64,000 nt of DNA from a virus, in the IMG/VR virus record IMGVR_UViG_3300030447_000342. The stretch is one strand, 5' to 3'. How positions within the stretch are numbered: the stretch's first letter is position 1; each line of letters opens with the position of its first letter. The notes beneath the pieces were generated by a model, which was given only the letters and a program-made list of their open reading frames with translations, was not told where the DNA came from and searched no databases. The position numbers were made by a program, and so were the translations under genes. Shown one piece after another: positions 1 through 64,000 of the stretch.

Positions 1-788
1 CAAGGAACTCATCCAACATTTTTGTATCGCCGGGATTCAGCGGTTCTTCTGCCCGTGGTGTTCTCGGACGTGCCGCTCTCTGTGCTCGCACCGGTCGTGT
101 GGGTTCAGTAGCAGCGACCGGAACAGCACCGAACCAATCAACTGTCGCACGACCAGTGGCATTCCAATCAAGCTGCGGTGTCGTTACCGGTGTCGTTACT
201 CCTACGAGGTCTTCCATTGCAAGGTCTACAAGCGGGAGGTCAATCGGAATCCCATCGACAAACAACTGCCCATCTCTATAGTTCATTTCTACTGGACGCG
301 CAGCATTAACTGCTGCAGCAGTTACCGTCTCCGCCGCATTTGTCTCATTGATGGCATCAACAGCGGTATTTGTTACGGTTACATTGGCTGTTGCCCTTGT
401 ACCATTTCCAAAACTGACGGTTAACCCCATATCCCGGAAGCAAATCGGTTCTCTGCTCTCAAGCTGGAACAGTCTGTTCTCATCGCCGACAACGATAATG
501 TCATTTACCTCCATGCCGTTGTAATACTCCATTCCGAGCATAGCCGGTTTGAGAATATCGCTGTACCCCTGCTCATTGACAATGCCAATTCTGTACCCAC
601 GATAAATACCGTGGTCAGTATTGCGGACATCAAACGTGGCACCTGCGTGTTCAGAGAGGAATCTATAAACGTCTCTCGTTACAATCAACGCAATTTCGCA
701 TCCTCCACCCGTATAGGCTCGTACTCGCGCTGCTTTCTGAAGAGCCTCCTCCAAAGCATTGTTGAACTCTGCTCTCGTCACTCGTCAT
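1..788 (-). CDS. Hypothetical protein, partial: the reading frame continues past the window edge. It is absent from the supplied ORF track because no stop falls inside the window.
   Basis: The minus-strand frame has no stops from ~788 down to position 1. A GTG at 786-788 sits 9 nt after a GAGGAGGT Shine-Dalgarno. Translation (..FNNALEEALQKAARVRAYTGGGCEIALIVTRDVYRF..GIVNEQGYSDILKPAMLGMEYYNGMEVNDIIVVGDENRLFQLE..) has protein-like composition. Confidence 0.5.
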
Positions 789-993
789 CGACCTCCTCAA
801 TTGGAGACACATTACACTCGCTTACGAGCTTGTCGAAGCAGTCACAGCAAAGCTGCAAATCAACATTGTCTCCGTCATGGATACTGCCGTATCCGATATG
901 TTGTCTATGTATAGAGAAATCTTCCTGCAGGTCAAAGAGGTCAAGCTCCTTGCCGCAATAATTGCAGACACGTTTGTCTGACAAGTTTCGCAC
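778..993 (-). CDS. Small zinc-ribbon-like protein with two CxxC pairs
   Basis: 71 aa with CNYCGK and CCDCFDK cysteine pairs. Packed in the minus-strand operon. Confidence 0.4.
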   Translation of the reverse strand: MRNLSDKRVCNYCGKELDLFDLQEDFSIHRQHIGYGSIHDGDNVDLQLCCDCFDKLVSECNVSPIEEVDDE

Positions 994-1020
994 CTCCTAT
1001 GCACTTATAAAATCTGTGTT

Positions 1021-1473
1021 TTATATCACCCTTACTGTTGAAGCAGCAGGTTTGATTTTGAAACCACTGAGGAAGTCGTCCAGTTCCTCACCGCCATATG
1101 TTCCATCGGTAAACCGCAATGGCTGTTCACAGCGTTCAATCTCAGACAGGATGACCGTGTTCAAGTCACTTAGGTATAGGATGCGGTTAAATGTGCGCCC
1201 CTTGAAATTTTGCGTGTCATATGCGGTAATGAAATACATAGCGGATGATTTCTTCGTGTTTAGAATGGAGTATGTATTAGAGAAGGACGCTACATCAAAT
1301 CCTCTTTGCATTACCCATCCCGGAAGATTCCCCAACTCTATTTCCCTCCAAAGAATCTCGACCAGCTCTTTGGTATTACGCATATTATCAAGTACGACAC
1401 ACACTGAAACATTCTCTTGTTGAGAGCAGAACAATAGTGCTTCTGCCAATGTGTCTCCGGTTAACATTTCCAT
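1021..1473 (-). CDS. Hypothetical protein
   Basis: 150-aa ORF packed between neighbouring genes, immediately downstream of the polymerase gene. Confidence 0.4.
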   Translation of the reverse strand: MEMLTGDTLAEALLFCSQQENVSVCVVLDNMRNTKELVEILWREIELGNLPGWVMQRGFDVASFSNTYSILNTKKSSAMYFITAYDTQNFKGRTFNRILYLSDLNTVILSEIERCEQPLRFTDGTYGGEELDDFLSGFKIKPAASTVRVI

Positions 1474-1487
1474 GTTTTCACCTCCAA

Positions 1488-4400
1488 TTACAGAACCTTG
1501 TCATACGCTGTCAGCTTGAAATACTCACCATCGCGCTGGTAGCCTTTACAGTAAATAATGTCACCGACTTTAACCGGTTCTTTCTTAAACTCACGATTGA
1601 ATAACGTGAACCTACTTTCCTTGCCGCTACCGATTGATTTTGTGAAGACGCTGTAAGCAAATTGCTCACCATCTCTTCTCCGAACCAGTGGCTTCATATC
1701 TGTTATGTATAGCTTGCGTCTGTCCGCTTCATTGCCAGACACATATCCGATATAGCCCATCACATCATAGAAGTTACGGACTTTGATAATATCGCTTAGG
1801 TCGTCCATGCCAACTGCTTTTACCGCATCTTCTGCGCCACGCAAAATTGACATCACATCAAGAAGTGTGTAGCTCTTAGCTTCGCCACCAGACTTTGTAA
1901 CACCGACCGCGTATCGCTTCACAATTTCTTCGAGTGGTGTTCCATCAACCTCAGTCTTTTTGATTTGCTTCGCTTGACCTCTCTTGAAGATATTAAAGAA
2001 CAGGTCAACCATCCGAAGCAGCTCACGCTGATTGCCAAAGTCAGAGAAGAAATCAAGCTTAATCAGAATATCAAGCTGCCTTGAGTTAATACTCGTTTTT
2101 TCATCGAGGTCTTTCAACAAATCCATAAAACAGGAATACTTGTTTTTTGCTGCAAGGTTGTACAGTTCATCGGCAAGACCAGCGCTCATATACTTGATTG
2201 ACGTGAGACCCTTAGCGATGATTTTCCGCTCTCTATCGAAGAAGTATTCACCTCTGGACAACCCCCATTTAGGCAACGTAACTCGAATACCGACCTTATG
2301 GGCATAGCTTGTAATGTCAGCAGTCTTGTCCATATTGTCTCCGAAGATATTCAATGCTGCTGTTAAGAACTCCAATGGGTAATAGTAGCGCAAATATCCG
2401 CAGATATAACCGATGGACGAATAAGCGTCTGAGTGGTTCCACGAGAAGCCATACGCTGACGCATCCAGAATGATTTGCAGGAACGGCTTGATAACCTCTT
2501 CGCAACGCTCTGCACTCATCTTGTACGCCTTTGAGCAATAAGCCACAAAGCGTTCTTCAATCTCCGGCAAGAGCTTTTCTGTTCCTTTTTTCTTGGCAAT
2601 CGCTCGGCGGACGTTGTCTGATTCCGCGCTTGAGTAGCCGCAGAACTTAACCAAGAACTGCATAATGGTTTCCTGCATTGCGATTCGTCCTGCCTCTGGA
2701 GCAAGGAACTCATTCAGTGCATCAAAACCGTTATCGTAAAACTCGCCTTTGGCTACACTATCACGGAAGCTGGCACACGCAGGTCGGAGCAAGCCGTTAC
2801 CAAACGACATCCACTTTAGCATTGAGAAATTCGGAATCTTCGACCGAGCAATATCGAGCGTGGCATCAGACATGAACTGCTTTAGATAATGCTGTGCGCT
2901 GTCAGACTCCCATTGGAAGATAAGCGTCGTATCGTCTCGGATACTTCTCCACACATTCATATCCTCCATATCAGTGTTGTCTGGCGTCAAGCGCTCAATC
3001 CCAAGCATTTTACAGGTATCGTTGATGACACCGATATTATCCAAGCCAAGGATGTCAAGCTTGACATACATCAAGTCGTCCAGCTCTTTCATGTTAATCA
3101 TGGATACCGGATACTCGGATGTGGAGATACTGCACAGACCAACCGTTTGGTCAATAGGTAGGTCACTGATAAGGACTCCACTCGGGTGTGTACCGATGGA
3201 GACGATTGTTCCATTAACGATATCTACATACTTGAAGACATCTGGATACTTCTTTCGGATAGCATCTTCATGGAGCTCCGCTTCTTTGCAGATGTGGTTT
3301 GCCACTTGAAGATAGTTCATGTCTGCGCGGTCTTTATAGAGAGCGCGGCAAACATCGCGGATTGCGCCTTTGAGTGCAATGGTATTAAAGGTAATAATTT
3401 CTGCTGAACGAATACTCGGCAGATTCATCTTATCTTTAAGCAGGAACCGCTTAATTGTTTCTCTGTCCTTGCCAGAATAGTCCGTGTCAATATCAGCATT
3501 TGTAACACGGGACGGATTCATAAAGCGGAAGAAGTTCAAACCATACCTCATACTGTCCATCTGCGTAATCCCCAAGAGATACGCAATCATGCTACCTGAA
3601 ACTGAGCCACGACCATAGCCGCACTGGATATCGTTTTGCTTTTCCCACTCACGCAAGTAAGTTTGGAGCAGCATAAAGTCAATTGACTTCGTTGCCTTAT
3701 AAACATCGAACTCTTCATCGATAGTTTTCTGCAACTCTTCCTTTGTGTGATGCTTGAGTGCATATGGGTGGTTCTCAACTGCTGTCTGAATCTTGTCACG
3801 GAACGTCTTCTCGGGTTCAGAGTAGATATGTGGGTACTTTGTCCCTCTATCTAATTCAAACGGTTCTACCATATCTGCCATCACATTGGTGTTTTCAATG
3901 GCTTGCATATATTCTGCTTCTGGAAGCGACCCTTGCTCTCTATATGCAGCAACTAACTCGTCGTAAGCCTTAAACTTTAAGTCCCAACGTTCTTCACCAT
4001 CAAACGTAATGTTTTTAGATGCCTGTAAGATGCTTCTTCCTTTTTCATGCTCTGCATTGAGGACGTGCGTATCAGTTCCTGCAATCAAAGGGACACCGGT
4101 ACTCTTGCTAAGCAATAACAGTTTTTCGTTGTAGGTGACCTGCTTCTCATCCATGTGGTGACCGACTTCTAAAAAACAGCGGTGCTTATTTCGTTCAAGA
4201 AAATCCAGATAATACTGCTGAACCTGTTCGTCACCTTTTCCGAGAACGCCACCGACACAAGCCGTAGTGATGATAATGTTGTCAGATGTCGCAAACAATT
4301 CGTTGAACGTGATTCGTGGGACGTAGTAAAAATGGTTGTCAGTTCTGCAGAAACTCTTAGACACAAGGCTGTTGAGTTCTAAGAACCCATCGTAGTTCTT

Positions 4401-4685
4401 CGCAAGCAAGACACAGTGGTAGTTGTCTCTGATTTTTTCGTCGAGGTTAAGCGTAAGATATGCCTCGATGCCGTGGATATACTTCATTCCAGCAGCTTCG
4501 ATAGCACTTTTCTTGTGCCACCACTCAAAAACAGAGCCATGCTCCGTAAACGCCATTGCTTTCATGCCGCACTCTTTGGCACGCTCTATGTATTCACCGT
4601 ACTTTGTAACGGAGTCAATGTTGGTAACACCGTTTGAAAGGTCACTATGCAAGTGGTATAGGGTGTATTGATTGCTCATCGCCAT
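1488..4685 (-). CDS. dnaE: DNA polymerase III alpha subunit, DnaE-type replicative polymerase with an N-terminal PHP domain
   Basis: About 1065 aa. N-terminus YTLYHLHSDLSNG..MKAMAFTEHGSVFEWW..GIEAY is typical of the Pol III alpha PHP domain. Length fits Pol IIIa. Start probably at MAMSNQ, not the upstream Met that overlaps the primase gene. Confidence 0.85.
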   Translation of the reverse strand: MAMSNQYTLYHLHSDLSNGVTNIDSVTKYGEYIERAKECGMKAMAFTEHGSVFEWWHKKSAIEAAGMKYIHGIEAYLTLNLDEKIRDNYHCVLLAKNYDGFLELNSLVSKSFCRTDNHFYYVPRITFNELFATSDNIIITTACVGGVLGKGDEQVQQYYLDFLERNKHRCFLEVGHHMDEKQVTYNEKLLLLSKSTGVPLIAGTDTHVLNAEHEKGRSILQASKNITFDGEERWDLKFKAYDELVAAYREQGSLPEAEYMQAIENTNVMADMVEPFELDRGTKYPHIYSEPEKTFRDKIQTAVENHPYALKHHTKEELQKTIDEEFDVYKATKSIDFMLLQTYLREWEKQNDIQCGYGRGSVSGSMIAYLLGITQMDSMRYGLNFFRFMNPSRVTNADIDTDYSGKDRETIKRFLLKDKMNLPSIRSAEIITFNTIALKGAIRDVCRALYKDRADMNYLQVANHICKEAELHEDAIRKKYPDVFKYVDIVNGTIVSIGTHPSGVLISDLPIDQTVGLCSISTSEYPVSMINMKELDDLMYVKLDILGLDNIGVINDTCKMLGIERLTPDNTDMEDMNVWRSIRDDTTLIFQWESDSAQHYLKQFMSDATLDIARSKIPNFSMLKWMSFGNGLLRPACASFRDSVAKGEFYDNGFDALNEFLAPEAGRIAMQETIMQFLVKFCGYSSAESDNVRRAIAKKKGTEKLLPEIEERFVAYCSKAYKMSAERCEEVIKPFLQIILDASAYGFSWNHSDAYSSIGYICGYLRYYYPLEFLTAALNIFGDNMDKTADITSYAHKVGIRVTLPKWGLSRGEYFFDRERKIIAKGLTSIKYMSAGLADELYNLAAKNKYSCFMDLLKDLDEKTSINSRQLDILIKLDFFSDFGNQRELLRMVDLFFNIFKRGQAKQIKKTEVDGTPLEEIVKRYAVGVTKSGGEAKSYTLLDVMSILRGAEDAVKAVGMDDLSDIIKVRNFYDVMGYIGYVSGNEADRRKLYITDMKPLVRRRDGEQFAYSVFTKSIGSGKESRFTLFNREFKKEPVKVGDIIYCKGYQRDGEYFKLTAYDKVL

Positions 4686-5662
4686 GACAGCCTCCCGTCG
4701 TAGAGTTTTTTCCAAGTGTCTTGACCTCTATCGACAGGACTGTCCTTATCGCCAAGCAAATCTTCCTTGTCCCAAATGTATTCAACGTTGACAAACTGCT
4801 TTAACCGCTTGATATTGTGGTCATCCCTGATGCAAACATCCTTGTCAAGGGCAAAAACCACCCTGCACCCAAGGGAGACCAGCAGTTTCATCTGATTCGG
4901 ATTAAGATGCGATGTCAAAATCGCACCAGTGTTGTGTACCCCATATGTATCTGCGAGTAAAACTGACTTACATCCTTCGAAAAGAATGATTTCTCCTTTT
5001 TCCCTGATGCCTTCCATGTTTTCTGCAAGACCATAAATAGTTTTCAGCTCACCCCACGCCATAAAGTAGGTGTATTTACGCAAACCTTTTTCTTTCCATG
5101 CCGGGTCAAGCGTTCTACCACCTACATTTACGATTTTTCCATCTGGATTCCGTATTGGATAGACCAATCTATCCGAAAAGCTGTCGTAGTACACGCCAAA
5201 CTTGTCGAGTGAACCTTTGGATATGCCCTCGCGCTCCCAAACAGCTAATTTGTCCGGTCTTTTTTCATACCGTTCCATATAATCGTCTGGAAGCACAGTT
5301 GATTTTGACTGCTTCTGCACTTTTTTCGGCGGCATAAACCTCTTGGCGACCTCAACTGTCGCCAATTTCTTTCTGGTGACCACATTACCATCGACTCCGC
5401 TGTAATTTTTCAGTTTTTCGATAGCTTCAGCATAACCACACTTGTCGTAATACCGAATGAATGTCAGTACGTTACCGCCGATACCCGATGAAAAGTCGTA
5501 GAATGAGTTTGTTTCCTTACGAACGGAGAAGGAGGGGGTTTTCTCATCTTTGAATGGCGACAATGCCCAATATTCTCCGTTCTTTTCTGTGAACTCTGTA
5601 TATTGCGAGATGTATTCAAGGATATCGACTGATTCAATCAGCTCAGATAGCTCCACCCCCAC
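4676..5662 (-). CDS. DnaG-like DNA primase with a TOPRIM domain and a degenerate zinc-binding N-terminus
   Basis: SPFKDEKTPSFSV matches the DnaG zinc-binding motif CPFHxEKTPSF but the Cys/His are replaced. TOPRIM glutamate in ILFEGCKSV and DxD in VVFALDKD. Confidence 0.7.
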   Translation of the reverse strand: MGVELSELIESVDILEYISQYTEFTEKNGEYWALSPFKDEKTPSFSVRKETNSFYDFSSGIGGNVLTFIRYYDKCGYAEAIEKLKNYSGVDGNVVTRKKLATVEVAKRFMPPKKVQKQSKSTVLPDDYMERYEKRPDKLAVWEREGISKGSLDKFGVYYDSFSDRLVYPIRNPDGKIVNVGGRTLDPAWKEKGLRKYTYFMAWGELKTIYGLAENMEGIREKGEIILFEGCKSVLLADTYGVHNTGAILTSHLNPNQMKLLVSLGCRVVFALDKDVCIRDDHNIKRLKQFVNVEYIWDKEDLLGDKDSPVDRGQDTWKKLYDGRLSWR

Positions 5663-5698
5663 TCCTCCTTCCGTATTTTATTTAATTATGTTGACAGG

Positions 5699-7012
5699 TT
5701 AAAAAGGTGTCTGTGGAATATGCTGTTTTGCCTGTTCATAGAGGATGTGATTTCCATCGAACAGCAAATCTATGTATTCGTCCTGCGTCATCTGCATACC
5801 ATTACGGTTTACAGTTACACGGAGTTTTTTGTTGCCGCACTCGGCACCATCAGCTTCGATTTCCTCTGGGGTTTTATCGGAAATCATTGCAATGGTTGAT
5901 GCGTTACGAGCAATCTTTGCACTATCGGCAAGCTTACCGGTAATGGTTGCTTGAGCGGCGCCAATACCAGCAATATTCATCTCACCGCAAATCTGATTCT
6001 TCACCATATCTACAAATCTGCCAAGCTCTTGATAGCTGTCAAACGCATCGCCCTCGCCTTTACCCTTGAAGTAATCAACAATAAGAACATCAAGCCCTTG
6101 CGTATGTTTCACCTTATTCACAGCCGTAAAAATACTCTGTTGGTCAAACATTGGGATATAGATATGGGTGAACTTGCGCGTTTTTAACCATTCCTTTGCA
6201 TCCAGAATACGCTTTTCCTCTTCGTCGCTATAATTGCCAGATGTCAATCGCTTGTACTCAATACCAGATAGGTGTGCCAAGATTCTTGATGTAAACAGTC
6301 GCGTATTTAGCTCACTGTCCAGATAGAGGACTGCGTAATCCTGCTTCAGCAAGTCAACTGCACAATTCAAAAGCATCATACTCTTGCCCTGCTTTTGCTC
6401 TGCGCCAAAGATGAACAGTTCTCCACGCTCAATGGTCGCATAATCGTTCAATGCAGGAAACTTAAAGGGAATACCTGCGTATCCAGCGCCTTGCCTGCCT
6501 TTGATTTCTTCCCAGCATTTATCTACGACATCTTTGTATGGTGGGACTTCGTTTGTTGCTGAGAACTCCATCATCACATCATCCAGCATCTTGTAGATTT
6601 TCTGTTCGATGTTTTCTTCGGACGGCTGAGTGCAAAGCTTCTGGCACTCTTTGAGTTGCTGAAAAGTATCCCGCCTAAAAGCCGCATCCATAACATTGTT
6701 GACAAGCAGCTTGTACTCTTCAACAGTATTTCGAGCAATGCTGTCACTGTTGTCCATCAATGTATAGAGCTGGTCGATGCTGAGCTCATCTGCAAAACGC
6801 CTTGTCGCTTCTTTCGCAGACAGCGCTTGGATAATGTTATACGGGTCAATCGTCGTAATCCCGTCTCGTGCAAGAGAACAAATTGCCTGATAGATATAGC
6901 GGTTCTCCTCGTTAGTGAAATGGTTTGGCAACAGTTGCTCTGAGTAATATGAGAACTCCGGGTGATGAATCAGCGTAGCGATAATGCCAGCTTCGCTCTC
7001 AACCCTTGCCAT
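5699..7012 (-). CDS. DnaB-like replicative helicase
   Basis: DnaB-like N-terminal domain (IIATLIHHPEF..NRYIYQAI). Walker A FIFGAEQKQGKS. RecA-like C-terminal domain. 437 aa. Confidence 0.8.
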   Translation of the reverse strand: MARVESEAGIIATLIHHPEFSYYSEQLLPNHFTNEENRYIYQAICSLARDGITTIDPYNIIQALSAKEATRRFADELSIDQLYTLMDNSDSIARNTVEEYKLLVNNVMDAAFRRDTFQQLKECQKLCTQPSEENIEQKIYKMLDDVMMEFSATNEVPPYKDVVDKCWEEIKGRQGAGYAGIPFKFPALNDYATIERGELFIFGAEQKQGKSMMLLNCAVDLLKQDYAVLYLDSELNTRLFTSRILAHLSGIEYKRLTSGNYSDEEEKRILDAKEWLKTRKFTHIYIPMFDQQSIFTAVNKVKHTQGLDVLIVDYFKGKGEGDAFDSYQELGRFVDMVKNQICGEMNIAGIGAAQATITGKLADSAKIARNASTIAMISDKTPEEIEADGAECGNKKLRVTVNRNGMQMTQDEYIDLLFDGNHILYEQAKQHIPQTPF

Positions 7013-7036
7013 GTCTTCACTTGCCCTAATAATTCA

Positions 7037-7822
7037 TCACCTCTTTCTCATCAACTCGTAATACTCACACATATCCTGCATTTCACACAGGTGTGTGCAT
7101 TTGAAAAACTCTACTGATGGTTTGAAGTCTGATTCCTCACGAATCTTTCCGATGCTCTTCGCAAGCCATTCTTTAGATTCGGCGTATGCCTGTTCCTTAA
7201 ATGGCTCTATGATAAACAGCTTATCTCTAAAGCAGTTGAAGCAAAGACTCTTTGGCGTCTTACCATATTCTTCTTCAACTGCCGCAGAGTAGATATAAAG
7301 CTGTCTTAAATAAGCATCCAACTCTTCGTCAGCCTTAGTTGGTTTTGCTCTGCTGCTTCGTGGTTTCAAAATCCTCGACTTGTTGTCTACGACATATAGG
7401 TCACCATCTTTTTCCCCAAGGAAGTCTATGTAACCAACAAACGGGATACCGTTTACTACGAAGTCAACTTTCTTTTCGACACCAACCATGCCATACGGGA
7501 ATGGCTGAAGTGCTTTAAGATATTGCAAGCCGCCAGTAAAGTAACTACTGAACACCTTCCTGTTTGGAGCACGTCCCACAACTTCAGTTTTGAAGTCTTG
7601 CAAGTACATATCGACAATCTGCCTTGGCGTTTTTTCACCTTTGTGATACAACTCAATAAGCTTGTGCATAAAAGTACCATAGCTTGAAAAGAACATATCC
7701 TTACCATGAAACTTCTTTATGTACTTCAAGTACCACCTATACGGGCAATCCTCAAAAGCCTTTATTCGTGAGTAGCTCCACACCATGTCATCAATGAGTG
7801 GTGCGTAGTTTACTTCTCCCAT
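7037..7822 (-). CDS. PD-(D/E)XK nuclease of the Cas4/RecB family with a cysteine cluster
   Basis: N-terminal CPYRWYLKY and C-terminal CTHLCEMQDMCEY cysteines in the usual Cas4-like Fe-S arrangement. Core GYIDFLGEKDGDLYVVDNK nuclease motif. Confidence 0.65.
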   Translation of the reverse strand: MGEVNYAPLIDDMVWSYSRIKAFEDCPYRWYLKYIKKFHGKDMFFSSYGTFMHKLIELYHKGEKTPRQIVDMYLQDFKTEVVGRAPNRKVFSSYFTGGLQYLKALQPFPYGMVGVEKKVDFVVNGIPFVGYIDFLGEKDGDLYVVDNKSRILKPRSSRAKPTKADEELDAYLRQLYIYSAAVEEEYGKTPKSLCFNCFRDKLFIIEPFKEQAYAESKEWLAKSIGKIREESDFKPSVEFFKCTHLCEMQDMCEYYELMRKR

Positions 7823-7833
7823 AGGCGATTACC

Positions 7834-8205
7834 TTAGAATGGCAACCGGCTGTCATCAATTTCGCCATCATCAACCGTAGGCTGAGGGTCTGTGGCTTGA
7901 GAGCTACTCTCGTCGCCCTCAACTTCAAAGGAGAACATCTTGAAGTTGGTGTACGTCACCTTTTTCTCCTTGTCGTACTTTGTCGTGACATCAACGTCTC
8001 CAAGCTTAATGCGCTCGCCCTCTTTCAGACAAGCAGCTTTCTTTGCCGCCGCAGTCCCAATGGCAAGAACAAAACCGGAAAAGTCTTGCTCGTACTCATT
8101 GGTCTGCTTGTTCTTTCTGCTGACCGACAACCGAACCTTTGTGCTCGTGTCGCTCATGGGAGTTACTTCCCAAATTTTTGCATAGGCACCTGTACGAAAA
8201 CCCAT
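7834..8205 (-). CDS. ssb: Single-stranded DNA-binding protein
   Basis: OB-fold-sized 123-aa protein. Acidic C-terminal tail DDGEIDDSRLPF is the canonical SSB tail (D-D-D-I-P-F type). Confidence 0.75.
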   Translation of the reverse strand: MGFRTGAYAKIWEVTPMSDTSTKVRLSVSRKNKQTNEYEQDFSGFVLAIGTAAAKKAACLKEGERIKLGDVDVTTKYDKEKKVTYTNFKMFSFEVEGDESSSQATDPQPTVDDGEIDDSRLPF

Positions 8206-8211
8206 AGTGTA

Positions 8212-8907
8212 TCACTCCTCAATCTTAAACGTTTCCTTGAAATCCGACAGAAGTTTTCCTGCCAACACGGACTCTGTAATTGCAAAGTAGTTGCCGCCCT
8301 TTGCGTACTTGGATACAAACTTTTTAACATCGTCTGTTTTATCCTTATGCACACTGAGATACTCTTTCAGAGTCTCATCAAAACTCTGAATGATTTGCTC
8401 GGCAATCATTTTGTCCTCTGCTGTTTCCGCCGCTCTCTGCTTGCTACGGAATGCATCAGGGTCTGCATCAGGTGTAGCAATATTGAAAAACTTGAGCAGG
8501 AAATAACGATTCGAATATGTCAAACCAGAGCCAAATGCCTGAGAAGCATCTCCCTGTTGCCCAACAAGCGCCCACTCAACATCGATACGCTCTTCCGGGT
8601 TGTCGTTATCAACCCAAGACCACATCATATCCGCGCTAACCAAGACTTCGTTGTTGTTTTCTTCATAGATATCACCCTTGCCGGTAGTCTTGGTCTTTTT
8701 GTATGTATATGGGGACACAATTGTGCTGCCCTGCTTGATATTCGGAATCAGAGACAGACCATACTTGTCCATAAATACCGAGATTTTTGCGAGAATCTCA
8801 TCCTCGGAAACATACTTGTAACCGTAGCCACTCTTGTTCTTCTGGATGACCTCCACTTGCTTTCTGATTCTGGCAAGTTTCTGATAAATGTTCATCTGTT
8901 CTGCCAT
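8212..8907 (-). CDS. erf: ERF-family single-strand annealing protein (recombinase)
   Basis: YQKLARI..KNKSGYGYKYVSEDEIL and LTYSNRYFLLKFFNI align with P22 Erf (YARLAEI..KNQYNSFGKYKYRSCEDIL..SYARKYCLNGLFGI). Confidence 0.8.
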   Translation of the reverse strand: MAEQMNIYQKLARIRKQVEVIQKNKSGYGYKYVSEDEILAKISVFMDKYGLSLIPNIKQGSTIVSPYTYKKTKTTGKGDIYEENNNEVLVSADMMWSWVDNDNPEERIDVEWALVGQQGDASQAFGSGLTYSNRYFLLKFFNIATPDADPDAFRSKQRAAETAEDKMIAEQIIQSFDETLKEYLSVHKDKTDDVKKFVSKYAKGGNYFAITESVLAGKLLSDFKETFKIEE

Positions 8908-8908
8908 T

Positions 8909-9487
8909 TCACCCCTCCATTAAATATGTCGCTCCCATGTCGGCAAGATGCAACAGGAGCGCCAGTTTGCTACGCTCAAAAATCTTACCAATGAAAGCGT
9001 TACCACCTTTTACTGCGGTGTCCCAACCGCCCATGTGGGCACGAATTGCCAAGATTTCTTCTGGCTCAAGGCGAATGAAATTCTGAAGGATGATAATAGA
9101 CTTATCTGCGTGTTCTCCACAGGGAAATTTTTCATCAACCTCATAAACCTCTTTTTTATACCACTGCCCAGTCTCTTCATCTTTGACATTCCGAAAGCCC
9201 TTTTTGTAGTAGTTGACTTTACAAAGGTCGTGCATCAAAGAAACAATTGCGATTGTTTCCTCGCTATAGGTGCCTTGTAGTCCGGCTGCCTCGATTCCGA
9301 TTTTCAAACAATCATAAACATTAAGAGAGTGTTGCAAAAGCCCACCCTCATAGCATCCATGATACCTTGTCGAAGCCGGTGCCACGAAGAAATCAGAATG
9401 TTCGAGCCAGTCCAGTAAAGAATCCGAACCCTCTCGCGTAACTGTTTCCTTGTAGACCGCGAGGAATCTTTCCTTTAATTCGCTCAA
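8909..9487 (-). CDS. HD-domain phosphohydrolase
   Basis: H..H..D pattern: RYHGCYEGGLLQHSLNV and SLMHDLCK. Confidence 0.7.
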   Translation of the reverse strand: MSELKERFLAVYKETVTREGSDSLLDWLEHSDFFVAPASTRYHGCYEGGLLQHSLNVYDCLKIGIEAAGLQGTYSEETIAIVSLMHDLCKVNYYKKGFRNVKDEETGQWYKKEVYEVDEKFPCGEHADKSIIILQNFIRLEPEEILAIRAHMGGWDTAVKGGNAFIGKIFERSKLALLLHLADMGATYLMEG

Positions 9488-9499
9488 TGAATCTCCTCC

Positions 9500-9775
9500 T
9501 TAATCAACGCACAACAGCTTGGCGAAGTTCTGCATGATTTTTTCATTCTTGTCGTGAGTGGTGCTGAGGCTGCTGCGAGTATCATTCAACCGCTGCATAT
9601 ATGTATCGATTTCATCCATCGTGGTCTGGATGTCGCTGTTGACCGCTTGCAGATTATCAATGGTGTTCTGAACCATCTGAACCGCATATGCGGACTCTTC
9701 TGTCAATTCAGCCAGACGCTTTTCCTTTTCCTGCAGCAAGTCCAATGCCTCTTGCTTTGTCTTCTTGAAAGCCAT
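9500..9775 (-). CDS. Hypothetical coiled-coil protein
   Basis: 91 aa rich in E/K/Q/L heptads. Confidence 0.35.
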   Translation of the reverse strand: MAFKKTKQEALDLLQEKEKRLAELTEESAYAVQMVQNTIDNLQAVNSDIQTTMDEIDTYMQRLNDTRSSLSTTHDKNEKIMQNFAKLLCVD

Positions 9776-9894
9776 ACACTTTCTCCTTTCTTTCCAGATT
9801 TATACCTAAGCCGTTCGGCGATGTATGTTATTTAATTATGTTGATATATGTAAAAGAGAAACCCACTTCTGTGGGAATCTCTTCATCCGCTTCG

Positions 9895-10845
9895 TTAGAT
9901 TGAAAACGCCAGCTTCCAACGCTGATAATCTTCCATATAATTTTTTTCTATGCGGTTCTGCTTGTGCTCCAACTTGATTCTTCCGTTGAGCACATAAGTT
10001 CTGTCAGCGACAAAGTCTGTTGCTGCTTCTGAGAAATCGACCGGAATACCGGCTCGTTCTCTATCGTACATTCTGTAGAATAACCCTGACATCCATACTC
10101 TGTAGAAACTAAGTTGTTGCTGGGTGAGTCCATCTTCAATGGCTTTTGCTGATTTCTTAGATAAAATTGAACGAAGTGTCGCGGTCTTTTTTACTGCGCG
10201 AATACCACGCATCAAAGTATCGCCAGAAACTCTATCTCGTGTAATCGTTCGAGAATAATTTGGATTCTTGTAGCAGAAGCTATTGAGTTCTGCTGCTTTA
10301 TGGAACGCTGGCAGTGCTTCACGATAAAGCGGGACGTGCGTATCTTGATAGACAATTTCCATGTTGGCGAAGTCAATATCAGACGCTCTTACGAGAAGTG
10401 TATCATCTTCTTTGATGCCACCAAAAGCCATCCAATAATAACAACGGTAGGTGACATCGATTGTCTCTTCGCTCTCTTTGTCAAAGACCTCATCAAGAAT
10501 ACGTTGAAGATGGAGTGGACTTGAGACCATCTGCCGCCTAACTTTTGCTAACCCCGCTGCCTCAATATTAAGCATCCCATCGCAAGCGTCTGGAACCTTC
10601 ATGGCAATACACCATTTTACATACTCTTTTAATATCGTGAGAGACATCCACTGGCTTCTGGAGCGCAGTGCAAGTATCTCATCGATAGCTGGCTGCAGTT
10701 CTTCTCTGTCTCTTGTACAGAGGTCTGCATTCCACGAAGTTTCATACGGTTCAAACGCTTCGAAAACAGTTGTGGCAACGTTAGCCGTGTTGATACTCTT
10801 GGTATAGTCCTTAACGAATCTTGACTTTAACTCCGCATTGTACAT
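9895..10845 (-). CDS. Hypothetical protein
   Basis: 316-aa ORF in the early operon. No motif recognised. Confidence 0.4.
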   Translation of the reverse strand: MYNAELKSRFVKDYTKSINTANVATTVFEAFEPYETSWNADLCTRDREELQPAIDEILALRSRSQWMSLTILKEYVKWCIAMKVPDACDGMLNIEAAGLAKVRRQMVSSPLHLQRILDEVFDKESEETIDVTYRCYYWMAFGGIKEDDTLLVRASDIDFANMEIVYQDTHVPLYREALPAFHKAAELNSFCYKNPNYSRTITRDRVSGDTLMRGIRAVKKTATLRSILSKKSAKAIEDGLTQQQLSFYRVWMSGLFYRMYDRERAGIPVDFSEAATDFVADRTYVLNGRIKLEHKQNRIEKNYMEDYQRWKLAFSI

Positions 10846-10872
10846 AGCGAGCCTCCTACTTAGTATGTAGCA

Positions 10873-11379
10873 TTATGCTGGTACAACAGCGTTTAGGGCT
10901 GCAGCTTTCTTCCACACAGCAAGCAGCGCTTCGATGTCCAGATAGGCGATTGCACCCGTCGCCAGCAAGTTTGCTTCGGCAACTTGCTTCATGTGCTCCT
11001 CTGACAACGTAGTGATGTACTGCCCGAGGCGTTCTTTAGACATACGCTCTGGGTTTTCGCAAAGAACCATGCTGTCTCTGCGAAGCCCACTATCTGCTGC
11101 TTTGATGATAACGTGTGTAGGTTGGTTCGTCTTTTTGAGCGAACTGGTAAGTGGGAGTGCGATGATGTTGGGGCTGTATGCATTCCCCATGTTGTTCTGG
11201 AAGACGACGCCCGGACGCCAACCACTCTGTTCGCTGCCACTGCCACCGAACTTCATCAAATACACTTCACCAATCTGTGGAACCCGTTCTTTATGATTCT
11301 GAAAACCCAATGCGCTAAACCCCTTAAATACAATTATGTTGATGGTTGGAGTATAGCACGCCCAATATGGCATAGTCAA
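10873..11379 (-). CDS. PemK/MazF-family toxin-like endoribonuclease with a C-terminal extension
   Basis: IGEVYLMKFGGSGSEQSGWRPGVVFQNN..NIIALPLTSS..PTHVII..RDSMVLCENPERMSKERL fits the PemK/MazF consensus (GDIvwvdfdpt.GsEq.g.RPalVvsn..vivvPiTs..lv.qirtidk.RL). Confidence 0.7.
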   Translation of the reverse strand: MTMPYWACYTPTINIIVFKGFSALGFQNHKERVPQIGEVYLMKFGGSGSEQSGWRPGVVFQNNMGNAYSPNIIALPLTSSLKKTNQPTHVIIKAADSGLRRDSMVLCENPERMSKERLGQYITTLSEEHMKQVAEANLLATGAIAYLDIEALLAVWKKAAALNAVVPA

Positions 11380-11409
11380 GTCAATTATATAGACAACATC
11401 GAAAAATAT

Positions 11410-11733
11410 TTAACCGGCTAACAGGGTATAGGTGATTTCTTGTTCTTTGTCGTTTCTACCTCCACAAAAAACTGTGAAAACAGTTCCAATCACGGTCATT
11501 TCAGTGTCTATCTCGACACAACGTACTCGGTCAAAACATAAGGTATTTGCTCCAGATTTCAAGCAAATCATATTGGGGTTCTCGCATATCAACATAACCG
11601 GGAATGACAACTTGAATTTGCATGGGTCTGAGACGCAATACCAACTCTGGTTCTCTGTGTAAAAGGAAATCTGCTGAGGCTTATGGTTTTCACAATACTC
11701 TTTAAGTTCCTTGACTGAGACTATCTTCTTCAT
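11410..11733 (-). CDS. Hypothetical Cys-rich protein; first gene of the early leftward operon
   Basis: 107 aa. GGAGG RBS 8 nt upstream. Directly downstream of the divergent promoter region. Confidence 0.4.
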   Translation of the reverse strand: MKKIVSVKELKEYCENHKPQQISFYTENQSWYCVSDPCKFKLSFPVMLICENPNMICLKSGANTLCFDRVRCVEIDTEMTVIGTVFTVFCGGRNDKEQEITYTLLAG

Positions 11734-11743
11734 CCTGTAGTAA

Positions 11744-11772
11744 AAACCTCCATTGATTTACGAGAAATCCCG
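11744..11772 (+). promoter_or_regulatory. Candidate sigma-70-type promoter: TTGATT, 17-nt spacer, TATACT
   Basis: TTGATT at 11744-11749, a 17-nt spacer, then TATACT at 11767-11772. Overlaps the RBS of the divergent minus-strand gene. Confidence 0.45.
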
Positions 11773-11779
11773 TGTTATA

Positions 11780-11920
11780 CTACAAGTGAGTCATTGCTGA
11801 GTGGTGTCAACGATGACTTCGACCTGTCGTTAACGGGTCGTTGCACGCTGTTATTACGTTGGTGTTCATGGCAGTGTGCGTTTTGTGGTAGCTCGTCTAT
11901 ATTGGCGAGCTACCTTTTTA
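11780..11920 (+). ncRNA. Candidate ~140-nt small RNA running from the promoter to an intrinsic terminator; no ORF longer than 8 codons
   Basis: Bounded by the promoter at 11744-11772 and the terminator hairpin at 11887-11920. Internal hairpin-forming segments present. Confidence 0.35.
11887..11920 (+). terminator. Rho-independent terminator: perfect 9-bp stem followed by a T-run
   Basis: GGTAGCTCG / CGAGCTACC stem closing a 10-nt loop, followed by TTTTTA. Confidence 0.6.
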
Positions 11921-11924
11921 ATTA

Positions 11925-11975
11925 TTGACAGAAACAGTTGTTTGTGTTAATCTGTCAATAGAAACAGTTGTTGCG
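11925..11975 (+). promoter_or_regulatory. Repressor-gene promoter (TTGACA, 17 nt, TAATCT) with two direct operator-like repeats GAAACAGTTGTT
   Basis: TTGACA 11925-11930, 17-nt spacer, TAATCT 11948-11953. The repeats GACAGAAACAGTTGTT (11927-11942) and AATAGAAACAGTTGTT (11957-11972) overlap the spacer and the +1 region. Confidence 0.55.
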
Positions 11976-12046
11976 GTTTTATGCTACCACAAACACAGTG
12001 GTCTGTCAACATCAAAACTTGGGCTATTTTTTTGGAGGACTTTAAC

Positions 12047-12850
12047 ATGGACTTCGGGCAGAGGCTAAAGAGCCTTCGTGCAGAACGGAACCTCACACAG
12101 CAAAATCTTGGAGACGCAGTAGGTGTTTCCACAGTTACAATTCGTGCTTGGGAACGCAACGCTAAGAAACCCGCAATGGATGCGTTGCTTTCTCTCGGGC
12201 GGGCTCTCAATATATCGATAGACACGCTACTGGACTTCCATTTGGAGAACGCACCAAACTACGCTTTGGTTCTCACTTCTGCCGAAAAAAAACTTTTGTC
12301 CAGCTATCAAGCTCTTGACAACTATGGCAAAAAAGCAGTTGACGCAATCTGTGTACTTGAGAAGGAAAGGGTCGATGCCGCTAAAACAATTCGTGTCATT
12401 CCAAAGGTCATAGATTTTCAGCAGGTCAACAGCGAGCGATTCATTCCACGCTATACTACTCCATCTGCTGCCGGTAGCTCTGTACCTCTCGACGGGGTTG
12501 ACTTCGAGATGATTCTTGTTGATAGCTCCGTACCAGAGGAAGCAGACTACGCTGTTTATATCCAAGGTAACAGTATGTACCCATATATACATGATGGTGA
12601 TATGGTATATGTAAAAAAAGACGCAGAGCTTTCAGTTGGAGATGTTGGCATCTTCTGTGTCGATGGAGCAATGTATTGTAAGCAATACTATCTTGATGAT
12701 AATAACAATCTGGTTTTGGTTTCTGCAAACCCAGAGCTTCGCCGTACAAACATCTTCGTCTCAGCCGACAGTGGACGTTCTGTAAAAGCCTGCGGTAAGG
12801 TGCTGCTGAAAGAAAAAATTGACCTTCCAGATTATTTGTTTGAGGATTGA
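12047..12850 (+). CDS. CI/LexA-like phage repressor: N-terminal HTH_XRE plus C-terminal S24 autopeptidase
   Basis: HTH QQNLGDAVGVSTVTIRAWERNAKKP. S24 motifs GNSMYPYI (Ser) and VYVKKD (Lys). GGAGGA RBS 7 nt upstream of the ATG at 12047. Confidence 0.85.
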   Translation: MDFGQRLKSLRAERNLTQQNLGDAVGVSTVTIRAWERNAKKPAMDALLSLGRALNISIDTLLDFHLENAPNYALVLTSAEKKLLSSYQALDNYGKKAVDAICVLEKERVDAAKTIRVIPKVIDFQQVNSERFIPRYTTPSAAGSSVPLDGVDFEMILVDSSVPEEADYAVYIQGNSMYPYIHDGDMVYVKKDAELSVGDVGIFCVDGAMYCKQYYLDDNNNLVLVSANPELRRTNIFVSADSGRSVKACGKVLLKEKIDLPDYLFED

Positions 12851-12877
12851 AAAAGTAGGGCTCACGCCCTACTTTTT
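12851..12877. terminator. Bidirectional intrinsic terminator between convergent genes
   Basis: AAAAA GTAGGGC tcac GCCCTAC TTTTT. Confidence 0.6.
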
Positions 12878-13463
12878 ATAATTCCCAATGGATATTACCT
12901 GCTCCATATTTACCGATTGATGGAACAATAAACTCATTTGGCACCCCATGCTCCTTTATGGCTTTCGCACACCAGATAAGAACATACGCCGTCAATGGAG
13001 AGTCTGCTGAGATACCACTTGATATTACACTGGGACTGTAAGACGCGCTTCTGTCTGCGTCATAGTCCAAAATCTTCCCGCGTTTTGCCATCATAATTCT
13101 AAGCGCGTTTTCTGAGTTCTTCATACATACTTCTCGCTGGACTTGCTCGTGATACTCTGGTGTCCATCCTGCTTTTGGTTTGCACCACCGTTCTTTTGGA
13201 AACAACTCGCAAAGTTGCTTACCGGCGAAGATTCCCTCATATACAGGAGCAACTTCCTCAGAAACTTGTTCTTTATTGTCTGGATTATGGATAAAGCTTT
13301 TCAGTCGCTGCTCAAGGCTGCGGTCTGTCACTACACTTTTCCACTCCGAAATTACCTGCTGTTTCTTGTCATACGCCTTTCGAGTATTCCTCACTGCGTT
13401 TTTATCTGACCCAAATTTAATGAGTAAGATAACTCCGAGAATCACAGCAATCACAAGTTCCAT
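12876..13463 (-). CDS. Hypothetical membrane-anchored protein; a possible lysogeny-associated moron
   Basis: N-terminal TM helix MELVIAVILGVILLI. 195 aa. Convergent with the repressor gene. Confidence 0.4.
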   Translation of the reverse strand: MELVIAVILGVILLIKFGSDKNAVRNTRKAYDKKQQVISEWKSVVTDRSLEQRLKSFIHNPDNKEQVSEEVAPVYEGIFAGKQLCELFPKERWCKPKAGWTPEYHEQVQREVCMKNSENALRIMMAKRGKILDYDADRSASYSPSVISSGISADSPLTAYVLIWCAKAIKEHGVPNEFIVPSIGKYGAGNIHWEL

Positions 13464-13478
13464 AAAGCCACCACTACA

Positions 13479-13709
13479 TCAGCCTAACGCAGACTGGATA
13501 TGTCCTTTCGCATCATCAATCTTTTCGAGCGCATCACTGAGACTATCAACCGCATCTTCCATACGCTCAAACTTCTCTGTTCCTTGCAAGTTTTCAGGAT
13601 AGTTATCCATACAGTCTTGCTCACTGTCGCAGACTGTTTCCACAATGGATGCAGCACTGCTCAGCATTTTCAAGGCGTCTCTTAGCCGCCCTCTTCTTTT
13701 TTCATTCAC
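13479..13709 (-). CDS. Hypothetical small acidic protein
   Basis: 76-aa ORF in the operon. Confidence 0.3.
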   Translation of the reverse strand: MNEKRRGRLRDALKMLSSAASIVETVCDSEQDCMDNYPENLQGTEKFERMEDAVDSLSDALEKIDDAKGHIQSALG

Positions 13710-14061
13710 TCATACGCTCCCATACATTCGAAATGTTCAACTCAATTTTGATGAACTCTCGACCCTGCTTTGAAAAGCTAAAAGAGTTCAGTTTCGTAAT
13801 TAGCTTGAAGAACCCGTTGGTTCTTCCTCCGTGAAGCTCAAGCTCATCACACACAATGACAATACGGAGTGTCTTTGTTTTTTCTTCAATATCTGCATGG
13901 ACACTTTCGCATTCAATTTCAGATACCAACTCATCCACGCCATCACAAATCTCATCGATTTTAGAAAGCATTTCTTCTGAAATCTTATAGTCGCGTCCAA
14001 AGACCTTAGAACCATCGCTAATCAACTCCATGACGGAGTCTTTGCAAGTTGTGTACTCCAT
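13702..14061 (-). CDS. Hypothetical protein
   Basis: 119 aa, overlaps its neighbours by 8 nt. Confidence 0.35.
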   Translation of the reverse strand: MEYTTCKDSVMELISDGSKVFGRDYKISEEMLSKIDEICDGVDELVSEIECESVHADIEEKTKTLRIVIVCDELELHGGRTNGFFKLITKLNSFSFSKQGREFIKIELNISNVWERMSE

Positions 14062-14073
14062 TCCAGCCTCCTC

Positions 14074-14463
14074 TTATTCAATCGGTTTAGTGAGACCGTG
14101 GAATGTAAATGTCAAACGGACTCGGTTCTTAACCAATGGATAGACCTCCATGTTGTTTGCAAACTCTGCTACTCTCGCAAACCACTCCGGTTTGTCAAAA
14201 GCCAGCGTCTCTCCCTCGACACTGATGCTTCCCATCGTTTTGAACGGTGTATTTAATTTGTAGGAAACTTCAACGTCAGAATCCTTTGTGATGTATTTTA
14301 GTGCCGCATGAGCAAACTGCATCTGCTGCAGCTTCATCGGATTCAAAACCGTTGTCTTTTCTTCATCTGCTGCGACATCGTCCTTAACGCTATCGATGAA
14401 CTCATCCATTGCGTTTCGCAGCTCCTCGTCTGACATAAACTTCAAGTCAAAGCCGTTATCCAT
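14074..14463 (-). CDS. Hypothetical protein
   Basis: 129-aa ORF. Confidence 0.4.
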   Translation of the reverse strand: MDNGFDLKFMSDEELRNAMDEFIDSVKDDVAADEEKTTVLNPMKLQQMQFAHAALKYITKDSDVEVSYKLNTPFKTMGSISVEGETLAFDKPEWFARVAEFANNMEVYPLVKNRVRLTFTFHGLTKPIE

Positions 14464-14517
14464 TTGACCACTCCTTCAATTCAATTCTATCACAAAGATA
14501 CAGATTATCAAGGCAAA

Positions 14518-15132
14518 TCAACCAAGGTTACACACAATTTCAACCTCTCCAACTGCATTGTCGCCCAAGATATGTAGCAAAGAATTCGCAATCATGTTGA
14601 CATCAATTCTCCCGTTAAAGCACAATGAAAAGCGCTTCATATCCATACTCTGTTTGGAAGCTGCTTCGTCCAACTTGGTAGCTGGCACATCTTCTACTTC
14701 GGCATCCTCATCAGATGTTTTCCCATGCAGCAATTCATCCCACGCATCCTTTTGCGCTGTACTCATAGAGTGACCAACTGGGAACTTGATATTCAGCTTG
14801 TTCATTTGGATATACCGACGAATCGTAAGTGGTTGCACTCCGAACATGGCGGCAAAACTCGTTGCGTTGGCGCCATAGTTTTCCATCATGTGTTTGAGAT
14901 ACTCTTCTTGCATCGAAGCCGTCAGTGTCTTGAAATCATCCCATGTAATTGGCTGGTTCAAATTAACGGTCACAACTTTCCCATTCCTTTCCTTCCATTG
15001 TTTTTGCGTCATGTGGTCTGTTGACATTGAGCATTTCTTGCTCTTGCTTCCGCACTTGCGGTACTTTGCTTGCTGTGCAATACGTTTACGCTGCCAGCAA
15101 TCATACTCAAAATCAGACATCATTGCGCACAC
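14518..15132 (-). CDS. Hypothetical protein with an HTH-like segment
   Basis: ATSFAAMFGVQPLTIRRYIQ is helix-turn-helix-like. Confidence 0.4.
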   Translation of the reverse strand: MCAMMSDFEYDCWQRKRIAQQAKYRKCGSKSKKCSMSTDHMTQKQWKERNGKVVTVNLNQPITWDDFKTLTASMQEEYLKHMMENYGANATSFAAMFGVQPLTIRRYIQMNKLNIKFPVGHSMSTAQKDAWDELLHGKTSDEDAEVEDVPATKLDEAASKQSMDMKRFSLCFNGRIDVNMIANSLLHILGDNAVGEVEIVCNLG

Positions 15133-15338
15133 CTCATTCTCTTTGAAACTTCGAACTTATCCTCAAGCTCTTTCGGCGTCCGTGCTTTCCCAAGCTTCTT
15201 AAACTCTCCGTCAACAAGCTCATACAGGAAATAAAACTCACGGCTCTCTTTACTGGTAAGAATAAAGCAGAGCTCATGCTCGGCATTATAATATCCCACC
15301 CAGACTCTTTCGCCTTTTGGGTATTTGGGTTCAGCCAA
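15120..15338 (-). CDS. Hypothetical small protein
   Basis: 72 aa, overlapping junctions. Confidence 0.3.
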   Translation of the reverse strand: MAEPKYPKGERVWVGYYNAEHELCFILTSKESREFYFLYELVDGEFKKLGKARTPKELEDKFEVSKRMRCAQ

Positions 15339-16677
15339 GAAGCTCCACCGCCCTCTGCAGCAAAGTATTGTGTTCGTTTTCTAAAGCACCCGAAATCACT
15401 TCATCTAAAAGGCTGTTAAGGATTTCGCCAACACGTTTCCCTTGTTCAATGCCGAGGTTCATAATATCTCTTCCGTTGATTTGCAAGTCTTTTAATGAGA
15501 AACACTGCTCCGCTTCTAAAACCTCAGACATAATAGAACCGAGTGCAATGCATCTTTCGATTCTGGACTCCTGTGTACCCTCTGCATGGGCAAGAATATC
15601 AGCCATCCGCACGTCCAAAAACTGCGAGAACCGACGTTCGCCGAGTTTATGCAGCCATTTGCGGACTGTGCGTGGCGTTGGCTCAATCATAGTGTCGTGA
15701 TAAAGCACGAGTTCAAGAACTTCCTGCTTTGTCTTATTATCGAACCGCAGTCTATCCAAAACTTGTTCTGCAATATCACGGCTTGGTACCCCATGACCGT
15801 GGAAGTGCCCACCGTTTTCATCTTCAGTGTAGCATTGTGGCTTCCCGATGTCGTGGAGTAGTAGGGCTACCTTAACAGACACATCGGTACCCTTGTAGTT
15901 CGCAACAGCGTGGGCAATATGCTCGTACACAGTGTATTGATGATACTTGTTGTTCTGTTCAAACCCAATGCAAGGCTCCATTTCTGGAATAATCGTCGCA
16001 ATAACATCTGAGAAATTCAGCAGCACATTTAAGATGCCGTCGCCGAGCAGCATTTTGCAAAGCTCGCCATTGATTCGCTCTGCAGCAATACGTTTTAGCA
16101 TCCAAGCATCCTTGTGGATGGCAGCGGCTGTCTGTTCTTCGATAGAAAAGCCATAGGTCGCTGCGAATCTCAGCGCTCGCAAAATGCGAAGCGCATCTTC
16201 TTCAAAACGCTCATCAGGATTGCCAACACAGCGAATAATCCCTGCTTGTAAATCATCTCTCCCGTGGAAGGGGTCAATCAATCCAGCACTGTTGTACGCC
16301 ATAGCGTTGATGGTGAAATCCCTGCGAGACAAGTCCTTATAAATGCTCTCGGTAAACTCCACATAATCAGGGTGCCTCCCGTCTGTATAGTTTCCATCAA
16401 TTCGAAACGTTGTGACCTCATACTTCCCAACAGTGCCCATGTCAACCGTTACTGTTCCATGCTGCAGCCCAGTATCAATTGTCTTTATACCATGACGATG
16501 CATTAGTTCCTTAACTTCGTCCGGTGTAGCAGAGGTACAGATATCCCAATCTTTTGGTTCTTTCCCAAGCAAACTGTCTCGGACACATCCGCCAACCACA
16601 TATGCCTCATGGTTTTCATATCGGAGATTCAGCAGAACTGCTCGCGCACCTTTAGGGATAGAAATCCTATGCATCAA
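15331..16677 (-). CDS. cca: CCA-adding tRNA nucleotidyltransferase: PolyA_pol head domain plus HD domain
   Basis: AYVVGGCVRDSLLGKEPKDWDICT..RRDFTINAMAY (class II NTase head). LLLHDIGKP HD motif in the C-terminal half. Confidence 0.8.
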   Translation of the reverse strand: MMHRISIPKGARAVLLNLRYENHEAYVVGGCVRDSLLGKEPKDWDICTSATPDEVKELMHRHGIKTIDTGLQHGTVTVDMGTVGKYEVTTFRIDGNYTDGRHPDYVEFTESIYKDLSRRDFTINAMAYNSAGLIDPFHGRDDLQAGIIRCVGNPDERFEEDALRILRALRFAATYGFSIEEQTAAAIHKDAWMLKRIAAERINGELCKMLLGDGILNVLLNFSDVIATIIPEMEPCIGFEQNNKYHQYTVYEHIAHAVANYKGTDVSVKVALLLHDIGKPQCYTEDENGGHFHGHGVPSRDIAEQVLDRLRFDNKTKQEVLELVLYHDTMIEPTPRTVRKWLHKLGERRFSQFLDVRMADILAHAEGTQESRIERCIALGSIMSEVLEAEQCFSLKDLQINGRDIMNLGIEQGKRVGEILNSLLDEVISGALENEHNTLLQRAVELLG

Positions 16678-17689
16678 TCGCCCTCCTGTTTACACTCATA
16701 ACGAACTCCTCAACTTTCTTCATATCCGGGTTATCTGGGAGGCTCGTGTTTTGTTTTGCATAATTGAGTCGTTTTTCAAAGTCAGAAACCATTTCAAAAA
16801 ACTCTGGTCTATATGTTCCATCTTCCAGTTGATAGTCACCCTTACGGATACTCATCAGCAGAGGCAGGTCATCACCACGATATGTGACAATATCCTCTTT
16901 CTCCAGAATATCCAAGCAGAGAAGGTACAAACGAATAAGATGCATCGCGTGTTTGTTCAAATGCTCATCGTCCTTCTTGTGGTTTCTGTGGTTGAGCTTC
17001 TCATACGTCCCGATAACATTCGTCAGGTCGTTGATTACACTATTGAACTCTCTGACCGGATACTTTTTAAGCTGGATATCTGCAAAAATCTCACGGTCTA
17101 AATCCTCTCGCGGACTCTCATCTGTATAGAGAACAATGCTGCCGTTTTCAAAAATCGTGTATCGACTCTCAAATGATTTAACGGCGCCTTTCATAGAGTT
17201 GAGGATATGTTCCTCTCTTCTTGCCTGTGACAGCCTATCTCGCGCAAGAGCATTCTCCAAGCGCCGGAGCTGCTGATTCGCATAACCTCCAAAAGAATGG
17301 ACTGCTCGTTTGGACAGAAACATTTTTCTGTTGGCAATCATTTCTCTACCAATGTCTGAGATATAGAAATAGTGCTCTGGCTTACACCCAAGCATTTCAA
17401 TCGTATTTGGATTACAATTTAGGAGCAGGCTCACCAGCTTATTAAAAGCATAGATTGTCGTATCCGTTTGTGTATTAACGACCTGCTCAAAGCTCGTCAG
17501 ACCAAGCAAATCTGATTCACTGTTCAACGCACACCCTCTTACATCAACATCGGATGTTTCGACGTTCGTTCCATAGGAATAGCTGCCACCAAGCGTAAGA
17601 AAGATAATCTTGCGCCCGAGGTGCTCGTTTGTTCTAAGGAAATCATAAGCAGAACCGTTGACCATCTCTTTGATTTGCTCAATCGTCAT
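16667..17689 (-). CDS. Pol-beta-superfamily nucleotidyltransferase (PF10127/RlaP-like), of the kind often operonic with RtcB
   Basis: LTLGGSYSYGTNVETSDVDVRG fits the GS..G...SD.D.RG nucleotidyltransferase signature. Confidence 0.55.
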   Translation of the reverse strand: MTIEQIKEMVNGSAYDFLRTNEHLGRKIIFLTLGGSYSYGTNVETSDVDVRGCALNSESDLLGLTSFEQVVNTQTDTTIYAFNKLVSLLLNCNPNTIEMLGCKPEHYFYISDIGREMIANRKMFLSKRAVHSFGGYANQQLRRLENALARDRLSQARREEHILNSMKGAVKSFESRYTIFENGSIVLYTDESPREDLDREIFADIQLKKYPVREFNSVINDLTNVIGTYEKLNHRNHKKDDEHLNKHAMHLIRLYLLCLDILEKEDIVTYRGDDLPLLMSIRKGDYQLEDGTYRPEFFEMVSDFEKRLNYAKQNTSLPDNPDMKKVEEFVMSVNRRAIDA

Positions 17690-17693
17690 AACC

Positions 17694-18908
17694 TTACTCC
17701 TTTTCTTCTCTCGCCCTGAGTGCTGAAATGCACCCAGCTAAAATCTGTGCAGCTCTTACGGCTTCATCAGCCGTGTTTTTCTTTGAGAACGAAATTCTGA
17801 TGGAAGACCGCGCTTCATCTTTGGATAATCCCATTGCAGATAAAACGTGACTTGGTTCTGCTTCGTGACTCCTACACGCAGACCCGGCAGAAACACAAAC
17901 TCCATTGCCGTCCAACATAAGCAAGAGCGTTTCGCCATCAACGCCGTCCATTCTCAAGTTAATTGTCTTTCCGGGTGTAAGAATCGACATACCATTTACA
18001 TGGACGCAGCTTTCATCACCCGTATCTTTAAGCGCTTCATTCAGCGCCATGAAAAATCGCTGTTTCAATGTTGAAACCCACACCGTATCTTCGTGCAAAC
18101 TCTTCGATAAAATCTCACAAGCCCTTCCGAATCCTACGATACCAGCAACATTTTCTGTTCCGCCCCTCAGCCCGAACTCTTGCTCTGAACCACCATATAC
18201 AATGGGTGTAAGTTTGGACTTATCCTTTGCGTACAAAGCTCCAATGCCTTTACACCCATGAATCTTATGTGATGACACCGAAAGGAAATCGCAACCGATT
18301 TTCACTACATCAATAGGATAGCATCCTGCAGCTTGCACGCAATCTGTGTGGAACAGAATCCCGCGCTTCATGCAAATCGTTCCAATATCTTCGATTGGGT
18401 TGATTGCGCCTGTTTCATTGTTCGCAAACATCACAGATACGAGCCCCGTATCTGCCCGTAATGCGTCCTCAATGACAGCAGGAGAGACCCTGCACTCATT
18501 GGATACCGGAATATACTCTACATGAAACCCGTCTTTTATAAGCGATTCTGCGGCTCGTAGGACGGAATCATGCTCAACTGCCGATACCAAAATGTGTGTT
18601 TTCCCAACACTTTTCAGGTAGTCCTTCAATCCATGAAAGACTAAATTGTTTGCTTCACTCCCACCGGATGTAAAAATAATTTGTTCTGGCTCTGCATTGA
18701 TTAAAGCTGCCACTTGCGCTCTAGCTTTCTGCACAGCCTCATTCGCAGCTCGTCCAAACTTATAGAGAGTTCCTGCATTACCGTACTCTGTTGTCAGATA
18801 CGGCATCATTGCATCAAGAACCCGCTCATCCATTTGTGTAGTGGCAGCATTGTCCAAGTAAATCACAAGTGACCACTCCTTTTGTTTTATATGATGCACT
18901 AATACCAC
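17694..18908 (-). CDS. Cysteine desulfurase, class V aminotransferase of the IscS/NifS family
   Basis: IYLDNAATTQMD N-terminus, the SGGSEANN motif and the SxHK lysine region (SVSSHKIHG). Confidence 0.8.
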   Translation of the reverse strand: MVLVHHIKQKEWSLVIYLDNAATTQMDERVLDAMMPYLTTEYGNAGTLYKFGRAANEAVQKARAQVAALINAEPEQIIFTSGGSEANNLVFHGLKDYLKSVGKTHILVSAVEHDSVLRAAESLIKDGFHVEYIPVSNECRVSPAVIEDALRADTGLVSVMFANNETGAINPIEDIGTICMKRGILFHTDCVQAAGCYPIDVVKIGCDFLSVSSHKIHGCKGIGALYAKDKSKLTPIVYGGSEQEFGLRGGTENVAGIVGFGRACEILSKSLHEDTVWVSTLKQRFFMALNEALKDTGDESCVHVNGMSILTPGKTINLRMDGVDGETLLLMLDGNGVCVSAGSACRSHEAEPSHVLSAMGLSKDEARSSIRISFSKKNTADEAVRAAQILAGCISALRAREEKE

Positions 18909-18954
18909 TCATCAAGCGCCTTTCAAAGCCTTGTGGCACAAGTGATTCAAGCCA

Positions 18955-19545
18955 TCATTTATTTCTAACAGCCTCGTTATGCGAATTTGCAGCGATGATT
19001 TCATCAAGCGTCCGAGGAGTGTAATCCATCCACGGCATCATCACCCCGACATTGAACATTTGGCAGGGTTTCGTGTACAGTTCCTCCATCAGATATTTGT
19101 CGTGTTCCATCATGTTCCATTCGAAGGAATTATGGACATGACCATACAGGTGGAAGGAGCCATAAAAGTGATTCTTAAAACATGGAATTGGGTAGTGGCA
19201 AAGAATCACTGTTCGCCCATTGTCCTTCACTTCGAGATACTCTGTGACTTTAACAAACTCTCGTAAGAATTTGTTGTCATTGCACCGGTCATGGTTCCCC
19301 TTAATCAGAAACTTCTGTCCTTTTAAGGAACGCAAAATCGGAATAGCATCTTGTGCCTTACACCAAAACATATCTCCAAGAACGTACACGGTGTCGCCCG
19401 GAGAAACCACAGCATTCCACCGGTCAACAAGAGCCTCGTCCATCTCCAGAAGTGATTTGAACGGACGATTGTCAAAGGCAATCACGTTTGCATGACCATA
19501 ATGCCAATCTGAAATGTAGAACTGTTTATTGCTTTGTTCTTGCAT
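18955..19545 (-). CDS. Calcineurin-like metallophosphoesterase
   Basis: DWHYGH, GDMF and GNHD metal-binding motifs. Confidence 0.65.
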   Translation of the reverse strand: MQEQSNKQFYISDWHYGHANVIAFDNRPFKSLLEMDEALVDRWNAVVSPGDTVYVLGDMFWCKAQDAIPILRSLKGQKFLIKGNHDRCNDNKFLREFVKVTEYLEVKDNGRTVILCHYPIPCFKNHFYGSFHLYGHVHNSFEWNMMEHDKYLMEELYTKPCQMFNVGVMMPWMDYTPRTLDEIIAANSHNEAVRNK

Positions 19546-19828
19546 TTTTCAACTCCTCGATTCTGTTTGCCGCAAGAACAAGCAGCCACTTAGGAACACG
19601 GCTTTCATCTCCCATTCGCCCCGGTGCAAGCGTTGTTCCGTATTGACGGAGGAGAATGACCACTTCGTCATCCAGAATCTGTTTGGCTACGTCGTGCAAG
19701 TTTCCGATTGCCTGTAATTTTTGCGGCTCGTGCGACTTTCTTTTGAGGTACTCCGGCTTACTTGCTGGGCATTCATAGCAAGAATACATCTCATAAATAC
19801 CACAGCCACCGTCTTTATAGCAACTCAT
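19526..19828 (-). CDS. Hypothetical protein
   Basis: 100-aa ORF. Confidence 0.35.
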   Translation of the reverse strand: MSCYKDGGCGIYEMYSCYECPASKPEYLKRKSHEPQKLQAIGNLHDVAKQILDDEVVILLRQYGTTLAPGRMGDESRVPKWLLVLAANRIEELKNARTKQ

Positions 19829-19839
19829 ATTTTTCCTCC

Positions 19840-20154
19840 TTAGAACGGAAGGTGTTCGTCTTGCTCAACACGAATAAGCTCCCGAACCCTTAACAAAAAC
19901 TCTTCCTCATCCAGAGCTTGGATGTCTTGGTATCGTAGGTACTCAATCAATTCATGGACAGCCGTCGTCAGTGCTATATCGATTTTGTTTTCGACATCTG
20001 TCTGCTGGCTCAATAGTTCTTCCGTGTGTCGTCTATTTCGTTCTATTGCCGTGCCTAAATCTCCTTGCGTATTTTCAAGGCGACATTCTAAGCGACCGAG
20101 TTTCTCATAGATATCGCAAATACAAGTGGCAACTTCAGTCGGTGTCATATCCAT
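19840..20154 (-). CDS. Hypothetical protein
   Basis: 104-aa ORF. Confidence 0.35.
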   Translation of the reverse strand: MDMTPTEVATCICDIYEKLGRLECRLENTQGDLGTAIERNRRHTEELLSQQTDVENKIDIALTTAVHELIEYLRYQDIQALDEEEFLLRVRELIRVEQDEHLPF

Positions 20155-20969
20155 TTTTCAACATACTCTCTTTCTTGCGAGAAAATGGGAGGCTCTCGGT
20201 CAATAACCCAACGGTTTCTGAAAACTTCAACCGTTTCAGTATTATTGAGAACAGGGACGGTCTCTCTAACTCTTGTTTTGTAGCAAGCCGAACCACGCTT
20301 ACAGTCAACAGGGAAGTCATTCCAGTTGATTCCGCAGTCCTTCCAGAGCATATCTTGAATAACGTTACAGCTTTTACCATGAAGCTCTTTCTGACTAAAG
20401 TTTGCCTGCCCAACTGCCTCGATACTGTTGCGAGTTGCATCTTGCTGACGCCAAATCAGGCAGTTGCAAACTTCGTCTTTGGGAATAGAAAAAACTCTGG
20501 CATCAAACATGGCTGTACCCATCTTTGCGACCAGAGTTTCAATGTACTTATTTGTGCCATTGTCACTGCTGCGCATTGCTTCGGGGAAGTTCTTCCACAG
20601 CTCAGCAGTATAGGCATTTGAAAAGGCAAGCGTAGCCATCGAAGCGGAAACGCTGCACATCTTTTGGATGTTGTATCCGAACCATGCATCCGTTGTGATT
20701 GTTGCATAGTCTGTAAGCACCAACGTGATTTCATCTGACTGCGTATATCCGAAAACACAACCCTGAATGTTTTCACACAGGTACTTCATTGTGTTTTGCA
20801 TCGTTGTCATCAAGATGCGGTCAAACGGCTTTTCCATACCTCTTGTGAATGTATGAAACGCCTTTCCATCCACTCTGATAATGGTTGGAATCCGACGGGT
20901 CAGATAATTACGAGCGATATTCTCGTAACCTTTCATTCTGTCGCCGAGTGAATCATATTTCTTACTCAA
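20145..20969 (-). CDS. Thg1-like protein (tRNA-His guanylyltransferase / 3'-5' nucleotide polymerase family)
   Basis: IIRVDGKAFHTF, GYTQSDEITLVL, FDARVFSIP..LIWRQQDATRNSI and CGINWNDFP..KRGSACYK align with Thg1 (VVRLDGRNFHRF, YGQSDEYSF, FDGRVVVYP..LSWRQADCHINNL, FNINYNNELP..RKGTVL). Confidence 0.75.
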   Translation of the reverse strand: MSKKYDSLGDRMKGYENIARNYLTRRIPTIIRVDGKAFHTFTRGMEKPFDRILMTTMQNTMKYLCENIQGCVFGYTQSDEITLVLTDYATITTDAWFGYNIQKMCSVSASMATLAFSNAYTAELWKNFPEAMRSSDNGTNKYIETLVAKMGTAMFDARVFSIPKDEVCNCLIWRQQDATRNSIEAVGQANFSQKELHGKSCNVIQDMLWKDCGINWNDFPVDCKRGSACYKTRVRETVPVLNNTETVEVFRNRWVIDREPPIFSQEREYVEKWI

Positions 20970-21013
20970 ATTGGTTCACCTCCAAAGTATGTATGCAGGC
21001 TTGGCACCTGCAA

Positions 21014-21514
21014 TTATGATGCGAAGTATCCAGACGGCATTTCAACAAATGGATATGCCGGGGTGGGAATCAGGCACAGACCCGTTTCTGTGCAAGCATT
21101 TGGTTGATTCATGTCAGTTGCTTGTTTGAGGTCGAAGATGATGACTCCCTCATCTGCAAAGCGAACGCCCGGTGCCTTTAACGGAACATTCATCTCGACA
21201 CCAATACCGGCTTTTACAAGTGCCGTCAGCGCACGATTTCCAACCGGAATCATCCTCTTCTTTGGCTTTCCGTCTTTCATAGAATCCGACGTAAAGAACT
21301 TCATTGCGTTCGGTGTTTCTTTGGCACAAGGCTGCAATGCAATTTGTGTTTTGTCTCTGCTGATGAACAGCCGCACAAATGGCGGATAGCCAATCTCAGA
21401 AGCCGTTGCAAGGTTAAAGGAGATGCGGTTCTTCAGGATTCGAACCTCTGCAATACTGAATGTACGAGGGACGCCAACCACATCAAAGTTGTCTAAGATA
21501 CTCATTGTTTCCAT
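21014..21514 (-). CDS. Hypothetical protein, frame-shifted by one nucleotide relative to the recombinase 3' end
   Basis: 166-aa ORF whose start overlaps the recombinase stop. N-terminus SILDNFDVVGVPR resembles the recombinase C-terminus SDILDGFFVIKPRK. Confidence 0.4.
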   Translation of the reverse strand: METMSILDNFDVVGVPRTFSIAEVRILKNRISFNLATASEIGYPPFVRLFISRDKTQIALQPCAKETPNAMKFFTSDSMKDGKPKKRMIPVGNRALTALVKAGIGVEMNVPLKAPGVRFADEGVIIFDLKQATDMNQPNACTETGLCLIPTPAYPFVEMPSGYFAS

Positions 21515-22451
21515 CCTTTCGAGGTTTAATTACAAAAAAGCCATCCAATATCCGAGGAACATCAGATGCAGACAAATCTGCCACCTCATCAACTGATGGA
21601 ACCGGGACAACATTTTCGCCTTTTAGAATCTGTTGTACTTCAAGCCAAAGTGCTCTCGGAATAATTGCCTTGTGGTAACCTTGGATAAAAAACTGATTGG
21701 CACGCCCGTCATTCCGAATAGAGCGATGCGAAAAGATATCTACGGTAACGGTTTTCTGCATCAAAACGTCACCAGAATATTTCTCATTTGTCAAAATTGT
21801 TTTTACCGTAGAGTATGTCCATTGACCGCCCCGTGGAGATGGGATACCTTGCTGGTTTAGGATGTAACAGATTTCAGGAATCGTTCTGTCATCGTAGAAC
21901 ATTTGATAAATCAGCCGCACGACATTCGCTTCGGGCTCGTAAATCTCCAGCAGTCGTTTATCTCTGGTGTACCCGTAGAGGTCTGCGAGTTTTGGAAGCC
22001 CCTTCTCGAATCTTTTCTGGAACCCCCATTTCACGCTCTCAGACTTCGCTTCCGATTCACCTTGTGCAATAGCAGCCATGACGACCATCAGAAGCTCGCC
22101 GGTCTGCGTCAAGGTATTGATTGCAATATCCTCGAAGTAAACAGCAACCGGCTTATCCAGTGCCTTGAGCATACGCACAGTGGCAACACAATCAACGACA
22201 TTGCGTGCGAACCTTGCAATGTTCTTCACGATAATCATATTGATTTTACCCGCTTTACAATCATCAATCATCCGTAAGAAATCCGTGCGTTTCTTTACGG
22301 AAGTCCCGGAAATCCCTTCATCGGCGTAGATGTCATAAAGTCGCCAGCCCGGATGCTTCGACACATATTCTTTGTAATACTGGCACTGCAACTCATAACT
22401 TGCGAGCTGGTCTTTACTGTCCGTACTGACCCTGCAATACGGCGCAACCAT
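21483..22451 (-). CDS. Serine recombinase: resolvase-type catalytic domain plus recombinase domain. Candidate integrase, but short.
   Basis: YCRVSTDSKDQ catalytic Ser motif. GGQWTYSTVKTILTNEKYSGD recombinase-domain motif. Probable start MVAPYCRV at 22451. Confidence 0.75.
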   Translation of the reverse strand: MVAPYCRVSTDSKDQLASYELQCQYYKEYVSKHPGWRLYDIYADEGISGTSVKKRTDFLRMIDDCKAGKINMIIVKNIARFARNVVDCVATVRMLKALDKPVAVYFEDIAINTLTQTGELLMVVMAAIAQGESEAKSESVKWGFQKRFEKGLPKLADLYGYTRDKRLLEIYEPEANVVRLIYQMFYDDRTIPEICYILNQQGIPSPRGGQWTYSTVKTILTNEKYSGDVLMQKTVTVDIFSHRSIRNDGRANQFFIQGYHKAIIPRALWLEVQQILKGENVVPVPSVDEVADLSASDVPRILDGFFVIKPRKDGNNEYLRQL

Positions 22452-22572
22452 CAATGGGTCTTCTTCGCTGTGCTCAGTAGTCTTTTTAATCGAAGCGGGA
22501 ATACACTGGACTTGTGCGCTATGCTCATAAGCATCGCGTATCTCATTTTGCTTATTTGTTTCCAAACTTGTG

Positions 22573-22612
22573 TCACCCCTTTCGAATATGTATGTTAGTA
22601 ATATAGGGTGAC
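22573..22612. promoter_or_regulatory. Imperfect inverted repeat upstream of the serine recombinase; candidate att or operator site
   Basis: GTCACCC and GGGTGAC 7-bp inverted arms flanking an AT-rich ATATGTATGTTAGTAATATA core. Confidence 0.25.
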
Positions 22613-22738
22613 CTATCGTGATGCGGGTGAGGATTTGCACCCCACATGACCTAACAGAGCATCGGTCTCCATCGCTTTTCTGGGCGACATCCGAACTGTA
22701 ATTTGTAAGCGTCTACCTATTCCGCCACCGCATCATTA

Positions 22739-23080
22739 TTATCTCAGCGTATTAAACAAAGGCACCGTCGGTGTTTGCACCGGAGCGCCTTGCTCGACAG
22801 CAAAAATTTTCCAATCAAAGTTCTTGCCATACCGTTCTGCCCATGCGATATCATCAAGAACTACGGCGTTATCATTCAGGTCTTCGCCTTCAAGATAAGA
22901 CTCCTTGACTTCGTCGGGGGAGATATCGTAAACCTCAGCAACACGTCGGCACATCTCATCATGCGCTGCGTCGTGCGTATCGAAATACTCGGGTTCAGAG
23001 ATTTCTCGCTCCATTACTTCAATCAGCATATACTTCATAGCATTTTTCTCCTTATAAAACTCAGGTTTTATTCGTAACAT
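22739..23080 (-). CDS. Hypothetical acidic protein
   Basis: 113-aa ORF. Confidence 0.35.
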   Translation of the reverse strand: MLRIKPEFYKEKNAMKYMLIEVMEREISEPEYFDTHDAAHDEMCRRVAEVYDISPDEVKESYLEGEDLNDNAVVLDDIAWAERYGKNFDWKIFAVEQGAPVQTPTVPLFNTLR

Positions 23081-23376
23081 ACGAACACATGACCCACGAA
23101 ATCGCCACCGCCGATGAGATATGAACCAACATATTTCAGTTTGTCCTTCTCATCTTCTCGGATTTCCTCGCCAGTCATCTTTGTCACAACCTTCATCGGG
23201 TATGTCTGGTTTTCGGTGTCAACCATACACCAAAGGCAAGGTCGAATCATGTCTTGAACATCCACATAAAGAACTTGTTCGTTGCATCTTGCAACGCGGT
23301 CATCGAAGTACAGCATCGGGATATTGATTACCTGTTCTGCTGTAATCTCCAATGGATACTTGTAGATTACCCTCAC
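23068..23376 (-). CDS. Hypothetical protein
   Basis: 102-aa ORF. Confidence 0.35.
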   Translation of the reverse strand: MRVIYKYPLEITAEQVINIPMLYFDDRVARCNEQVLYVDVQDMIRPCLWCMVDTENQTYPMKVVTKMTGEEIREDEKDKLKYVGSYLIGGGDFVGHVFVCYE

Positions 23377-23385
23377 GTTTGCCTC

Positions 23386-23907
23386 CTATAGATTTAGAGA
23401 TTCCAAAAGCCCTCGTTGCGGCGAGAACTCTTTATACAATTCGACCTCCTTGGTCAGCCGAGCTAAGATTGCTTCTTCCTTGACCGCGTATCTTCCCAAG
23501 TAAACTTTCTTATGGTTATAAGTAATGCTGGCAACCCACTTCTTACGTTCTTTGTCGAAGTAGACGCCAGCGACACCGGATGTATTGCACGAATACAAGC
23601 TGCGATTCCTGTCGTTCTCAGAACGCTCGCAACATCGCAAATTTTTCTTCCTGTTATCCGCTTTGTTTTTGTTAATGTGGTCAACACATTGACCGGGTTT
23701 CGCGTGCATCACAAGTCGGTGGAATCGGACAAAGCGTCGAATACCATTATAGAAGTAACTGCTGACGAGGTAACCGTCCTTGTCGCAATACCAACTGTCG
23801 CGTCCCTTTATGAGCGGCAAGTCCTCCAAATCGAATAAGAACTCGCTTGTCTTTATCCGAAGAACGCCGTATGTGTCGTGAAGTTCAACCTGCATTGCTT
23901 CGCCCAA
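23386..23907 (-). CDS. HNH endonuclease with an AP2 DNA-binding domain (homing-endonuclease type)
   Basis: HNH core HRLVMHAKPGQCVDHINKNKADNRKKNLR. AP2-like SGVAGVYFDKERKKWVASITYNHKKVYLGRY. Confidence 0.7.
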   Translation of the reverse strand: MGEAMQVELHDTYGVLRIKTSEFLFDLEDLPLIKGRDSWYCDKDGYLVSSYFYNGIRRFVRFHRLVMHAKPGQCVDHINKNKADNRKKNLRCCERSENDRNRSLYSCNTSGVAGVYFDKERKKWVASITYNHKKVYLGRYAVKEEAILARLTKEVELYKEFSPQRGLLESLNL

Positions 23908-24224
23908 GAGTAGCCGGGGGTTCGGCTAATTGTCTGTCGAGTATTCCTTTTATGGAATCCGCGCTAATTCGAAATGATGTGCATCCAATGCTGTTAAATT
24001 TATCTACGATGGCTTCGTCAATAAAGTCATCACATTGCCCCTCATCTGGGACTTCAAACCTGCACACTTTTTTGTGTAAGCATTTATCACATAACAATTA
24101 TCCCACCTCTTCACTGTAACCGCTTTCCGCATCGGTCGTTTTTCTAACTCCCTCAACCGATGTGCATAAGCATTGGTCGTAAACCAGAACTCACGAGCGT
24201 TGCTTGCAAAGCGAGTGAGTAAAA

Positions 24225-24250
24225 GGAAAAAACCGCCCGCGTAGCGGGCT
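24225..24250 (-). terminator. Rho-independent terminator on the minus strand
   Basis: On the minus strand: GCCCGC tac GCGGGC followed by GGTTTTTTCC. Confidence 0.55.
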
Positions 24251-24349
24251 TCTGGTTTACGAGCATAGTGCCGAATTCTTACTTTTGCCTTTGGCGAAAA
24301 GCTGCTGAAGGAAATATGTATAACAGCAAATCTACAAAGCGGTTGGTCG

Positions 24350-24565
24350 TTATTCTTTGTCTGCGGGGAATAGTTTGCCATCATGTAGGCAGTCTCTTGC
24401 TTTCTGGCTCATTTCAACGAGGCTGTCCACCAGCTTCTTCAAGCCGTCTACAGTGCTTTCACCGTCGTAATCGCAGCCGATAGCCCAGATATCAAAAAGC
24501 CATTCATCAACGCAATCCGGTTCGCACATCTTGCAGCCGGTTGTTTCATCTGTCCAAGTCCTCAC
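24350..24565 (-). CDS. Hypothetical small protein
   Basis: 71 aa, tightly packed. Confidence 0.3.
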   Translation of the reverse strand: MRTWTDETTGCKMCEPDCVDEWLFDIWAIGCDYDGESTVDGLKKLVDSLVEMSQKARDCLHDGKLFPADKE

Positions 24566-24567
24566 GG

Positions 24568-24750
24568 CTATTCCTCCAACTCAAATCCCTTGTGGCAAAA
24601 ACCGGTTACATCAGAGATATAATCGGTAATGTCTTCGAGGTCTGTCATGTTATTAGGGATTTCTATCTCAAGTGGGAGTAGTACGGCACCGCATTCGCAG
24701 TCGTCTTCATCAATATCCCACTGGATGTTGATTGCCTTTCTTTTCTTCAT
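24568..24750 (-). CDS. Hypothetical small acidic protein
   Basis: 60-aa ORF. Confidence 0.3.
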   Translation of the reverse strand: MKKRKAINIQWDIDEDDCECGAVLLPLEIEIPNNMTDLEDITDYISDVTGFCHKGFELEE

Positions 24751-24814
24751 AGCATTACTCCTTGTCCCTGTGACTTGGCGGTGGATTGATGTACGATAAG
24801 ACGTTCTTCATGGA

Positions 24815-25027
24815 CTAACTTTTCGCACTAACCCCGTTCTGAACGAGATATTTTGCAATCGCTACAGGGTCAAGTGTCTGACATTCCATGATAAGTCTGG
24901 TGATGATTGTCACATCATCAGCCGGGGTTCGCTCCGCTTCGAAGTTATAGAAGTCTCTTACGATACACTCGCTGCGATTAACGCCAGAACAAGTTAATTC
25001 ATTTTTGCAAAAATCGCACTTCCTCAT
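24815..25027 (-). CDS. Hypothetical small protein
   Basis: 70-aa ORF. Confidence 0.3.
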   Translation of the reverse strand: MRKCDFCKNELTCSGVNRSECIVRDFYNFEAERTPADDVTIITRLIMECQTLDPVAIAKYLVQNGVSAKS

Positions 25028-25320
25028 GTTGAGACCTCCTCGTCACATATCGGACAGTATCCTGTGGTTTCGCCGGACTGTATATTCACATGGTGCCCAC
25101 ATCTTGGGCAGTGAGTAATTTTATCTCTCGTCTCTCTTTGCAAGAACTTTTTAATACAGCCTCCACAATCATAGCTGACCTTGCAATTGTTCCCGCAACA
25201 ATCGCCATCGCTCACAAAAGAGCAAAGCACATTCTCGCAAGTATCACCGCCGCAAAACTCTATCAGCTCATCGATATTCATATTGGCTATTTTCCTCTTA
25301 ATTTCCTCGAAATTAGTCAT
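25024..25320 (-). CDS. Hypothetical Cys-rich (zinc-binding-like) protein
   Basis: 98 aa with many CxxC/CxC pairs (CGGDTCEN, CCGNNC, CPRCGH, CPICD). Confidence 0.35.
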   Translation of the reverse strand: MTNFEEIKRKIANMNIDELIEFCGGDTCENVLCSFVSDGDCCGNNCKVSYDCGGCIKKFLQRETRDKITHCPRCGHHVNIQSGETTGYCPICDEEVST

Positions 25321-25324
25321 CGAA

Positions 25325-25612
25325 TTAACCTTTCATTTCGCGCCACACGCCGCAAACTTTACAGCTAATGTTAGAGCATTCTCCACAGTTCGTACCATCC
25401 GGTGCCCACCCGCACCCAGAATCGTGAACTCCGCCAAGCTCATCAATATAGTAATCATCTGAATCTGTCGGAAAAAACAGAGCGATACAATGCGGGACGC
25501 CAACTTCATCTCCATAATCATTTAATGCCAGCCGACCATTAGGTTTAAGAATTAGGTCGGAGTCATTGGTGATAAACTTCTTTTTAATTGTGTCGTACAC
25601 TTTATACCACAT
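25325..25612 (-). CDS. Hypothetical Cys-rich protein
   Basis: 95 aa; CGWAPDGTNCGEC. Confidence 0.3.
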   Translation of the reverse strand: MWYKVYDTIKKKFITNDSDLILKPNGRLALNDYGDEVGVPHCIALFFPTDSDDYYIDELGGVHDSGCGWAPDGTNCGECSNISCKVCGVWREMKG

Positions 25613-25618
25613 ATCAAA

Positions 25619-25975
25619 TCAGCCTTTCATCCATTCGTGTATGAATTTAATTGCCGCGCCTTCACTTTTTTGTTCTGCATTAAACTCCATATCATCGAAA
25701 CCAAGCTGTTCAAAAATACATTCTGCCATAATCTGCAACGCTCCACGAAAACCGTAGTCGGCAACCATCTGTTCCAGAGAATCATAGTATGAGGAGCAGT
25801 ATGTGCAAATTTCGTCCAGAGTATAGTCCTGCAGGTCAACAACAGCGTGACATACAATATAATTCCCAAACCACTCTCTGTACTCGATGTAGCTGTATCG
25901 TGTATCCGTCACCTTTGCCATATACTGGGCACAATCTGGGTCTGTGCAGGTATAGTTAAGTTTCAGCTTCTTCAT
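25619..25975 (-). CDS. Hypothetical protein
   Basis: 118-aa ORF. Confidence 0.35.
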   Translation of the reverse strand: MKKLKLNYTCTDPDCAQYMAKVTDTRYSYIEYREWFGNYIVCHAVVDLQDYTLDEICTYCSSYYDSLEQMVADYGFRGALQIMAECIFEQLGFDDMEFNAEQKSEGAAIKFIHEWMKG

Positions 25976-26240
25976 GTCTGCCGTTTACCTCGTTTACCAG
26001 CGATTCCAGCATATCTTTTAGCTCTGTGTCATCTGGCATAATGACATCATAGTTGAATGGGAAGAGGCGCTTAACGCCAAGAACCTGTTCCTTATTGGAA
26101 TAGACGACCTCGGTCACCGAAACCATACACATTTCCATGTACTTCTTTGTAAGCTCGTCTTTTGTATCGCCAACTACTTTGAACCAATAGTCTTCATACT
26201 CATCATCCATATGGTCAAAGACGAAATCTTCTCTTTTCAT
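25956..26240 (-). CDS. Hypothetical acidic protein
   Basis: 94-aa ORF. Confidence 0.3.
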   Translation of the reverse strand: MKREDFVFDHMDDEYEDYWFKVVGDTKDELTKKYMEMCMVSVTEVVYSNKEQVLGVKRLFPFNYDVIMPDDTELKDMLESLVNEVNGRHEEAET

Positions 26241-26261
26241 AAAAATTTTCCCTCCATACTG

Positions 26262-26591
26262 TTACCCGATTCCTACCGCGCTAAGCTCCATTGAAACAGC
26301 GCAATCATCTTTCCCAAACTCGACAGTTTCATTTGTCCCGCCAAATAACAGTAATCCGTCCACCTCAATAAAGCCATGCGGATTCCATCTGATTGACTGC
26401 GCAATACCAACGACCTTTTCCACTCCGTGTTCATCGTATTGAATGATGGGTAGGTTTCCGATATTTTCACAGGATTTCCGAACGGCTTCAATGGAGTAGA
26501 CAACACCATTACCGTCGCAGAATGTTGAGCCGGAGGTAAATGCACCATCAACTGGGATTTCCACATGAATCCGAATGTTTCTACACCTCAT
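26262..26591 (-). CDS. Hypothetical protein
   Basis: 109-aa ORF. Confidence 0.3.
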   Translation of the reverse strand: MRCRNIRIHVEIPVDGAFTSGSTFCDGNGVVYSIEAVRKSCENIGNLPIIQYDEHGVEKVVGIAQSIRWNPHGFIEVDGLLLFGGTNETVEFGKDDCAVSMELSAVGIG

Positions 26592-26603
26592 ACAATCACC
26601 ATC

Positions 26604-26939
26604 CTACCACCGTTTTTTGTCTTGATATCGATTTGGCAGAGGCAAAGAAAGCTGCTCCCCATCGTCACGAAGTTCAACCGAGAATTTGTTGGTATAATCC
26701 TCACCGTCCTTGTTTGCATAGACGAGAATCTCAAACTTATACGGGTTCCAATTGACAACGAGATTATCATCAATGAAGTATGCGTTCCTGATGACTGCCA
26801 AATCCTGATGCCAAATTCCGTCCGAAGTCTCAATGCCAACATAGATTTCATTCTGATATTCCGGGTTAACATTCTGTTCTGCAACCAACTTCAACCCTTT
26901 AGGTAGCTCAATAGCAATACGATTATCGCCGCTCTTCAT
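26604..26939 (-). CDS. Hypothetical protein
   Basis: 111-aa ORF. Confidence 0.3.
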   Translation of the reverse strand: MKSGDNRIAIELPKGLKLVAEQNVNPEYQNEIYVGIETSDGIWHQDLAVIRNAYFIDDNLVVNWNPYKFEILVYANKDGEDYTNKFSVELRDDGEQLSLPLPNRYQDKKRW

Positions 26940-27159
26940 CAGAACCCCTCCTCTTATTCTCCAACTTATTTATCCGATATACTATAAACAAGTTCTTTTC
27001 GTAGCTCATCCTTTAATCTGCGTTTAGCCAACCGCTTATTGGACTTTTTAGCTTTTGCCCACCCATTGTGGTTGTTCGCCCAGCAAGCATATCTGTGGCT
27101 GAACTCGGACTGCCAGCCAAGTTTCCCTTTATAAGTGTTAGCTCTCTTCATAGCTCACA

Positions 27160-27597
27160 TCACATTTCTGCTCTGACTCGCATAAGGATTTTACCAAGGC
27201 GATTTTCTCCAACGCCATCACAGATGCCCCAGATGCGGTCGCCCCAAGTATTACCTTCAATGAGCTCGGCATCCTTGGTCGCAGCAAGCTTGTCTGCCAA
27301 ATCAGGATTCTGTGAGAACTTTGCCTTGCAAATCTCATACATAACGGTATCTTTGACCGCCTCCCAGTCACCACGGAGCTTAACCCTACGCCCAAGCCTC
27401 TTTGCCTCTGACGGATTCAGACGGCAAAACTCAGTCATACGTTCTGGGCATTTAGCCGCTTGAAACGCTGCCTCGTTATTCTCAAAACACATTCCGTTGT
27501 AGGTAACTGGTGCCGAGTAGAAGTTACTCAGAAAATAATACTCGCCTCTAAACTCGCTGATACTTGCTCCCATACTGTCAGTCAACCTCCCACGCAT
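27160..27597 (-). CDS. NADAR-domain protein (YbiA/DUF1768 family; ADP-ribose/NAD-related N-glycosidase fold)
   Basis: YFLSNFYSAPVTYNGMCFENNEAAFQAAK..RLNPSEAKRLGRRVKLRGDWEAVKDTVMYEICKAKFSQNPDLADKLAAT..ELIEGNTWGDRIWG is the NADAR signature. Probable start MRGRL at 27597. Confidence 0.65.
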   Translation of the reverse strand: MRGRLTDSMGASISEFRGEYYFLSNFYSAPVTYNGMCFENNEAAFQAAKCPERMTEFCRLNPSEAKRLGRRVKLRGDWEAVKDTVMYEICKAKFSQNPDLADKLAATKDAELIEGNTWGDRIWGICDGVGENRLGKILMRVRAEM

Positions 27598-28201
27598 AAT
27601 CGAAATGTCTCCGGTACGAATTTCCTTTACGAACGTCGCCCTTATAGCGTCTGATTTTTCTATTGGAATATGTTTTCCAAAACGTCTGCCTGTTTGAGTT
27701 CTTGGGGTACTGGATGTAACTTCCGACCGGCTGATAAACGCCGTCTCTCCAACCCCAGTCTGTATAGCCGATACCTGACTTATATCCATAGGTCATAATA
27801 CGCATCAGCTTTTCTTTCTTCTGTTTGCGCATCTTGCGCCGATATGCTCTCCCGGTTTTTCTCGGTTCACACAGTTTACCATGCGGCTTGTCCGCCTCAA
27901 AAGCATCGCTACAATAACCACTGATAAAAAATTCAGTCTGGACTTTATCGCAACCGCAGTATTCAAGCTGCGGTTCGTAGCCACCCTCTCTTGCAACCCT
28001 GACCCTATGCTCAATGCCTTCACAAATCGGGCATTCATCGCAAGTGAACTTTCTTCCATAGAACTCAAGCATGATTGACCTCCTGCTGAAAAGTCTTACT
28101 GCTTCGTCAAGATGTACTCCGTATTTGCTGTTTGGATGGTAATTGTGTCTTCGCCGTTTCCCCACGGAGTAAAATCCAAAACAGTAGATGTATGTAGGCA
28201 A
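27578..28201 (-). CDS. Hypothetical Cys- and basic-rich protein
   Basis: 207 aa with CDECPICEG..CGCDK cysteines. Confidence 0.4.
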   Translation of the reverse strand: MPTYIYCFGFYSVGKRRRHNYHPNSKYGVHLDEAVRLFSRRSIMLEFYGRKFTCDECPICEGIEHRVRVAREGGYEPQLEYCGCDKVQTEFFISGYCSDAFEADKPHGKLCEPRKTGRAYRRKMRKQKKEKLMRIMTYGYKSGIGYTDWGWRDGVYQPVGSYIQYPKNSNRQTFWKTYSNRKIRRYKGDVRKGNSYRRHFDYAWEVD

Positions 28202-28407
28202 TGATACCGGTCGTCATAATCGGGCAAATACTTGATAAAGCCACGTTCTCCGACCTCCAAGTAAACAACGTATGCCTTTCGACCGAGCACCTCGTCATGC
28301 AATGGATTTGCTCTGCCGTTTTTGCTCTTAATCGATGTAATCGTGTAATAAGCCGCTGGGACATATGTCCTGCTTAGCTCATATCCCTTCCACAAATCCA
28401 TAATCAT
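28096..28407 (-). CDS. Hypothetical protein
   Basis: 103-aa ORF. Confidence 0.3.
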   Translation of the reverse strand: MIMDLWKGYELSRTYVPAAYYTITSIKSKNGRANPLHDEVLGRKAYVVYLEVGERGFIKYLPDYDDRYHCLHTSTVLDFTPWGNGEDTITIQTANTEYILTKQ

Positions 28408-28678
28408 CCTCCATCAATTGCAGTTTCGTCCGCGCTCCTCGCTTTGCGCTGGCGTGTCTTCCTTTTTGCTTCCTCTCTCCGAACTCTTTTACATATTCAC
28501 GGTTCGCCTTACACTGATTGCAGTTATTTCTTTGTTTGCAGAACCAGCACCCGTCTTGCCCCCACCAAAACCAGTCTGTCATTGATGGTCTTGGTTTTCT
28601 TTTCGCCTTACCCACAATTATGCCTCTCACAAGGGAACGGACAACTATCGCACTGCGAATAGTCACAAGCATTTTCAT
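28379..28678 (-). CDS. Hypothetical basic protein
   Basis: 99 aa, K/R-rich. Confidence 0.3.
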   Translation of the reverse strand: MKMLVTIRSAIVVRSLVRGIIVGKAKRKPRPSMTDWFWWGQDGCWFCKQRNNCNQCKANREYVKEFGERKQKGRHASAKRGARTKLQLMEDDYGFVEGI

Positions 28679-28853
28679 AGTCGCACAGGCAAAGACACTT
28701 CAACCAATATGCAAGACCGCCAATGACTGCTGCTGTTGCCAGTGCAAACAGAATTGCACGAAAAATCATGTCCATCACCTCACCAGCAATCGTAGTCAGT
28801 AATGTTTTTTTCTTCGCCGCAGACAGGGCACTTAATTGTAATCGCCGTTCCAA
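28608..28853 (-). CDS. Hypothetical small membrane/Cys protein
   Basis: 81 aa with a TM-like segment and a Cys cluster. Confidence 0.3.
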   Translation of the reverse strand: MERRLQLSALSAAKKKTLLTTIAGEVMDMIFRAILFALATAAVIGGLAYWLKCLCLCDYENACDYSQCDSCPFPCERHNCG

Positions 28854-29142
28854 TGCCTGTTCCGGTCAGCTCGTACAAATACTTGCTGCCATTTTTACAT
28901 GACTTGTAGTGACTGTCTCTGAACGCTCTTTCTGCTTTCTTCTCGTTATCTGATATCTGGCATAAGGAGTGGGTGCGATTATACTCAGCCAGCTCAACTG
29001 CCTTTCGAATCTCTTCGTCCTTATTCCATTCGGCAACTTTCTTTCGCAAGCTTTCGTTCAATTCGACAAGGGAATCATATTCGTCCTGCGCGGCTTTCAA
29101 TAACCCCTTGAAATCTCTGTGAACTCTAAACATTTGTGCCAC
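28780..29142 (-). CDS. Hypothetical protein with C-terminal CxxC
   Basis: 120-aa ORF. Confidence 0.35.
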   Translation of the reverse strand: MAQMFRVHRDFKGLLKAAQDEYDSLVELNESLRKKVAEWNKDEEIRKAVELAEYNRTHSLCQISDNEKKAERAFRDSHYKSCKNGSKYLYELTGTGIGTAITIKCPVCGEEKNITDYDCW

Positions 29143-29216
29143 TCCTTTCGATTCTTTTCTTCAAGCAATCGTTGGCTGGATTGCTCAAAGAAAAGAGCCG
29201 AATAACTCGGCTCTAT

Positions 29217-29696
29217 TTATATGTAAGCGGCTTGTAATGAGCCGCTTCGTTCTCTTCGTAACATTCCGAGAAGCCTGTCTGCGTCTACGTCTGTCAAAAT
29301 CCTGTACCATTCAGAATGGAAGAACCGCTCCAAACTTTTTAACAATCCCTCGTCTTCATTACGAAGTGCCGAACGATAATCATCTGCTGCGACTGCAACA
29401 ATGGCATTCGCCAAATTGCGCCAAGGGTCGTCGTTGCTTTTTCTCAACCGCCCAAGGCTTACCGATGGTTGTGCCATTGCTCTCTCCGGCATTTCACCTT
29501 GCGGAACACCTCTCGGCAAACACCCACAAGATTTTACGGCACCATTTTTGAGGAATCGCCCATCAACGATGCAGGTCTTGCCACATCTACATTCGCACAG
29601 CCACCTTGGTTGACCGCTGTTACTGTTTTCAGCTCGCTTGACCACTTTTAATTCCCCGAATGTTCTGTTGGTCAAGTCTGTTGATTTACCACTCAT
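29217..29696 (-). CDS. Hypothetical protein
   Basis: 159-aa ORF. Confidence 0.4.
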   Translation of the reverse strand: MSGKSTDLTNRTFGELKVVKRAENSNSGQPRWLCECRCGKTCIVDGRFLKNGAVKSCGCLPRGVPQGEMPERAMAQPSVSLGRLRKSNDDPWRNLANAIVAVAADDYRSALRNEDEGLLKSLERFFHSEWYRILTDVDADRLLGMLRRERSGSLQAAYI

Positions 29697-29701
29697 AAAA
29701 A

Positions 29702-30787
29702 TCAGTCCTTTTCTGCGAGAAGGAAGTCAGGATTGATGACCTTGAAGCTGATGTTGCTCTGGACATTGCGCATAACTACACCTTCTCGTTTTTGTTCCTT
29801 ACGAACCACTGATTTTCCCTTGGAATACTCGACCAGCTCAGCGATAGTTTCGGGCAGGGTCTTGTCCTCCTCAACAATCGGAACAGTCTTAATTCCATAC
29901 GGCTCAAGCAGTTTCTTGATTTCTGCCGTGCCACACTTGTGGTCTGGATAAATCAGGTTGAAGGCAAACAAGTCGTACCCACTAATGTGGTACTTGTTGC
30001 CCTGAATCTGGTTGCCGCAAATCTCACCTTGTAAAACGATGGTTTCATAATCACCGACAAGGTGTTTCAGCACATCTTCGATGTGAAGCTGGCGTGCAAT
30101 CGTCCAGTATGAGCTGTTGTCAGGCGTGCCAAGATAGATATTTCGGCTGCAAACGCCAAACTCATACTTGCGTTTGGAAACTTTGCGCAGGTAATACGTC
30201 GCTGACTGCCCATCAACTTTCTCTGTGACAGAGAACTTCGTTCCCTTGTTACGCTCCATCTCAAAGAGCGTCGTAAGGTTTTGAATGCGGGTCTCATCCG
30301 TCTTGGCAATCCAGTCGGGGAATCCTCCCTTGCGCTTGGGCTTCATAAACAGTTTGCGATACCACTTGAATCGCATCAGGAAGCGAGCGATTGCGCTCTG
30401 CGGTTTTTGCGGTTGCTTCGTCAAGAGCTGTGCTTCTTGCTGCGCTTCTGGGTCATACTTCTTAATGCCCAAAGCGTCTGTCACATCGGCGCCAAGAATG
30501 GCAGGAGTACCATTCGGAAGGATTGACAGTGGGAGAACCAAACCCTGACTGACCTGACCACGCAGCTTAATGGTGCGGACTCTGAACTTTCTGTCTCTCA
30601 AGAACTCGAACTCTGGGCGCTCTGGGACGATAGAATCGACCTCAATGTAAACGATATGCTCTCCTGTATGGAACTCGCCTTTCTGAACCACACATTCCCA
30701 ACCATCGACCTGCGCAACTTCAATGCGGTCAGCTCCTGCAATCGGGCGAAGAGATGCAATCTCACGGATTGTTGCCAAATGTCGCAT
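29702..30787 (-). CDS. ATP-dependent RNA ligase (Rnl family, DraRnl-like with a tRNA-binding-like N-terminal domain)
   Basis: N-terminus LATIREIASLRPIAGADRIEVAQVDGWECVVQKGEF. Nucleotidyltransferase motif I KVDGQSATYY (KxDG). Downstream ligase motifs. Confidence 0.6.
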   Translation of the reverse strand: MRHLATIREIASLRPIAGADRIEVAQVDGWECVVQKGEFHTGEHIVYIEVDSIVPERPEFEFLRDRKFRVRTIKLRGQVSQGLVLPLSILPNGTPAILGADVTDALGIKKYDPEAQQEAQLLTKQPQKPQSAIARFLMRFKWYRKLFMKPKRKGGFPDWIAKTDETRIQNLTTLFEMERNKGTKFSVTEKVDGQSATYYLRKVSKRKYEFGVCSRNIYLGTPDNSSYWTIARQLHIEDVLKHLVGDYETIVLQGEICGNQIQGNKYHISGYDLFAFNLIYPDHKCGTAEIKKLLEPYGIKTVPIVEEDKTLPETIAELVEYSKGKSVVRKEQKREGVVMRNVQSNISFKVINPDFLLAEKD

Positions 30788-30823
30788 AGGACACCCTCCT
30801 TTGAATTATTAAAACCATCGTTT

Positions 30824-31315
30824 TTAGCTTCTGCTGATAACTCTTTTGAACTTCAATGAGCTATTTGCGATGTAATCATCAATCAGTTTGCTCTGTGCTT
30901 TTGTCTCTGCATAGGCAGTGATGGTAATGGACTTTTTGCTCCAGTCCAAGGTATAGCTGTCTGCAGCGACATTCGTGATGTGATGTGTTGCCAGAAAATC
31001 TCGAAACTCTTGCATCGCCTCCAAATTATCCGACATAATGACGTTCACATAGGTCTTGTCTTTTGAGAACCTGTTGCTTAATGCGACAGCTAAACAGCAG
31101 CCAACACCGCTTGCAATGGAAACAGTTGCAAGGGCGAGGCTGCTGTCACTTGTTACGATATCTTTTGTGATGCTAAGGTAGATAAAATTTGACAAGCCGA
31201 GAGCGACTCCGGCAAGGACACAACGATTTCTCTGTACCAAGATTGTCTTGGCTGTACCAAGCGTGTTGTCCAGCACCTTAGCGAAAAATAAAATGACCAG
31301 ATATACGGCTGTCAA
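30824..31315 (-). CDS. Hypothetical integral membrane protein
   Basis: 163 aa with several hydrophobic helices. Confidence 0.4.
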   Translation of the reverse strand: MTAVYLVILFFAKVLDNTLGTAKTILVQRNRCVLAGVALGLSNFIYLSITKDIVTSDSSLALATVSIASGVGCCLAVALSNRFSKDKTYVNVIMSDNLEAMQEFRDFLATHHITNVAADSYTLDWSKKSITITAYAETKAQSKLIDDYIANSSLKFKRVISRS

Positions 31316-31331
31316 ATAATCTCCTCCTTAT

Positions 31332-31547
31332 TTAGAAATCAAAAAACTCTTGGTAAGCCCATACGCCGACAAAGATACCAGCGGGGATGCACCACAAAAG
31401 CAGAAAGGCTGGGTTATGCAGCTTGATGCTCCAAACAATTGGCATAATCATCGTAAGAATGATTAGCGCAATCGAGACGATGGAGACAGCAATGCAAATT
31501 AGAACTTTAACCCAATCTTTTGCATTGTCCCACCATTTTCCCATCAC
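31332..31547 (-). CDS. Hypothetical small membrane protein
   Basis: 71 aa, two TM helices. Confidence 0.3.
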   Translation of the reverse strand: MMGKWWDNAKDWVKVLICIAVSIVSIALIILTMIMPIVWSIKLHNPAFLLLWCIPAGIFVGVWAYQEFFDF

Positions 31548-32434
31548 GGTTCGAGACTAATGATGGGCGTTGAGCCAGTCACCGTAGGCAGCTCGCCGTT
31601 CCACTGCTCATACTTGATTTTTTCAATCAACTCATTGGTAAGTGAAGCCGCAATCTTGCGGTTTGCGTCGGCTTCTGCCTCCGCAGCAATACGCAATGTC
31701 TCTGCTTTTGCTTCTGCTTCAATAACTGCTTTCTCTGCGTTAATCTGTGCGACCTCTCTGTCTTTCTCAGCCTGAACCTTGGCGGTTTGCTTTTCAATAT
31801 TCGCCAACTCAAGCTCCTGCTGAGCAGTGACTTTCTTCTGGATAGCCGCAGCCGTTTCATCGTCAACTGAGATATCCGTAAAGTTTACAGTGTCAATAAT
31901 GATGCCATACTGGTCGAACTTCTCACGCAAATAGGTATCCAACTCGGCATTGATTTCAGTACGCTTGTCGCCAAAGATGTCAGTGACAGGGTAGTTTGCG
32001 GAAACTTCCTGCGTCCACGCCACAACCTTGGGCTTAATAAACGAATCCTTGATTGCCTCGCCAGATTTTCCTTTGAACATTGCAAAGGTTTCGGAGACTC
32101 GTGCCTCATCAAAACGATATGAGAACTCAATATTCACTCGGACAGTCTTACCATCAGAGGTAGGGATGTTGAAACTCTCATCCTTGGGTGAGTCGCCCTT
32201 ATCCTCAGCCGTCAGATATGACTGCTCAATACCGATAGAATACTTGGTCACCTTTTTGGTCGGAGCAACCAGATGCCAGCCCTGTTCCAAGACCTCGCCA
32301 TCAACGCCGCCGTTCATGTTATACACAACGCCGACGTAACCTGCGGGAATCTTCTCCAGACACACAACGCAGCAAACCAAGCCGATAATCAACACAAGTG
32401 CCAGCAAGATTGCGCCAAGTTTACCCTTCTTCAT
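31544..32434 (-). CDS. SPFH/band-7 (stomatin/prohibitin-like) membrane protein with a C-terminal coiled coil
   Basis: N-terminal TM segment. SPFH core GYVGVVYNMNGG..RVNIEFSYRFDEARV. A/E/K-rich coiled-coil tail. Confidence 0.7.
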   Translation of the reverse strand: MKKGKLGAILLALVLIIGLVCCVVCLEKIPAGYVGVVYNMNGGVDGEVLEQGWHLVAPTKKVTKYSIGIEQSYLTAEDKGDSPKDESFNIPTSDGKTVRVNIEFSYRFDEARVSETFAMFKGKSGEAIKDSFIKPKVVAWTQEVSANYPVTDIFGDKRTEINAELDTYLREKFDQYGIIIDTVNFTDISVDDETAAAIQKKVTAQQELELANIEKQTAKVQAEKDREVAQINAEKAVIEAEAKAETLRIAAEAEADANRKIAASLTNELIEKIKYEQWNGELPTVTGSTPIISLEP

Positions 32435-32606
32435 TCCTTTACTTCCTTTTCTTCGTCAGTTTTTTTCTCCGTTTCCTCGGAGATTTCTTTCTTCGCATCA
32501 TTGTACAATCGCATTCCAACTCCGCCGACGCCCTTAAAGGCGAAACTCAAACAGAACCAGATAAGCACAAGCACAATGACTACGATGAGCCAGAACACGA
32601 TGTTCA
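32431..32606 (-). CDS. Small membrane protein translationally coupled to the SPFH gene (NfeD-like partner?); below the ORF-track size cutoff
   Basis: 57 aa MNIVFWLIVVIVLVLIWF.. . AGGAGG RBS. Its stop overlaps the SPFH start (GAATGAAG). Confidence 0.4.
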
Positions 32607-33002
32607 TGTTGTTGCCTCCTGCTCTAAGACTCTTGGTATGTATGTGCGGGTTTCCATACGCTCTTCGACCTTTCTGGTCTTACCCAGCGCTTCACGCACA
32701 AGGTTCAAAAGGTTTTTGCCTTTGTCGCTTTCAAGAAACTGAACGAGCGGCTCAAGAATTTCTACCGTATCCTTGCACTCGCGCCGTGTTTGACGACACT
32801 TTGCAAGCTGTGTAGCAACCTTGGCTCGCTCTTTGTAATCAAGACCGTCAAGCTCCAGTTTGTGAAGGTAGTCCTGCGTGAGCCTATCCATGCGGTTCAC
32901 CTCATCATAGTTCCACGCATAGTCCCTTTGCGCATTCTCCATCAGCTTACAGAAACTACTGATAGATTCTGAAAACTGTGGTGCCGCCTTTACTTTACTC
33001 AC
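32604..33002 (-). CDS. Hypothetical coiled-coil protein
   Basis: 132-aa ORF. Confidence 0.35.
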   Translation of the reverse strand: MSKVKAAPQFSESISSFCKLMENAQRDYAWNYDEVNRMDRLTQDYLHKLELDGLDYKERAKVATQLAKCRQTRRECKDTVEILEPLVQFLESDKGKNLLNLVREALGKTRKVEERMETRTYIPRVLEQEATT

Positions 33003-33016
33003 GCAAGCCTCCTTTC

Positions 33017-34291
33017 TCAGCCGTAGCTGACCTCGTCTTTGTCTGTTCGGATAGAAATAAACACCGGGAACTGTAAACTCCCAGCACCGGTGTTTTTGTC
33101 ATATGATATTTCCTTGTATTTTACCTCGCACAACCGTCCGGGCATTTCATCTTTAGCCGCCCAAAAAGCTGTACGCTGCTCATCGGAAAAGCCAGACCCA
33201 ACATTTACTTCGTTGCCTTTATAGTCCAGCACAAATGCGCCCAGCGTTCCTGCAAGCCTGCCGCTTCCTTCTTCACAACGCAAGATATGCAAATCCATAG
33301 TGTAGAAGCGTTTGACTTTGAGAATTCCGTTGTGACGCTTTCGCTTATATGGAACATCAAAGTTGACCATTAAGCCCTCTTTGTCCTCCCGAACCATTTG
33401 CTCTAATAGCTCATCGATTTTTGTCTGGTCTTTACCGTGATATAAAACAGGGAGGATGTTGACTCGACCATCTTGCGGAATGAAGCGATGAAGCTGGTCT
33501 AAGAAAGACCGGCGATACCCATAGCCGCCCTCGCTTACACCAGCATCGAACTCTTCTGTCGTAAGCACATCAAAAACAGTGTAGCAAACTGCCGTTTTAT
33601 CAGTGTCTTCTGAGTTGATAATGCCCGTTGCCTTGCGGAATGCCTCATTGTCAGACAGTGCTCCTTTATCGCGTAAGGTAAGTTCACCGTCAAAAACATA
33701 GCTATCGTTATCGTCGATTTTGAGCGCGTCCAGAATGTGCCCGAGCCCTTCGTAGGGGACTCCGCTTCTTGCGAACAGTTGCCCTTTGTAGTATGTTGCT
33801 CTGACACCATTCAGTTTTTGAGTGAGCCAAAACTCTGTGCCGTCCTTGACTGGGTATTTGTCGATTGGATATGCCTGCTGAACCTCCCATTCGGGAATCA
33901 GTCCGGGGATAACCTTGTTCACAGTTTTCGCTGTGACACCCAACCGAAGTGTCTTTGACAGAAGTTCAATGTAAAACTCGGATGACTCCGGGTCAGTTAA
34001 ACACTGCACGAAGACCCGCACTTGATATACAGTTGCTGCGTCCAATGCTTTTCGCTTTGCCAACACCTCACAAATTTCGAAGATGTCGGTCATTGTGATT
34101 GTAATTGCTGGGTCATACTCGACAGGCGTTCGCAGTGTTTGTTCCGAAATCTTGTACGTTAGCATTGGATTCAAAGCGTAGTACAAAATCTTACGAAAAT
34201 TCTCAACATCTTTGAAGGCTTGCAAGACCTGCATTTTACTAATCGCGCCGCTTGCGTTCTGCAAACAGCGGACGATTGCTATTTCTTCCAT
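33017..34291 (-). CDS. ATP-dependent polynucleotide ligase (DNA/RNA ligase nucleotidyltransferase superfamily)
   Basis: Motif I variant KLNGVRATYY, motif III FDGELTL, motif IV EGLMVNF, motif V LKVK. Confidence 0.6.
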   Translation of the reverse strand: MEEIAIVRCLQNASGAISKMQVLQAFKDVENFRKILYYALNPMLTYKISEQTLRTPVEYDPAITITMTDIFEICEVLAKRKALDAATVYQVRVFVQCLTDPESSEFYIELLSKTLRLGVTAKTVNKVIPGLIPEWEVQQAYPIDKYPVKDGTEFWLTQKLNGVRATYYKGQLFARSGVPYEGLGHILDALKIDDNDSYVFDGELTLRDKGALSDNEAFRKATGIINSEDTDKTAVCYTVFDVLTTEEFDAGVSEGGYGYRRSFLDQLHRFIPQDGRVNILPVLYHGKDQTKIDELLEQMVREDKEGLMVNFDVPYKRKRHNGILKVKRFYTMDLHILRCEEGSGRLAGTLGAFVLDYKGNEVNVGSGFSDEQRTAFWAAKDEMPGRLCEVKYKEISYDKNTGAGSLQFPVFISIRTDKDEVSYG

Positions 34292-34300
34292 ACAATCACC

Positions 34301-35047
34301 TTACGGCTGTGAGCCGTAGGCTGGCATCGGATTGAGCTTGTGCAGGTTCTGCGTATGCTTCTTTGCAATTACTTTGTCGATGTCTTCATCCCCACTACTA
34401 CCGTGCATGATGTAGTTGTCGAGCTGCATATAGGTAAAGCCCAGATTGTCTTCGTCTGTCTTACCGCAAAGACCGTCCGATGGAGTCTTGTCTACCAGCT
34501 CACGAGGAATGGGGAGTTCGTAGCCAATCTGACGAACCTCATGCACCATGATGTTTGCGAGTGGGCTGAAGTCACCAGCGCTGTCACCGAACTTTGTGGA
34601 GTATCCAACATAATCCTCGGAGCGATTGCAGGTGTTTGCCACCCGACCTCCGCGAGCCAATGACTGCGCGACCATATAGAGTGTCGCCATACGCAGCCTT
34701 GGAGGGAGATTGACCGCTGCCTGATTGCTTACTCCAGACGGCATTGCTCTGCCGACTGCATCAACCATCTTGCTGTATGCGCCGCCAATGTCAACTGTAA
34801 TACTTGCAATGCCAAGCGTATCGACCAGCAGCTTGGAGTCTGCGATATCTTTCTGCCGACCATTCGGCATCAGCACACCGATAACCCGCTCTGTGCCAAG
34901 GGCTTCAACACAAAGTGCTGCGACCACGCTGCTATCTTTGCCACCGGAAATGCCGATAACAGCACAACAGTCGTTGCCGTTTGCAGCGAAATATTCTCGA
35001 ATCCACTGCACGATTTCATCTTTTGTTCTTTTCGGATTTGCCAGCAT
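34301..35047 (-). CDS. nadE: NAD+ synthetase, NadE-type PP-loop ATPase
   Basis: PP-loop GISGGKDSS. LRMATLYMVAQ. YSTKFGDSAGDFSPLANIMVHEVRQIGYELPIPRELVDKTPSDGL aligns with NadE TKYGDGGADLLPL..K.P.ADL. Confidence 0.75.
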   Translation of the reverse strand: MLANPKRTKDEIVQWIREYFAANGNDCCAVIGISGGKDSSVVAALCVEALGTERVIGVLMPNGRQKDIADSKLLVDTLGIASITVDIGGAYSKMVDAVGRAMPSGVSNQAAVNLPPRLRMATLYMVAQSLARGGRVANTCNRSEDYVGYSTKFGDSAGDFSPLANIMVHEVRQIGYELPIPRELVDKTPSDGLCGKTDEDNLGFTYMQLDNYIMHGSSGDEDIDKVIAKKHTQNLHKLNPMPAYGSQP

Positions 35048-35048
35048 A

Positions 35049-35501
35049 CTATACCTCTTTTCTCCACAACTCTACTGTGTACTTATCAGACAGTTCCTTT
35101 TGGATAAGACCCAAAATCACATTCCAGTCCCCACCGCCAAGACCGCATCCAATCTTAAACGGCATGGCAATTGTTTCTTCTGCAGGTACGGTCAACTTAA
35201 TCCGTTTTAAGCAGCTCTGAAATGCGGTGTAATCTGTGTACAGTTTCCCATCATATCCGTAGTTGCTCTGCGCAAACATATTGACAACGACTTTACCGTC
35301 GTTAGCTTGAACGAACTGCGTCCGACCGAACGCATTGCGCTCTTCGTTGCAGAAGCCAACATAGGCGTTATAGACTTCTGGATACTTGGCTCGAACCTGC
35401 TTCGCCACACCACTACCCATTCTCGCCTGACAGTTAACCTGATGGCAAATATATTTGGCGTGGGTCTGAAACAAATCTCCATCAATAATTTGTACCGGCA
35501 T
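35049..35501 (-). CDS. Macro-domain protein (ADP-ribose binding/processing)
   Basis: VQIIDGDLF..HAKYICHQVNCQARMGSGVAKQV..GCGLGGGDW resembles the Macro fold (GDIT..D.IVNAAN..GGGV). Confidence 0.7.
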   Translation of the reverse strand: MPVQIIDGDLFQTHAKYICHQVNCQARMGSGVAKQVRAKYPEVYNAYVGFCNEERNAFGRTQFVQANDGKVVVNMFAQSNYGYDGKLYTDYTAFQSCLKRIKLTVPAEETIAMPFKIGCGLGGGDWNVILGLIQKELSDKYTVELWRKEV

Positions 35502-36991
35502 CAGAACGTTCCTCCGTGAAGATTCTTACGAACCTCATCCAGCGTGAACTGCTTTTCAAACTTTCCATCTCTAAACACGGTGCGCAGTTCATTGCTGTCC
35601 TGTGCTTCAGCCCAAGTAAGACCATCAACGTAATCGTAGCCGTCACCAGTTTTGACTACGCGGCAGCAACCACGCTGAGACTTCTTAAAATGTCCTGTGT
35701 CTGTCTTGGGATTCTTGAAAATCATAATCGGTTTGCCGTCGGCATCTTCTGCATATGTCGCTTTAACTGCAATGCCGAATGTATCCCTCGTGTACGGATT
35801 GTACTGTTTGCTTCCATCGCTCTCGATTGTCTCTAAGCACTCCATTGAGAATGAACCGACACCGAGCGAAACATTATTGATTGCAAAGCCGTTTTTCTCC
35901 AAAAGAGAATAGATTTGCTCACAGCGCTGCGGAGTAATGCTGTCTCCGTAAATTGCCTTGACGTGCGGATTCAGCACCTTGTACCCCTTGCTATTTACTG
36001 TGCCGCCAAAGATGTCCCACAGACGATATACGGTCTCAGTGATTACACTAACAGGGTCACCGCTGTCGCCGCGAATTGAGATGAAGCCATCGTGATTTAG
36101 GATGTCATCTTTGAGCTGAGGGAGGACTTTTTCAACAAGATTCCAATAGTCATAGCTGTCGCTAACCATTGAGAAACTTTGATGCGGATACACCTCACAA
36201 AGAAGTCGTCGAATCTGTGTCACCTCATCACCGTCAACAGCAAAGTTGGAACACATTACGCTGTGTTCTGTTGAGAGCGCACCATATGCGACAGGTTCCT
36301 TGCTACAATCACAGTTGTAATTATGCTCAAGCCACAAAATCGCAGGCACTGTCGCCGTATTCAAGAAGCTCAGGCAGAAAGCCGCTGCGCTCTTTGTTGC
36401 ACTTTCAACGCTCTCTTGCCCGCGCATAGAAAAATCGCCAAGGAGTCTCGCACGAACCACACTGTCATCGCAAGTGCGTTCTGCATACTCATTGACGATT
36501 TTACGATATCTGTACCCAACCTCAGCGGAGACTTGCGTATGCCACATTGTGCAAGAGAGCATCGTCTCGATGGTGTTGACCAGCCATACGAAGTTAGGGT
36601 GTGTATTTGAGATTTCAATTTGTGGGACTTTGATATTGGTTCTCGTTCCTTCGGGAACAGCACGAATCTGTAACGGAAGATAGCCGAGGTCGTGCAATTC
36701 ACGAAGCCGTTTCTCTCCAACGCCTTTTGTTCCGATTGTTGCCCCAAGAACTCTGGTGTACTCCTTGAGTACACTATCAAACGGGACATTAAAGAAGTGG
36801 TCGTTGAATGCCTCAATAAGATATTCCTGAATGAATGCCTGAAGTCCAAACAGTGTAACCTTATCGGTATCACCGAGGCGACTCATGCGTGGCGTGTAGT
36901 AGGAGACCATTTTGGTCAAGCCCTTCGGATACTGTTCAGCGTGACAAGTCTTATAGAAGTCCAGACACAGGAGCGGATTATATGTAATCAT
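35501..36991 (-). CDS. Nicotinamide phosphoribosyltransferase family protein (NadV/NAMPT-like; a Namat-like ADPR-PP-dependent enzyme cannot be excluded)
   Basis: 496 aa. The LDFYKTCH N-terminal motif and overall architecture match the NAMPT family. Co-localised with the Prs-like gene. Confidence 0.8.
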   Translation of the reverse strand: MITYNPLLCLDFYKTCHAEQYPKGLTKMVSYYTPRMSRLGDTDKVTLFGLQAFIQEYLIEAFNDHFFNVPFDSVLKEYTRVLGATIGTKGVGEKRLRELHDLGYLPLQIRAVPEGTRTNIKVPQIEISNTHPNFVWLVNTIETMLSCTMWHTQVSAEVGYRYRKIVNEYAERTCDDSVVRARLLGDFSMRGQESVESATKSAAAFCLSFLNTATVPAILWLEHNYNCDCSKEPVAYGALSTEHSVMCSNFAVDGDEVTQIRRLLCEVYPHQSFSMVSDSYDYWNLVEKVLPQLKDDILNHDGFISIRGDSGDPVSVITETVYRLWDIFGGTVNSKGYKVLNPHVKAIYGDSITPQRCEQIYSLLEKNGFAINNVSLGVGSFSMECLETIESDGSKQYNPYTRDTFGIAVKATYAEDADGKPIMIFKNPKTDTGHFKKSQRGCCRVVKTGDGYDYVDGLTWAEAQDSNELRTVFRDGKFEKQFTLDEVRKNLHGGTF

Positions 36992-37212
36992 TCAGCTTTT
37001 CCTCTTTTCTTTAGTTTTTCACCATATTTCGCAAAAAACACAGCAAACGCGAACGGTGCTGCAACAATCCAGAAAACACCTACCATAATATACCCGTCTT
37101 CGAACCCATTATATTTGTTATATGGTTCTACGATAACGTACAAGCGGCAAAGTGCGAATGTTACAATCGCACCAATGCAGAGGTACAGGAGCACTAAAAG
37201 GACTGTCATCAT
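36988..37212 (-). CDS. Hypothetical small membrane protein
   Basis: 74 aa, two TM helices. Confidence 0.35.
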   Translation of the reverse strand: MMTVLLVLLYLCIGAIVTFALCRLYVIVEPYNKYNGFEDGYIMVGVFWIVAAPFAFAVFFAKYGEKLKKRGKAE

Positions 37213-38414
37213 TCCTCTTCACCCGCCTTAAAGTTATAAATCGGCTTGATGATGGCATCAATAGTCACTGTTGGTTCGACATTGTTTACGATATCATCCA
37301 TACCTTTGTATGCCATCGGGCATTCATCGAGCGTGCTTCTTCCAACAGATGTAGTGTAGATACCCTCCATCTGCTTCTTGAACTCAGAAACTGTGAATGT
37401 CTCTTTCGCCGCGCTGCGGCTCATCAAACGCCCAGCTCCATGCGGGGCAGAGAAGTTCCAGTCTTCATTTCCTTTGCCGGTACACAGCAAACTACCGTCT
37501 CTCATGTTGATAGGAATCAGCAGCCGCTCACCAGCTTGTGCAGAGACCGAGCCCTTGCGAAGAATCATATTCTCTACATCGATGTAGTTGTGAATAGTTG
37601 TAAACTGCTCTTCGACATGGAAGCCCATACCCTTAACAATGGTGTCCATCATTGCTTGGCGGTTAAGTTCAGCAAAACGTTGAGCAATTTTCATGTCATG
37701 GATATACTGCTCAAACAATTCTCCCTCAACGTATGCAAGCTGCTTTGGAACTCCCGGCTTCTTCGCCTTCATGCCTTTAAGAACAGATTGGATTTCTTTT
37801 TGTCTTCCAGCCGCTTTTAACTCGTTGACAACCTCCTCGATTTCTTCCTTGGAATACGAGGTTAACGCCTTGAACGCAGCTTCCTGATAGAAGTTAGCAA
37901 TCTCCAGACCAAGGTGTCTACTACCGGAATGCACCACAATATAGATGTGTCCATCATCATCTTTGTTGGCTTCGATGAAATGATTCCCTCCACCAAGCGT
38001 ACCGATGCTTTTATATGCGCGGTCTACATTGACCATCTTTACACAGCACAGTTCCGACAGGTCGATGCTACTTGCATATCTATGAGCTTCTGTGCGAATC
38101 TCGAAACCGGACGGAACTCCTGCACGAATAACTTTGTCCAGCTTCTGCGGTTCGATATGCGTTTCTTTGATACGGATAGTTTCCATGCCGCATCCAATGT
38201 CAACGCCGACAAGGTTCGGGCAAATCTTATCCTTGATGGTCATCGTGGTTCCGATTGTACAACCAGCCCCAGCATGAATGTCTGGCATCATACGGACTTT
38301 GCTTCCCTCGATGTACGGTTGATTCAAAAGATTGATAACCTGAGAGATAGACTCATTATCGACCACGTCGGTAAACACCTTTGCGACGCCAAACTTACCC
38401 TGTAACTCAAGCAT
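37209..38414 (-). CDS. rtcB: RtcB RNA 3'-phosphate/5'-OH ligase
   Basis: MMPDIHAGAGCTIGTT..NLVGVDIGCGM and the HGAGR motif HGAGRLMSR. Confidence 0.85.
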   Translation of the reverse strand: MLELQGKFGVAKVFTDVVDNESISQVINLLNQPYIEGSKVRMMPDIHAGAGCTIGTTMTIKDKICPNLVGVDIGCGMETIRIKETHIEPQKLDKVIRAGVPSGFEIRTEAHRYASSIDLSELCCVKMVNVDRAYKSIGTLGGGNHFIEANKDDDGHIYIVVHSGSRHLGLEIANFYQEAAFKALTSYSKEEIEEVVNELKAAGRQKEIQSVLKGMKAKKPGVPKQLAYVEGELFEQYIHDMKIAQRFAELNRQAMMDTIVKGMGFHVEEQFTTIHNYIDVENMILRKGSVSAQAGERLLIPINMRDGSLLCTGKGNEDWNFSAPHGAGRLMSRSAAKETFTVSEFKKQMEGIYTTSVGRSTLDECPMAYKGMDDIVNNVEPTVTIDAIIKPIYNFKAGEEE

Positions 38415-38433
38415 TTGCCCGCCTCCTTTAAGA

Positions 38434-39222
38434 TTAGATTAGCGAAATCTTTTCGCTGTGTCCGCGATAGATACTGTCTGTGGTAAACACATGGCGGATT
38501 AAGCCATCCGTGAGAACTGTTCCGCTGTGAATTGTGTTTTCACAATGGGTCACATACAAATACACTTCATTCGCGCCAGCCTCTTTTAGTGCCTTAGCTG
38601 TAAAAGTGAATGTGCCACCGCGAGAACAAATATCATCGACAATCAGCACATTTCTATCGGCAACCTTTTCTGGGCTCGTCAGTTCCAGCCGTTCAATTTT
38701 CCCGGTGCGCCAGTCTCTATGCTTGATGCAGAACACATACTCTCTACCAGCTTGCGATGAATATCGTTTTGCTGCTCCCTCATCAGGATAGCACAACAAC
38801 ACATTTTTGTCATCCAACTTGTCCAGAGCTTTCTGGATGTGCGGCTGCGCGTCATATACCTTGACTCTGTCAAGCAATGCTGCTGATACATTCGAGTGAG
38901 GGTCATCGACTAACACGTCGTCAAAATCCAGCGTGTTGATAAACTCCGCAAACCATTTTAGCGTAAACACTTCGTCCGCATTTTTTACTCTATCCATTCT
39001 GGCATTTGGAATGTATGGGAGCAGCAAGCGGAGGCGAACGTCCCGGTCATGGTCGCGGATATGATTTACCAGATACCATAGAAGGATGCACTCCTCATCG
39101 CCGTCATACTTCCATGTGATATTGAAGATGCGAGTCATTGAGCCAAACGGATTATACCTGAAAGAGGTTGTACCATCGGGGAACTTTGTAAACTCGACCT
39201 GCTTGTCGTTGACAAGAATCAT
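38434..39222 (-). CDS. Ribose-phosphate pyrophosphokinase homolog (Prs-like; candidate ADP-ribose pyrophosphokinase Adps)
   Basis: Type I PRTase/PRPP-binding loop NVLIVDDICSRGGT. Prs-like N-domain. Confidence 0.75.
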   Translation of the reverse strand: MILVNDKQVEFTKFPDGTTSFRYNPFGSMTRIFNITWKYDGDEECILLWYLVNHIRDHDRDVRLRLLLPYIPNARMDRVKNADEVFTLKWFAEFINTLDFDDVLVDDPHSNVSAALLDRVKVYDAQPHIQKALDKLDDKNVLLCYPDEGAAKRYSSQAGREYVFCIKHRDWRTGKIERLELTSPEKVADRNVLIVDDICSRGGTFTFTAKALKEAGANEVYLYVTHCENTIHSGTVLTDGLIRHVFTTDSIYRGHSEKISLI

Positions 39223-39779
39223 GCCGTGACCCCCTCGTTCTCGATGTTAATCTGGCACATTTTCATTGCCGACAGTGCAGTCTTGTGACTCTCTGGTGTC
39301 ACGCCAGCGCAGCAGGAAGCATCGACCGTAATCTTAACTTCCGGCATAAACGCCTTGAGCAGCAAGGCATTTGAGATAACACAGATATCGGTACAAAGAC
39401 CGACAAGGACAATTTCTTCTATGCCATCACCAAACGCAACTTCTGGATATAGGCGACCAGCAAGTGCTAATGAACCAAACGTTTTCTTCTCGAAACCATT
39501 CATCTGGTCATCCGCTGGATGCTTGCTCTGAATTGCTGCTTTAACTGAGCTATGAATCTGCCAGCCATTACTTGCAGATATACAGTGTTTTACCGGCAAC
39601 AATCTTCCTTCTTGCGTTTCGAGGTAATCATCAGAATGGGTGTCTTGTGTCCACAAAACTTCCCCATCAAACTCTTCGATTTTCTTGACGACCTTCGGCA
39701 CAATAGCCTGTGCCTCTGGTGTCCCGAGCGTACCATCAATAAAGTCGTTCTGCATATCAACGACAACAAGAACCTTCAT
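39219..39779 (-). CDS. Isochorismatase-family cysteine hydrolase (PncA-like nicotinamidase candidate)
   Basis: VVDMQNDF, the conserved Lys FEKKTFGS, and the catalytic Cys in GLCTDICV. Confidence 0.7.
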   Translation of the reverse strand: MKVLVVVDMQNDFIDGTLGTPEAQAIVPKVVKKIEEFDGEVLWTQDTHSDDYLETQEGRLLPVKHCISASNGWQIHSSVKAAIQSKHPADDQMNGFEKKTFGSLALAGRLYPEVAFGDGIEEIVLVGLCTDICVISNALLLKAFMPEVKITVDASCCAGVTPESHKTALSAMKMCQINIENEGVTA

Positions 39780-39934
39780 TCTTCGCCCTCCGTTTTAAGC
39801 TTGTTCTTAATATTCTTTTCACGCTTACGGTTATAAGCTCGTTTATTTGGAACAATTTGAGTAACGGGGCGAGCACAAGTCCAGAAATTGCGTGCTTTCT
39901 TCGCTTGAAGTTTTCGCCTATTCTTGTCTGTCAT
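39780..39934 (-). CDS. Small highly basic protein (52 aa), translationally coupled; below the ORF-track cutoff
   Basis: MTDKNRRKLQAKKARNFW..KRAYNRKREKNIKNKLKTEGEE. GGAGG RBS 8 nt upstream. Its TGA overlaps the next ATG. Confidence 0.35.
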
Positions 39935-40216
39935 TGAACTCGCCTCCGGTTCTCAATTTGCCGACCGCTTTCCGCATGGGGCGTGATTGTTACAGAAGCC
40001 CCATGTGCACAAAGTGACATTTTTAGCAAGCAATTTCCGGGTTATTATTTTTATTCGCTGAATAAAAATTATAACCTCGGAAATGCGAGGCTAAAAATGA
40101 AGAACTCAAATCTTTTCTTCTGCTTTAAGCGAGAAGATACTACACGTTTTGCTGAGACATATGTATGTAGTCAATCTTCAAAGCGGTCTTTATCACAGCG
40201 GTTATCCGCTTATGTT

Positions 40217-40771
40217 TTAGGTCACAATACGTCTCCCATCCATGCTCAGGAGCTGTGCAAACGCCTCGTCTTCCTCTTGCTGCTTCTCCACCTCATCATT
40301 CTGGATAGCCACAAACACGACACTGCACATACCGATGAGGTCATCGATGGAGAAATCCTCTTCCTCAATGGTTTCGTCTTCGTCTGGTTCCTCTTCAAGA
40401 GAGTCGAGGAAGTCGTCATCTGCATCGGCGTACTCTTCATCTTCCTCTTCTTCGTCGTCCCATGCGCCGTAGTCATCGCCCCATTCGAGGACATCCTCTT
40501 TGTAGTCTTCGAAGTCATCGTCATCGAGACCATCATAATCAAAGGCGCTGTTACGACGGTAGTAATAGTACCCGCTGGGGAGGTTGCCAAGGAAGTCTCG
40601 GATGTCCCTCCAGCCGTAGTCGGCGATAGCATCGCGGATATCTTCTTCGACGCTGTCATCGTAATCATCATCGTCATAGATGTCCTCACAGACATCGCAG
40701 TCAAAGTCGTTGCAAAAGTCTTTCAGTTCACACCACTCAGTGATATTGTCAATAAATTCATTCCTTGTCAT
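40217..40771 (-). CDS. Extremely acidic (D/E/Y-rich) protein; candidate DNA mimic or anti-restriction protein
   Basis: 184 aa with long runs such as DDDDYDD, EEEEDEEYADADDD and EEEPDEDETIEEED. Confidence 0.5.
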   Translation of the reverse strand: MTRNEFIDNITEWCELKDFCNDFDCDVCEDIYDDDDYDDSVEEDIRDAIADYGWRDIRDFLGNLPSGYYYYRRNSAFDYDGLDDDDFEDYKEDVLEWGDDYGAWDDEEEEDEEYADADDDFLDSLEEEPDEDETIEEEDFSIDDLIGMCSVVFVAIQNDEVEKQQEEDEAFAQLLSMDGRRIVT

Positions 40772-40774
40772 GTT

Positions 40775-41257
40775 TTAATCCTCCATTTCCACTATTTCAG
40801 TTGAGACCCTAACGAGCTTGGACAATGCTTTTTCTGTCAGGAACGCATATTGTACGCCAAGCTGCGTACTGGTTAACTCTTTTCGCATTGCTGTAGCCGC
40901 CACGTCAATCGACACATTGCTATTTCTCAGCTTTGTAAATTTACTTTTCAAATTACTTCCTCCGCCAGCCATATATCCGATTACCAAATCGACATTTGGA
41001 GCGGTGCCGAGCCTTGAAGAAACCACGAACCGAAGCCAGTCCTCAGACCTTTCATCAAACTCCAGAACAGAGAGTCCATCCAAGTCTGTGAGCAGATATG
41101 TTTGGACATATCCCACCCGAGAGTTTTTAACTGCCATCGGCAAGGCATCGAAATAATTTTTGGCAAGATAAAAGCCGCATCCGAAATCTCGGTGCGGCTT
41201 ACACTTGTTCAGGGTTGGTACATCGAAATCTGCCGGAGTACCGTGATACAGATACAT
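40775..41257 (-). CDS. Hypothetical protein with an N-terminal L-Y-H-G-T motif
   Basis: MYLYHGTPADF: an HGT motif of the type seen in H-Y-E-class ADP-ribosyltransferases and Tpt1/KptA. Otherwise unassigned. Confidence 0.4.
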   Translation of the reverse strand: MYLYHGTPADFDVPTLNKCKPHRDFGCGFYLAKNYFDALPMAVKNSRVGYVQTYLLTDLDGLSVLEFDERSEDWLRFVVSSRLGTAPNVDLVIGYMAGGGSNLKSKFTKLRNSNVSIDVAATAMRKELTSTQLGVQYAFLTEKALSKLVRVSTEIVEMED

Positions 41258-41278
41258 GGCAACCCTCCTCTATAAAAT

Positions 41279-41355
41279 TGGTCTGGGTGAGAGGACTCGA
41301 ACCCCCGACATCTTGCTCCCAAAGCAAGCGCACTACCATCTGTGCTACACCCAGA
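41279..41355 (-). tRNA. tRNA-Pro (anticodon UGG), CCA encoded
   Basis: Cloverleaf parsed by hand. Anticodon loop TTTGGGA closed by CTTGC/GCAAG. T-loop TTCGAGT. 3' CCA. Confidence 0.8.
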
Positions 41356-41383
41356 TATAATGGTTTTGTTTCCGAACACACAC

Positions 41384-41444
41384 GCACTACTGATGGGTTC
41401 GAACCATCCTCACCATAAGCATCGCCATCAATGCTTAGTAGTGC
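41384..41444 (-). ncRNA. Aberrant 61-nt tRNA-like element: acceptor stem and T-arm present, only one internal arm, no CCA
   Basis: GCACTAC..AGCA[ttgatggcga]TGCT..GATGG TTCGAAC CCATC..GTAGTGC. Too short for D-arm plus anticodon arm. Confidence 0.3.
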
Positions 41445-41482
41445 GTGCCGGGGCAGAAAGGAAAACGGATATGTCAGTCCGT

Positions 41483-41558
41483 TGGAGCTGGTGACAGGGC
41501 TCGAACCCGCAACCCAGTGAGTACAAATCACTTGCGCTACCAATTACGCTACACCAGC
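41483..41558 (-). tRNA. tRNA-Thr (anticodon UGU), CCA encoded
   Basis: Anticodon loop TTTGTAC closed by AGTGA/TCACT. Acceptor GCTGGTG/CACCAGC. 3' CCA. Confidence 0.8.
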
Positions 41559-41602
41559 GTGCACCCTCGTCTTTCCGAGGTGTCAGCTTTTAGCTAAAAG
41601 GC

Positions 41603-41671
41603 TGCTGATGACTGGACTTGAACCAGCGGCTCGCACTTCCGGTGCTGCTCTACCAACTGAGCTACATCAGC
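41603..41671 (-). ncRNA. Aberrant tRNA-like element with a truncated anticodon arm (4-bp stem, 5-nt loop), 1-nt variable region, no CCA
   Basis: Normal acceptor GCTGATG/CATCAGC, D-arm GCTC AGTTGGTA GAGC and T-arm GCTGG TTCAAGT CCAGT. The anticodon region GCAC cggaa GTGC cannot form a 7-nt loop. Confidence 0.3.
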
Positions 41672-41785
41672 ATAGATACGCCCTGCGCCCGTAGGACTCC
41701 GTGTGCACCCGGCTGTGTCTCTTACAGAGATAACAGTTGAGTGATGAACTAACCGTACAAACGTAAGCATGACCAACAGAGCAGA

Positions 41786-41861
41786 TGGAGCTGGAACTCG
41801 GAGTCGAACCGAGAACCCACGCTGTACGAAAGCGTTACTCTACCAGTTGAGCTATTCCAGC
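41786..41861 (-). tRNA. tRNA-Thr (anticodon CGU), CCA encoded
   Basis: ACGCT TTCGTAC AGCGT anticodon arm. T-arm CTCGG TTCGACT CCGAG. 3' TCCA. Confidence 0.8.
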
Positions 41862-42020
41862 ATAGATGCCATCCTGAAACTATGGCGATGTCATTAACAC
41901 CACCAATACAAACTCACTATGATGGCAGTTTTGATAGCGTGAAAGGAGAATCATGGATAAATCATCGTGGCACAAGGGATTGCAGGGATAGAAAACAAGC
42001 TCTAATGCCGAAGATGATTT

Positions 42021-42095
42021 TGGCAGGGGCAGTAGGATTTGAACCTACGAATAACGGAGTCAAAGTCCGCTGTGTTACCGCTTCACCATACCCCT
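42021..42095 (-). tRNA. tRNA-Gln (anticodon UUG), CCA encoded
   Basis: GCGGA CTTTGAC TCCGT anticodon arm. D-loop AAGCGGTAA. Acceptor AGGGGTA/TGCCCCT. Confidence 0.75.
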
Positions 42096-42213
42096 GTATC
42101 TGCAGGCTCATGCAGCGGCGTCCCGCCAAACCAACCTGTAACCGACTTCCAGAGCAGGCTCTGACGTGTCGTAAAGGCATTTCCTTTAACGCATAATTTA
42201 ATGGTTTCTTACT

Positions 42214-42290
42214 TGGAGCGGCGTACCAGACTCGAACTGGCACCACCGGTTTGGAAGACCGGAGTGCTAACCGTTGAACACCAACACCGC
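42214..42290 (-). tRNA. tRNA-Gly (anticodon UCC), CCA encoded
   Basis: CCGGT CTTCCAA ACCGG anticodon arm. 3' GCTCCA. Confidence 0.8.
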
Positions 42291-42476
42291 ATGGTCGGCT
42301 TCTCGCTTAGATTGTCACACGCTACCGGCAACTACGCTCCGAAAAGTCGTAGCCCCTATTCCGTCAGGTCAAACCGGTCTTGACGCATCAAGACAAGCGC
42401 AGTTTTCAGCAAGCATTTTCATTCTTTGTGAGGTAAGCCGATAATCTCTCACATCAGTTGGGAGCTACCCAACAAC

Positions 42477-42552
42477 TGGCAGGGGTGAATGGATTCGAAC
42501 CACCATCTGACGGTTTTGGAGACCGCTATGTTAGCCATTGCACCACACCCCT
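42477..42552 (-). tRNA. tRNA-Trp (anticodon CCA), CCA encoded
   Basis: GCGGT CTCCAAA ACCGT anticodon arm. Acceptor AGGGGTG/CACCCCT. Confidence 0.8.
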
Positions 42553-42642
42553 TGGCGGAGTGGACAGGACTTGAACCTGCACATCCTTTCGGATTACTCA
42601 CGGTTTAGCAAACCGCTGCCTTACCGTTAGGCTTACCACTCC
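42553..42642 (-). tRNA. tRNA-Ser (anticodon GCU), long variable arm, CCA encoded
   Basis: GCGGT TTGCTAA ACCGT anticodon arm. Long extra arm. Directly abuts tRNA-Trp. Its 5' end overlaps the stop region of the downstream CDS by ~10 nt. Confidence 0.8.
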
Positions 42643-43314
42643 ATCGGGATTACTTTATTATACAGAGCAATAAACTGCTCATTGACCTGCTTGTCCACAT
42701 GATAATGTCCAAAGAACCACCGCTTGAATGTGAGGTCGGAACAAACCCTATCTAAAAAGCTGACCATCGGGTCGTTCTCGTACCAGCTTGCGAGCAGAGT
42801 CTGAACACTCCTTGGCGCACAATGTGTAATTACATAGTCAACTCGCCAATGATTTTGTTCGAGCGCTGCAATCGCTCGTTCCATTTCTTCTCTGGACGGC
42901 ATTTCCTCTTTCCACCATGAGATATGTTCCACGCGATACTCTTTATCAACAGAGCGAGCACCGCCCATGCAGAAGATTTTCTTTCCATCAATCGTGAGCA
43001 CCTGCCCTCTGTCCAGATGATAGATGTCAGGAGCGATTTCACGCACCTTTCCGCCAAATTTGTCAATCAGCGGGAACTGGTAGAGCATATCAAAGTTCTC
43101 ATGGTTGCCATCAATCCAAAGTGTCGTGAAGTTTTTCGCTGTCAGCCAGTCTTGCCACCACATCTCTCGATGCGAACCGTCCCAGCAGAGTCCAAAATCG
43201 CCACATATGATTACGAAATCATTCTTCGTCAATTCCTTTTGTTGTGGGAACTTTGTTGTATTAAGCTTGGCAATATCAATGTTTGCGTGTGTATCTCCAG
43301 TGACATAAATCATG
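42633..43314 (-). CDS. Calcineurin-like metallophosphoesterase
   Basis: MIYVTGDTHAN, ICGDFG and GNHEN metal-binding motifs. AAAGGAA RBS before the Met at 43314. Confidence 0.65.
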
Positions 43315-43579
43315 CTCAGTTCCTTTCTCATCTGCAGTCCATATGTATATTCTGTTCTGGTCTCTTCGTTTATCTCCTGTAGCGACGGGATTTAGATGAG
43401 CTGAAAGCGAGTTCAAATCCCAAGCGGCGATGATGAAATCATTGGGAGACAATGGGTTCGACAGTCGCTCATCGGATGGAGATGACAAGACATCCCGAAT
43501 AGTTTTAATGAGCTGTACAGCGAGCTTAGGCGCCTTCGCAGCAGGCTGCGGGCGGGGAATTGTGCTGTCCAGCAAAGTG

Positions 43580-43630
43580 ATACTTCAGCCTTTGGCGTGA
43601 AGCACATTCCTTACGAAATGTTATTCACTG
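43580..43630 (-). repeat. Copy A of the conserved two-hairpin RNA-like motif, ~300 nt downstream of the RT gene
   Basis: Minus strand: CAGTGAATAA-[ACATTTC GTAA GGAATGT]-GC-[TTCAC-G-CC AAA GGC TGAAG]. A GNRA-tetraloop hairpin followed by a GCC/GGC-capped hairpin. Confidence 0.6.
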
Positions 43631-43735
43631 CAAATGATAATTTGATTATCCTGTAATCTACATTGAGGTAGCTCCCTACGAGGAGGAGCTCCGGCACCCA
43701 GTGACTGGCGTGCGACATCTTTTGGTCGTCTCGTT

Positions 43736-43762
43736 GAATCCATTGTGGCACAATGGATTCAA
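43736..43762. other. Perfect 12-bp hairpin with a 3-nt loop, inside the structured non-coding region between motif copies A and B
   Basis: GAATCCATTGTG gca CACAATGGATTC. Confidence 0.5.
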
Positions 43763-43861
43763 GTGATTCGGGCTGCTCACCGGTGGTTCGCAGCCTCGAA
43801 GGATGACTTGAGTCTGCAGGTGAATGCGCCTCCGGGGAGGTTTTCCTCCCTATCAAGTTGT

Positions 43862-43912
43862 TACTTATGCCTTTGGCGATAAGCATTGCTTTCGCAATTA
43901 TGCATTACAGGA
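43862..43912 (-). repeat. Copy B of the two-hairpin motif, 20 nt downstream of the RT stop codon
   Basis: Minus strand: CTGTAAT-GCATA-[ATTGC GAAA GCAAT]-GC-[TTATC-G-CC AAA GGC ATAAG]-TAACAA. Confidence 0.6.
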
Positions 43913-43932
43913 TTGCGGGTTATTTATAGACG

Positions 43933-45069
43933 TTACCGCAGGTCGTCCTTCATCATGCGGATTACATCCACATTCATTTTCTTGTTGATGTAAGCTACAA
44001 TTGCGTCGATGGTCTCTTTTTCGACCATACGATAATAGCTATGCAGACCATACATTACCTGTACATCATTCCGCTCCCAAGCGACACCATTGTTCTTATC
44101 TGTGATGTAATTGTACAGCATTGACTGGAACTGCTTTTTCTTTTTATGACCGACCGTAATCTCGTTGTCCTTATTCAGCATAACGCCAAGATTCCAGTTG
44201 CGCCCCGCTGATGAACCATACCGAGTCTTGCTTGCATTGATTGTGAATGGGGCACCAAAACTGCTCAATGTACTTACTACCAGCTCTTCAACAGAGCGAA
44301 CATCAAAATCATACTTGGATGAAATAATGAAGTCATCCGCATATCTGGTATAAATGAAGCTCTGTTTTTCAAAATTACGGAGCGTATTCGACAGTTTGAA
44401 ATCAACCGGAATCATCATTACGTTTGTGATGAGCGGTGAAATTGGGGTGCCCTGCGGTAGCCCACCATTTAAGAACGCTAACGACATAGCTGTCCGCAAT
44501 GCTGCCTCGCCCTGTGGCTCTTTTACAATCTCACTAAAAGGAAAAACCATCGAGAACATTGAGATGGCATAATCCAATGTTGTGCTGCCAAAAAAGTCGT
44601 GCAGGTCAAGCTTTGCGAACCATTTGCTGCTGTTCTTCTGGTGACGCTTAACCGCATCGACTGTACTCCGCTTCTTTACATAAGCAAACGCGGCAGTATG
44701 ATAGAGTGCATGGAAATCATCCTCGAAAATCGTTTTGAGTCTTCTCAAGGCGTCCATCAGCTCTGCCTTTGGCGCATCGATTCTACGAAGACCACCAGAT
44801 TTCTTTGGGATGTAAAAGGTCTCATACAACTCGCTCCGTTCCTTTGCACGAAGCTCTGCTGTATCGTTATTAAATCGCACGAGTTTTCCGATTAAAGCTT
44901 CAACACCAATCTTGCTGGAAAAATGTTCACTGACATTTTCGACCTCGTATGTTCTTGTGTTTGCAATATTGGCATTGACAACCGGAGGTGTCTGATAGTT
45001 TTGAAACAGGTACTCTTCCAGTGTCATCTGATGATAAATCGGTGACTGCCTAACAGTGATATAGACCAT
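43933..45069 (-). CDS. Reverse transcriptase. Retron/group-II-like RT motifs, no maturase or endonuclease domains, and no DGR-type SQ motif.
   Basis: FYIPKKSGGLRRIDAP (RT motifs 1-2). AYVKKRSTVDAVKRH (region 2a, NAxxH-like). LDLHDFFGS (motif A). LPQGTPISPLITN (motif B', QGxxxSP). YTRYADDFIISS (motif C, YADD). FTINASKTRYG and NLGVML (motifs 6-7). AAGGAGG RBS. Confidence 0.8.
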   Translation of the reverse strand: MVYITVRQSPIYHQMTLEEYLFQNYQTPPVVNANIANTRTYEVENVSEHFSSKIGVEALIGKLVRFNNDTAELRAKERSELYETFYIPKKSGGLRRIDAPKAELMDALRRLKTIFEDDFHALYHTAAFAYVKKRSTVDAVKRHQKNSSKWFAKLDLHDFFGSTTLDYAISMFSMVFPFSEIVKEPQGEAALRTAMSLAFLNGGLPQGTPISPLITNVMMIPVDFKLSNTLRNFEKQSFIYTRYADDFIISSKYDFDVRSVEELVVSTLSSFGAPFTINASKTRYGSSAGRNWNLGVMLNKDNEITVGHKKKKQFQSMLYNYITDKNNGVAWERNDVQVMYGLHSYYRMVEKETIDAIVAYINKKMNVDVIRMMKDDLR

Positions 45070-45095
45070 TTCTTCCCCTCCTTGTCCAATAACTA

Positions 45096-45104
45096 ACTGT
45101 AACC
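45096..45104. repeat. Short inverted repeat ACTGTAACC, just upstream of the RT start, complementary to the CGTTACAGT segment of motif copy C (a1/a2-like)
   Basis: rc(ACTGTAACC) = GGTTACAGT versus CCGTTACAGT at 45429-45438: 8 of 9 nt match. Confidence 0.3.
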
Positions 45105-45388
45105 TACATATGTCTGCTGCTTCCCAGAATTCCTAAGTCTGAAGACTACGTCGTCCCTGTGGGAGGTGGTGCGAGCTCTTGCAAGATGCGAGATTTTTTT
45201 TCTTTGATTTCATTGCGACTGAAAGCATGAGTCTGATGTTAGCACATTTCGTCCTTGTATCGAAGATTTGGCGAAAAGTGCTTGACATTTGGTTTGCTTT
45301 ATGGCGTGATGCTGCCGACCCGTGGCAGCCGGTTTGCTTTCAGGGTTCCACCGCGTCATCCTCCGGGGGTCATCCTCCCGACAATTTG

Positions 45389-45439
45389 TTACTTTAGCCT
45401 TTGGCGTAAAGCTCTCTTACGAGAAAATCCGTTACAGTC
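45389..45439 (-). repeat. Copy C of the two-hairpin motif, ~320 nt upstream of the RT start
   Basis: Minus strand: CTGTAAC-GGATT-[TTCTC GTAA GAGA]-GC-[TTTAC-G-CC AAA GGC TAAAG]-TAACAA. Confidence 0.6.
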
Positions 45440-45441
45440 TG

Positions 45442-45462
45442 TGGCGCATTAAGGCTGCGCCA
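45442..45462. other. Perfect 7-bp hairpin whose loop contains the stop codon of the upstream gene, immediately 5' of motif copy C
   Basis: TGGCGCA ttaaggc TGCGCCA. The TAA stop (rc of tta at 45449-45451) lies in the loop. Confidence 0.5.
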
Positions 45463-46255
45463 TACCTAATAATTCAAACAGTTCTTCGTCCGTAAAGACA
45501 TTTTGAGTTGTGAATGGCTTGATGAAAAACACGCCGTCCTCTCGTTGTTCGACAATCGTGTCAGGGCTCAACGTGCACACCGGTCTTACCCCGGAACAGC
45601 TTGATGCTGTCAGCCTGTTTAACACACCAGAGCGATTCGAAATCGCCGCTCTTTCGGTCTCAACATCGTCTAACAGCCAGAAGCTCATAAATCCACGGTC
45701 TGAATCAAGCCCTGCATAACGAGCTTTCAGGTCGAACAAGTCGGCTGTCGGATTCGGACGAATGCCTTTTCTTTTGAATAAGTCAAAGCGCCGCCCATCT
45801 TGGAGGCTAAAAATGTCTGCAATTGATGGTAGGCGAATCAACGAAGACACTCGGTTCTCTCCGACCACATACTCTTTCCTAACCAAAGAAGCAATCTCGT
45901 GGTCTTCAAAGAAATACAGAAACCCGTAATGGTCTTCATAGCGAGCATAACTATACCTCACAAAGGCACCGGGCGAAGAATCATTATCGTGCATTGCGTG
46001 ATACCACATCATCTGGTCACTGTTCAAGAACGAAAACAGATTTGACACTGGATACTTCGCATTATTAACACGCCTATAATGCCCAGTCTCTTCCGCCGCA
46101 TCGAAGCACAGGTAGTCGATAGCTTTTTCTGTGATAAAATCACAGTTTGGATTGCCTTTCAGCCAAACAATCGGGTACGGGTTGTCTTTGTCCACACCGT
46201 ACTTGCCCATCACGAGTTGTGCGCCAACCTTGAGAGCACCAACGGTCGTGTCCAT
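45449..46255 (-). CDS. Hypothetical protein (268 aa) immediately upstream of the RT-associated non-coding region
   Basis: ORF with a good start context. No recognised motif. Not a detectable DGR variable protein (no VR/TR pair found). Confidence 0.45.
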   Translation of the reverse strand: MDTTVGALKVGAQLVMGKYGVDKDNPYPIVWLKGNPNCDFITEKAIDYLCFDAAEETGHYRRVNNAKYPVSNLFSFLNSDQMMWYHAMHDNDSSPGAFVRYSYARYEDHYGFLYFFEDHEIASLVRKEYVVGENRVSSLIRLPSIADIFSLQDGRRFDLFKRKGIRPNPTADLFDLKARYAGLDSDRGFMSFWLLDDVETERAAISNRSGVLNRLTASSCSGVRPVCTLSPDTIVEQREDGVFFIKPFTTQNVFTDEELFELLGMAQP

Positions 46256-46288
46256 ACCTTACCCCCCTCCCTTCGTTCTTTTTGAAAA

Positions 46289-46966
46289 TTAAAACGCATC
46301 CAGCAGCGGCTGGAATGCGTCACAAATAATCAGCTTATTCAGCCCCTTGCCCCTGATGTACTTGACGAAGTTGCTCACACCCAGAGCACAAATCACTCTG
46401 ACCGTAGTGACAACACCAAGCGTAATGCCGCAAGCTGAGACTGGAGTTTCTTCCGCCGCCTCATCGTGTGTAAAATTCATGGAGTTGAGGAGGTCTTTCT
46501 TCATCTTGTAGTCAGACCAATCAGCAGCATAGTGCTGACCAGCCTCCAGCAGAGTTCTGAAATCAAACATCGCCTTTACATACGGATTGTCGAAGTGTTT
46601 CTCAACAATCTTTTTTCTCAGCTCGATGTTATCAACGCACAAGAACACATAGCCGGATAACTGCTGCCCGTTCCACCCATCCTTGTAAAGCTTCAGGTCA
46701 TCCTTAACATCAGGATTGATGTCGAAAAGAATATCCGCCAATGCCTCGACCTTAGAGCGCCCAATGTCCTGCTGACGGAAAATCTGATTTGCCAGATTGT
46801 GCGGACTTACTGTGTCCATATCCCACAGTGCGATGTTCGTGAGTCCTAAGCGAACCAGTAGCTCCGCAACCGTCGCGCCGACAGAACCACACCCGACGAT
46901 ATGGATTCTACAATCAACCTTCTCGGGCTGGAAATATTCATAGCTCTTTGACAGGTCAATAGCCAT
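46289..46966 (-). CDS. E1-like ThiF/MoeB-family adenylyltransferase
   Basis: Rossmann motif RIHIVGCGSVGATVAELLVRLG. LWDMDTVSPHNLANQ (D.D.V..SNLNRQ-like). Confidence 0.7.
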   Translation of the reverse strand: MAIDLSKSYEYFQPEKVDCRIHIVGCGSVGATVAELLVRLGLTNIALWDMDTVSPHNLANQIFRQQDIGRSKVEALADILFDINPDVKDDLKLYKDGWNGQQLSGYVFLCVDNIELRKKIVEKHFDNPYVKAMFDFRTLLEAGQHYAADWSDYKMKKDLLNSMNFTHDEAAEETPVSACGITLGVVTTVRVICALGVSNFVKYIRGKGLNKLIICDAFQPLLDAF

Positions 46967-46967
46967 A

Positions 46968-47900
46968 TTACTTACCTCCTAAGTATGCATAAGGGTCGTA
47001 GTCATCTTCGTCTTCCCAGCCATGCATTGATTCTTGGCAGGCATTCTGTCCATGCCAACCAGCGCCAATTCTGGTTCTGGGTTTCTCTCCCTCGTTCTTT
47101 TTACCAGATGACTTATCCTTGTTTTCTTCTTTCTTACTGTCCTTCTTGTCGTCGGACTTACCTGCAAGTGGATTGTACGGAGTACCAGCCGGAGCTCCCC
47201 TGTATCCCTGATTGTAGTAACCGCCGTATCCGCTCTGACCGCCATACGCATAGGACTTTGACTTCACCATATCCTTCGCGTTTTTGATAAACTCATCAAG
47301 TCCTTCATTCTGACCGATAATCTTGACCGTGATATCTTTATCCTCAAACATCACGTTCTTCTTGAGGTCATAGATTTTATTTGTGCTTGCAAATGACTTG
47401 TTCCAAATCATAAAGATGTAGAAGTCATTATCGCCAAGCATCCCGAGGATTTCCTCTTGATGATTGAGGTCAACAGAGGATGGAGACGTACCCATATTTA
47501 CATGAGAATGTCCCTGCATATAGATGTGGTTGAAACGCTCATCTTCGATGTTTTCCTGAATCCACAGAGCATATTTCTCGGTGTCCATCTCAACCGTTGC
47601 GCCGGTTACCTCCTGCGGATAGACAACGATGTCATCGATGACATACTCGTCAAGCGATTCATCTTCAGTTCGACGTGCGACACCATGCCATGCGACCTCT
47701 TTATCGAACTCTTTGATAAGCATAGTCATCTTTGCCCACGCCTCTGCGCTGAAGTAAACTACTGCCTTTCTGTCACCACATGAGAACGCTTTGGTAAAAG
47801 AAAGCTTTCCATCCGAGAGCTTTGTAAGTGACAAAGCCTTCTCAAAATCTTGACGGCACTCATCAATGAGTTCCTGCGTCAACTTAATTGGTCTGCTCAT
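46968..47900 (-). CDS. JAB/MPN (JAMM) metalloprotease-domain protein with a low-complexity G/Y/K-rich C-terminus ending ..YLGGK
   Basis: JAMM motif HIYMQGHSHVNMGTSPSSVDLNHQ (H-x-H-x7-S-x2-D) with an upstream Glu in AWHGVARRTEDE. Confidence 0.65.
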   Translation of the reverse strand: MSRPIKLTQELIDECRQDFEKALSLTKLSDGKLSFTKAFSCGDRKAVVYFSAEAWAKMTMLIKEFDKEVAWHGVARRTEDESLDEYVIDDIVVYPQEVTGATVEMDTEKYALWIQENIEDERFNHIYMQGHSHVNMGTSPSSVDLNHQEEILGMLGDNDFYIFMIWNKSFASTNKIYDLKKNVMFEDKDITVKIIGQNEGLDEFIKNAKDMVKSKSYAYGGQSGYGGYYNQGYRGAPAGTPYNPLAGKSDDKKDSKKEENKDKSSGKKNEGEKPRTRIGAGWHGQNACQESMHGWEDEDDYDPYAYLGGK

Positions 47901-49377
47901 TTTGCGCCTCCTCCGTCTGCTCATCCTTTGCCTCCTGCTCATCAAGCCATCTAATTGCTTCGTTCGGCTTTACAACGCGACCATCTGGCAACTCAATACA
48001 ACGACTGACCGTGTTATTTGACCACATGGTTCTCATAAACTCGCCCATAACTGCACTGTCGCCGAAGTTCAGACTCTTACAGGACGCAATACACTGCTCA
48101 AGTGCACCGATATAATTTCGTTTTCTCAGCAGTTCATTGATAGTCCTGCTGTAATTGCCCATGCAATGATAACGGTCAATATGCGTATTAGGCATATAAC
48201 CATCAAATGTGTAATCAGAAAAATCACCAGTCTGCGCAGAAACACTACCATTCAGGTCGAATCTATATGCTGCGCAAAAGCGGATTCTAAGCCGAGGATT
48301 TTCACTTACGAAAATCTCCTGCATCAGCTTCTGCATTTTCTCTGAAGCTGCCGCATTGTGACCGTTGCCACCATCCGGTCGATACACATAACTGCTTCTA
48401 TTGTTGATTGCTCGCTCAGCCATATCTCTGTCAAAGTATTCAAGGTAGTCTTTAACCGAGAAATACATATCCGTATTGCTAACATGAGACAGGACAAGTC
48501 TGTTGTTGCAGAGGAAATAATCCATGATTTCAGAGTCTCCACCGCCCTCTGCAATTCTTTGCTCAAGTCCCAACAATCTGATGCACTTGTCATTGCGGCG
48601 CGACAGATACGCGCCGATAGAATCATTGAGTCGCTGAATCTCCATGTCAATAGATTGGATTTCATTGCGAACAGTATCACATTCGATGCGCTCATATCTG
48701 GTTTCAAAATCACCCAGTAACTGACGAATCCGCGCTGTTCTGAAATCATATCCCTCGGCAAGCTTTGCAATGCACTTCTCATAGTTTGCTGAATTTGTTT
48801 CTCGCAAAGATTGCATCAATGCAAGCTCATCTTCTGTCAAACCATCATCCTGATTCAGATACCACGGCATGAATGCAAGAATAGATACCTGAAGATAATG
48901 CATTTTCTTAACATCAAGATTGTCAACGAAGACAATCACCGACTTCTTGTCAGGGTTGATATAACAATCAACATTGAATGACTTCCGATAAAACGCTTTG
49001 ACCTTATCAAGACGGTGATACTCTGGGTAGATAGAAGTAAACTTGTCCTCCACAATCTGCATACAAGCCAGATTGCTATTTTGGTCAGCATTGAAGCTAT
49101 GAACTATGAGCGCACCGCTGGCATTCATTTGATAACTGCTACAGATAGCACTAACCGCACGTTCTGCTGGAACGTTACGGATAGTGTTCCCATCATAATT
49201 GGTCGAACCGAAAGTCAGGTAAACACTTTCGTCCTCTTTGATTCGAGGTGCAACCAGTGCACGAAGCGTTGAAAGGAACGAACAGTCATTGCCAAAATAG
49301 CTTCCGGTAATGTTCTGAAAAAAGCTATTAGCCGCCTCTGACGTAAACGGTGTCGATGTAATGCTTGTCTTGAACAC
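47884..49377 (-). CDS. Hypothetical protein (497 aa), first gene of the JAB / E1 / 268-aa / RT string
   Basis: Long ORF, no motif recognised. Overlaps the JAB gene start. Confidence 0.5.
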   Translation of the reverse strand: MFKTSITSTPFTSEAANSFFQNITGSYFGNDCSFLSTLRALVAPRIKEDESVYLTFGSTNYDGNTIRNVPAERAVSAICSSYQMNASGALIVHSFNADQNSNLACMQIVEDKFTSIYPEYHRLDKVKAFYRKSFNVDCYINPDKKSVIVFVDNLDVKKMHYLQVSILAFMPWYLNQDDGLTEDELALMQSLRETNSANYEKCIAKLAEGYDFRTARIRQLLGDFETRYERIECDTVRNEIQSIDMEIQRLNDSIGAYLSRRNDKCIRLLGLEQRIAEGGGDSEIMDYFLCNNRLVLSHVSNTDMYFSVKDYLEYFDRDMAERAINNRSSYVYRPDGGNGHNAAASEKMQKLMQEIFVSENPRLRIRFCAAYRFDLNGSVSAQTGDFSDYTFDGYMPNTHIDRYHCMGNYSRTINELLRKRNYIGALEQCIASCKSLNFGDSAVMGEFMRTMWSNNTVSRCIELPDGRVVKPNEAIRWLDEQEAKDEQTEEAQNEQTN

Positions 49378-49403
49378 AGAAACACCTCAATTCATTTTTA
49401 TCT

Positions 49404-49488
49404 TGGTGGGGAATATCGGATTTGAACCGATACGGCATACGCCAACAGAACTTAAATCTGTTGTGTCTTCCAATTCCACCAATTCCCC
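49404..49488 (-). tRNA. tRNA-Leu (anticodon UAA), long variable arm, CCA encoded
   Basis: ACAGA TTTAAGT TCTGT anticodon arm. Extra arm GGCGTATGCCGTATC. Confidence 0.8.
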
Positions 49489-49530
49489 ATGAAAAGAGCC
49501 GCCCCATGAAGGGCGGCTCTAATCTAAAAC

Positions 49531-49758
49531 TTAGGCGTTGTCCGCCTTAACGACATTCAGCAGGAAGCACTTCTCGGTAATGCCGAACTGCTGGAAGGTC
49601 TTATCGAGGTCGCCGGGGTTCAGAGAAGAACCATCGAGGTGCATGACACCACGAGTGTAATCAACGCCGTTTGCCTCAAGGCAGGAGCGCAGGGTGGTAT
49701 TCTCATCGATGATGACAGCCTCACGCTTAACATTGTTGCCAACAGTAACCTTAATCAT
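49531..49758 (-). CDS. Hypothetical small protein
   Basis: 75-aa ORF between tRNA genes. Confidence 0.35.
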   Translation of the reverse strand: MIKVTVGNNVKREAVIIDENTTLRSCLEANGVDYTRGVMHLDGSSLNPGDLDKTFQQFGITEKCFLLNVVKADNA

Positions 49759-49831
49759 TATGTATTCTCCTTTTATTCGTTTTTTGTTTTTTGGGTGGTG
49801 GGGCGGCTATGCCGCCCCGTTGCAGTGTCTC

Positions 49832-50230
49832 TTACTGAGCGACAGTGATGTTGCTCATCACGGTTGCCTTCTCAGCCGCAATCTCTTCGAGAACAGTGGG
49901 GAGCTTCTCTTCGAGCTTGTTGAGGTTGATGATGGCAGCGCCGAGGCGGTCAGCGACCCAATCCTTCACATCGCCGGTAACACCGTCGAGGAACAGGGTG
50001 ATGCACGCCAGCTTGTCATCGTCACGGGTCTCGGAGCCGAAGGATGCGCCAACTGCGTTGATATTGCCTGCACCATGAGTGGTGCCGACACCGAAGATGG
50101 GCTCCTTGCCATCCTCGCCGCCCTTCAGGACGAGCTCCTTGGGACGATACTTCTCGATGGTCTTGATGTCCTCAAGCTTCATTGCGGAAGTGACGACGAC
50201 TGCGTCGCCTGCGATAACGATTTTTGCCAT
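49832..50230 (-). CDS. Hypothetical protein
   Basis: Probable start MAKIVIAGDA with an AAGGAG RBS. GC-richer segment. Confidence 0.4.
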   Translation of the reverse strand: MAKIVIAGDAVVVTSAMKLEDIKTIEKYRPKELVLKGGEDGKEPIFGVGTTHGAGNINAVGASFGSETRDDDKLACITLFLDGVTGDVKDWVADRLGAAIINLNKLEEKLPTVLEEIAAEKATVMSNITVAQ

Positions 50231-50404
50231 GTGTATGTACTCCTTGATTTCAAATGTACCCCTATTAGTTCGTCTTACGACTATCCGCCCACACCACGAG
50301 GAGGTTGGAGCCATTGTGGACATAAAACCACTGAAGCAACTGCCCCAGTGGTTATGGTTTTATCTTGCACCACTTCCGTGGTGCTGATACTTTTGATACA
50401 CAGA

Positions 50405-51064
50405 TTAGAAACTGAAAGCCGGGGCGACGCCACAGGAACTCCTTGCGCCGTTACGGTCCGCGCCGCCGTTCGCGCCCACACCGCAGAAGGCGCCGCTGAT
50501 GCCGTAACTAGGAGAACGCAGCATAGTGTACTCAGCGGAACCATTACGCTTCTTGCCCCAAGGGACATCTTCTTGCCGGTAATATTCGTACCAATGACCT
50601 TCGCCCGGTGCCGAATAGATGTTCCGTCCAAAGGTTTCTTTTTCAGACTTAATCCAAAACTTGCACTCCGTTTCGAGCAATTCGTTCGCTCCGTCATAGG
50701 TGTTTGCAGTAAGCTTGATTACTGGTTCGACCACCTCAAGAATCTCGTCTGGCATGAGCTGGTAAATTACGCCATCTTCGTCGTTCATCTTATGGAACAG
50801 CTCTGTTGCACCCCAAGAGCCTCTGTTTGTGTCGTTGCTATTCCAACGATGCCGGTTTGGAAGGCAGTCAACCATCTCCCAAGTTAGTGGGAGGATACGA
50901 CCACTTTTTGTAACATCGTGTTTGAATCCAATGATACGGAACTGAACCAGTGTATCGTCTTTTAATCTGACGTTTTTGAAATCGCCTAATCTAAGGAAGT
51001 CGGGTGCCATATCCCCAAGCCCCTTCAGCGAACGCCACGGCATATTATCCAAACATTCAGGCAT
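50405..51064 (-). CDS. Hypothetical protein
   Basis: 219-aa ORF. Confidence 0.45.
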   Translation of the reverse strand: MPECLDNMPWRSLKGLGDMAPDFLRLGDFKNVRLKDDTLVQFRIIGFKHDVTKSGRILPLTWEMVDCLPNRHRWNSNDTNRGSWGATELFHKMNDEDGVIYQLMPDEILEVVEPVIKLTANTYDGANELLETECKFWIKSEKETFGRNIYSAPGEGHWYEYYRQEDVPWGKKRNGSAEYTMLRSPSYGISGAFCGVGANGGADRNGARSSCGVAPAFSF

Positions 51065-51092
51065 ATGTTACCTCCGTCCATAATCATTTAGT

Positions 51093-51182
51093 TGGCGGGG
51101 AGTGTAGGATTCGAACCCACGGACGGCTTTCACCGCCAACGGTTTTCAAGACCGCCACCATAAGCCACTCGGTCAACTCCCC
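51093..51182 (-). tRNA. tRNA-Ser (anticodon UGA), long variable arm, CCA encoded
   Basis: GCGGT CTTGAAA ACCGT anticodon arm. Acceptor GGGGAGT/ACTCCCC. Confidence 0.8.
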
Positions 51183-51199
51183 AAATAAAAAGAGACGGG

Positions 51200-51862
51200 T
51201 CATTCGCCCGTCTCAGTCTCAGTTTCATCTTCTTCATCTTCCGGCTCATCCACGCCATCGATATCATATTCATCATACGGAAACTCTGTAAAGACTTCAC
51301 AGCCGCTTTCTTTTTCCGTTATAATCATCGGTCGATAGATATGGAAACCGTAATCTTCTGAAAGCTCTTTCAAAAATCCATCAAGGATTTCATCGACAGC
51401 TTCATAGCCATACGCTTCTAAGATATTTGTTCCGTCGTTGTCACCCTCCTGCAGCGCGATTGCGAGGAAATCTGCCATAGCCAAACGGAGTTCATCATCT
51501 CGCTCATACATAGCATCCTCTATGTCCATCCATGTTTCATCGCTTTCTTCTTTGCCGCCATCTGGATTATCTCCCGGAACATACTTGTTGTCTGTAATCA
51601 CAACAGGAAAGAGATAGCGTGTGTAGAATTTCTTCGACACCGCTGTACAGTCCTCCTCACTCACGCAAGGTTCTTTGTACTCAATTTTTTCGTTGCCCTT
51701 TGCAACAGCCAAAACTGGGAGGTCGTTTTCCTCGGTAAGATACACGGCATACTCCGTGTCGGTGTTCTCAGCAATGAGAACCATTTCTTTGTTCAAACGT
51801 TTTCTGCTTGCTTGGAAAAACCCCCATACTGCATCAGCGGGGATATGAATATGAACTCCCAT
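51200..51862 (-). CDS. Hypothetical protein with a highly acidic C-terminus
   Basis: Start MGVHIHIP with an AAGGAGG RBS. The track's longer ORF reads through the tRNA-Lys gene and is rejected. Confidence 0.45.
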   Translation of the reverse strand: MGVHIHIPADAVWGFFQASRKRLNKEMVLIAENTDTEYAVYLTEENDLPVLAVAKGNEKIEYKEPCVSEEDCTAVSKKFYTRYLFPVVITDNKYVPGDNPDGGKEESDETWMDIEDAMYERDDELRLAMADFLAIALQEGDNDGTNILEAYGYEAVDEILDGFLKELSEDYGFHIYRPMIITEKESGCEVFTEFPYDEYDIDGVDEPEDEEDETETETGE

Positions 51863-51888
51863 AAGGAACCTCCTTATATATTTGACTT

Positions 51889-51964
51889 TGGTACTCCCGA
51901 CGAGGCTCGAACTCGTGACCCCAGCATTAAAAGTGCCGTGCTCTACCAACTGAGCTACGGAAGT
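51889..51964 (-). tRNA. tRNA-Lys (anticodon UUU), CCA encoded
   Basis: CGGCA CTTTTAA TGCTG anticodon arm. T-arm CACGA GTTCGAG CCTCG. Confidence 0.8.
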
Positions 51965-52135
51965 ATATTGACCGGCTATTACGGTATGCCCAGAAAGGTG
52001 GACACGCTTGAGTTCCACAAACAGTTTTGCCCGCAAAAGATGGAGGTGAATATTTGATGGAGGTGTTTATCTTAATGCAGGTACGAAGAAAGGAACTTAC
52101 AAATGAACGAAGGACACGCGCATGGCAAAACTGTC

Positions 52136-52219
52136 TGGTGCAGGATAAGAGACTTGAACTCTTACGCCGGAGGCAGCGGGACTTGAATCCGCCGTGTCTG
52201 CCAATTCCACCAATCCTGC
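52136..52219 (-). tRNA. tRNA-Leu (anticodon CAA), type II with a long variable arm, CCA encoded; A:C mismatch closing the anticodon stem
   Basis: GCGG(A) TTCAAGT (C)CCGC anticodon arm. Extra arm CTGCCTCCGGCG. T-arm AAGAG TTCAAGT CTCTT. Confidence 0.65.
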
Positions 52220-52226
52220 ATATTTC

Positions 52227-52427
52227 TTATATCCAACCAGCTAATACTGCGATTGTTGTCACACTCAAAACGGTTAGTACAATGTTGTCATACACTATTC
52301 GGTTGTGGAGATTTTTGCTTGCTCGCTCAACCTTTCTTTGGAGTCGCTCAATTTCTTCGTTTTTGCTTTCGCGCTCAAATTTGTATTTGCACCACGCTTC
52401 GCCTGATATGAAGTCACCACGCTCCAT
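52227..52427 (-). CDS. Hypothetical small protein with a C-terminal TM helix
   Basis: 66-aa ORF. Confidence 0.3.
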   Translation of the reverse strand: MERGDFISGEAWCKYKFERESKNEEIERLQRKVERASKNLHNRIVYDNIVLTVLSVTTIAVLAGWI

Positions 52428-52455
52428 GTTTATACCTCCTTACCAAAGTCATGTT

Positions 52456-52782
52456 TTATCGAATGCCGTCTACCCACAACTCTAACGTGCGACGATTTGC
52501 GTACTGTTTACAGAGTTCTTCGATGGATACACCATGTGCCTTTGCATCCGTTTTCATTGCCGTAAACTGGTCTCTGTATTTTTTGACCATCTTTTCAACG
52601 GCAAGAAAATGCTCTTTGTCTTTAGGATAGAAGGCAATATCATCAAGGCAGACACTGCTTATATCTCCCGTGTGGCAAATTACTTTCCAGCAATTTTTGC
52701 ATGGCGCATCATCTATGCTCACCATATGATTGATGCAGTCACTGCAGTGGACAACCACTCCATTTACCTTAATTGGTTTCAT
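52456..52782 (-). CDS. Hypothetical Cys-rich protein
   Basis: 108 aa; CSDCINH and CKNCWKVICH cysteine cluster. Confidence 0.4.
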   Translation of the reverse strand: MKPIKVNGVVVHCSDCINHMVSIDDAPCKNCWKVICHTGDISSVCLDDIAFYPKDKEHFLAVEKMVKKYRDQFTAMKTDAKAHGVSIEELCKQYANRRTLELWVDGIR

Positions 52783-52804
52783 TGGTTGCTCCTCCTTTTA
52801 TGAG

Positions 52805-52880
52805 GTGGTGGAGATAGCCGGACTCGAACCGGCGACCCTCTGCTTGCAAAGCAGATGCTCTCCCAGCTGAGCTATACCCC
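52805..52880 (-). tRNA. tRNA-Ala (anticodon UGC) with the G3:U70 identity pair, CCA encoded
   Basis: GGGGGTA TA GCTC AGCTGGGA GAGC; TCTGC TTTGCAA GCAGA; acceptor 3' TATCTCC A CCA. Near-identical architecture to bacterial tRNA-Ala. Confidence 0.85.
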
Positions 52881-53007
52881 CATACTTTACGGCATAAAAC
52901 CCAAGTCAACTCCGCCGTTTGATGTTCCCCACACTAATACCTCAATGCTTCGGATTGCATCAATAAGCCTTGCGCTCCGATACCCAAGGAATGAACATCG
53001 TTCCCAC

Positions 53008-53087
53008 TGGCGCCGAGAGCCGGTCTTGAACCGCCATTATAGCCTGATGTTGACAGCGCTATGTTTTACCAATTAAACTACCTCGGC
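53008..53087 (-). ncRNA. Aberrant tRNA-like element: normal acceptor, D- and T-arms, but an extended 8-bp bulged anticodon stem with loop UCAACAU; CCA encoded
   Basis: GCCGAGG TA GTTT AATTGGTA AAAC; ATAGC-g-CTG [tcaacat] CAG-GCTAT; T-arm GGCGG TTCAAGA CCGGC with one G:G mismatch; GCCA end. Confidence 0.3.
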
Positions 53088-53116
53088 AAAAAGCGCCGTC
53101 GAAAAAACGGCGGCGC
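53088..53116 (-). terminator. Minus-strand intrinsic terminator directly upstream of the aberrant tRNA-like gene
   Basis: Minus strand: GCGCCGCCG ttttttc GACGGCGC followed by TTTTTGCC. Confidence 0.5.
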
Positions 53117-53376
53117 TAAAAAACTCATTCAATCTATCTCACTTAATCTCCGCTACATTGAATTAGGGCTGGTCTCGTGCTTTTCCCATAGTAGAGCCTC
53201 CTAACTACATCCCATGTGGTGCGCCGAATGTCGGCGCTGTTGAAGCATTAGGTATTGCAGATTGAACTGCTTTATATAAACAACTCGCTACCGTCCAGCC
53301 AAGTGGTACTCCCTGCGGTCACATATACACCCGACGAACCATCAGTCTTGGATTTTATAAAAGGTTGGTGTTTATG

Positions 53377-53450
53377 CTTTAAGGCTTGAGCTTTGTTCAA
53401 AGAAAATCTTTAAGCGTTGAGCCTTTAACCTTCAGCTTTGACTTTTGAGT
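53377..53450. repeat. Direct iteron-like repeats CTTTAAG-n2-TTGAGC inside a 570-bp gene-free region
   Basis: CTTTAAGGCTTGAGCTTT (53377-53394), CTTTAAGCGTTGAGCCTTT (53408-53426) and a related AGCTTTGACTTTTGAG. Confidence 0.35.
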
Positions 53451-53670
53451 TTTACAGTGATATTTCACCAGAACCAAGCCGACGTTCATCTTATGTCGCT
53501 TGGTTGCAGTGACTCTTTTCATCATAATTTGATTTTGTAAAACCCATTACAAAAAAATAGACAGCTTAGCAGGCTGGAGCCAAATTCTTTTTTACTTTAC
53601 TTATCTGTATTTGGCGAAAACAGAGAAGGCATATGATTCAGGGTTTTCGGACGGCAGCGAAGTTGATTGC

Positions 53671-54312
53671 TTAATAGGCGATTTCCAGCTCAGTCAGAGC
53701 GTTGGACACAGACAGAGCGGAATCAATCTCGACAACGAAGTCATTGATTTCCTTTTCCAGCGTAGTCAACTCTGTCGTAATGTTGATGGGGTCAACAATC
53801 TCCATCGTCTGAGCAGCGATGAAGTCAGCACGAACCTTTTTGATTTCGTCGCTGGCACCCTTCATATCGACATTACCGTATAGGGACTTGACATACTCGT
53901 CGGCACGCATCTCCAGCGTATCGCCGTTGTTCTTATCCGCCTCAAGACGAGCACGGCGATTGTCATTGTCCAGCTTCTTGAGAAGCAACTGCTTCAGCGG
54001 GATACCGTGGTTCTTCATCTCGATTGCTTCGGCAACCGTGTACTCTTTGCCACCAATCGTTACCTTGACAGTAGCGTTGGACAGCGTAACCGCACGCTTG
54101 ATAGCGTCGCGGCGAGCGATGAGGTCTTTTGCCGACTGATATGCAGCACGAATTTCTTCGCTATAAGTGCCGATGCTAACACCAGCAACCTTGTTGTTGC
54201 TGTGCTTATTTGCAAAAACGAACGTGCCCTGCTGGATGCTCTTCTGAATACGAGCGTCGAGCGTCTTCAGCTCACAGAGCGCCTTATGGACGGTCATCTT
54301 TTCAGTAGTCAT
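53671..54312 (-). CDS. Hypothetical protein
   Basis: 213-aa ORF. Helical, K/E-rich. Confidence 0.45.
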   Translation of the reverse strand: MTTEKMTVHKALCELKTLDARIQKSIQQGTFVFANKHSNNKVAGVSIGTYSEEIRAAYQSAKDLIARRDAIKRAVTLSNATVKVTIGGKEYTVAEAIEMKNHGIPLKQLLLKKLDNDNRRARLEADKNNGDTLEMRADEYVKSLYGNVDMKGASDEIKKVRADFIAAQTMEIVDPINITTELTTLEKEINDFVVEIDSALSVSNALTELEIAY

Positions 54313-54345
54313 TGATTTACTCTCCTAATCTTTGAAATTTGAAAA

Positions 54346-54612
54346 TCACTTGCTGTTTGCAACAGCAGATTTCAGGGTAGAACCCGGCTTAAACACCGGA
54401 ACACGCTTGGCAGGGATATTCACTGGAATATTTGCCCTCGGATTGCGTCCAACTCTTGCTGCTCGTTCCTTACTCTCAAAGGTTCCGAAACCGACGAGCT
54501 GGACTTTGTCGCCAGATACGAGCGCATCAGAAATGATACTGATAACCGCTTCGAGTGCGACTTCTGCACTCACCTTGGTCATTCCCGCTCTCTGTGCAAG
54601 TTCGCTAACCAT
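54346..54612 (-). CDS. HU/IHF-family DNA-binding protein
   Basis: MVSELAQRAGMTKVSAEVALEAV..GDKVQLVGFGTFE..RNPRANIPVNIPAKRVPVFKPG is the classic HU fold signature. Confidence 0.75.
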   Translation of the reverse strand: MVSELAQRAGMTKVSAEVALEAVISIISDALVSGDKVQLVGFGTFESKERAARVGRNPRANIPVNIPAKRVPVFKPGSTLKSAVANSK

Positions 54613-54638
54613 GTCTTCCTTGTTTATCGAAACCACCC

Positions 54639-55451
54639 TCACTTCCAGTTTGTTGTGATACGACCATCAGGATGGATGATGATGTTGGAGTAACCATCCC
54701 CATAGTCATTATGGCGTTGCTGCCACATATCGCCCAGCGTTACACGGGCGTGCTTTCCTGCATAATCAAAGGTTGCATAGACAAAGAAATCTCCAATGCG
54801 GAATGTGTGAACATCAATTTCTGTGTCGTTCTGCAAATCGTTCCAAACACCCACCGGATAGTCTTTCTTTTCGAGACCGCTCAAGAAGCGGAACGAAAAG
54901 CTATTCGCTTCCATCTTCATATACTCTTTGATGAAAGCAAGCGTGGGGTTCTCAATCACCGTCTGCACAGTGCATCCCGGATAATCGACTGGGTCTGCTC
55001 CAACATAATCGTTGCGAGAAAGATTGATGTGTGCCAGTCCATTCAACTCTGTGTTAAAGCCTGTGGTGTTGATAGAACAAAATACGTTGTTGCAATTATC
55101 TTTATAGGTCTGCACAATGTGTGCGATATGCTCAGGATACAAACCCGGCTCGCCGCCAGTGATTGATAATCTGGCATCGGGGTGTTCGGATAAAACCCGC
55201 TTTAGCGCTTCGATTTGTGCTTCAAAGTCATTGTCCCCAGACATCGGGTTCTGCCGCTCCAAGCAAAACGGGCAATGAAACGGACATTCCTGCGTCGTAA
55301 TCATCTGAACATTGATGCGATAATAAAGCGGGCGTCCGAGAGAAGTCTGCGCAGTACGGCTGTTCAATCTGTACTGCAAATCTCTGTTCATTTCTGCCCG
55401 TACATCCTCGTAAGAACTGAGGAACGGTATCTGATTCATTTTGCTACTCAT
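54639..55451 (-). CDS. Radical SAM domain protein
   Basis: CPFHCPFC (CxxxCxxC) cluster near the N-terminus. 270 aa. Confidence 0.7.
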   Translation of the reverse strand: MSSKMNQIPFLSSYEDVRAEMNRDLQYRLNSRTAQTSLGRPLYYRINVQMITTQECPFHCPFCLERQNPMSGDNDFEAQIEALKRVLSEHPDARLSITGGEPGLYPEHIAHIVQTYKDNCNNVFCSINTTGFNTELNGLAHINLSRNDYVGADPVDYPGCTVQTVIENPTLAFIKEYMKMEANSFSFRFLSGLEKKDYPVGVWNDLQNDTEIDVHTFRIGDFFVYATFDYAGKHARVTLGDMWQQRHNDYGDGYSNIIIHPDGRITTNWK

Positions 55452-55452
55452 C

Positions 55453-55605
55453 TAAGGAACCCTCCATTCCTCGTCAACTTGCGAAGTCCTGTAATTCCTC
55501 TTGCGCTTCGCTTATGGTGTCAGCGGAAAACTGAAAGACACCATAGAGAAAAACTTCAATATGCCCACGGACATATCTGAACTCGTAATTCCCATAACTC
55601 ATGTC
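55453..55605 (-). CDS. Possible small protein (~42-50 aa) immediately upstream of the radical SAM gene
   Basis: MSYGNYEFRYVRGHIEVFLYGVFQFSADTISEAQEELQDFAS. Start context weak. Confidence 0.25.
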
Positions 55606-56019
55606 TTACACCTCCCGCAATTTTTTATGGGAGAAGGTTTTACCTCAATAGGTTCGGGCGCGACTCCGAAAACTATTTTCAACTCCAACCTTCCAAGGAT
55701 GCACTTTCATGTTTGTTTTCAACTCCCACGCGGTGGCAGCATTTCCTCCACTTGAACACTTTCGTAGTCCCGCACGCCCCGTAATGGCTTTCAGATTTTG
55801 GATGCCTCCTCACTTACCTTCACCAATACAGGGTCTAAGCGTTAGGTGAGTTGTGCGCACAGGGTTCACATCCCATTAAACCCACCCCACGGAATCGTAC
55901 CGTGCCAGCCTTACGACATCGAACCTCGCTTTAGCGTGAACCAAACCCGACCAACAATCAGGTAGATTCCGCCATACCCATACCACCGGAGTTCAAGGAA
56001 CCCCGGAAAACCGAGCTGT

Positions 56020-56418
56020 TTAACCATGCCAGACCAACTGATTGAAGAGCTCGGTATCGACAAATGCCTTGTCGTTGCTGCCGATATTGTCGAACATTTT
56101 TCTTGCCGCATCACGCTTAATTACAACGTAACGACCAGTGGGATAAACACCCTTCTGCATTTCGACCTTGGTTACACTGTTCGGCTTGTTGGTAGCTTCC
56201 ATCAGTGTTACACCCAACGCCATGTTTGCACGGCATTTTTCGCACGGCTCGTAGTCGATAACCATATGCATCGGCGCTTCAAAATCCTCGTGCTTCCGAC
56301 CGTCACCAATGTGACCGAGAAGTGCAACCTCATTGCGCTCTTCGCCACACCAGAAGCAAACCGGAATTGTTGGGTTAAAACCGTGCTTTGGAGATAACTT
56401 GATTCCTGCGTTTGACAT
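56020..56418 (-). CDS. Hypothetical zinc-ribbon-like protein
   Basis: CFWCGEE .. CEKC cysteine pairs. 132 aa. Confidence 0.4.
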   Translation of the reverse strand: MSNAGIKLSPKHGFNPTIPVCFWCGEERNEVALLGHIGDGRKHEDFEAPMHMVIDYEPCEKCRANMALGVTLMEATNKPNSVTKVEMQKGVYPTGRYVVIKRDAARKMFDNIGSNDKAFVDTELFNQLVWHG

Positions 56419-56564
56419 TTATCAGACCTCCTAACAGAAATCGTTCAGCCACGCTGACACTCAACCCGTTCAAGAAACCTCAGACTTTTCATTGAGTAAA
56501 ACCCTTTTGTATGATTGCAAGTTTTCGACGGTGTTGTAGTGAAAGGAGCTAAAACTTCGAGGCA

Positions 56565-56804
56565 TTACTGGATTACAATATGCCTCGTGAAAAGCAGATA
56601 CAGACCGAACGGGAGAGTAATCAAAGTTGCTGTACAGTCCTTGTCCTCAAACGTTGTGCCTGTGGATGCCATCCAGAAAACTCCGATGGTGATGAGAAGA
56701 AGCACCGCGCCCATCAGCTTCTGTCTGGCAAAAAGTTTCCGGCGGCGCTGGTTTCTTGTTCTCGACCTTTGACGGGGATACGCGACCCCAGTATATGTAG
56801 CCAT
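56565..56804 (-). CDS. Hypothetical small membrane protein
   Basis: 79 aa. Basic N-terminus followed by TM helices. An overlapping plus-strand ORF is ambiguous. Confidence 0.3.
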   Translation of the reverse strand: MATYTGVAYPRQRSRTRNQRRRKLFARQKLMGAVLLLITIGVFWMASTGTTFEDKDCTATLITLPFGLYLLFTRHIVIQ

Positions 56805-56973
56805 ACAGAAACCTCCTGCTTTTGATTTTCCTCACTCTGCGTTTACACGGGCTTGTGACCGTTTATCAAAAACTCGATAAGCCGCATTACGGCGACCGCG
56901 TTGGCTCCCCACCTCATTTAACGCCGCCAATTTCCCTTTTGCCTACGGCGTACCAGCATCGGTCGAATAAAAC

Positions 56974-57246
56974 TCAGATAGTGGCATAAGCGGTATGACC
57001 GCTGCCCCATTTAACAAGAACCCTCGGACAAAGCACATTACCAATGATGGTAACGCCATCAGAGCAGCGGGCAATGTGCTTTCCGTCCTCATGGTGAAAA
57101 CTCACTTTGGAACCGGAGCGATTTACAAGCCCTCTCACTCGTTCTTTGAAAACATCATAGGACATATGAAAAACTCCTTTAGCGAATTGTCGGATATCCG
57201 CAGACGGTGGCTTAAATGCCACCGTTTCGCCGTTATTACGGCTCAT
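56974..57246 (-). CDS. Hypothetical protein
   Basis: 90-aa ORF. Confidence 0.3.
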   Translation of the reverse strand: MSRNNGETVAFKPPSADIRQFAKGVFHMSYDVFKERVRGLVNRSGSKVSFHHEDGKHIARCSDGVTIIGNVLCPRVLVKWGSGHTAYATI

Positions 57247-57349
57247 CAGTGCGGCTCAGGGTATAAGAAAACCACCGGCGGAAGCCCATTAGAAAACAAC
57301 TGCCATATGGCATGGACTCGCAGTGGTTCAAATACCCTCACTGAGATAT

Positions 57350-58099
57350 TTAGTTGTCTTTCTTGGTTTTGAAATCCAGCTCATAGGTCTTGCCTGTGAC
57401 AATGCGGTGGCAAACCTCAGCCAGATAATTGCGGAAATACCGGTGATTTGCGCAGGTCACGGTCAGCGCCTTGCGGTTCTTCTTGGAATAAACCGACATC
57501 AGGAAGTTGACATCATGGCTCGTTGCCTTGTACTGCTCGCCGAGCATAGCGGTGATAACCGTCTGCAAAGTCTTGAGCAGGTTCGTCTTACTGGTCGGAT
57601 TCTTGCCCATATCAAACTCGCGGGCGATTTCGCTCATAGCATAGCTGTCATTGACAGCCTTGGGGTCGATACCAAGGTCAACCGCTTTCTGCGCGGTCAA
57701 CAGGAAGTTCATCTTCTGCGCGATACTCGACCAATTCTCATTGGCGCCGATAGAACCACAATACTTGTGGAGCTTGAGCAGGTCAATCTGCCGTTCCTTG
57801 TCCACGATAGCGCGAACCGGCACCTTGTCATCACCCTTCTGCTCGTCCTTAACCCCGATAGTCACAAAGGACAGGGTCGTGACGGCGGTAAGCATGGGAT
57901 TATCAGTGTTCTTGCAATCCTCGAAGCACATATCCCGAACGGTAGCGGTGTACTCATTGATTTTCTCGGTCATGGCTTTGTCGGCTTTGGAAGCGTCCTC
58001 AAACTTGCCATTCTGGATTGCATCATTGTAATCCTTGACAAGGGCTTCGGTTTCAGAGCGCAACTGTGCCAATTTAGCGGTGTTTTCTTCTCTGGTCAT
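57350..58099 (-). CDS. Hypothetical protein (possible structural or scaffold-like)
   Basis: 249-aa ORF. No motif recognised. Confidence 0.45.
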   Translation of the reverse strand: MTREENTAKLAQLRSETEALVKDYNDAIQNGKFEDASKADKAMTEKINEYTATVRDMCFEDCKNTDNPMLTAVTTLSFVTIGVKDEQKGDDKVPVRAIVDKERQIDLLKLHKYCGSIGANENWSSIAQKMNFLLTAQKAVDLGIDPKAVNDSYAMSEIAREFDMGKNPTSKTNLLKTLQTVITAMLGEQYKATSHDVNFLMSVYSKKNRKALTVTCANHRYFRNYLAEVCHRIVTGKTYELDFKTKKDN

Positions 58100-58649
58100 T
58101 TTGAAATGCCCCTTTCACAGATTTTTTGGTGATAACAAAGTTTATCACTCAAGAAAGCCGCTGAAAGATTTCTCAGTCAGCGGCTCTATCAATGATAAAC
58201 TCAAGGACACGGCGGCGGCTCTGCACTCGGCTCATGGGGCATACCCTGCCCATGCAACTATTGCAGTATCGAACGCCGCTCATATCATTTCTAATACTCG
58301 CGTCGATTGAGTGAAGTTCTGCTTATTCACAATACTCAACCAAATCCGACTTTCATATCTATATGCCCTCATTTTCGGCTCCTCGGAGCACAACACCCTT
58401 GGGTGGAAAACTCGGACGATACTACTAACCATCAGAGGTCTTTTTCGTATAGCCATCAGTTATGCAAGCCGCACTTAGGTTCATAGGCACAAACCTCCGG
58501 GGATTTTCACTATCTCGTACCATGAGCCTAACTCTCATGCACCGGCGACGCCTTTGATAGCAAAGGTACTCACATTGACACTCACTCAATGGTGTGTTGG
58601 CTTGCCATACCCGAAAGTGGCGGACATCTCCGCTTGTATTTCGTGGCTT

Positions 58650-58835
58650 GCCGTGCGGGGTCTTGCCCTGCACCCTTAACCGCAAGGGGTGTACCCTGTG
58701 GCGGCGGGGCGGCGGGGTCTTGCCCTGCACCCTTAACCGCAAGGGGTGTACCCTGTGGCGGCGGGGCGGCGGGGTCTTGCCCTGCACCCTTAACCGCAAG
58801 GGGTGTACCCTGTGGCGGCGGGGCGGCGGGGTCTT
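58650..58835. repeat. Three perfect tandem copies (plus a partial fourth) of a 57-bp GC-rich unit
   Basis: Unit GGGGTCTTGCCCTGCACCCTTAACCGCAAGGGGTGTACCCTGTGGCGGCGGGGCGGC repeated head-to-tail. The core AACCGCAAGGGGTGTACCCTGT recurs once more at 60040-60061. Confidence 0.8.
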
Positions 58836-58941
58836 GCCCCCCCCTTGCGCTTGCCGTGTGCCGTCCTTGCGGTTGCGTGTGCGGTCTGTCCAAAAAGAAA
58901 GGGCGGGGGCGTTGTGCCCCCGCCTTGTGCGGTCTGCGTAT

Positions 58942-59895
58942 TCAGTTGTTCGGGGTCAAGCCAAGGGCAAGCGCCTTTTTCTGGACTTGTTCAACGGTCT
59001 TTGCAATCGCCCTTTGCGTCACTCCAAGATAGGTTGCAATTGCCTTGTACCCCTTGCCCTGCATACGCAGTCTCAACACTTGCGCTTGACGGTCGGTCAA
59101 GTCCAGTCGTGCAACGGTCGTTTCGTAGTCCTCTACGGTCTGCCGGTCGGCGGTGTAGTTGCCGTCGCAGTTGTACCCGCCAAGGTCGGCGTACTTGTGC
59201 AAGCGGTAGTAAATGGTTTCAAGCCCGTTTTCGCTGTCCTCTATGTAAGTATAGCCGTTGCGGGGGTCGGTCTGCGTTGCGCGGCTGTCCTGCACAGCTT
59301 GACGCACAGCGCGGTAAACTTCCTGTATCGGGGTTGTTGTTTCGTCACGGTATGCGCGGCTGTCCTCTGTGCGGATATAGACACGGCGGGAAAGTCGGCG
59401 GGTTGTGTACGGCGTGTCAAGCCAAGGGGCGGCGGGGTCGGCGTGTTCGGCGGCTTGTTCGAGAATGGCAAGGGCGGCGGCGTTCACAAGGTCGATGCCG
59501 TCGGAAAGGGTTTCACCCACAAGGGCGGCAACGGCTTTTTCTGCGTCCTTGTCCACGGTTTCGGTTGTCAAGTCACCGTCGGCGTTGTACGCCGTGCGGG
59601 TTGCCTTGTTCGTTGCCGTGCGCAAGTTGTCCAGCGTTGCAAGGTCGGCGGCTATGCCCCTTTTCAGTTGGACTAATGCGGGGTTGTATCCGTTGTCGGA
59701 TACGGTTTCACGGTCGGCGGCGGTCTTGCGTTGCGGGTCAATACACTTGTTCAAAACAGAGTATGCAACGGCGGTTGCAAGGGCGGTCAATTCCTGCGTG
59801 CTGTCCTTGCCGCTTGCAAGGGCGGTTTCATAGTTGCGCTTGACTTGTTCAAAGTCGGGGCGGCTTTTCGCCGTGTTGGTGGTGTTGGTGTTCAT
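58942..59895 (-). CDS. GC-rich-island protein with a C-terminal sigma-70 region-4/LuxR-like HTH
   Basis: DLTDRQAQVLRLRMQGKGYKAIATYLGVTQRAIAKTVEQVQKK. Probable start MNTNTTN with an AAGGAAA RBS. ~65% GC versus ~47% in flanking DNA. Confidence 0.5.
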   Translation of the reverse strand: MNTNTTNTAKSRPDFEQVKRNYETALASGKDSTQELTALATAVAYSVLNKCIDPQRKTAADRETVSDNGYNPALVQLKRGIAADLATLDNLRTATNKATRTAYNADGDLTTETVDKDAEKAVAALVGETLSDGIDLVNAAALAILEQAAEHADPAAPWLDTPYTTRRLSRRVYIRTEDSRAYRDETTTPIQEVYRAVRQAVQDSRATQTDPRNGYTYIEDSENGLETIYYRLHKYADLGGYNCDGNYTADRQTVEDYETTVARLDLTDRQAQVLRLRMQGKGYKAIATYLGVTQRAIAKTVEQVQKKALALGLTPNN

Positions 59896-60328
59896 GTTTT
59901 CGTTTCCTTTCTGCCGTGTCGGTCGGGCGTGTTGGTGGTGTTGGTGGTGTAGGGGTTGCCCGCCGTGGTTGTCCGGCATGGATAGACTACCACAACGGCG
60001 GCACAATGTCAACACAATTTTTTTGCATACGCAGACAACCGCAAGGGGTGTACCCTGTTCGCCTTGCTTTTTCCGCTGTCCGTGTCGGTCTGTCCGCCGT
60101 TTCTACTTGCCCTTTCTGTGCTATGGCAAGTAGGGGGGGCGGTTATGGTATTTTTGCCCCCTGTCCTTGCCGCACACAGATGTAGTCGGTTCATCTAACT
60201 GACACGCCCCATTTTTAACTCAGTCCATCAACCCCTTGTGTTTCAAGGCTTTTCTGTCCAGAAGAATATTATTGGTTAAGCCTTTTGCGTGGTTGCTTTT
60301 ATCACAGGATTCAACTTTCCAAAAAAGA

Positions 60329-60358
60329 AAAAGGCTTAACTACGCAGCCTTTTATTTA
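60329..60358. terminator. Bidirectional intrinsic terminator
   Basis: AAAAGGCT taactacgc AGCCTTTT followed by ATTT. A- and T-runs on both sides. Confidence 0.55.
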
Positions 60359-60403
60359 CCGTTCATTTTGATTTGTTTTTTCTTATTCTGTCTATATTCT
60401 TCC

Positions 60404-60437
60404 CTTATATCTAAGTAGAATCTATGCTATAATATAG
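60404..60437 (+). promoter_or_regulatory. Promoter for the tyrosine recombinase gene, with an extended -10 (TGCTATAAT) embedded in the palindrome GCTATAATATAGC
   Basis: TTATAT, 17-nt spacer, TATAAT. Palindrome GCTATA-A-TATAGC overlaps the -10. AAAGGAGA RBS before the ATG at 60492. Confidence 0.5.
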
Positions 60438-60491
60438 CATATCAAGTAAATTAAATAAATGACTTCTTGCATCTGAAAGGAGATTCCATCG

Positions 60492-61319
60492 ATGGCTCAG
60501 ATTATCCAGTTAGACTTCAACAAGACGAATAGTGCCTCCGGTGTCATCGACATCGCAACCATCCAGCAGAGCTGCCGTAAGCTCAAGGCTGGTCTCATCG
60601 CTCCTGCCACCGAGGAGGTGCACACTGACCTTGCTGTCGAGCACGCTGCTGAGCCCATCAAGAGTATGGATGACATCATCCGCATCTCCCAGTTCCTCAT
60701 TGGACAGAAGCGTTTCAGAGACAATATGCTGTTCATCGTTGGCATTAACTTTGGACTTCGTATCAGCGACCTTCGCTCTCTGCGCTTCATCCACATCATC
60801 AATGATGACTGCACTTTTCGTGACCGGTTCCCCATTCTGGAAAAGAAGACCCGAAACACACGCAAGCATCAGCGCAACCGCTACATCACCATTAACACCG
60901 CAGTTGTCGAAGCTGTCACCCTGTACCTTGAGAACACTCCAAACGTTCGTCTCAGTGACTATATGTTCCGCAGCCAGTCCAATAATGGAGTGAACGAGAA
61001 TAAGCCCATCAGCAAACAAGCCGTTGACTCAATGCTCAAAGGCATTGCTCGTGACCTTGGACTTGGTAACCGTATGGCAACTCACTCATTGCGTAAGACC
61101 TTTGCTTATCATCAGATGGTGATGAGTGGTAATGACCCTCGCAAACTCCTGCTCCTCCAGAAGATGTTCGGTCACTCGACCGCTGCTCAGACTCTGGACT
61201 ACATCGGTATCACCAGCGAAGAAATTGATGAAGCATACCGGAGCCTCAATCTCGGTAGCATCAACCACAACTATCTGGTCGATAGCGACATTGGAGAAAG
61301 CGAGTCTCTGATGGCATAA
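60492..61319 (+). CDS. Tyrosine site-specific recombinase (phage integrase/Xer-like, small)
   Basis: Box I GLRISD. Box II HSLRKTFA. LQKMFGHSTAAQTLDYI with the catalytic Tyr. Confidence 0.75.
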   Translation: MAQIIQLDFNKTNSASGVIDIATIQQSCRKLKAGLIAPATEEVHTDLAVEHAAEPIKSMDDIIRISQFLIGQKRFRDNMLFIVGINFGLRISDLRSLRFIHIINDDCTFRDRFPILEKKTRNTRKHQRNRYITINTAVVEAVTLYLENTPNVRLSDYMFRSQSNNGVNENKPISKQAVDSMLKGIARDLGLGNRMATHSLRKTFAYHQMVMSGNDPRKLLLLQKMFGHSTAAQTLDYIGITSEEIDEAYRSLNLGSINHNYLVDSDIGESESLMA

Positions 61320-61632
61320 TCCATCACCCATTGCACCTTGACAACTTCATACCGCCAAAACAAAAAAAGACACAGCGTGTGTCCTAACCGTTCCCGCAAA
61401 GCCTTGTCTTGCAACGGTTTCGCAGATGCACTCTATAAAAAGTATTGAGAACAAGAATTGAACTCTACTGGACAGGGCATTCAAAGCAAGTTACAGGCGC
61501 TGCATTGATAGCGACGGTATAGCCAGCCGAGCGGCTTTTGTGTGTCCTAAAATTTTCGCACCCCCACTAATTCCAAAGAAAGGTCGTGATTTCTATACAA
61601 ACGACTATCCATAAAGGTGGTGCTTACCACCG

Positions 61633-62850
61633 ATGAACACCATCACTGTTGTCGATGCCCGAATGGGACGTGGTAAATCCTCCGCTGCCATTCGTTATAT
61701 GAACCGTTACAAAGACTCCAAGCGGTTTCTCTACATCACCCCATATCTGGACGAGGTAGGGCGTATCTGCGAGCGTTGTGATTTTGACCAGCCGGACAGT
61801 GACCACATGAGTAAGTCTACCGAACTCAAACTGCATATGCGGCTCGGACACAATATCGCCGCCACACACTCACTGTTTTACTTAATGGACACAGAAGCCT
61901 TGGAGCTCGTTCGCCAAAAGCACTACTCGCTCATCGTAGATGAAAGCATCCAAGTAATTGAGCGTTTGAATATCACTAACAAGGATTTTGACCTCATTAT
62001 AAACCAGCTCGCCACAGAACATGATGATGGTCGCATCGAGTGGCTGGACGATAGCTATACCGGTCGTTTCTACGACTACAAGGAAATGGCGAACACCGGC
62101 TCCCTGTTCCGATTGGACTCTGCTCTTCTCAACATCTTGAACCCAGAGTTACTCCGGTCTTTCGACGAAGTGTTTATGCTGACATATCTGTTTGACGGAC
62201 AGTATCAGAAGGCATACCTTGACTTCTTTGGATTTGATTACAACATCATCGGTGTCGAGCAGGATGAAAGCGGATACCGTTTCTCGGACAGACCTGACGC
62301 TCCACCTCCGCTGGACTACCGTGAACTGATTCGCATAGTCGATGACCCCAAACTCAATGCCGTTGGTGATAAGCACTATGCCTTGTCTAAGGCTTGGTAT
62401 GACCGCAGGGGGTATGACAATCCCGAAATCCGTAAACTTCGAAATGGCTTAAAGAAGTTCTTTCAAAGTATTCCAGATGGCAGTAGCGAGACGCGGCTTT
62501 GGTCTTGTTTCAAGAGTGATGTCAATAAGCTGGTTGACTCCCGTACCGGGCGCTTCCGCAATAACTTCCTGCAGACGAGCGCCAGAGCTACAAACCAGTA
62601 CAAGAGCAGGACTGACATTGCCTATATGGTGAACCGATTTGCCGACCCCAATATTATGAAGTTTTTTGCCAAGCAGAATGTCACGATTAACCCCGAACAC
62701 TTTGCCTTGTCAGAAATGCTACAGTGGATATGGCGTAGTGCCATTCGAGATGATAAGCCCATTAACCTATACATACCGAGCAGGCATATGAGAGAGCTGC
62801 TCATTAACTGGATTAACACCACAAACCAAGGAGGATGCCCAATTGAATAA
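61633..62850 (+). CDS. P-loop NTPase (Walker A at the N-terminus; Zot-like or replication/assembly ATPase-like)
   Basis: Walker A VVDARMGRGKSSAAI. Walker B YSLIVDESIQV. 405 aa. Confidence 0.5.
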   Translation: MNTITVVDARMGRGKSSAAIRYMNRYKDSKRFLYITPYLDEVGRICERCDFDQPDSDHMSKSTELKLHMRLGHNIAATHSLFYLMDTEALELVRQKHYSLIVDESIQVIERLNITNKDFDLIINQLATEHDDGRIEWLDDSYTGRFYDYKEMANTGSLFRLDSALLNILNPELLRSFDEVFMLTYLFDGQYQKAYLDFFGFDYNIIGVEQDESGYRFSDRPDAPPPLDYRELIRIVDDPKLNAVGDKHYALSKAWYDRRGYDNPEIRKLRNGLKKFFQSIPDGSSETRLWSCFKSDVNKLVDSRTGRFRNNFLQTSARATNQYKSRTDIAYMVNRFADPNIMKFFAKQNVTINPEHFALSEMLQWIWRSAIRDDKPINLYIPSRHMRELLINWINTTNQGGCPIE

Positions 62851-63018
62851 ACGATACCACCGACCGCTGCCAGAGGATTATCTCGTGGAGGAGCGTGTTC
62901 CATATACATACGAAGATGCCGACCTGCTAAATGATGATGAAGCCCTCGAACGGTTCATTGAGAGCGAGCGGTTTGCATTCCGCGAGGAATGGTTCCGTTA
63001 TGCAGAAGAGAACGAGTA
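62842..63018 (+). CDS. Possible small acidic protein (TTG start) overlapping the NTPase stop; below the ORF-track cutoff
   Basis: AAGGAGG RBS 7 nt before the TTG. 58 codons, ..DEALERFIESERFAFREEWFRYAEENE. Confidence 0.3.
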
Positions 63019-63070
63019 ACTTATGCTATATCAACATAATTAAATAAAATACGAAGTGAGGTGACCCATA

Positions 63071-64000
63071 CTGGCTAAACAGTTAGTATGTCAGAAATAC
63101 ATTTTCAAGCTTCATAGCAGCCGCCTGCGAAAGGCGAAGTGGAAGCTTACGCTCCCCATTGCAGAGGCAAGAAAGAATGACGAGGTAATCTCCCTCGCCG
63201 ACAGTCAGGTACTCCGCTGGCTGGACGAATTGAACGGCATCACCGATGCTGAGACGCAGGCGCGGAAAATCAAAGGAGAAATCAAGCGGCTTCGTAAAGA
63301 GCCGAATAGCGTTCCAAATCGTCGTCAAATCAAGAAGCTGTATGCGCAACTGGATGATATCCAGTTTAAGCCGGACTATCTCTGCGTCATCATCGATAAA
63401 GAGAAGGACTACCATCGAGCTTGCCGTGGATTTAGTATTAACGGTCTTCGGTATCAGCGGTTACTTGGAACGAATGGCGGCGTCAAGAACGAGACCATCG
63501 TGTTCATCAGTGAGCGCCATGCCGATGAGATTCGCCGCCGCATTGACAACGGTCGCAACATGGAAAAAGAAATGGTACCTGCCAAACTGGAGGCGTATAA
63601 GGCACTTACCTGCAGCGCATCAATCCCTGTGTCAGTTCCGCATGGCATTCTTGTTGTTAGCGACTGTGAGACCGAGTTCTTGTCGGATATCATCTACCTG
63701 AATGACGAGCAGGACGGAGAGCCAATCATGGAAGAGCGTAAGCAGGTCATGGTGCAACTCAACGAATCCGATGGATACGGCTTGATGCTCCCATCACTTG
63801 CTGCCCGATGGGGTGAAGAGCTTGGCTTAGACTACCTTGTCAGCGGCGTGAACACACGTTTCTCTTGGGAGAAGGGCATGGTCTTCACGTTCGACTTTTT
63901 GGATTTCGCAGAAAATGTCGCTAAGAACTATATTGTTAAAGACGCTTGGGGTAACGATGTGGACATTCGTAATGTTGAGCTGATTCTTACCACGTCCATG
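63071..64000 (+). CDS. Hypothetical protein, 3'-partial: the frame is open to the window end. Start uncertain (CTG/ATA near 63068-63073 after a GAGGTGA Shine-Dalgarno). Absent from the ORF track.
   Basis: Frame 2 has no stop from 63065 to 64000 (>310 codons). ..LDELNGITDAETQARKIKGEIKRLRK..NGGVKNETIVFISERHADEIRRRIDNGRNMEKEMVPAKLEAYKAL.. Protein-like composition. An in-frame stop immediately upstream at 63062-63064. Confidence 0.45.
   Translation, partial: MAKQLVCQKYIFKLHSSRLRKAKWKLTLPIAEARKNDEVISLADSQVLRWLDELNGITDAETQARKIKGEIKRLRKEPNSVPNRRQIKKLYAQLDDIQFKPDYLCVIIDKEKDYHRACRGFSINGLRYQRLLGTNGGVKNETIVFISERHADEIRRRIDNGRNMEKEMVPAKLEAYKALTCSASIPVSVPHGILVVSDCETEFLSDIIYLNDEQDGEPIMEERKQVMVQLNESDGYGLMLPSLAARWGEELGLDYLVSGVNTRFSWEKGMVFTFDFLDFAENVAKNYIVKDAWGNDVDIRNVELILTTSM

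Follow-up and report, generated by a model that had tools for sequence, protein, structure and literature searches.

Structured RNA units with a conserved scaffold and variable cargo accompany a retron-like reverse transcriptase in an uncultivated phage and may serve as its templates

The 600-bp region that follows a reverse transcriptase (RT) gene in a large uncultivated phage consists of two tandem RNA units of 270-310 nt, A and B, lying on the RT strand. These units exist as structured RNAs on that strand, share one covarying architecture with other units that accompany the same RT family, and combine a conserved scaffold with a fast-changing cargo. They are members of a family of at least five units (A, B, U, C and D) within the 64-kb window, that is, the whole stretch of DNA that was analysed, and on balance we favour the reading that they are template or scaffold RNAs of the adjacent RT, whose sequence matches point to the retron clade. 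Retrons are single-template bacterial anti-phage defence systems that have also become genome-editing tools. A phage-borne, effector-less RT of the retron clade with several natural templates would, if our reading is true, represent a different use of the same chemistry. The window, with 13 tRNA genes and three RAGATH RNAs, is part of a phage of roughly 100 kb or more, the relatives of which are IMG/VR viral contigs of 60-137 kb.

The region in question (43332-43932) lies between the RT stop codon (43935-43933) and a metallophosphoesterase gene, and thus directly 3' of the RT gene (43933-45069, minus strand), where a sequence-only reading had already placed a hairpin-dense stretch. Indeed its folding beats dinucleotide shuffles on both strands. 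The minus strand has a minimum free energy (MFE) of -202.5 kcal/mol, compared with -159.2 +/- 5.6 kcal/mol for the shuffles (z -7.7), and z is -6.5 on the plus strand. All the stems listed by that reading were recovered (GGGATTT/AAATCCC, AGCTCC/GGAGCT, GGCTGC/GCAGCC and GGAGG-TTTT-CCTCC), as were its two motif copies, which lie at 43560-43604 and 43841-43885 and are 71% identical. The hairpin that it described as a perfect 12-bp one is present with 100% complementary arms (43734-43747 and 43749-43762) but is somewhat longer, at about 13-14 bp. A third motif copy is found upstream of the RT, at 45369-45413. The motif copies are the heads of complete units, of which more lie beyond the region first described; both points had been missed. 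Units A and B together with short spacers fill the entire 600 bp, and neither sigma-70-like promoters nor intrinsic terminators were found on the minus strand within 43332-43932.

The same stretch had been called gene-free, with no open reading frame (ORF) of more than 70 codons having a plausible start. Taken literally the statement on ORFs is wrong, as a 91-codon ATG ORF (43611-43886, minus strand) and a 99-codon TTG ORF exist; in substance the description holds, since these ORFs are not conserved. The 91-codon ORF is intact in only three of the 17 loci whose RT is 99-100% identical (L001, L008 and L052), unit length shifts by 1-2 nt between near-identical phages, and no ORF of 43332-43932 has a protein-family match in Pfam, so that we regard the region as non-coding. 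A conserved protein-coding frame was also looked for in the region by comparison with homologous phages and was not found. One could still suppose that what is conserved here are small proteins, encoded by the 91-aa or 99-aa ORFs, or a hidden cDNA-encoded ORF as in DRT2. The ATG ORF does cover almost all of unit A, and the longest stop-free frames reach 0.82 of unit length versus 0.71 in shuffles. The broken ORFs, the frame-shifting length differences and the lack of a Pfam match nevertheless make this explanation highly improbable, as does the cargo itself, in which there is no conserved ORF and where a frame stays open through tandem unit repeats in just 3 of 32 units.

Units A, B and U share a common order of elements. 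Reading from 5' to 3', a1 (8-10 nt) is followed by an invariant G, a linker NAUW, a first stem-loop (SL1) with a loop that is often GNRA, a spacer G, a second stem-loop (SL2) in which a bulge of one nucleotide separates stems of 5 bp and 3 bp, capped by a triloop (CUUNNcGCCaaaGGCNNAAG), and a box, UAACAAnUUG. The box is followed by a hairpin or purine-rich stretch, then by variable sequence (150-250 nt), the motif YAUGUAG and finally a2, which is complementary to a1 and forms with it a closing helix of 8-10 bp. Units were scored with a covariance model (R1) that was built on the 5' module and that replaced a home-made structure descriptor, which found the three local units but gave about 6 false matches per shuffled window strand.

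Unit A (43648-43913, minus strand; R1 53.6 bits, E 3.5e-8) begins with a1 at 43913-43904 (AUCCUGUAAU) and the invariant G at 43903, followed by SL1 (43898-43885, GAAA loop), SL2 (43883-43864), the box UAACAACUUGAU (43863-43852) and a GGGAGG/CCUCCC hairpin. Its central hairpin (43762-43734, core CCAUUGUGCCACAAUGG) is the one formerly described as perfect, and at its 3' end AUGUAG (43663-43658) precedes a2 (43657-43648). Unit B (43329-43636, minus strand; R1 52.1 bits) has a1 at 43636-43627 (CAUUUGCAGU), G at 43626, SL1 with a GUAA loop, SL2 and a box ending at 43571; its central hairpin, CCAUUGUCUCCCAAUGA, lies at 43455-43439 and its a2 at 43338-43329, the closing helix having 10 bp including one G-U. 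Unit U (45096-45440, minus strand; R1 51.6 bits) occupies the 5' leader of the RT gene, which is the canonical position of a retron RNA. Here a1 is found at 45440-45431 and G at 45430, SL1, SL2 and the box extend to 45380, and AUGUAG (45109-45104) is followed by a2 (45103-45096). The unit ends 27 nt before the RT start, with the ribosome-binding site (RBS) and then the start codon at 45069.

When A, B and U were folded separately each MFE structure was closed by a1/a2 and contained both SL1 and SL2, with a z of -7.9 for unit A alone and of -2.7 for unit B alone. The closing helix of unit B compensates between clades, being UUUGCAGU/ACUGCAGA in one and UUUGCAAU/AUUGCAAA in another. A central hairpin of the form CCAUUG-N5-CAAUGG lies about 150-170 nt after the G; it occurs 62 times in 91 loci, and 47 of these instances are inside downstream units. 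A reading of SL2 plus box as a Bacteroidetes-type promoter was dropped, because the stem covaries and because the spacing, by our own reading of the sequence, is unlike TAnnTTTG.

To assess the structure across relatives we used a structure-guided alignment of 30 units from phages with RTs 57-100% identical to that of the window. In SL1 and SL2, 99% of the cells are paired and 132 are changed on both sides, and in the a1/a2 helix (29 units) 87% are paired and 90 are double-changed, pair counts that lean towards structure, as fitting to it played a part in aligning SL1 and a1/a2. The score for SL1 and SL2 was not approached by any of 500 shuffles or by any slid register, and none of 500 shuffles reached that of a1/a2. 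Compensatory changes were seen in 11 of the 12 a1/a2 pairs (29 units), as illustrated by ACUGUAAC/GUUACAGU, AUUGUAAC/GUUACAAU, ACCGUAAU/AUUACGGU, UAUGCAAU/AUUGCAUA and ACCACAAU/AUUGUGGU. The 7-nt seed by which a2 was located does not include column 5/33, yet 28 of 29 units are paired there, with four types of pair. When ten orthologues of unit A were aligned with MAFFT alone, RNAalifold independently recovered a1/a2, SL1, SL2 and the central hairpin. Across 29-30 units neither the G that follows a1 nor the one that precedes a2 varies, and the former is found in a distant clade as well. About 29 paired cells (about 7%) are G-U; since these would be A-C mismatches on the opposite strand, the RNA is read on the RT strand. 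Taken together these results leave us in very little doubt that the units are real structured RNAs.

Two more units were found in the window outside the RT neighbourhood. Unit C lies about 20 kb from the RT (24118-24344, minus strand; R1 35.5 bits, E about 1e-4) and comprises a1 AACCGCUUU (24344-24336), G (24335), SL1, SL2 CUUUUCGCCAAAGGCAAAAG, AUGCGG (24132-24127) and a2 AAAGCGGUU (24126-24118). Unit D is located about 4 kb from the RT, beyond the tRNA array (39964-40187, minus strand; R1 23.6 bits, E 0.018 with filters off), with a1 ACCGCUUU (40187-40180), G (40179), SL1, SL2 CUUCUCGCUUAAAGCAGAAG, AUGCGG (39977-39972) and a2 AAAGCGGU (39971-39964). The layout common to both is a1 ACCGCUUU, G, SL1, SL2, box, AUGCGG and a2 AAAGCGGU, and each fold is closed by a 9-bp a1/a2 helix (z -4.6 for C and -6.9 for D). 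The 3' end of unit D is repeated in unit C (repeat family D14).

Among relatives, R1 finds 135 units in 70 related loci, every one of them on the RT strand. A unit is present upstream of the RT in nearly every searched locus, its a2 about 25-35 nt before the RT start, and the 70 loci have 1-4 units within 4 kb of the RT, most of them one to three downstream. In one locus, L058, all that is left downstream is the remnant of an internal deletion, in which the 3' end and a portion of a1 survive. Upstream of the RT, the a1-G...a2 arrangement can be followed to relatives with as little as 43% RT identity. R1 fails in the most distant clade, where the RTs are 43-50% identical, and there the arrangement was recognised by eye immediately ahead of the RBS of the RT gene, one instance being CUAAUAAA-G...UUUAUUAG with linker, SL1, SL2 and box in between. 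The type of SL2 is clade-specific and common to the units of one genome. A search of Rfam 15 gave no match to the units at gathering score, and at E up to 10 its matches were eukaryotic and at chance level. Since all these loci come from related phages in which gene order is conserved, the co-occurrence of units and RT cannot count as independent evidence of function.

The distribution of the units bears on another suggestion of the sequence-only reading, namely an origin or packaging signal, for which we found no support. A DNA-level element, be it a replication origin, a packaging signal or a recombination site, would be in keeping with the dense inverted repeats and with the fact that both strands fold better than shuffles. 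The units are nonetheless strand-specific in all 135 model matches and contain G-U pairs at the level given above, there are five dispersed copies per 64 kb, copy number differs between close relatives, and units were lost in L058 without loss of viability. An essential single-copy origin or packaging site is unlikely given dispersed copies in variable number, and we would give a DNA-level element in general only a very slim chance.

More serious is the view that the units are structured RNAs whose role has nothing to do with reverse transcription, such as small RNAs, UTR stabilisers, operon processing signals or protein-binding sites. Units C and D, 20 kb and 4 kb away from the RT and with terminator-like hairpins, would be at home in such a scheme, and since this part of the genome carries genes on the minus strand only, the shared orientation of units and RT is weak evidence. 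What such roles leave unexplained is the retron-specific geometry, with its closing helix, G and template-start motif kept down to 43% RT identity, as well as the near-universal unit directly upstream of the RT start and the contrast between scaffold and cargo. We consider an explanation of this kind quite unlikely.

This contrast was measured between phages with 94-95% DNA identity in the RT gene. In that comparison the 5' modules are 89-100% identical and the 3' ends 100% (U) and 95% (A), whereas the cargo of U and A is just 63-76% identical and so more diverged than the flanking coding genes. Within the window the cargo has no homologue or complementarity elsewhere beyond the SL2 common to the units and a short palindrome. 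The palindrome TTGTGNCACAA was also considered as a genome-wide site and is not enriched (6 found against 3.5 expected).

The RT itself is a protein of 378 aa with a YADD active site (43933-45069, minus strand; Pfam RVT_1, 9.9e-20). Its best NCBIfam match is retron_St85_RT (2e-51, covering profile positions 5-288 of 289, below the curated cut-off), and in PADLOC it matches retron RT_II-A (6.6e-46), the best 25 PADLOC matches listed being all retron RT models. The nearest solved structures by sequence are the RTs of retrons Ec83, Ec78, Ec67, Kva2 and Ec86 (E 9e-20 to 6e-10). These profile and structure-sequence matches indicate that the RT belongs to the retron clade. A match to NCBIfam Drt2 is weak (6.9e-11 over 84 residues), and a group II intron was rejected as there is no Rfam intron match and the score for TIGR04416, 85.7, falls short of the cut-off (300). 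NAxxH and VTG are the signatures of regions X and Y in retron RTs, with H and G as their most conserved residues (Mestre et al. 2020). Both are degenerate here: in an alignment to the Ec83 RT, NAKIH becomes AVKRH and VTG becomes NLG, such that the exact motifs are absent and just the H and the G are kept. These two residues are invariant in 18 family members spanning 57-100% identity, as is YADD. The RT also carries about 70 extra conserved N-terminal residues.

Homologous proteins number more than 5,400 at E <= 1e-10, and members of the RT family are found in human, ruminant, rabbit, horse and termite gut assemblies. Family-specific peptide patterns matched MAG and viral contigs only and no isolate genome. 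A blastn search of the locus against 50,697 GenBank phages gave no match, and tblastn returned one unannotated fecal contig at 41% identity and otherwise retron-type RTs at 23-29%. Two of the weak fecal tblastn matches turned out to be larger YADD fusion proteins and not UG27.

The genes around the RT are those for ThiF/E1, JAB-like, DUF6273 and Metallophos proteins, and no known retron effector was recognised among them. The metallophosphoesterase gene (42633-43313, minus strand), which is calcineurin-like (Pfam Metallophos, 8.8e-14; PHROG metallo-phosphoesterase, 1.1e-40), comes after unit B and is a neighbour rather than a demonstrated part of the system. Its start is most likely the ATG at 43313 (MIYVTGD...) and not position 43331, judging from the RBS and from conservation. 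In other clades the gene downstream of the units is a different one. An RNase H gene (Pfam 1e-43) adjoins the RT in 12 of 122 loci, all of which belong to the distant clade, and there is no such gene in this window; an RNase H beside the RT would fit an RNA-DNA hybrid intermediate.

How could these elements work together? In retrons cDNA synthesis is primed by the 2'-OH of the G that follows a1 and begins at the nucleotide adjoining a2 (Mestre et al. 2020). The geometry of the units is that of a retron msr-msd, and for this reason we propose that the RT binds to the 5' module, uses the G for priming and reverse-transcribes the cargo. Each unit would be transcribed on the RT strand and would close on itself by pairing of a1 with a2, which would put the unpaired invariant G beside the nucleotide just 5' of a2, after YAUGUAG. 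The 5' module of SL1, SL2 and the UAACAAnUUG box would be the RT-binding, msr-like part. The RT would then prime, most likely from the 2'-OH of the invariant G, and copy the cargo from a2 backwards, yielding a different small single-stranded DNA for each unit. RNase H, encoded beside the RT in one clade and otherwise presumably supplied by the host, may trim the template. As to the role of these DNAs, anti-defence or takeover decoys are a plausible if speculative option that would fit the fast turnover of the cargo.

Confidence differs between the parts of this proposal. From the anatomy and position of the units we infer that the RT binds them, where it primes, that cDNA is made and what role this may have. 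That the units are substrates of the adjacent RT seems likely to us, and with a single enzyme the phage probably produces a number of different small DNAs; for retron-type priming at the invariant G we see about an even chance. The suggestion of the sequence-only reading that the region may encode one or more ncRNAs for the RT is thus supported by structured, covarying RNA units, and use of these as templates is suggested by how they are built and where they lie. Several observations speak against the template reading. The RT lacks the exact retron motifs and scores below the NCBIfam retron cut-offs, none of the neighbouring genes is recognisable as a retron effector, units C and D are far from the RT and have lower R1 scores, and units of 225-350 nt are long for a retron ncRNA. 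A broader scenario, in which a retron has turned into a multi-template machine in a widespread family of uncultivated gut and rumen phages, with one RT reading a shifting set of dispersed units into different small DNAs while the phage infects and with the cargo acting as decoys or sensors against host defences, is one that we hold only tentatively and with somewhat less than even confidence.

In our classification the system is a retron-like RT accompanied by its presumed template RNAs, in the form of a phage-borne, multi-unit, effector-less array. As in the retrons Ec86/Eco1, Ec83, Ec78/Eco7 and St85/Sen2, to which the RT matches also point, an ncRNA immediately precedes the RT on the same strand, the RNA is closed by the inverted repeats a1 and a2, the nucleotide next to a1 on its 3' side is a conserved G, and conserved stem-loops come first and a variable template region after. 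Unlike these retrons the present system resides in an uncultivated phage and not in a bacterium or a known prophage retron, and one RT is accompanied by at least five units, in tandem after the RT as well as dispersed. It differs further in having no recognisable effector or toxin gene, degenerate RT motifs with about 70 extra N-terminal residues, and long units (225-350 nt) with a conserved central hairpin and no Rfam match. Stand-alone msr-msd-RT cassettes are known (Mestre et al. 2020), and our literature search brought up no account of a natural phage retron that has several ncRNAs. The combination of a conserved scaffold (a1-G, SL1, SL2, box and a2) with a replaceable cargo is a property that is wanted for multiplexed in-cell DNA production, and if the broader multi-template scenario is true the system would be a natural counterpart of engineered retron arrays; editing with retron arrays is the topic of PMC10370050.

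DRT2 (UG2) and other defence RTs likewise consist of a stand-alone RT beside a structured template ncRNA, but similarity of the RT to DRT2 is weak and here we find multiple units in a phage context and no conserved endless frame. Phage DGRs resemble the present system in pairing a phage RT with an adjacent non-coding template. A DGR was nonetheless rejected, since the window contains no template/variable repeat pair and the RT is not of the DGR type.

The closest published parallel in concept is UG27, which belongs to the class 2 UG/Abi RTs, occurs in gut phages and has a predicted ncRNA (Mestre et al. 2022, PMC9226505). In UG27 variable arrays of roughly 150-nt units template cDNA hairpins of 50-100 nt (10.64898/2026.09.22.753630), and the cDNA requires the RT (YSDD) and two accessory proteins (10.64898/2026.09.22.753630, Li et al. 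2026 preprint). The units measure about 135-167 nt, with AUCN7UANAG and UUYA bracketing a central hairpin; the accessory proteins, sORF and bORF, have no known domains, and the canonical RT has 380-450 aa, where ours has 378 aa. It could therefore be asked whether our units are RT templates that work in a UG27-like and not a retron-like way, with the invariant G being no branch point. Both systems pair a phage-borne RT with a variable number of units that are conserved in structure and diverse in sequence, that are gained or lost singly between relatives and of which extra copies lie in neighbouring intergenic regions. Here also the central hairpin is conserved, and the cargo, which in UG27 is without obvious complementarity to genomes, has none to the rest of the window.

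Against a UG27-like mode of action, AUCN7UANAG is not conserved here, with 7 matches in the window versus 6.0 expected, present in unit B and in none of the four other units. Our units are 225-350 nt long and not 135-167 nt, and their closing helix and invariant G are retron-like. At the active site the family always has YADD, compared with YSDD in the five UG27 systems tested, and the best matches of the RT are retron RTs and not the class 2 UG member DRT2. Among the neighbours examined, which carry ThiF, DUF6273, Metallophos or RNase H domains, no domain-free pair like sORF and bORF is evident. Finally, the family was found in metagenomic contigs only and has no isolate-genome relative by peptide patterns, while UG27 occurs in prophages of cultured gut strains. 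We thus regard a UG27-like mode as unlikely and prefer the retron-like template reading. By their sequences the two systems would be alike in concept and set apart by motif, unit length, active site, RT matches and neighbours, though they may be distantly related. If the broader multi-template scenario is true, phage cDNA arrays would also have arisen independently of UG27, and the two systems together would suggest that repertoires of small cDNAs are a recurrent phage strategy.

The related phage locus L058, which carries a member of the RT family and has no downstream units, retains a trace of a retron-like RNA unit at its own positions 5180-5215, where a partial a1 (the 5' arm of the closing helix; CATTTGC) is fused to the final ~35 nt of the unit (...CTATGCAG-ATTGCGAA). 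At the level of sequence, the joining of an a1 remnant to the unit 3' end shows that the unit was lost via an internal deletion.

The surroundings of the RT were examined in the window and in the related loci. Just upstream of the RT block, on the minus strand, adjoining genes at 46289-46966 and 46968-47945 encode a ThiF/E1-like adenylyltransferase and a weakly JAB-like protein. The former matches Pfam ThiF at 1.9e-24, as well as the PADLOC E1-E2 and 6A-MBL cap2 models, and the latter gave a weak PADLOC match of only 0.0026. Most related loci have size-matched ORFs on the upstream side of the RT, with ThiF confirmed in L037 and L104, and examples of homologous genes are found at 2803-3474 in L037 and 2843-3700 in L104. 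The pair may form a ubiquitin-like conjugation or counter-defence module. In the most distant RT clade (43-50% identity to the window's RT) the gene directly adjoining the RT and its units encodes a canonical RNase H, with Pfam matches at 1e-43 or better. It lies at 5656-6117 in L103, 5705-6154 in L104, 5959-6408 in L119 and 3214-3654 in L106, and is also present in eight other loci. RNase H was not detectable within the 64-kb window.

Rfam returned 13 tRNA matches in the window, and two minus-strand tRNA clusters (41282-42642 and 49407-53087) lie on either side of the RT block, with unit D (39964..40187) situated just past the first. Also on the minus strand and above Rfam gathering thresholds are RAGATH-36 (55751-55907), RAGATH-4 (58189-58319) and RAGATH-16 (58495-58566) RNAs, which are directly adjoined by a perfect 57-nt tandem repeat with three overlapping 71-nt copies (58655-58839; repeat family D1). 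Two palindromes related to the central hairpin of unit A and sharing its TTGTGGCACAA core were found on the plus strand at 18922-18951 and 41956-41985. Both fall outside every detected unit, one of them between two tRNA genes, and the core pattern showed no statistical enrichment in the window.

In three members of the RT family (L053, L054 and L055), the conserved PKKSG and RxIDAP segments of the RT are separated by an insertion of ~77 residues (alignment residues ~95-170). The N-terminus of the RT (residues 1-75; minus strand, 44845-45069 of the window) comprises an extension of ~70 residues that is strongly conserved family-wide (MxYITVKQSPxYHQMTLEEFLF...NTRTYE) and is absent from the retron RT structures.

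What the first reader, a model, noticed from the sequence alone, without database searches (positions are those of the whole stretch)
43580..45439. Three copies of a ~50-nt two-hairpin motif with compensatory base changes bracket the RT gene
Copies at 43580-43630, 43862-43912 and 45389-45439 share CUGUAA-n5-[hairpin with GNRA tetraloop GUAA/GAAA/GUAA]-GC-[hairpin CUU(NN)-G-CC AAA GGC-(N'N')AAG]-UAACAA on the minus strand. The outer stem of hairpin 1 differs between copies (TTCAC/TGAAG, TTATC/ATAAG, TTTAC/TAAAG) while pairing is preserved. The hairpin 2 stems are entirely different sequences that still close a GNRA loop. That is covariation and argues for a functional RNA or protein-binding structure rather than sequence drift. 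Copy placement: one ~320 nt upstream of the RT, one 20 nt after its stop, one ~300 nt further downstream.
Basis: seen in the sequence. Interest (0 to 1): 0.85.

Follow-up and report, generated by a model that had tools for sequence, protein, structure and literature searches.

The report
Phage retron-like RT with several template RNAs
The repeated two-hairpin motif is the conserved front end of three (plus one degenerate) ~300-nt structured RNAs that look like retron template RNAs, all grouped around one retron-type reverse transcriptase in a common gut phage, whereas every retron I know of or found described has a single such RNA.

Summary
The three copies sit where stated on the minus strand. 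A fourth lies at 24336-24268, 19 kb from the RT. The core pattern gives 4 hits against 0.03 expected.

Across 133 copies in related phage contigs and 32 in more distant relatives, both hairpins covary strongly. The GNRA loop is not conserved.

The motif is not a free-standing 50-nt element. It is the 5' domain of ~270-350-nt RNA units. Each unit is closed by a ~10-bp long-range helix that covaries. An invariant G follows the 5' arm and an invariant G precedes the 3' arm, usually within AUGUAG.

That is the a2/a1 helix with two opposing Gs, plus short msr hairpins, of retron msr-msd RNAs. The gene in the middle is a retron-type RT.

Unit C lies directly upstream of the RT. Units B and A follow the RT in tandem. 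Unit D has an A in place of the G and a weak closing helix.

The unit centres are non-coding, A+C-rich and hypervariable. No canonical long msd stem and no known retron effector were found.

Best reading: a phage-borne, multi-template retron variant. Production of msDNA is inferred, not shown.

The parts
43933..45069 (-). Retron-type reverse transcriptase, 378 aa, with YADD present
   Evidence: Pfam RVT_1 at 9.9e-20. The 25 PADLOC matches listed are all retron RT models, led by RT_II-A at 6.6e-46. NCBIfam retron_St85_RT scores 175 bits, below its 235-bit cutoff. The best solved relatives are the retron Ec83 and Ec78 RTs.
45094..45440 (-). Unit C, a retron-like ncRNA directly upstream of the RT. 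a2 45440-45431, candidate branching G 45430, P1 45424-45413, P2 45411-45392, AUGUAG 45109-45104 (opposing G 45104), a1 45103-45094.
   Evidence: Sequence read. MFE and centroid both contain the closing helix. The ends are invariant and the centre variable across 18 RT-upstream regions. Closing helix.
43648..43913 (-). Unit B, starting 20 nt after the RT stop. a2 43913-43904, G 43903, P1 43898-43885, P2 43883-43864, opposing G 43658, a1 43657-43648.
   Evidence: Fold z-score -7.5. Alignments A2 and A7. Closing helix 10 of 10 bp.
43734..43762 (-). Internal hairpin of unit B (UUGAAUCCAUUGUG-C-CACAAUGGAUUCAA). Its CCAUUG..CAAUGG core recurs in units B and A of other lineages.
   Evidence: Perfect 14-nt arms (I7). 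Conserved, with one U-A to C-G double change in L016.
43329..43636 (-). Unit A, in tandem after B. a2 43636-43627, G 43626, P1 43621-43604, P2 43602-43583, opposing G 43339, a1 43338-43329. It ends just before the RBS of the phosphoesterase gene.
   Evidence: Fold z-score -3.6 with the closing helix present. Compensatory change: CATTTGCAGT/ACTGCAGATG here against CATTTGCAAT/ATTGCAAATG in relatives.
24111..24336 (-). Unit D, a degenerate or specialised fourth copy. The 5' domain spans 24336-24268 with an identical P2 (24301-24282). It has A where the other units have the G, a weak CUGUUAU/GUUACAG closing helix (24120-24114), and an internal 12-bp hairpin with a terminator-like stem.
   Evidence: No convincing a1 partner. 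The A is conserved in all D copies of related phages.

Best explanation
Each motif is the msr-like 5' domain of a retron-type non-coding RNA unit. A unit of about 270-350 nt folds so that its two ends pair, forming the a2/a1 helix. The junction presents an invariant G on the 5' strand opposite an invariant G on the 3' strand.

Two short hairpins follow the 5' G: P1, which is free to vary, and P2, which is nearly invariant within a lineage. A long, A+C-rich, fast-evolving centre fills the rest of the unit.

The phage's retron-type RT most likely binds P1 and P2 of each unit. It would then use the 2'-OH of the 5' G as primer and copy the 3' part of the unit, starting at the A of AUGUA-G. This would yield several different branched RNA-DNA molecules (msDNAs) from one enzyme.

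Shown here: the anatomy, its conservation and covariation, the RT class, and the fixed linkage of units to the RT.

Inferred: RT binding, G-priming and cDNA synthesis. The biological role is also inferred. I place it in phage-host conflict because the locus sits among RNA-repair, tRNA and NAD-salvage genes and because the centres are swapped between otherwise near-identical phages.
For: 1. The RT is of retron type. Aligned to the Ec83 RT, the most conserved residues of the two retron signatures are kept: the H of NAxxH and the G of VTG (definitions from PMC7736814).

2. Every A, B and C unit in the window and its relatives has a 9-10 of 10 bp partner for the 10 nt before the G. The partner lies 266-348 nt downstream and a G always precedes it, usually within AUGUAG. 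Ten of the 13 helix pairs show double changes, and the covariation score is 0.49 against at most 0.18 when slid.

3. Most units beside RT relatives of 41-75% identity show the same a2-G...G-a1 layout with quite different arm sequences. Examples: TTGCCGCCGT/ACGGCGGCAA, CGCTTATGAT/ATCATAAGCG, AGGTTGTAAC/GTTACAACCT.

4. P1 and P2 covary. G-U pairs occur on the RT-coding strand only, which places the structure in RNA.

5. The first unit always ends 20-50 nt before the RT start, and all units are on the RT strand.

6. P2 hairpins within one genome are more alike than between genomes: 3.15 against 6.5 edits, 0 of 2000 permutations. This is what recognition by one cognate protein would produce.

7. 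The units are non-coding. Substitutions show no 3-periodicity and indels are not multiples of 3.

8. The features match the published definition of retron ncRNAs: terminal inverted repeats that hybridise, two opposing Gs, and 1-3 short msr hairpins (PMC7736814).
Against: - No canonical long msd stem-loop was found. The 24 nt after P2 pair with the 24 nt before the opposing G no better in the same unit than across units (-8.4 against -7.9 kcal/mol). RNAalifold conserves only one short internal hairpin in the centre.
- The centre is A+C-rich with C>G, which is unlike a stable hairpin.
- The RT scores below the NCBIfam retron cutoffs. It has AVKRH and NLG in place of NAxxH and VTG.
- No known retron effector was found among the six flanking genes tested.
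- No Rfam family matches the region.
- Unit D keeps P2 but lacks the G, so P2 may have a role independent of priming.
- There is no direct evidence of cDNA.
Confidence: 0.65

Rival explanations
1. The units are RT-binding or other protein-binding RNA elements that regulate or process the long polycistronic transcript, for example through translation control of the downstream gene or cleavage at the closing helices. They would not serve as reverse-transcription templates.
For: - Units sit tightly between genes and end just before the RBS of the RT and of the phosphoesterase.
- Unit D keeps P2 but lacks the G and lies upstream of an HNH gene.
- No canonical msd stem was found.
- A type VI retron RNA is known to combine a template with translational control (bioRxiv 10.1101/2025.10.22.683967).
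Against: - The invariant opposing Gs and the AUGUAG flanking a covarying helix are specific retron priming features and are unnecessary for a simple operator.
- Units also occur with no gene start immediately downstream. Unit B is followed by unit A. L034 has a full unit elsewhere in the genome.
Confidence: 0.15
2. The units are structured phage small RNAs whose function is independent of the RT, such as sponges or scaffolds. Their linkage to the RT would be conserved synteny only.
For: - The phage carries other orphan structured RNAs (RAGATH-4, -16 and -36).
- Unit D and the L034 unit lie far from the RT.
- The centre evolves fast, as in some decoy RNAs.
Against: - Every one of the 17 RT-relative loci searched with the model gave at least one match on the RT strand, down to 41% RT identity, although some matches are weak.
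- In most of them a unit lies directly upstream of the RT. The neighbouring genes differ or are rearranged, as in L090.
- P2 evolves in concert within genomes.
Confidence: 0.1
3. The units are DNA-level repeats: MITE-like elements bounded by terminal inverted repeats, or leftovers of tandem duplication with no function of their own.
For: - They are ~300-bp elements with 10-bp terminal inverted repeats in several copies per genome.
- One copy lies next to an HNH endonuclease gene.
Against: - Units occupy the same syntenic positions across lineages with 60-100% RT identity rather than scattering.
- Both hairpins and the closing helix tolerate G-U pairs on one strand only.
- The 5' domains are 98-100% conserved while the centres drop to 71-75%. 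That is selection, not decay.
Confidence: 0.04
4. The locus is a diversity-generating retroelement, with the repeats marking template and variable regions.
For: - An RT lies next to a gene with a weak Hoc-like/DUF6273 match, which could be a surface protein.
- The sequence beside the RT is hypervariable.
Against: - The unit centres match nothing elsewhere in the window, so there is no variable-region copy.
- Substitutions among variants are ordinary, transition-dominated changes at all four bases. There is no adenine bias.
- The RT's best matches are retron models, not DGR models.
- The DUF6273 gene is absent from many related loci.
Confidence: 0.02

Closest known systems
Bacterial retrons (msr-msd ncRNA plus retron RT), especially the clade holding Ec83, Ec78 and St85 (types I-A and II-A)
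   Same: - RT of the retron clade.
- ncRNA directly upstream of the RT on the same strand.
- 5' and 3' ends pair (a2/a1).
- A conserved G at the end of a2 faces a conserved G before a1.
- Two short msr-type hairpins follow the G.
- The template part varies between relatives (PMC7736814).
   Different: - Three full units plus one degenerate unit per RT, with two of them in tandem downstream of the RT.
- The element is carried by a ~60-130 kb phage, next to replication, RNA-repair and tRNA genes.
- No long msd hairpin; the centre is A+C-rich, ~200-290 nt, with allelic replacement.
- NAxxH is AVKRH and VTG is NLG.
- No recognised effector. The conserved neighbours are an E1-like ThiF protein, a weakly JAB-like protein and an unknown 497-aa protein.
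Type VI retron hybrid RNA (Retron-Vpa2)
   Same: It is a non-canonical retron in which the structured RNA does more than supply an antitoxin msDNA and lies in one transcript with downstream coding sequence.
   Different: The units here carry no conserved ORF. They are multiple and are phage-encoded. No HTH partner or small toxic protein was identified.
Diversity-generating retroelements of phages
   Same: A phage-encoded RT with adjacent non-coding template RNA and local hypervariability.
   Different: There is no template/variable repeat pair and no adenine-specific mutagenesis. The RT is of a different clade.
HK022 put antitermination RNAs (from my own knowledge, not tested)
   Same: Two adjacent hairpins repeated at several places in a phage genome.
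   Different: The put sites follow promoters and act on RNA polymerase. The motif here is always embedded in a ~300-nt unit closed by a long-range helix and is tied to an RT. No promoter signal precedes it.

Membership tests
Retron | RT belongs to the retron/retron-like clade | tested here: met
   The 25 PADLOC matches listed are all retron RT models, led by RT_II-A at 6.6e-46. The top PDB matches are the retron Ec83, Ec78 and Ec67 RTs. It scores below the NCBIfam family-specific cutoff, 175 against 235 bits, so it is an outlying member.
Retron | [quoted passage not shown] | tested here: inconclusive
   Aligned to Ec83 LDNAKIH, the query reads VDAVKRH. The H is kept; N and A are replaced (definition).
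Retron | [quoted passage not shown] | tested here: inconclusive
   Aligned to Ec83 HVTGV, the query reads WNLGV. The G is kept; V and T are replaced.
Retron | ncRNA contiguous with the RT gene and on the same strand | tested here: met
   Unit C ends 24 nt before the RT start codon. In relatives the upstream unit ends 20-50 nt before the RT.
Retron | Terminal inverted repeats a1/a2 that hybridise | tested here: met
   Partners of 9-10 of 10 bp for all A, B and C units. Ten of 13 pairs show double changes, and the score is 0.49 against at most 0.18 when slid. Distant relatives have entirely different arm sequences.
Retron | Conserved branching G at the end of a2, facing a second G on the 3' strand | tested here: met
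   Both Gs are invariant in the 30 distinct end-pairs of alignment A5 and in most units of distant loci. Only their presence and position were tested, not branching. Unit D has an A instead.
Retron | msr with one to three short hairpins | tested here: met
   P1 and P2 are supported by covariation.
Retron | msd folds into a long stable stem-loop | tested here: not met
   There is no unit-specific pairing between the start and end of the centre. Only a short conserved hairpin appears. The composition is A+C-rich with C>G. MFE folds are multi-branched.
Retron | Produces msDNA joined to RNA by a 2'-5' bond | not testable with these tools
   This needs expression and nucleic-acid analysis.
Retron | Associated effector gene of a known retron type | tested here: not met
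   The six flanking proteins tested gave no retron effector match in PADLOC. The ThiF-like protein matched E1-E2 models, p325 gave a weak JAB hit (0.0026), and the phosphoesterase gave only a weak candidate-system hit (PDC-S10, 2.3e-05).
Diversity-generating retroelement | Template/variable repeat pair differing at adenines | tested here: not met
   The window holds no second copy of any unit centre. The substitution spectrum shows no A bias.
Any Rfam family (including msr, group II intron domains, ribozymes, Y RNA) | Match to a curated covariance model | tested here: not met
   No hit overlaps the units at gathering score over the whole window. The only hit up to E=10 in 43000-46300 is a chance snoRNA match inside the RT gene.
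DRT2-type ncRNA (never-ending ORF template) | Conserved stop-free reading frame through the template | tested here: not met
   Ten of 28 units have a stop-free sense frame against 3.3 expected. The frames differ, however, and close variants carry stops in every frame. There is no codon periodicity. The RT matches Drt2 only weakly.

The most novel reading that the evidence does not exclude
A widespread family of gut phages infecting Clostridia uses one retron-type RT with several exchangeable template cassettes. It would make a set of different G+T-rich msDNAs during infection. These would act as counter-defence or superinfection-exclusion agents, not as the antitoxin of a bacterial abortive-infection system. 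This would be a multi-template retron working on the phage's side.
Probability: 0.3. Interest if true: 0.85.

Novelty: new variant of a known kind. Interest (0 to 1): 0.68.

Why it matters
Retrons are described as bacterial anti-phage systems with one RT, one ncRNA and an effector. Here a retron-type RT and RNA architecture is a fixed part of an abundant phage lineage. One 90%-identity RT cluster alone holds 1532 sequences.

The locus has three or four RNA units per RT and no known effector. The template-like centres are replaced between phages whose RT is 99% identical.

If the units are templates, this is the first multi-template retron I am aware of, and a case of a phage deploying retron chemistry. 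It would raise testable questions about what the DNAs target.

It would also offer a natural scaffold in which one RT serves several templates, which is useful for multiplexed retron editing. The conserved 5' domain and the a2-G...G-a1 rule also give a way to annotate these RNAs in metagenomes, where no Rfam model finds them.

Tried and rejected
- Rfam, at gathering score on the whole window and at E<=10 on 43000-46300: no family matches the units.
- GenBank phage nucleotide search of the locus: no match. The protein search found only one 41%-identical RT, in an unannotated faecal phage contig.
- Promoter or terminator module: sites are at chance level.
- DGR: no variable-region copy and no adenine bias. 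The apparent short similarities between the 3' end of the upstream gene and unit C (D6 and D14) are not A-specific.
- Coding potential and a type VI or DRT2-like ORF: stop-free frames are somewhat enriched. However, there is no conserved frame, no 3-periodicity, and indels are not multiples of 3.
- Canonical msd stem: own-versus-foreign duplex energies do not differ.
- CCATTG-N5-CAATGG as a window-wide motif: at chance level outside the units. The similar stretch at 18931-18951 was not pursued.
- More copies in the window: the covariance model with filters off finds only the four.
- Literature searches for phage-encoded retrons or retrons with several ncRNAs found nothing relevant. The library is incomplete, so prior description cannot be excluded.
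- Source names for the RT family: none beyond 'hypothetical protein'.
Full report
**Observation**

The gene they surround is 43933-45069(-), 378 aa. It matches Pfam RVT_1.

The degenerate core GCTTNNCGCCAAAGGCNNAAGTA occurs four times in the 64-kb window against 0.03 expected. The fourth copy lies at 24302-24280(-), 19 kb from the RT. A covariance model of the 5' domain, run with filters off, finds exactly these four copies (E about 1e-10 to 6e-15) and nothing else above noise.

**Related sequences**

An exact scan of IMG/VR with the core returned 79 loci from about 45 viral contigs of 5-133 kb. Many show the same spacing of about 281 and 1528 nt. tblastn shows that these contigs carry RT relatives of 63-100% identity.

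A scan of species-representative genomes gave 16 further loci with RT identity of 59-99%. They are in MAGs, mostly labelled Clostridia, Oscillospiraceae or Acutalibacteraceae, which suggests the host range. One unannotated faecal phage record has a 41%-identical RT.

The RT family is very abundant in metagenomes and carries no name beyond 'hypothetical protein'.

**Covariation of the two hairpins**

- On 133 model hits (45 distinct), 92% of cells pair, against 32-47% when the 3' partners are slid. The covariation score is 0.50 against 0.05-0.09.
- On 32 hits next to distant RTs, 93% pair and all 13 pairs show double changes.

P1 is a 4-7 bp stem of essentially free sequence with loops of 3-17 nt, so the GNRA loops seen in the window are not a family feature.

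P2 is CUUNN-C-GCC-AAA-GGC-NNAAG in the window's lineage. In relatives its apex becomes CGC-UGUUA-GCG, CG-UUGUCAA-CA, CGCC-UAA-GGU and so on.

P2 hairpins of one genome resemble each other more than those of other genomes: 3.15 against 6.5 edits, 0 of 2000 permutations.

**The motif is the front end of a longer unit**

Folding roughly 270-350 nt starting at each copy gives a helix between the extreme 5' and 3' ends in all four cases. Unit B has a z-score of -7.5.

The 10 nt that precede the conserved G (consensus yUGyAAy-G-NAU) were tested systematically. For every A, B and C unit, these 10 nt have a 9-10 of 10 bp complement 266-348 nt downstream. A G always precedes that complement, usually as AUGUAG.

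The arm sequences differ between unit types and lineages while pairing is kept:
- CATTTGCAAT/ATTGCAAATG
- CATTTGCAGT/ACTGCAGATG
- TCCTGTAAT/ATTACAGGA
- AACTGTAAC/GTTACAGTT
- AATTGTAAC/GTTACAATT

Ten of the 13 pairs show double changes. In most units of distant loci the same layout holds with unrelated arms, for example TTGCCGCCGT/ACGGCGGCAA.

The 3' arm was located by complementarity, so the percentage paired is biased. Three other things are independent of that choice: the invariant flanking G, the AUGUAG motif, and the constant position just before the next gene or unit.

In the window the units are:
- C: 45440-45094
- B: 43913-43648
- A: 43636-43329
- D: about 24336-24111

**Identity of the RT and comparison with retrons**

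The 25 PADLOC matches listed are all retron RT models (RT_II-A 6.6e-46, RT_I-A, RT_XIII, RT_III-A and others). NCBIfam retron_St85_RT scores 175 bits, below its 235-bit cutoff. The best solved relatives are the retron Ec83, Ec78 and Ec67 RTs.

In the alignment to Ec83, the retron signatures NAxxH and VTG read AVKRH and NLG. The residue described as most conserved is kept in each case.

Mestre et al. 2020 (PMC7736814) define retron ncRNAs by four features: terminal inverted repeats that hybridise, two opposing G residues, one to three short msr hairpins, and a long msd stem-loop. The units meet the first three. From my own knowledge, the order a2-G-hairpin-hairpin also parallels the Ec86 msr.

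**What does not fit a canonical retron**

1. There are three complete units for one RT. One lies upstream and two lie in tandem downstream. Relatives have one upstream and one to three downstream. L021, L013 and L041 lack unit B.
2. No long msd stem was found. Pairing between the start and end of the centre is no better within a unit than between units. RNAalifold keeps only one short hairpin (CCAUUG..CAAUGG) in the centre. The centres are A 30%, C 29%, G 22%, U 19%.
3. No retron effector is recognisable among the flanking genes.
4. The element belongs to a phage.

The window encodes a DNA polymerase, primase, helicase, DNA ligase, RtcB, an RNA ligase, a CCA-adding enzyme, NAMPT plus Prs, recombinases, 13 tRNAs and three RAGATH RNAs.

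**Variation**

Among six phages whose RT is at least 98.9% identical, the 5' domains are 98-100% identical and flanking genes mostly 90-99%. The centres of unit C (45150-45350) and unit B (43700-43800) are only 71-75% identical.

Unit C exists as two centre alleles of about 72% identity. This looks like cassette replacement between conserved ends rather than gradual drift. Substitutions are ordinary transitions at all bases, so there is no DGR-type adenine mutagenesis.

The centres match nothing else in the window. They are non-coding: variable columns fall equally on the three codon positions and gap lengths are mostly not multiples of three. This holds despite a modest excess of stop-free sense frames, 10 of 28 against 3.3 expected.

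**Unit D**

Unit D keeps an identical P2 and a P1-like stem. It has A where the others have the G, in all related phages, and only a weak CUGUUAU/GUUACAG closing helix. It lies upstream of an HNH endonuclease gene. It is either a decayed unit or a variant with a priming-independent role. It shows that P2 is under selection on its own.

**Mechanism**

The best-supported reading has three steps. The RT binds P1/P2 of each unit. It uses the 2'-OH of the 5' G to prime. It then copies the unit from the A of AUGUA-G towards the 5' end, giving several distinct G+T-rich msDNAs.

Only the anatomy and its conservation are shown. Binding, priming, the extent of copying and the biological role are inferred. 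The genomic setting and the allelic turnover point to phage-host conflict, but that is a weak inference.

**Rivals**

- RT-binding regulatory or processing elements: 0.15.
- RT-independent small RNAs: 0.10.
- MITE-like DNA repeats: 0.04.
- DGR: 0.02.
- A promoter or terminator module is excluded.

**Novelty**

Literature searches found no phage-encoded retron with its own ncRNAs and no retron with several ncRNAs. The nearest non-canonical case is the type VI hybrid RNA. The library is incomplete, so I rate this as a new variant of a known kind, with interest 0.68.

Noticed in passing
window 46289-49377 (-); loci L080-L096: A gene cluster travels with the RT down to 41% RT identity: p497 (47884-49377), p325 (46968-47945; weak JAB hit, E=0.0026) and a ThiF/E1-like protein (46289-46966). 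In L090 the E1-like gene has moved downstream of the RT but stays adjacent. It could be a partner of the RT system or merely conserved synteny.
   Followed up: partly
window 45449-46255 (-): The gene between the E1-like gene and unit C gives weak DUF6273 and Hoc-like head-decoration matches. It is present only in some lineages. In many relatives unit C follows the E1-like gene directly.
   Followed up: partly
window 55751-55907, 58189-58319, 58495-58566 (all -): There are strong Rfam matches to the orphan RNAs RAGATH-36, RAGATH-4 and RAGATH-16. No twister or hammerhead ribozyme reached the gathering score in the window.
   Followed up: no
window 41282-42642, 49407-49488, 51096-53087 (-): Thirteen tRNA genes lie in arrays on the same strand as the RT. 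The first array begins about 700 nt downstream of unit A.
   Followed up: no
window 15331-16677, 29702-30787, 33017-34291, 35501-36991, 37209-38414, 38434-39222, 39219-39779 (-): This is a cluster of RNA-repair and NAD-salvage genes: CCA-adding enzyme, RNA ligase, DNA ligase, NAMPT, RtcB, ribose-phosphate pyrophosphokinase and an isochorismatase-family protein. The combination suggests counter-defence functions near the RT locus.
   Followed up: partly
window 45150-45350 and 43700-43800; loci L009, L016, L036, L074, L075: The centres of units C and B exist as distinct alleles. Unit C has two forms of about 72% identity in phages whose RT is 99% identical. This suggests cassette exchange between the conserved unit ends.
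   Followed up: partly
unit centres, window and loci: The centres are A+C-rich and U-poor, so any cDNA would be G+T-rich. Stop-free sense frames are about three times more frequent than in shuffles, although the centres are clearly non-coding. This is unexplained.
   Followed up: partly
window 43311-43331 (-): The first in-frame ATG of the metallophosphoesterase ORF (43331) lies inside arm a1 of unit A. The conserved start with an RBS is probably the ATG at 43313-43311 (MIYVTGDTHA...).
   Followed up: no
window 23386-23907 (-) and 24111-24336 (-): Unit D lies immediately upstream of an HNH endonuclease gene. It contains a 12-bp hairpin (CGTAAACCAGAA/TTCTGGTTTACG) that encloses a terminator-like GC stem followed by a T run.
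   Followed up: partly
L094 3001-4359: The RT relative in this MAG contig aligns in two pieces (residues 1-97 and 91-377) separated by about 200 nt. This suggests an insertion or a frameshift in the RT gene.
   Followed up: no
L080 5110-5200: In the most distant relative (RT 41% identical), a second two-hairpin element appears by eye about 900 nt downstream of the RT, after two small genes. The model did not score it.
   Followed up: no
L034 10450-10763 (-): In the phage with a 63%-identical RT, a complete unit with the G and a closing helix lies in a separate fetched stretch of the RT's contig. The distance between them is unknown. It sits downstream of an SPFH/band-7-like gene (judged by eye from the translation) and a small membrane-protein gene.
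   Followed up: partly
window 9895-10845, 21483-22640 (-), 60492-61319 (+): Three recombinase or integrase-like genes (two tyrosine-type and one serine-type) are present. The phage may be temperate or may carry invertible or mobile segments.
   Followed up: no

Follow-up and report, generated by a model that had tools for sequence, protein, structure and literature searches.

Several retron-type template RNAs probably share one retron-class reverse transcriptase in a gut phage

The segment lying directly upstream of a reverse transcriptase (RT) gene in a phage contig in all probability represents the msr-msd gene of a retron encoded by the phage, in which at least five template RNAs, this one included, share the RT. 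The retron reading is preferred because the terminal repeats of the segment (a1 and a2) covary across relatives, a G residue flanks each of them, its msr hairpins also covary and the RT is of the retron class. Retrons are regarded as toxin-antitoxin systems by which bacteria resist phages, composed of one RT, one ncRNA and an effector. All positions below are those of the window, i.e. the whole 64,000-nucleotide stretch of DNA analyzed, and all genes in this region occupy its minus strand. The segment, designated unit C, and the RT gene are composed as follows:

45095..45439, minus strand: unit C, msr-msd-like ncRNA of 345 nt, directly upstream of the RT
45431..45439, minus strand: a1 of unit C, GACUGUAAC, covarying with a2 across relatives
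45430, minus strand: candidate branching (priming) G directly 3' of a1, invariant in two alignments
45413..45424, minus strand: SL1, UCUC-GUAA-GAGA, msr hairpin of variable sequence
45382..45412, minus strand: SL2, GCUUUA-C-GCC-AAA-GGC-UAAAGU, with the conserved tail GUAACAAAUUG
45104..45109, minus strand: AUGUAG junction at the 3' end, conserved, its last base being the "opposing G" 45104 next to a2 on the 5' side
45095..45103, minus strand: a2 of unit C, GUUACAGUU
43933..45069, minus strand: retron-class RT, 378 aa, with catalytic YADD

Thus, unit C reads as a1, the invariant G, two msr-type hairpins, a variable interior, the ..AUGUAG stretch with the second G, and a2. On the minus strand a1 (GACUGUAAC) and a2 (GUUACAGUU) form a helix of 8 Watson-Crick pairs and one G-U pair, which closes in the minimum-free-energy fold of the unit. 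Covariance model R1 scored unit C at 68 bits (E 1e-12), and the G after a1 was found in 60 of the 62 matches of this model. The original prediction had placed complementary repeats on the plus strand at 45096-45104 (ACTGTAACC) and 45430-45438 (CGTTACAGT); both are present, with eight rather than nine of the nine positions complementary. The distance of 30 nt that it gave between the repeat and the ribosome binding site of the RT had to be corrected, since 13 nt separate the end of a2 from the Shine-Dalgarno sequence and 25 nt from the ATG of the RT gene, which lies on the same strand. By analogy with characterized retrons SL2 with its tail is likely to be the RT recognition element, and the AUGUAG junction may serve as the start of the template.

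Taken alone, the 8-bp repeat of unit C is not significant. About one perfect 8-bp inverted repeat is expected by chance in 380 nt (own estimate, 380^2/2/4^8), and this one was missing from the listing of a general repeat search, for which it is too short. It becomes significant because it is anchored at the invariant G and closes a unit: a helix ending at the base before this G was equalled in 0.5% of shuffles of unit C. Moreover, related phages have the repeat at the same anchored position, and dozens of units show its covariation, which makes a chance match extremely improbable and sustains the retron a1/a2 interpretation originally proposed.

With model R1 from one to four units were found beside nearly every RT homologue on more than 60 gut phage contigs, the RT identity across the contigs with such units being 48-100%. 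All units were on the RT strand, nearly all loci having one immediately 5' of the RT gene, and their lengths ranged from 226 to 372 nt across the family. Helices anchored at the invariant G comprised 8-13 bp in about 50 of 62 units and differed in sequence; in about 47 of these about 50 the shuffle p value was at most 0.03, while about 12 of the 62 model matches had no convincing a1/a2 at the anchored position. Among the 48 a1/a2 units, which were preselected for having a helix (49 of the 62 model matches), all 12 pairs varied on both sides and the inner 8 were paired in every unit (48/48). The covariation score was 0.654 as compared with 0.219 for shuffled data (reached in none of 500 trials), and it did not exceed 0.136 when the partner was slid. 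For instance, ACUGUAAC/GUUACAGU changes to AUGAAUUGUAAC/GUUACAAUUCAU, and UAAAUGUACAAU/AUUGUACAUUUA and UGUUACCGUAAU/AUUACGGUAACA are found in other units.

The same was true for the hairpins. All five pairs of SL1 varied on both sides in 60 distinct units with 95% of cells paired, and eight of the nine SL2 pairs covaried with 99% of cells paired, so that together 13 of 14 pairs covaried and 97.7% of cells were paired. The sequence of SL1 is free, and SL2 retains its GCC-AAA-GGC core and the GUAACAA tail. At the opposite end the ..yAUGUAG stretch followed by a2 was near-invariant across 49 units, with the opposing G conserved in at least 90%. The published retron consensus has "two opposing G residues" (PMC7736814).

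Between these ends the units behave differently. In a set of 16 phages with 99-100% identical RTs the 5' and 3' modules were 90-99% identical (five of six 96-99%), whereas unit interiors were only 79-92% identical, as compared with 94-97% nucleotide identity of the flanking genes. Thus, the ends of the units are conserved and the interiors diverge faster than flanking genes. The hairpin GCTGCC-gacccgt-GGCAGC, reported previously for the interior of unit C, was found at 45311-45329, and so were both copies of the direct repeat GGTTTGCTTT; two copies of TCATCCTCC are also there, but with 5-6 nt between them and therefore not strictly in tandem. None of these interior hairpins and repeats is conserved even among phages with 99-100% identical RT. 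In most units of C, B and A type the interior was structured barely above shuffles (median z -0.66) and orthologues were unalignable; clearly structured interiors were registered only in units B, D and E, with a long stem-loop in D, E and partly B. Depletion of G-U pairs in interior helices, used as a test of DNA-level selection, was not informative (7.1% vs 8.4% in shuffled sequences).

One more structure had been assigned to the boundary of the region:

45442..45462, minus strand: 7-bp stop-codon hairpin, outside the retron unit

Its perfect 7-bp stem (TGGCGCA/TGCGCCA), with a 7-nt loop carrying the TAA stop (45451-45449, minus strand) of ORF 46255-45449, is exactly as described. Nevertheless, it is a separate, moderately conserved element and not a boundary of the retron unit. 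The hairpin was retained in most relatives that have the DUF6273 gene, and in one of them (L030) it has a compensatory variant GGUGUG/CACACC. A U-tract is absent 3' of it, so that it does not match an intrinsic terminator.

Altogether, five retron-type units were found in the window: C upstream of the RT, B and A just downstream of it, and E and D farther away.

43648..43913, minus strand: unit B, beginning 19 nt past the RT stop; a1 AUCCUGUAAU 43913-43904, G 43903, a2 AUUACAGGAU 43657-43648, opposing G 43658
43734..43762, minus strand: 14-bp perfect hairpin (I4) in unit B, with the conserved mini-motif CAUUGUGCCACAAU
43328..43637, minus strand: unit A, its end abutting the RBS of a metallophosphoesterase gene; a1 UCAUUUGCAGU 43637-43627, G 43626, a2 ACUGCAGAUGA 43338-43328, opposing G 43339
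39963..40188, minus strand: unit E, variant "X-type", 3 kb away, with a long msd-like stem-loop; a1 GACCGCUUU 40188-40180, G 40179, a2 AAAGCGGUC 39971-39963
24118..24344, minus strand: unit D, variant "X-type", about 20 kb from the RT; a1 AACCGCUUU 24344-24336, G 24335, a2 AAAGCGGUU 24126-24118

Units C, B and A emerged as a repeat family with compensatory changes, as exemplified by the SL2 stem of the three window copies (CUUUA/UAAAG, CUUAU/AUAAG and CUUCA/UGAAG), and each window unit, including X-type ones, closes its a1/a2 in the minimum-free-energy fold. Downstream of the RT, what had been taken for mere motif copies proved to be whole units, each having a1/a2 of its own. In unit B (79 bits with model R1, fold z-score -6.9) a1 and a2 make a perfect 10-bp inverted repeat (I21 in the repeat search) that covaries in relatives (UUCCUGUAAU/AUUACAGGAA). 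The mini-motif CAUUGUGCCACAAU of its hairpin was present in 13 of 49 units, with 1.9 expected in shuffles, at 85-153 nt and mostly 103-128 nt from the unit 3' end. Unit A gave 72 bits with a fold z-score of -3.95, and its a1/a2 covary as well (GCAUCCGCAAU/AUUGCGGAUGU and CCAUUUGCAAU/AUUGCAAAUGG). Two ORFs over units B and A (43611-43886 and 43276-43575) were considered spurious, having no family matches and falling where relatives are unalignable.

For unit E the model match is weak on its own (18 bits); further support came from the perfect 9-bp a1/a2, the fold and the interior z-score of -7.5, and an orthologue in a related phage (L012) has identical a1/a2. Unit D (36 bits, E 1e-5, interior z-score -4.2) is one compensatory pair apart from unit E in its a1/a2. 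Both X-type units could belong to another partner than this RT. When viral contigs were scanned for exact matches to the X-type a1 junction ACCGCTTTGNAGATT, its 14 specified bases proved too unspecific and returned mostly unrelated contigs.

Five intergenic copies on the same strand, two of them kilobases from the RT, might also be expected of non-autonomous retroelements or dispersed repeats copied by the RT, with a1/a2 as terminal inverted repeats. Yet the copies are old paralogues with unalignable interiors and their positions are orthologous across diverged phages, each with its own a1/a2 type; neither target-site duplications nor recent identical copies were seen. Such an origin is therefore very unlikely.

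Somewhat more attention is deserved by the possibility that the units represent cis-regulatory leaders or small RNAs, structured and closed by an ordinary P1 helix but not reverse transcribed, and the RT acts elsewhere. The distance from the last unit of an array to the RBS and start of the next gene is 10-35 nt, units D and E are far from the RT, and most interiors, unlike canonical msd, are weakly structured. However, a unit immediately precedes the RT in almost all loci over the whole range of RT identity, the two G residues, one following a1 and the opposing one preceding a2, are features specific to retrons, and conserved ends with a free interior are unexpected for an ordinary regulatory RNA. 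Besides, no Rfam family, RT-associated and RAGATH motifs included, matched any unit, either in the whole window at the gathering threshold or in 43000-45700 with E up to 10. On balance, we regard this explanation as unlikely. A scan for Sigma-70 promoters found none on the minus strand near the units, and terminator-like matches at 44501-45380 were on the plus strand, i.e. in the cDNA sense.

The RT itself was placed in the retron class because its best matches in PADLOC, NCBIfam and PDB were all retron RTs. It matched RVT_1 of Pfam (9.9e-20); in PADLOC the top model was retron RT_II-A (6.6e-46), the remaining top matches being retron RTs too, with RT_VI much weaker (8.2e-27); and all 12 best matches in the PDB search were retron RTs. 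Judged by its sequence, it belongs to the retron/retron-like clade. The NCBIfam model retron_St85_RT matched with 2e-51 and 175 bits, below its cutoff of 235, and such scores under equivalog-type cutoffs point to a distinct retron RT subclade. A defense RT of DRT2/DRT3 type was rejected (Drt2 41.9 bits against a cutoff of 390, Drt3a 31.3 against 200 in NCBIfam).

Retron RT hallmarks are NAXXH in region X and VTG in region Y, with H and G as the most conserved residues (PMC7736814). When aligned with Ec83, this RT has AVKRH in place of NAKIH and NLG in place of VTG, so that the hallmark triplets are degenerate; H of the first and G of the second are invariant across 14 diverse family members, whereas N/A and V/T are not kept. 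YADD is kept across the family, and the N terminus of the RT is extended by about 60-75 aa. Phage genomes with this RT are abundant in gut metagenomes: of 8000 candidates examined 5444 proteins scored E <= 1e-10. The region 43000-46300 gave no blastn match to 50,697 deposited phage genomes, where the best protein-level relative, an unannotated faecal phage record, has 41% identity. The hosts of this phage family are probably Clostridia.

No match to retron effector models was found for 13 neighboring proteins; the only matches obtained were E1 and JAB-like proteins, DUF3990/PDC candidates and, at a distance of 5 kb, a PRTase domain. Neighbor genes differ between loci except for the ThiF-JAB-p497 cassette, which was present beside the RT in all loci retrieved by either query. 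These loci all come from syntenic relatives, and the linkage is inseparable from common descent.

The product of the DUF6273 gene matches the PHROG "Hoc-like head decoration" (2.6e-14) and is only 41-50% identical where RTs are 74-79% identical. An RT adjoining such a variable surface-type gene may suggest a DGR-like template repeat diversifying it. But short-word BLAST of units C, B, A and D against the 64-kb window gave only chance-level 9-14-mers and no variable-repeat partner, the RT is of the retron and not of the DGR class, and many loci with both units and RT lack the DUF6273 gene. The DGR version thus has very little probability. The likeness to diversity-generating retroelements is limited to a phage-borne RT beside a gene of this kind; the template/variable repeat pair is missing and the RT lies outside the DGR clade.

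Resemblance to canonical retrons (Ec86/Eco1, St85/Sen2, Ec78/Eco7, Ec83; types I-A and II-A of Mestre et al. 2020) is much closer. In both cases a retron-class RT follows a same-strand ncRNA located directly upstream, with an a1/a2 closing helix of 8-13 bp, G after a1, opposing G before a2 and one to three short msr hairpins. In contrast to them, the units described here reside in large uncultivated gut phages rather than in a bacterial defense island; there are several ncRNAs per RT, some of them downstream or kilobases away; there is no recognizable effector, whereas retron types I-XIII are tripartite; the units are 226-372 nt long, fast-evolving inside and mostly lack a long stable msd stem-loop; and the RT scores under family cutoffs and has the N-terminal extension. 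In "multitrons", or retron arrays, tandem msr-msd units are served by one RT, each templating a different DNA (10.1101/2023.07.17.549397). These are synthetic and built on Eco1, while the array found here, sharing with them several units per RT, is natural, each unit having its own a1/a2 sequence and being conserved across the phage family. In Type VI Retron-Vpa2 the template is on one transcript with a downstream coding sequence and cDNA synthesis controls its translation (10.1101/2025.10.22.683967). Arrays abutting the RBS of the next gene are reminiscent of this arrangement, but here there is no small toxin or HTH partner, and the RT_VI match is much weaker. DRT2/DRT3 systems also have a single RT gene, with a structured template ncRNA a few hundred nucleotides long in front of it; their RTs, however, are of another clade, and the anatomy with a1/a2 and the branching G is retron-specific.

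If the retron reading is right, the following scheme can be drawn by analogy with characterized retrons. The units would be transcribed with the surrounding minus-strand operon, and the RT would recognize SL2 and use the 2'-OH of the G that follows a1 (45430 in unit C) for priming. Copying would start at ..AUGUAG beside a2 and run 5'-ward into the variable interior, where the CAUUGnnnnCACAAU hairpin is a possible cDNA stop; RNase H would then trim the template, leaving branched RNA-DNA msDNA. In this way one RT might supply the phage with a small repertoire of different single-stranded DNAs. As to the role, we consider it most likely, although speculative, that msDNAs themselves are the active product for the phage, acting as decoys or sponges for host immunity or as RT-dependent switches on leaders of downstream genes. 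It is tempting, though quite tentative, to suggest that a widespread family of large gut phages uses this effector-less retron offensively. Arrays of 3-5 templates, with conserved handles and rapidly diversifying cargo, would then give ssDNAs acting on the host, either as decoys for its DNA- or DNA-end-sensing immunity or as RT-dependent switches on downstream counter-defense genes. If true, a "multitron" would thereby exist in nature, and it would be the first pro-viral retron.

Full-text literature searches, incomplete in coverage, revealed neither a retron described from a lytic phage nor a natural multi-ncRNA retron or array, and we could not find a prior description of one RT with several fast-evolving templates and no recognizable toxin partner. 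The SL2 handle and the a1-G/G-a2 junction are defined closely enough for direct mutagenesis. The units also provide a natural multiplexed retron scaffold with long, weakly structured templates, like those engineered for multi-site genome editing, and the family as a whole is a natural test of one retron RT serving several templates in trans. A retron-class RT with several template RNAs and no recognizable effector in abundant gut phages prompts one to ask what function reverse-transcribed DNA has for a virus, and the conserved ends with fast-diverging free interiors point to arms-race cargo.

All genes around the reverse transcriptase (RT) are carried by the minus strand, and non-coding stretches separate the RT from its neighbours on both sides.

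Features of the RT region
46255–45449, minus strand: 268-aa gene (DUF6273), the first of this series in order of transcription
between this gene and the RT, minus strand: non-coding gap of 379 nt
45069–43933, minus strand: reverse transcriptase, 378 aa
between the RT and the metallophosphoesterase gene, minus strand: non-coding stretch of about 600 nt
43331–42633, minus strand: metallophosphoesterase gene, after the second non-coding stretch
46289–49377, minus strand: cassette of a 497-aa protein, a JAB-like and a ThiF/E1-like protein, upstream of the RT
41282–42642, 49407–49488 and 51096–53087, minus strand: thirteen tRNA genes in three clusters flanking the RT region
55751–55907, 58189–58319 and 58495–58566, minus strand: RAGATH-36, RAGATH-4 and RAGATH-16 RNAs (134, 148 and 96 bits)
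37209–38414, near the RT region: RtcB RNA ligase
38434–39222, near the RT region: PRTase
39219–39779, near the RT region: isochorismatase-family protein
40775–41257, near the RT region: DUF3990

The window, apparently a portion of a large phage genome, has 13 tRNA genes and three RAGATH RNAs, the latter being clear matches grouped within 3 kb. Farther downstream of the RT come DUF3990, the isochorismatase-family protein, PRTase, RtcB and many tRNAs, which are typical content of phage counter-defence regions, and the RT neighbourhood looks like one of them.

In the gap upstream of the RT the original prediction had placed a retron-like a1/a2 inverted repeat of 8–9 nt. This repeat is present (a1 GACUGUAAC, 45439–45431; a2 GUUACAGUU, 45103–45095) and encloses a segment designated here as unit C. 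Eight of its pairs are Watson-Crick, the ninth exists only as a terminal G-U, and the distance from the end of a2 to the Shine-Dalgarno sequence is 13 nt instead of the proposed 30 nt. The interior hairpin (45311–45329) and the GGTTTGCTTT and TCATCCTCC pairs were all found, as was the 7-bp hairpin 45442–45462, whose loop contains the TAA stop codon of the upstream gene. This hairpin is located outside unit C, is followed by no U-tract and is conserved in most relatives having the DUF6273 gene, with one clear compensatory variant (GGUGUG/CACACC in the related locus L030). It is not a retron feature; processing of the upstream message may occur there, or its 3′ end may be stabilised by the hairpin. 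By our estimate a stretch of 380 nt should contain about one 8-bp inverted repeat by chance, and the repeat of unit C on its own proves nothing.

A repeat search of the window registered three copies of a 45-nt motif (45413–45369, 43885–43841 and 43604–43560), which on the minus strand forms a hairpin with constant C-GCC-AAA-GGC inside an outer stem differing among copies by compensatory changes (CUUUA/UAAAG, CUUAU/AUAAG, CUUCA/UGAAG). On the 5′ side of each copy lies another small hairpin, its loop of GNRA type, and each copy has its own flanking inverted repeat, those of units B and A being as follows.

43913–43904 with 43657–43648, minus strand: a1/a2 of unit B, perfect 10 bp (repeat I21)
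43637–43627 with 43338–43328, minus strand: a1/a2 of unit A, 11 bp including one G-U pair

G directly follows the 5′ arm in all three units, and the terminal helix is closed in the minimum-free-energy fold of each. Thus, what had been taken for motif copies are three paralogous complete units, C upstream of the RT, and B and A in tandem downstream of it. ORFs of 91 and 99 aa (43611–43886 and 43276–43575, minus strand) overlap units B and A; they gave no family matches, lie in regions unalignable between relatives and are likely spurious, a trap for gene callers.

Sixty IMG/VR loci were retrieved by RT (56–100% identical). Where RT identity reaches 70% or more, the core of SL2, the second of two msr-type hairpins (SL1 and SL2) that follow a1 and G, occupies the three expected positions. 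The flanking repeats covary there, as the retron reading anticipated: a1/a2 are kept, with compensatory changes in unit C (ACUGUAAC/GUUACAGU to AUGAAUUGUAAC/GUUACAAUUCAU or GAAUUGUAAC/GUUACAAUUC), unit B (AUCCUGUAAU/AUUACAGGAU to UUCCUGUAAU/AUUACAGGAA) and unit A (UCAUUUGCAGU/ACUGCAGAUGA to GCAUCCGCAAU/AUUGCGGAUGU or CCAUUUGCAAU/AUUGCAAAUGG). A covariance model of the 5′ module (a1 end, G, SL1, SL2 and the tail GUAACAAnUUG), built from 19 units, matches nearly every locus, the most distant included, one to four times per locus, always on the RT strand and with one match immediately upstream of the RT. Loci retrieved separately via a ThiF query show the same pattern down to 48% RT identity. Mobility of the units as non-autonomous elements is unlikely, the copies being ancient and orthologous by position.

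For each of 62 model hits we searched for the best ungapped helix that terminates exactly on the base immediately 5′ of the invariant G and has its partner 120–480 nt downstream. Such a helix of 8–13 bp, mostly perfect, was found in about 50 of them, with a shuffle p of at most 0.03 for about 47, and its sequences are highly diverse (for example, UAAAUGUACAAU/AUUGUACAUUUA, UGUUACCGUAAU/AUUACGGUAACA and AGCAACCACAAU/AUUGUGGUUGUU). In a fixed-register alignment the inner eight pairs are paired in 48/48 distinct units, whose selection for having the helix inflates the percentage paired, but not the diversity of pair types; 12 of 12 pairs have changes in both arms. For covariation the score reached 0.654 versus 0.219 for shuffles (0/500 reach 0.654) and at most 0.136 with the partner slid by 1–3 columns, and this covariation across related units excludes a chance match. 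SL1 and SL2 are paired in 97.7% of cells over the 62 hits with 13 of 14 pairs covarying; this alignment was fitted to the model, and independent MAFFT plus RNAalifold returned the same helices. Computation therewith demonstrates both the conserved architecture of the units and its covariation. The six bases 5′ of a2 are also near-invariant (yAUGUAG, then a2) and end with G, so that this G and the one after a1 correspond to the “two opposing G residues” of the published retron ncRNA consensus (PMC7736814).

Pfam recognises in the RT only RVT_1. In PADLOC retron RT models rank first (RT_II-A, 6.6e-46, then I-A, XIII and III-A), and in NCBIfam retron_St85_RT gives 2e-51, under the cutoff of that model, with Drt2, Drt3a and group II maturase scoring far lower. 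Against solved structures, each of the 12 best matches is a retron RT (Ec83, Ec78, Ec67, Kva2, Ec86). YADD is intact. Retron RTs have two hallmarks, NAXXH and VTG, with H and G as the most conserved residues (Mestre et al., PMC7736814); both are invariant across the RT family, while other positions are not retained (AVKRH and NLG). Judged by these matches, the RT belongs to the retron class, in a distinct subclade. A DGR is excluded within the window by this affiliation and by the lack of a variable-repeat partner anywhere in its 64 kb. In three loci (L053–L055, 4001–5365) the RT gene encodes about 77 additional aa, inserted in frame in the fingers region after YNTFY and in place of the IPKKSGGL segment. 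The RT coding sequence itself contains the SL2 core CGCCAAAGGC (44765–44774, minus strand, encoding part of IDAPKAEL), with no flanking unit features and no model match, which is probably a coincidence.

In metagenomes the RT belongs to a large family (5444 proteins with E ≤ 1e-10 among 8000 candidates examined), with homologues on IMG/VR viral contigs of 50–130 kb and on contigs binned into gut Clostridia MAGs. RT homologues on GTDB MAG contigs (L109–L124) belong mostly to Clostridia bins (Oscillospiraceae, Acutalibacteraceae, Roseburia, Eubacteriales); Prevotella and Alistipes each label a single bin, and one homologue lies on a 359-kb contig. These data hint at the host range and perhaps at a relative that is a prophage or a very large phage.

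Interiors of orthologous units are unalignable outside close relatives. Among 16 phages with RT protein 99–100% identical, 5′/3′ modules are 90–99% identical (five of six 96–99%) and flanking genes 94–97% at the nucleotide level, but identity falls to 79% in the interiors of C, 86% in those of B and 92% in those of A. The interiors show a modest excess of C and shortage of U (28% and 19%, versus 20% and 26% in neighbouring genes), and as a group barely exceed shuffles in structure (median z −0.66). The small hairpin CAUUGnnnnCACAAU, present in 13 of 49 units at 85–153 nt (mostly 103–128 nt) from the unit 3′ end, could be an RT stop signal. An ordinary regulatory RNA with the closing helix as its P1 stem does not explain this free interior, nor the two Gs and the constant association with a retron RT.

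The model also matches 24330–24260 (36 bits) and, weakly, 40190–40095 (18 bits), both on the minus strand. These belong to variant units with a1 a few bases farther upstream than in C, B and A.

40188–39963, minus strand: unit E, GACCGCUUU, G ... AUGCGG, AAAGCGGUC
24344–24118, minus strand: unit D, AACCGCUUU, G ... AUGCGG, AAAGCGGUU

Their a1/a2 differ by a single compensatory pair, and the related locus L012 has an orthologue of unit E with identical a1/a2. In both, SL1 and SL2 are accompanied by a long and stable stem-loop in the interior (interior z −7.5 for E and −4.2 for D); they resemble a textbook msr-msd more closely than units C, B and A. Solely from the common SL2 we infer that the RT may serve them as well. 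Midway through its putative template, unit D has a hairpin resembling a terminator, GCCCGC-UAC-GCGGGC with a U6 run behind it (24235–24249, minus strand), which would be odd in an RNA that must be transcribed through.

None of the retron effector models matched the 13 proteins neighbouring the RT. The PHROG family “Hoc-like head decoration” is matched by the DUF6273 protein (2.6e-14), whose gene is missing from many related loci; the metallophosphoesterase gene is also dispensable. The window has two DUF6273-like paralogues (45449–46255 and 50405–51064, minus strand), and the one beside the retron unit changes much faster than the RT (41–50% versus 74–79% identity). In L106 (3892–3962) and L108 (5682–5752) an additional retron-like unit lies between ThiF and the DUF6273 gene, which thus has units on both sides. 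The sole constant neighbours are the ThiF/E1-like, the JAB-like and the uncharacterised 497-aa protein. Their cassette is upstream of the RT in every locus retrieved by RT or ThiF (L001–L108), down to 48% RT and 52% ThiF identity, and may reflect mere synteny among related phages.

The data support the retron interpretation and considerably extend it: a covarying a1/a2, both Gs and msr hairpins appear in units contiguous with a retron-class RT, while an effector was not recognised. By analogy with characterised retrons, the RT would bind the conserved SL2, prime on the 2′-OH of the G after a1 and copy from the AUGUAG/a2 junction into the unit interior, RNase H leaving branched msDNA; one RT with several templates would give several different ssDNAs. 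Among possible roles of this system we rank first that of the msDNA as a decoy or sponge for host immune systems whose triggers are ssDNA, DNA ends or phage recombination and SSB proteins. RT-dependent control of genes downstream of the arrays comes second, suggested by the tight abutment of each array on the next RBS and by the precedent of retron type VI hybrid RNA (10.1101/2025.10.22.683967), and exclusion of competing phages via an unrecognised effector third.

Canonical retrons have one unit per RT (PMC7736814), whereas here several are located upstream, downstream and at a distance. Arrays of retron units have been described so far solely as engineered multitrons (10.1101/2023.07.17.549397), and here they are natural. 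The interiors of C-, B- and A-type units are fast-changing and mostly barely structured, in contrast to the long stable stem-loop of the textbook msr-msd. An earlier description of such a phage retron was not found in the literature, within the incomplete coverage of the search. What appears new is, therefore, a retron-type arrangement that has no recognised effector and offers several template RNAs to one phage RT.
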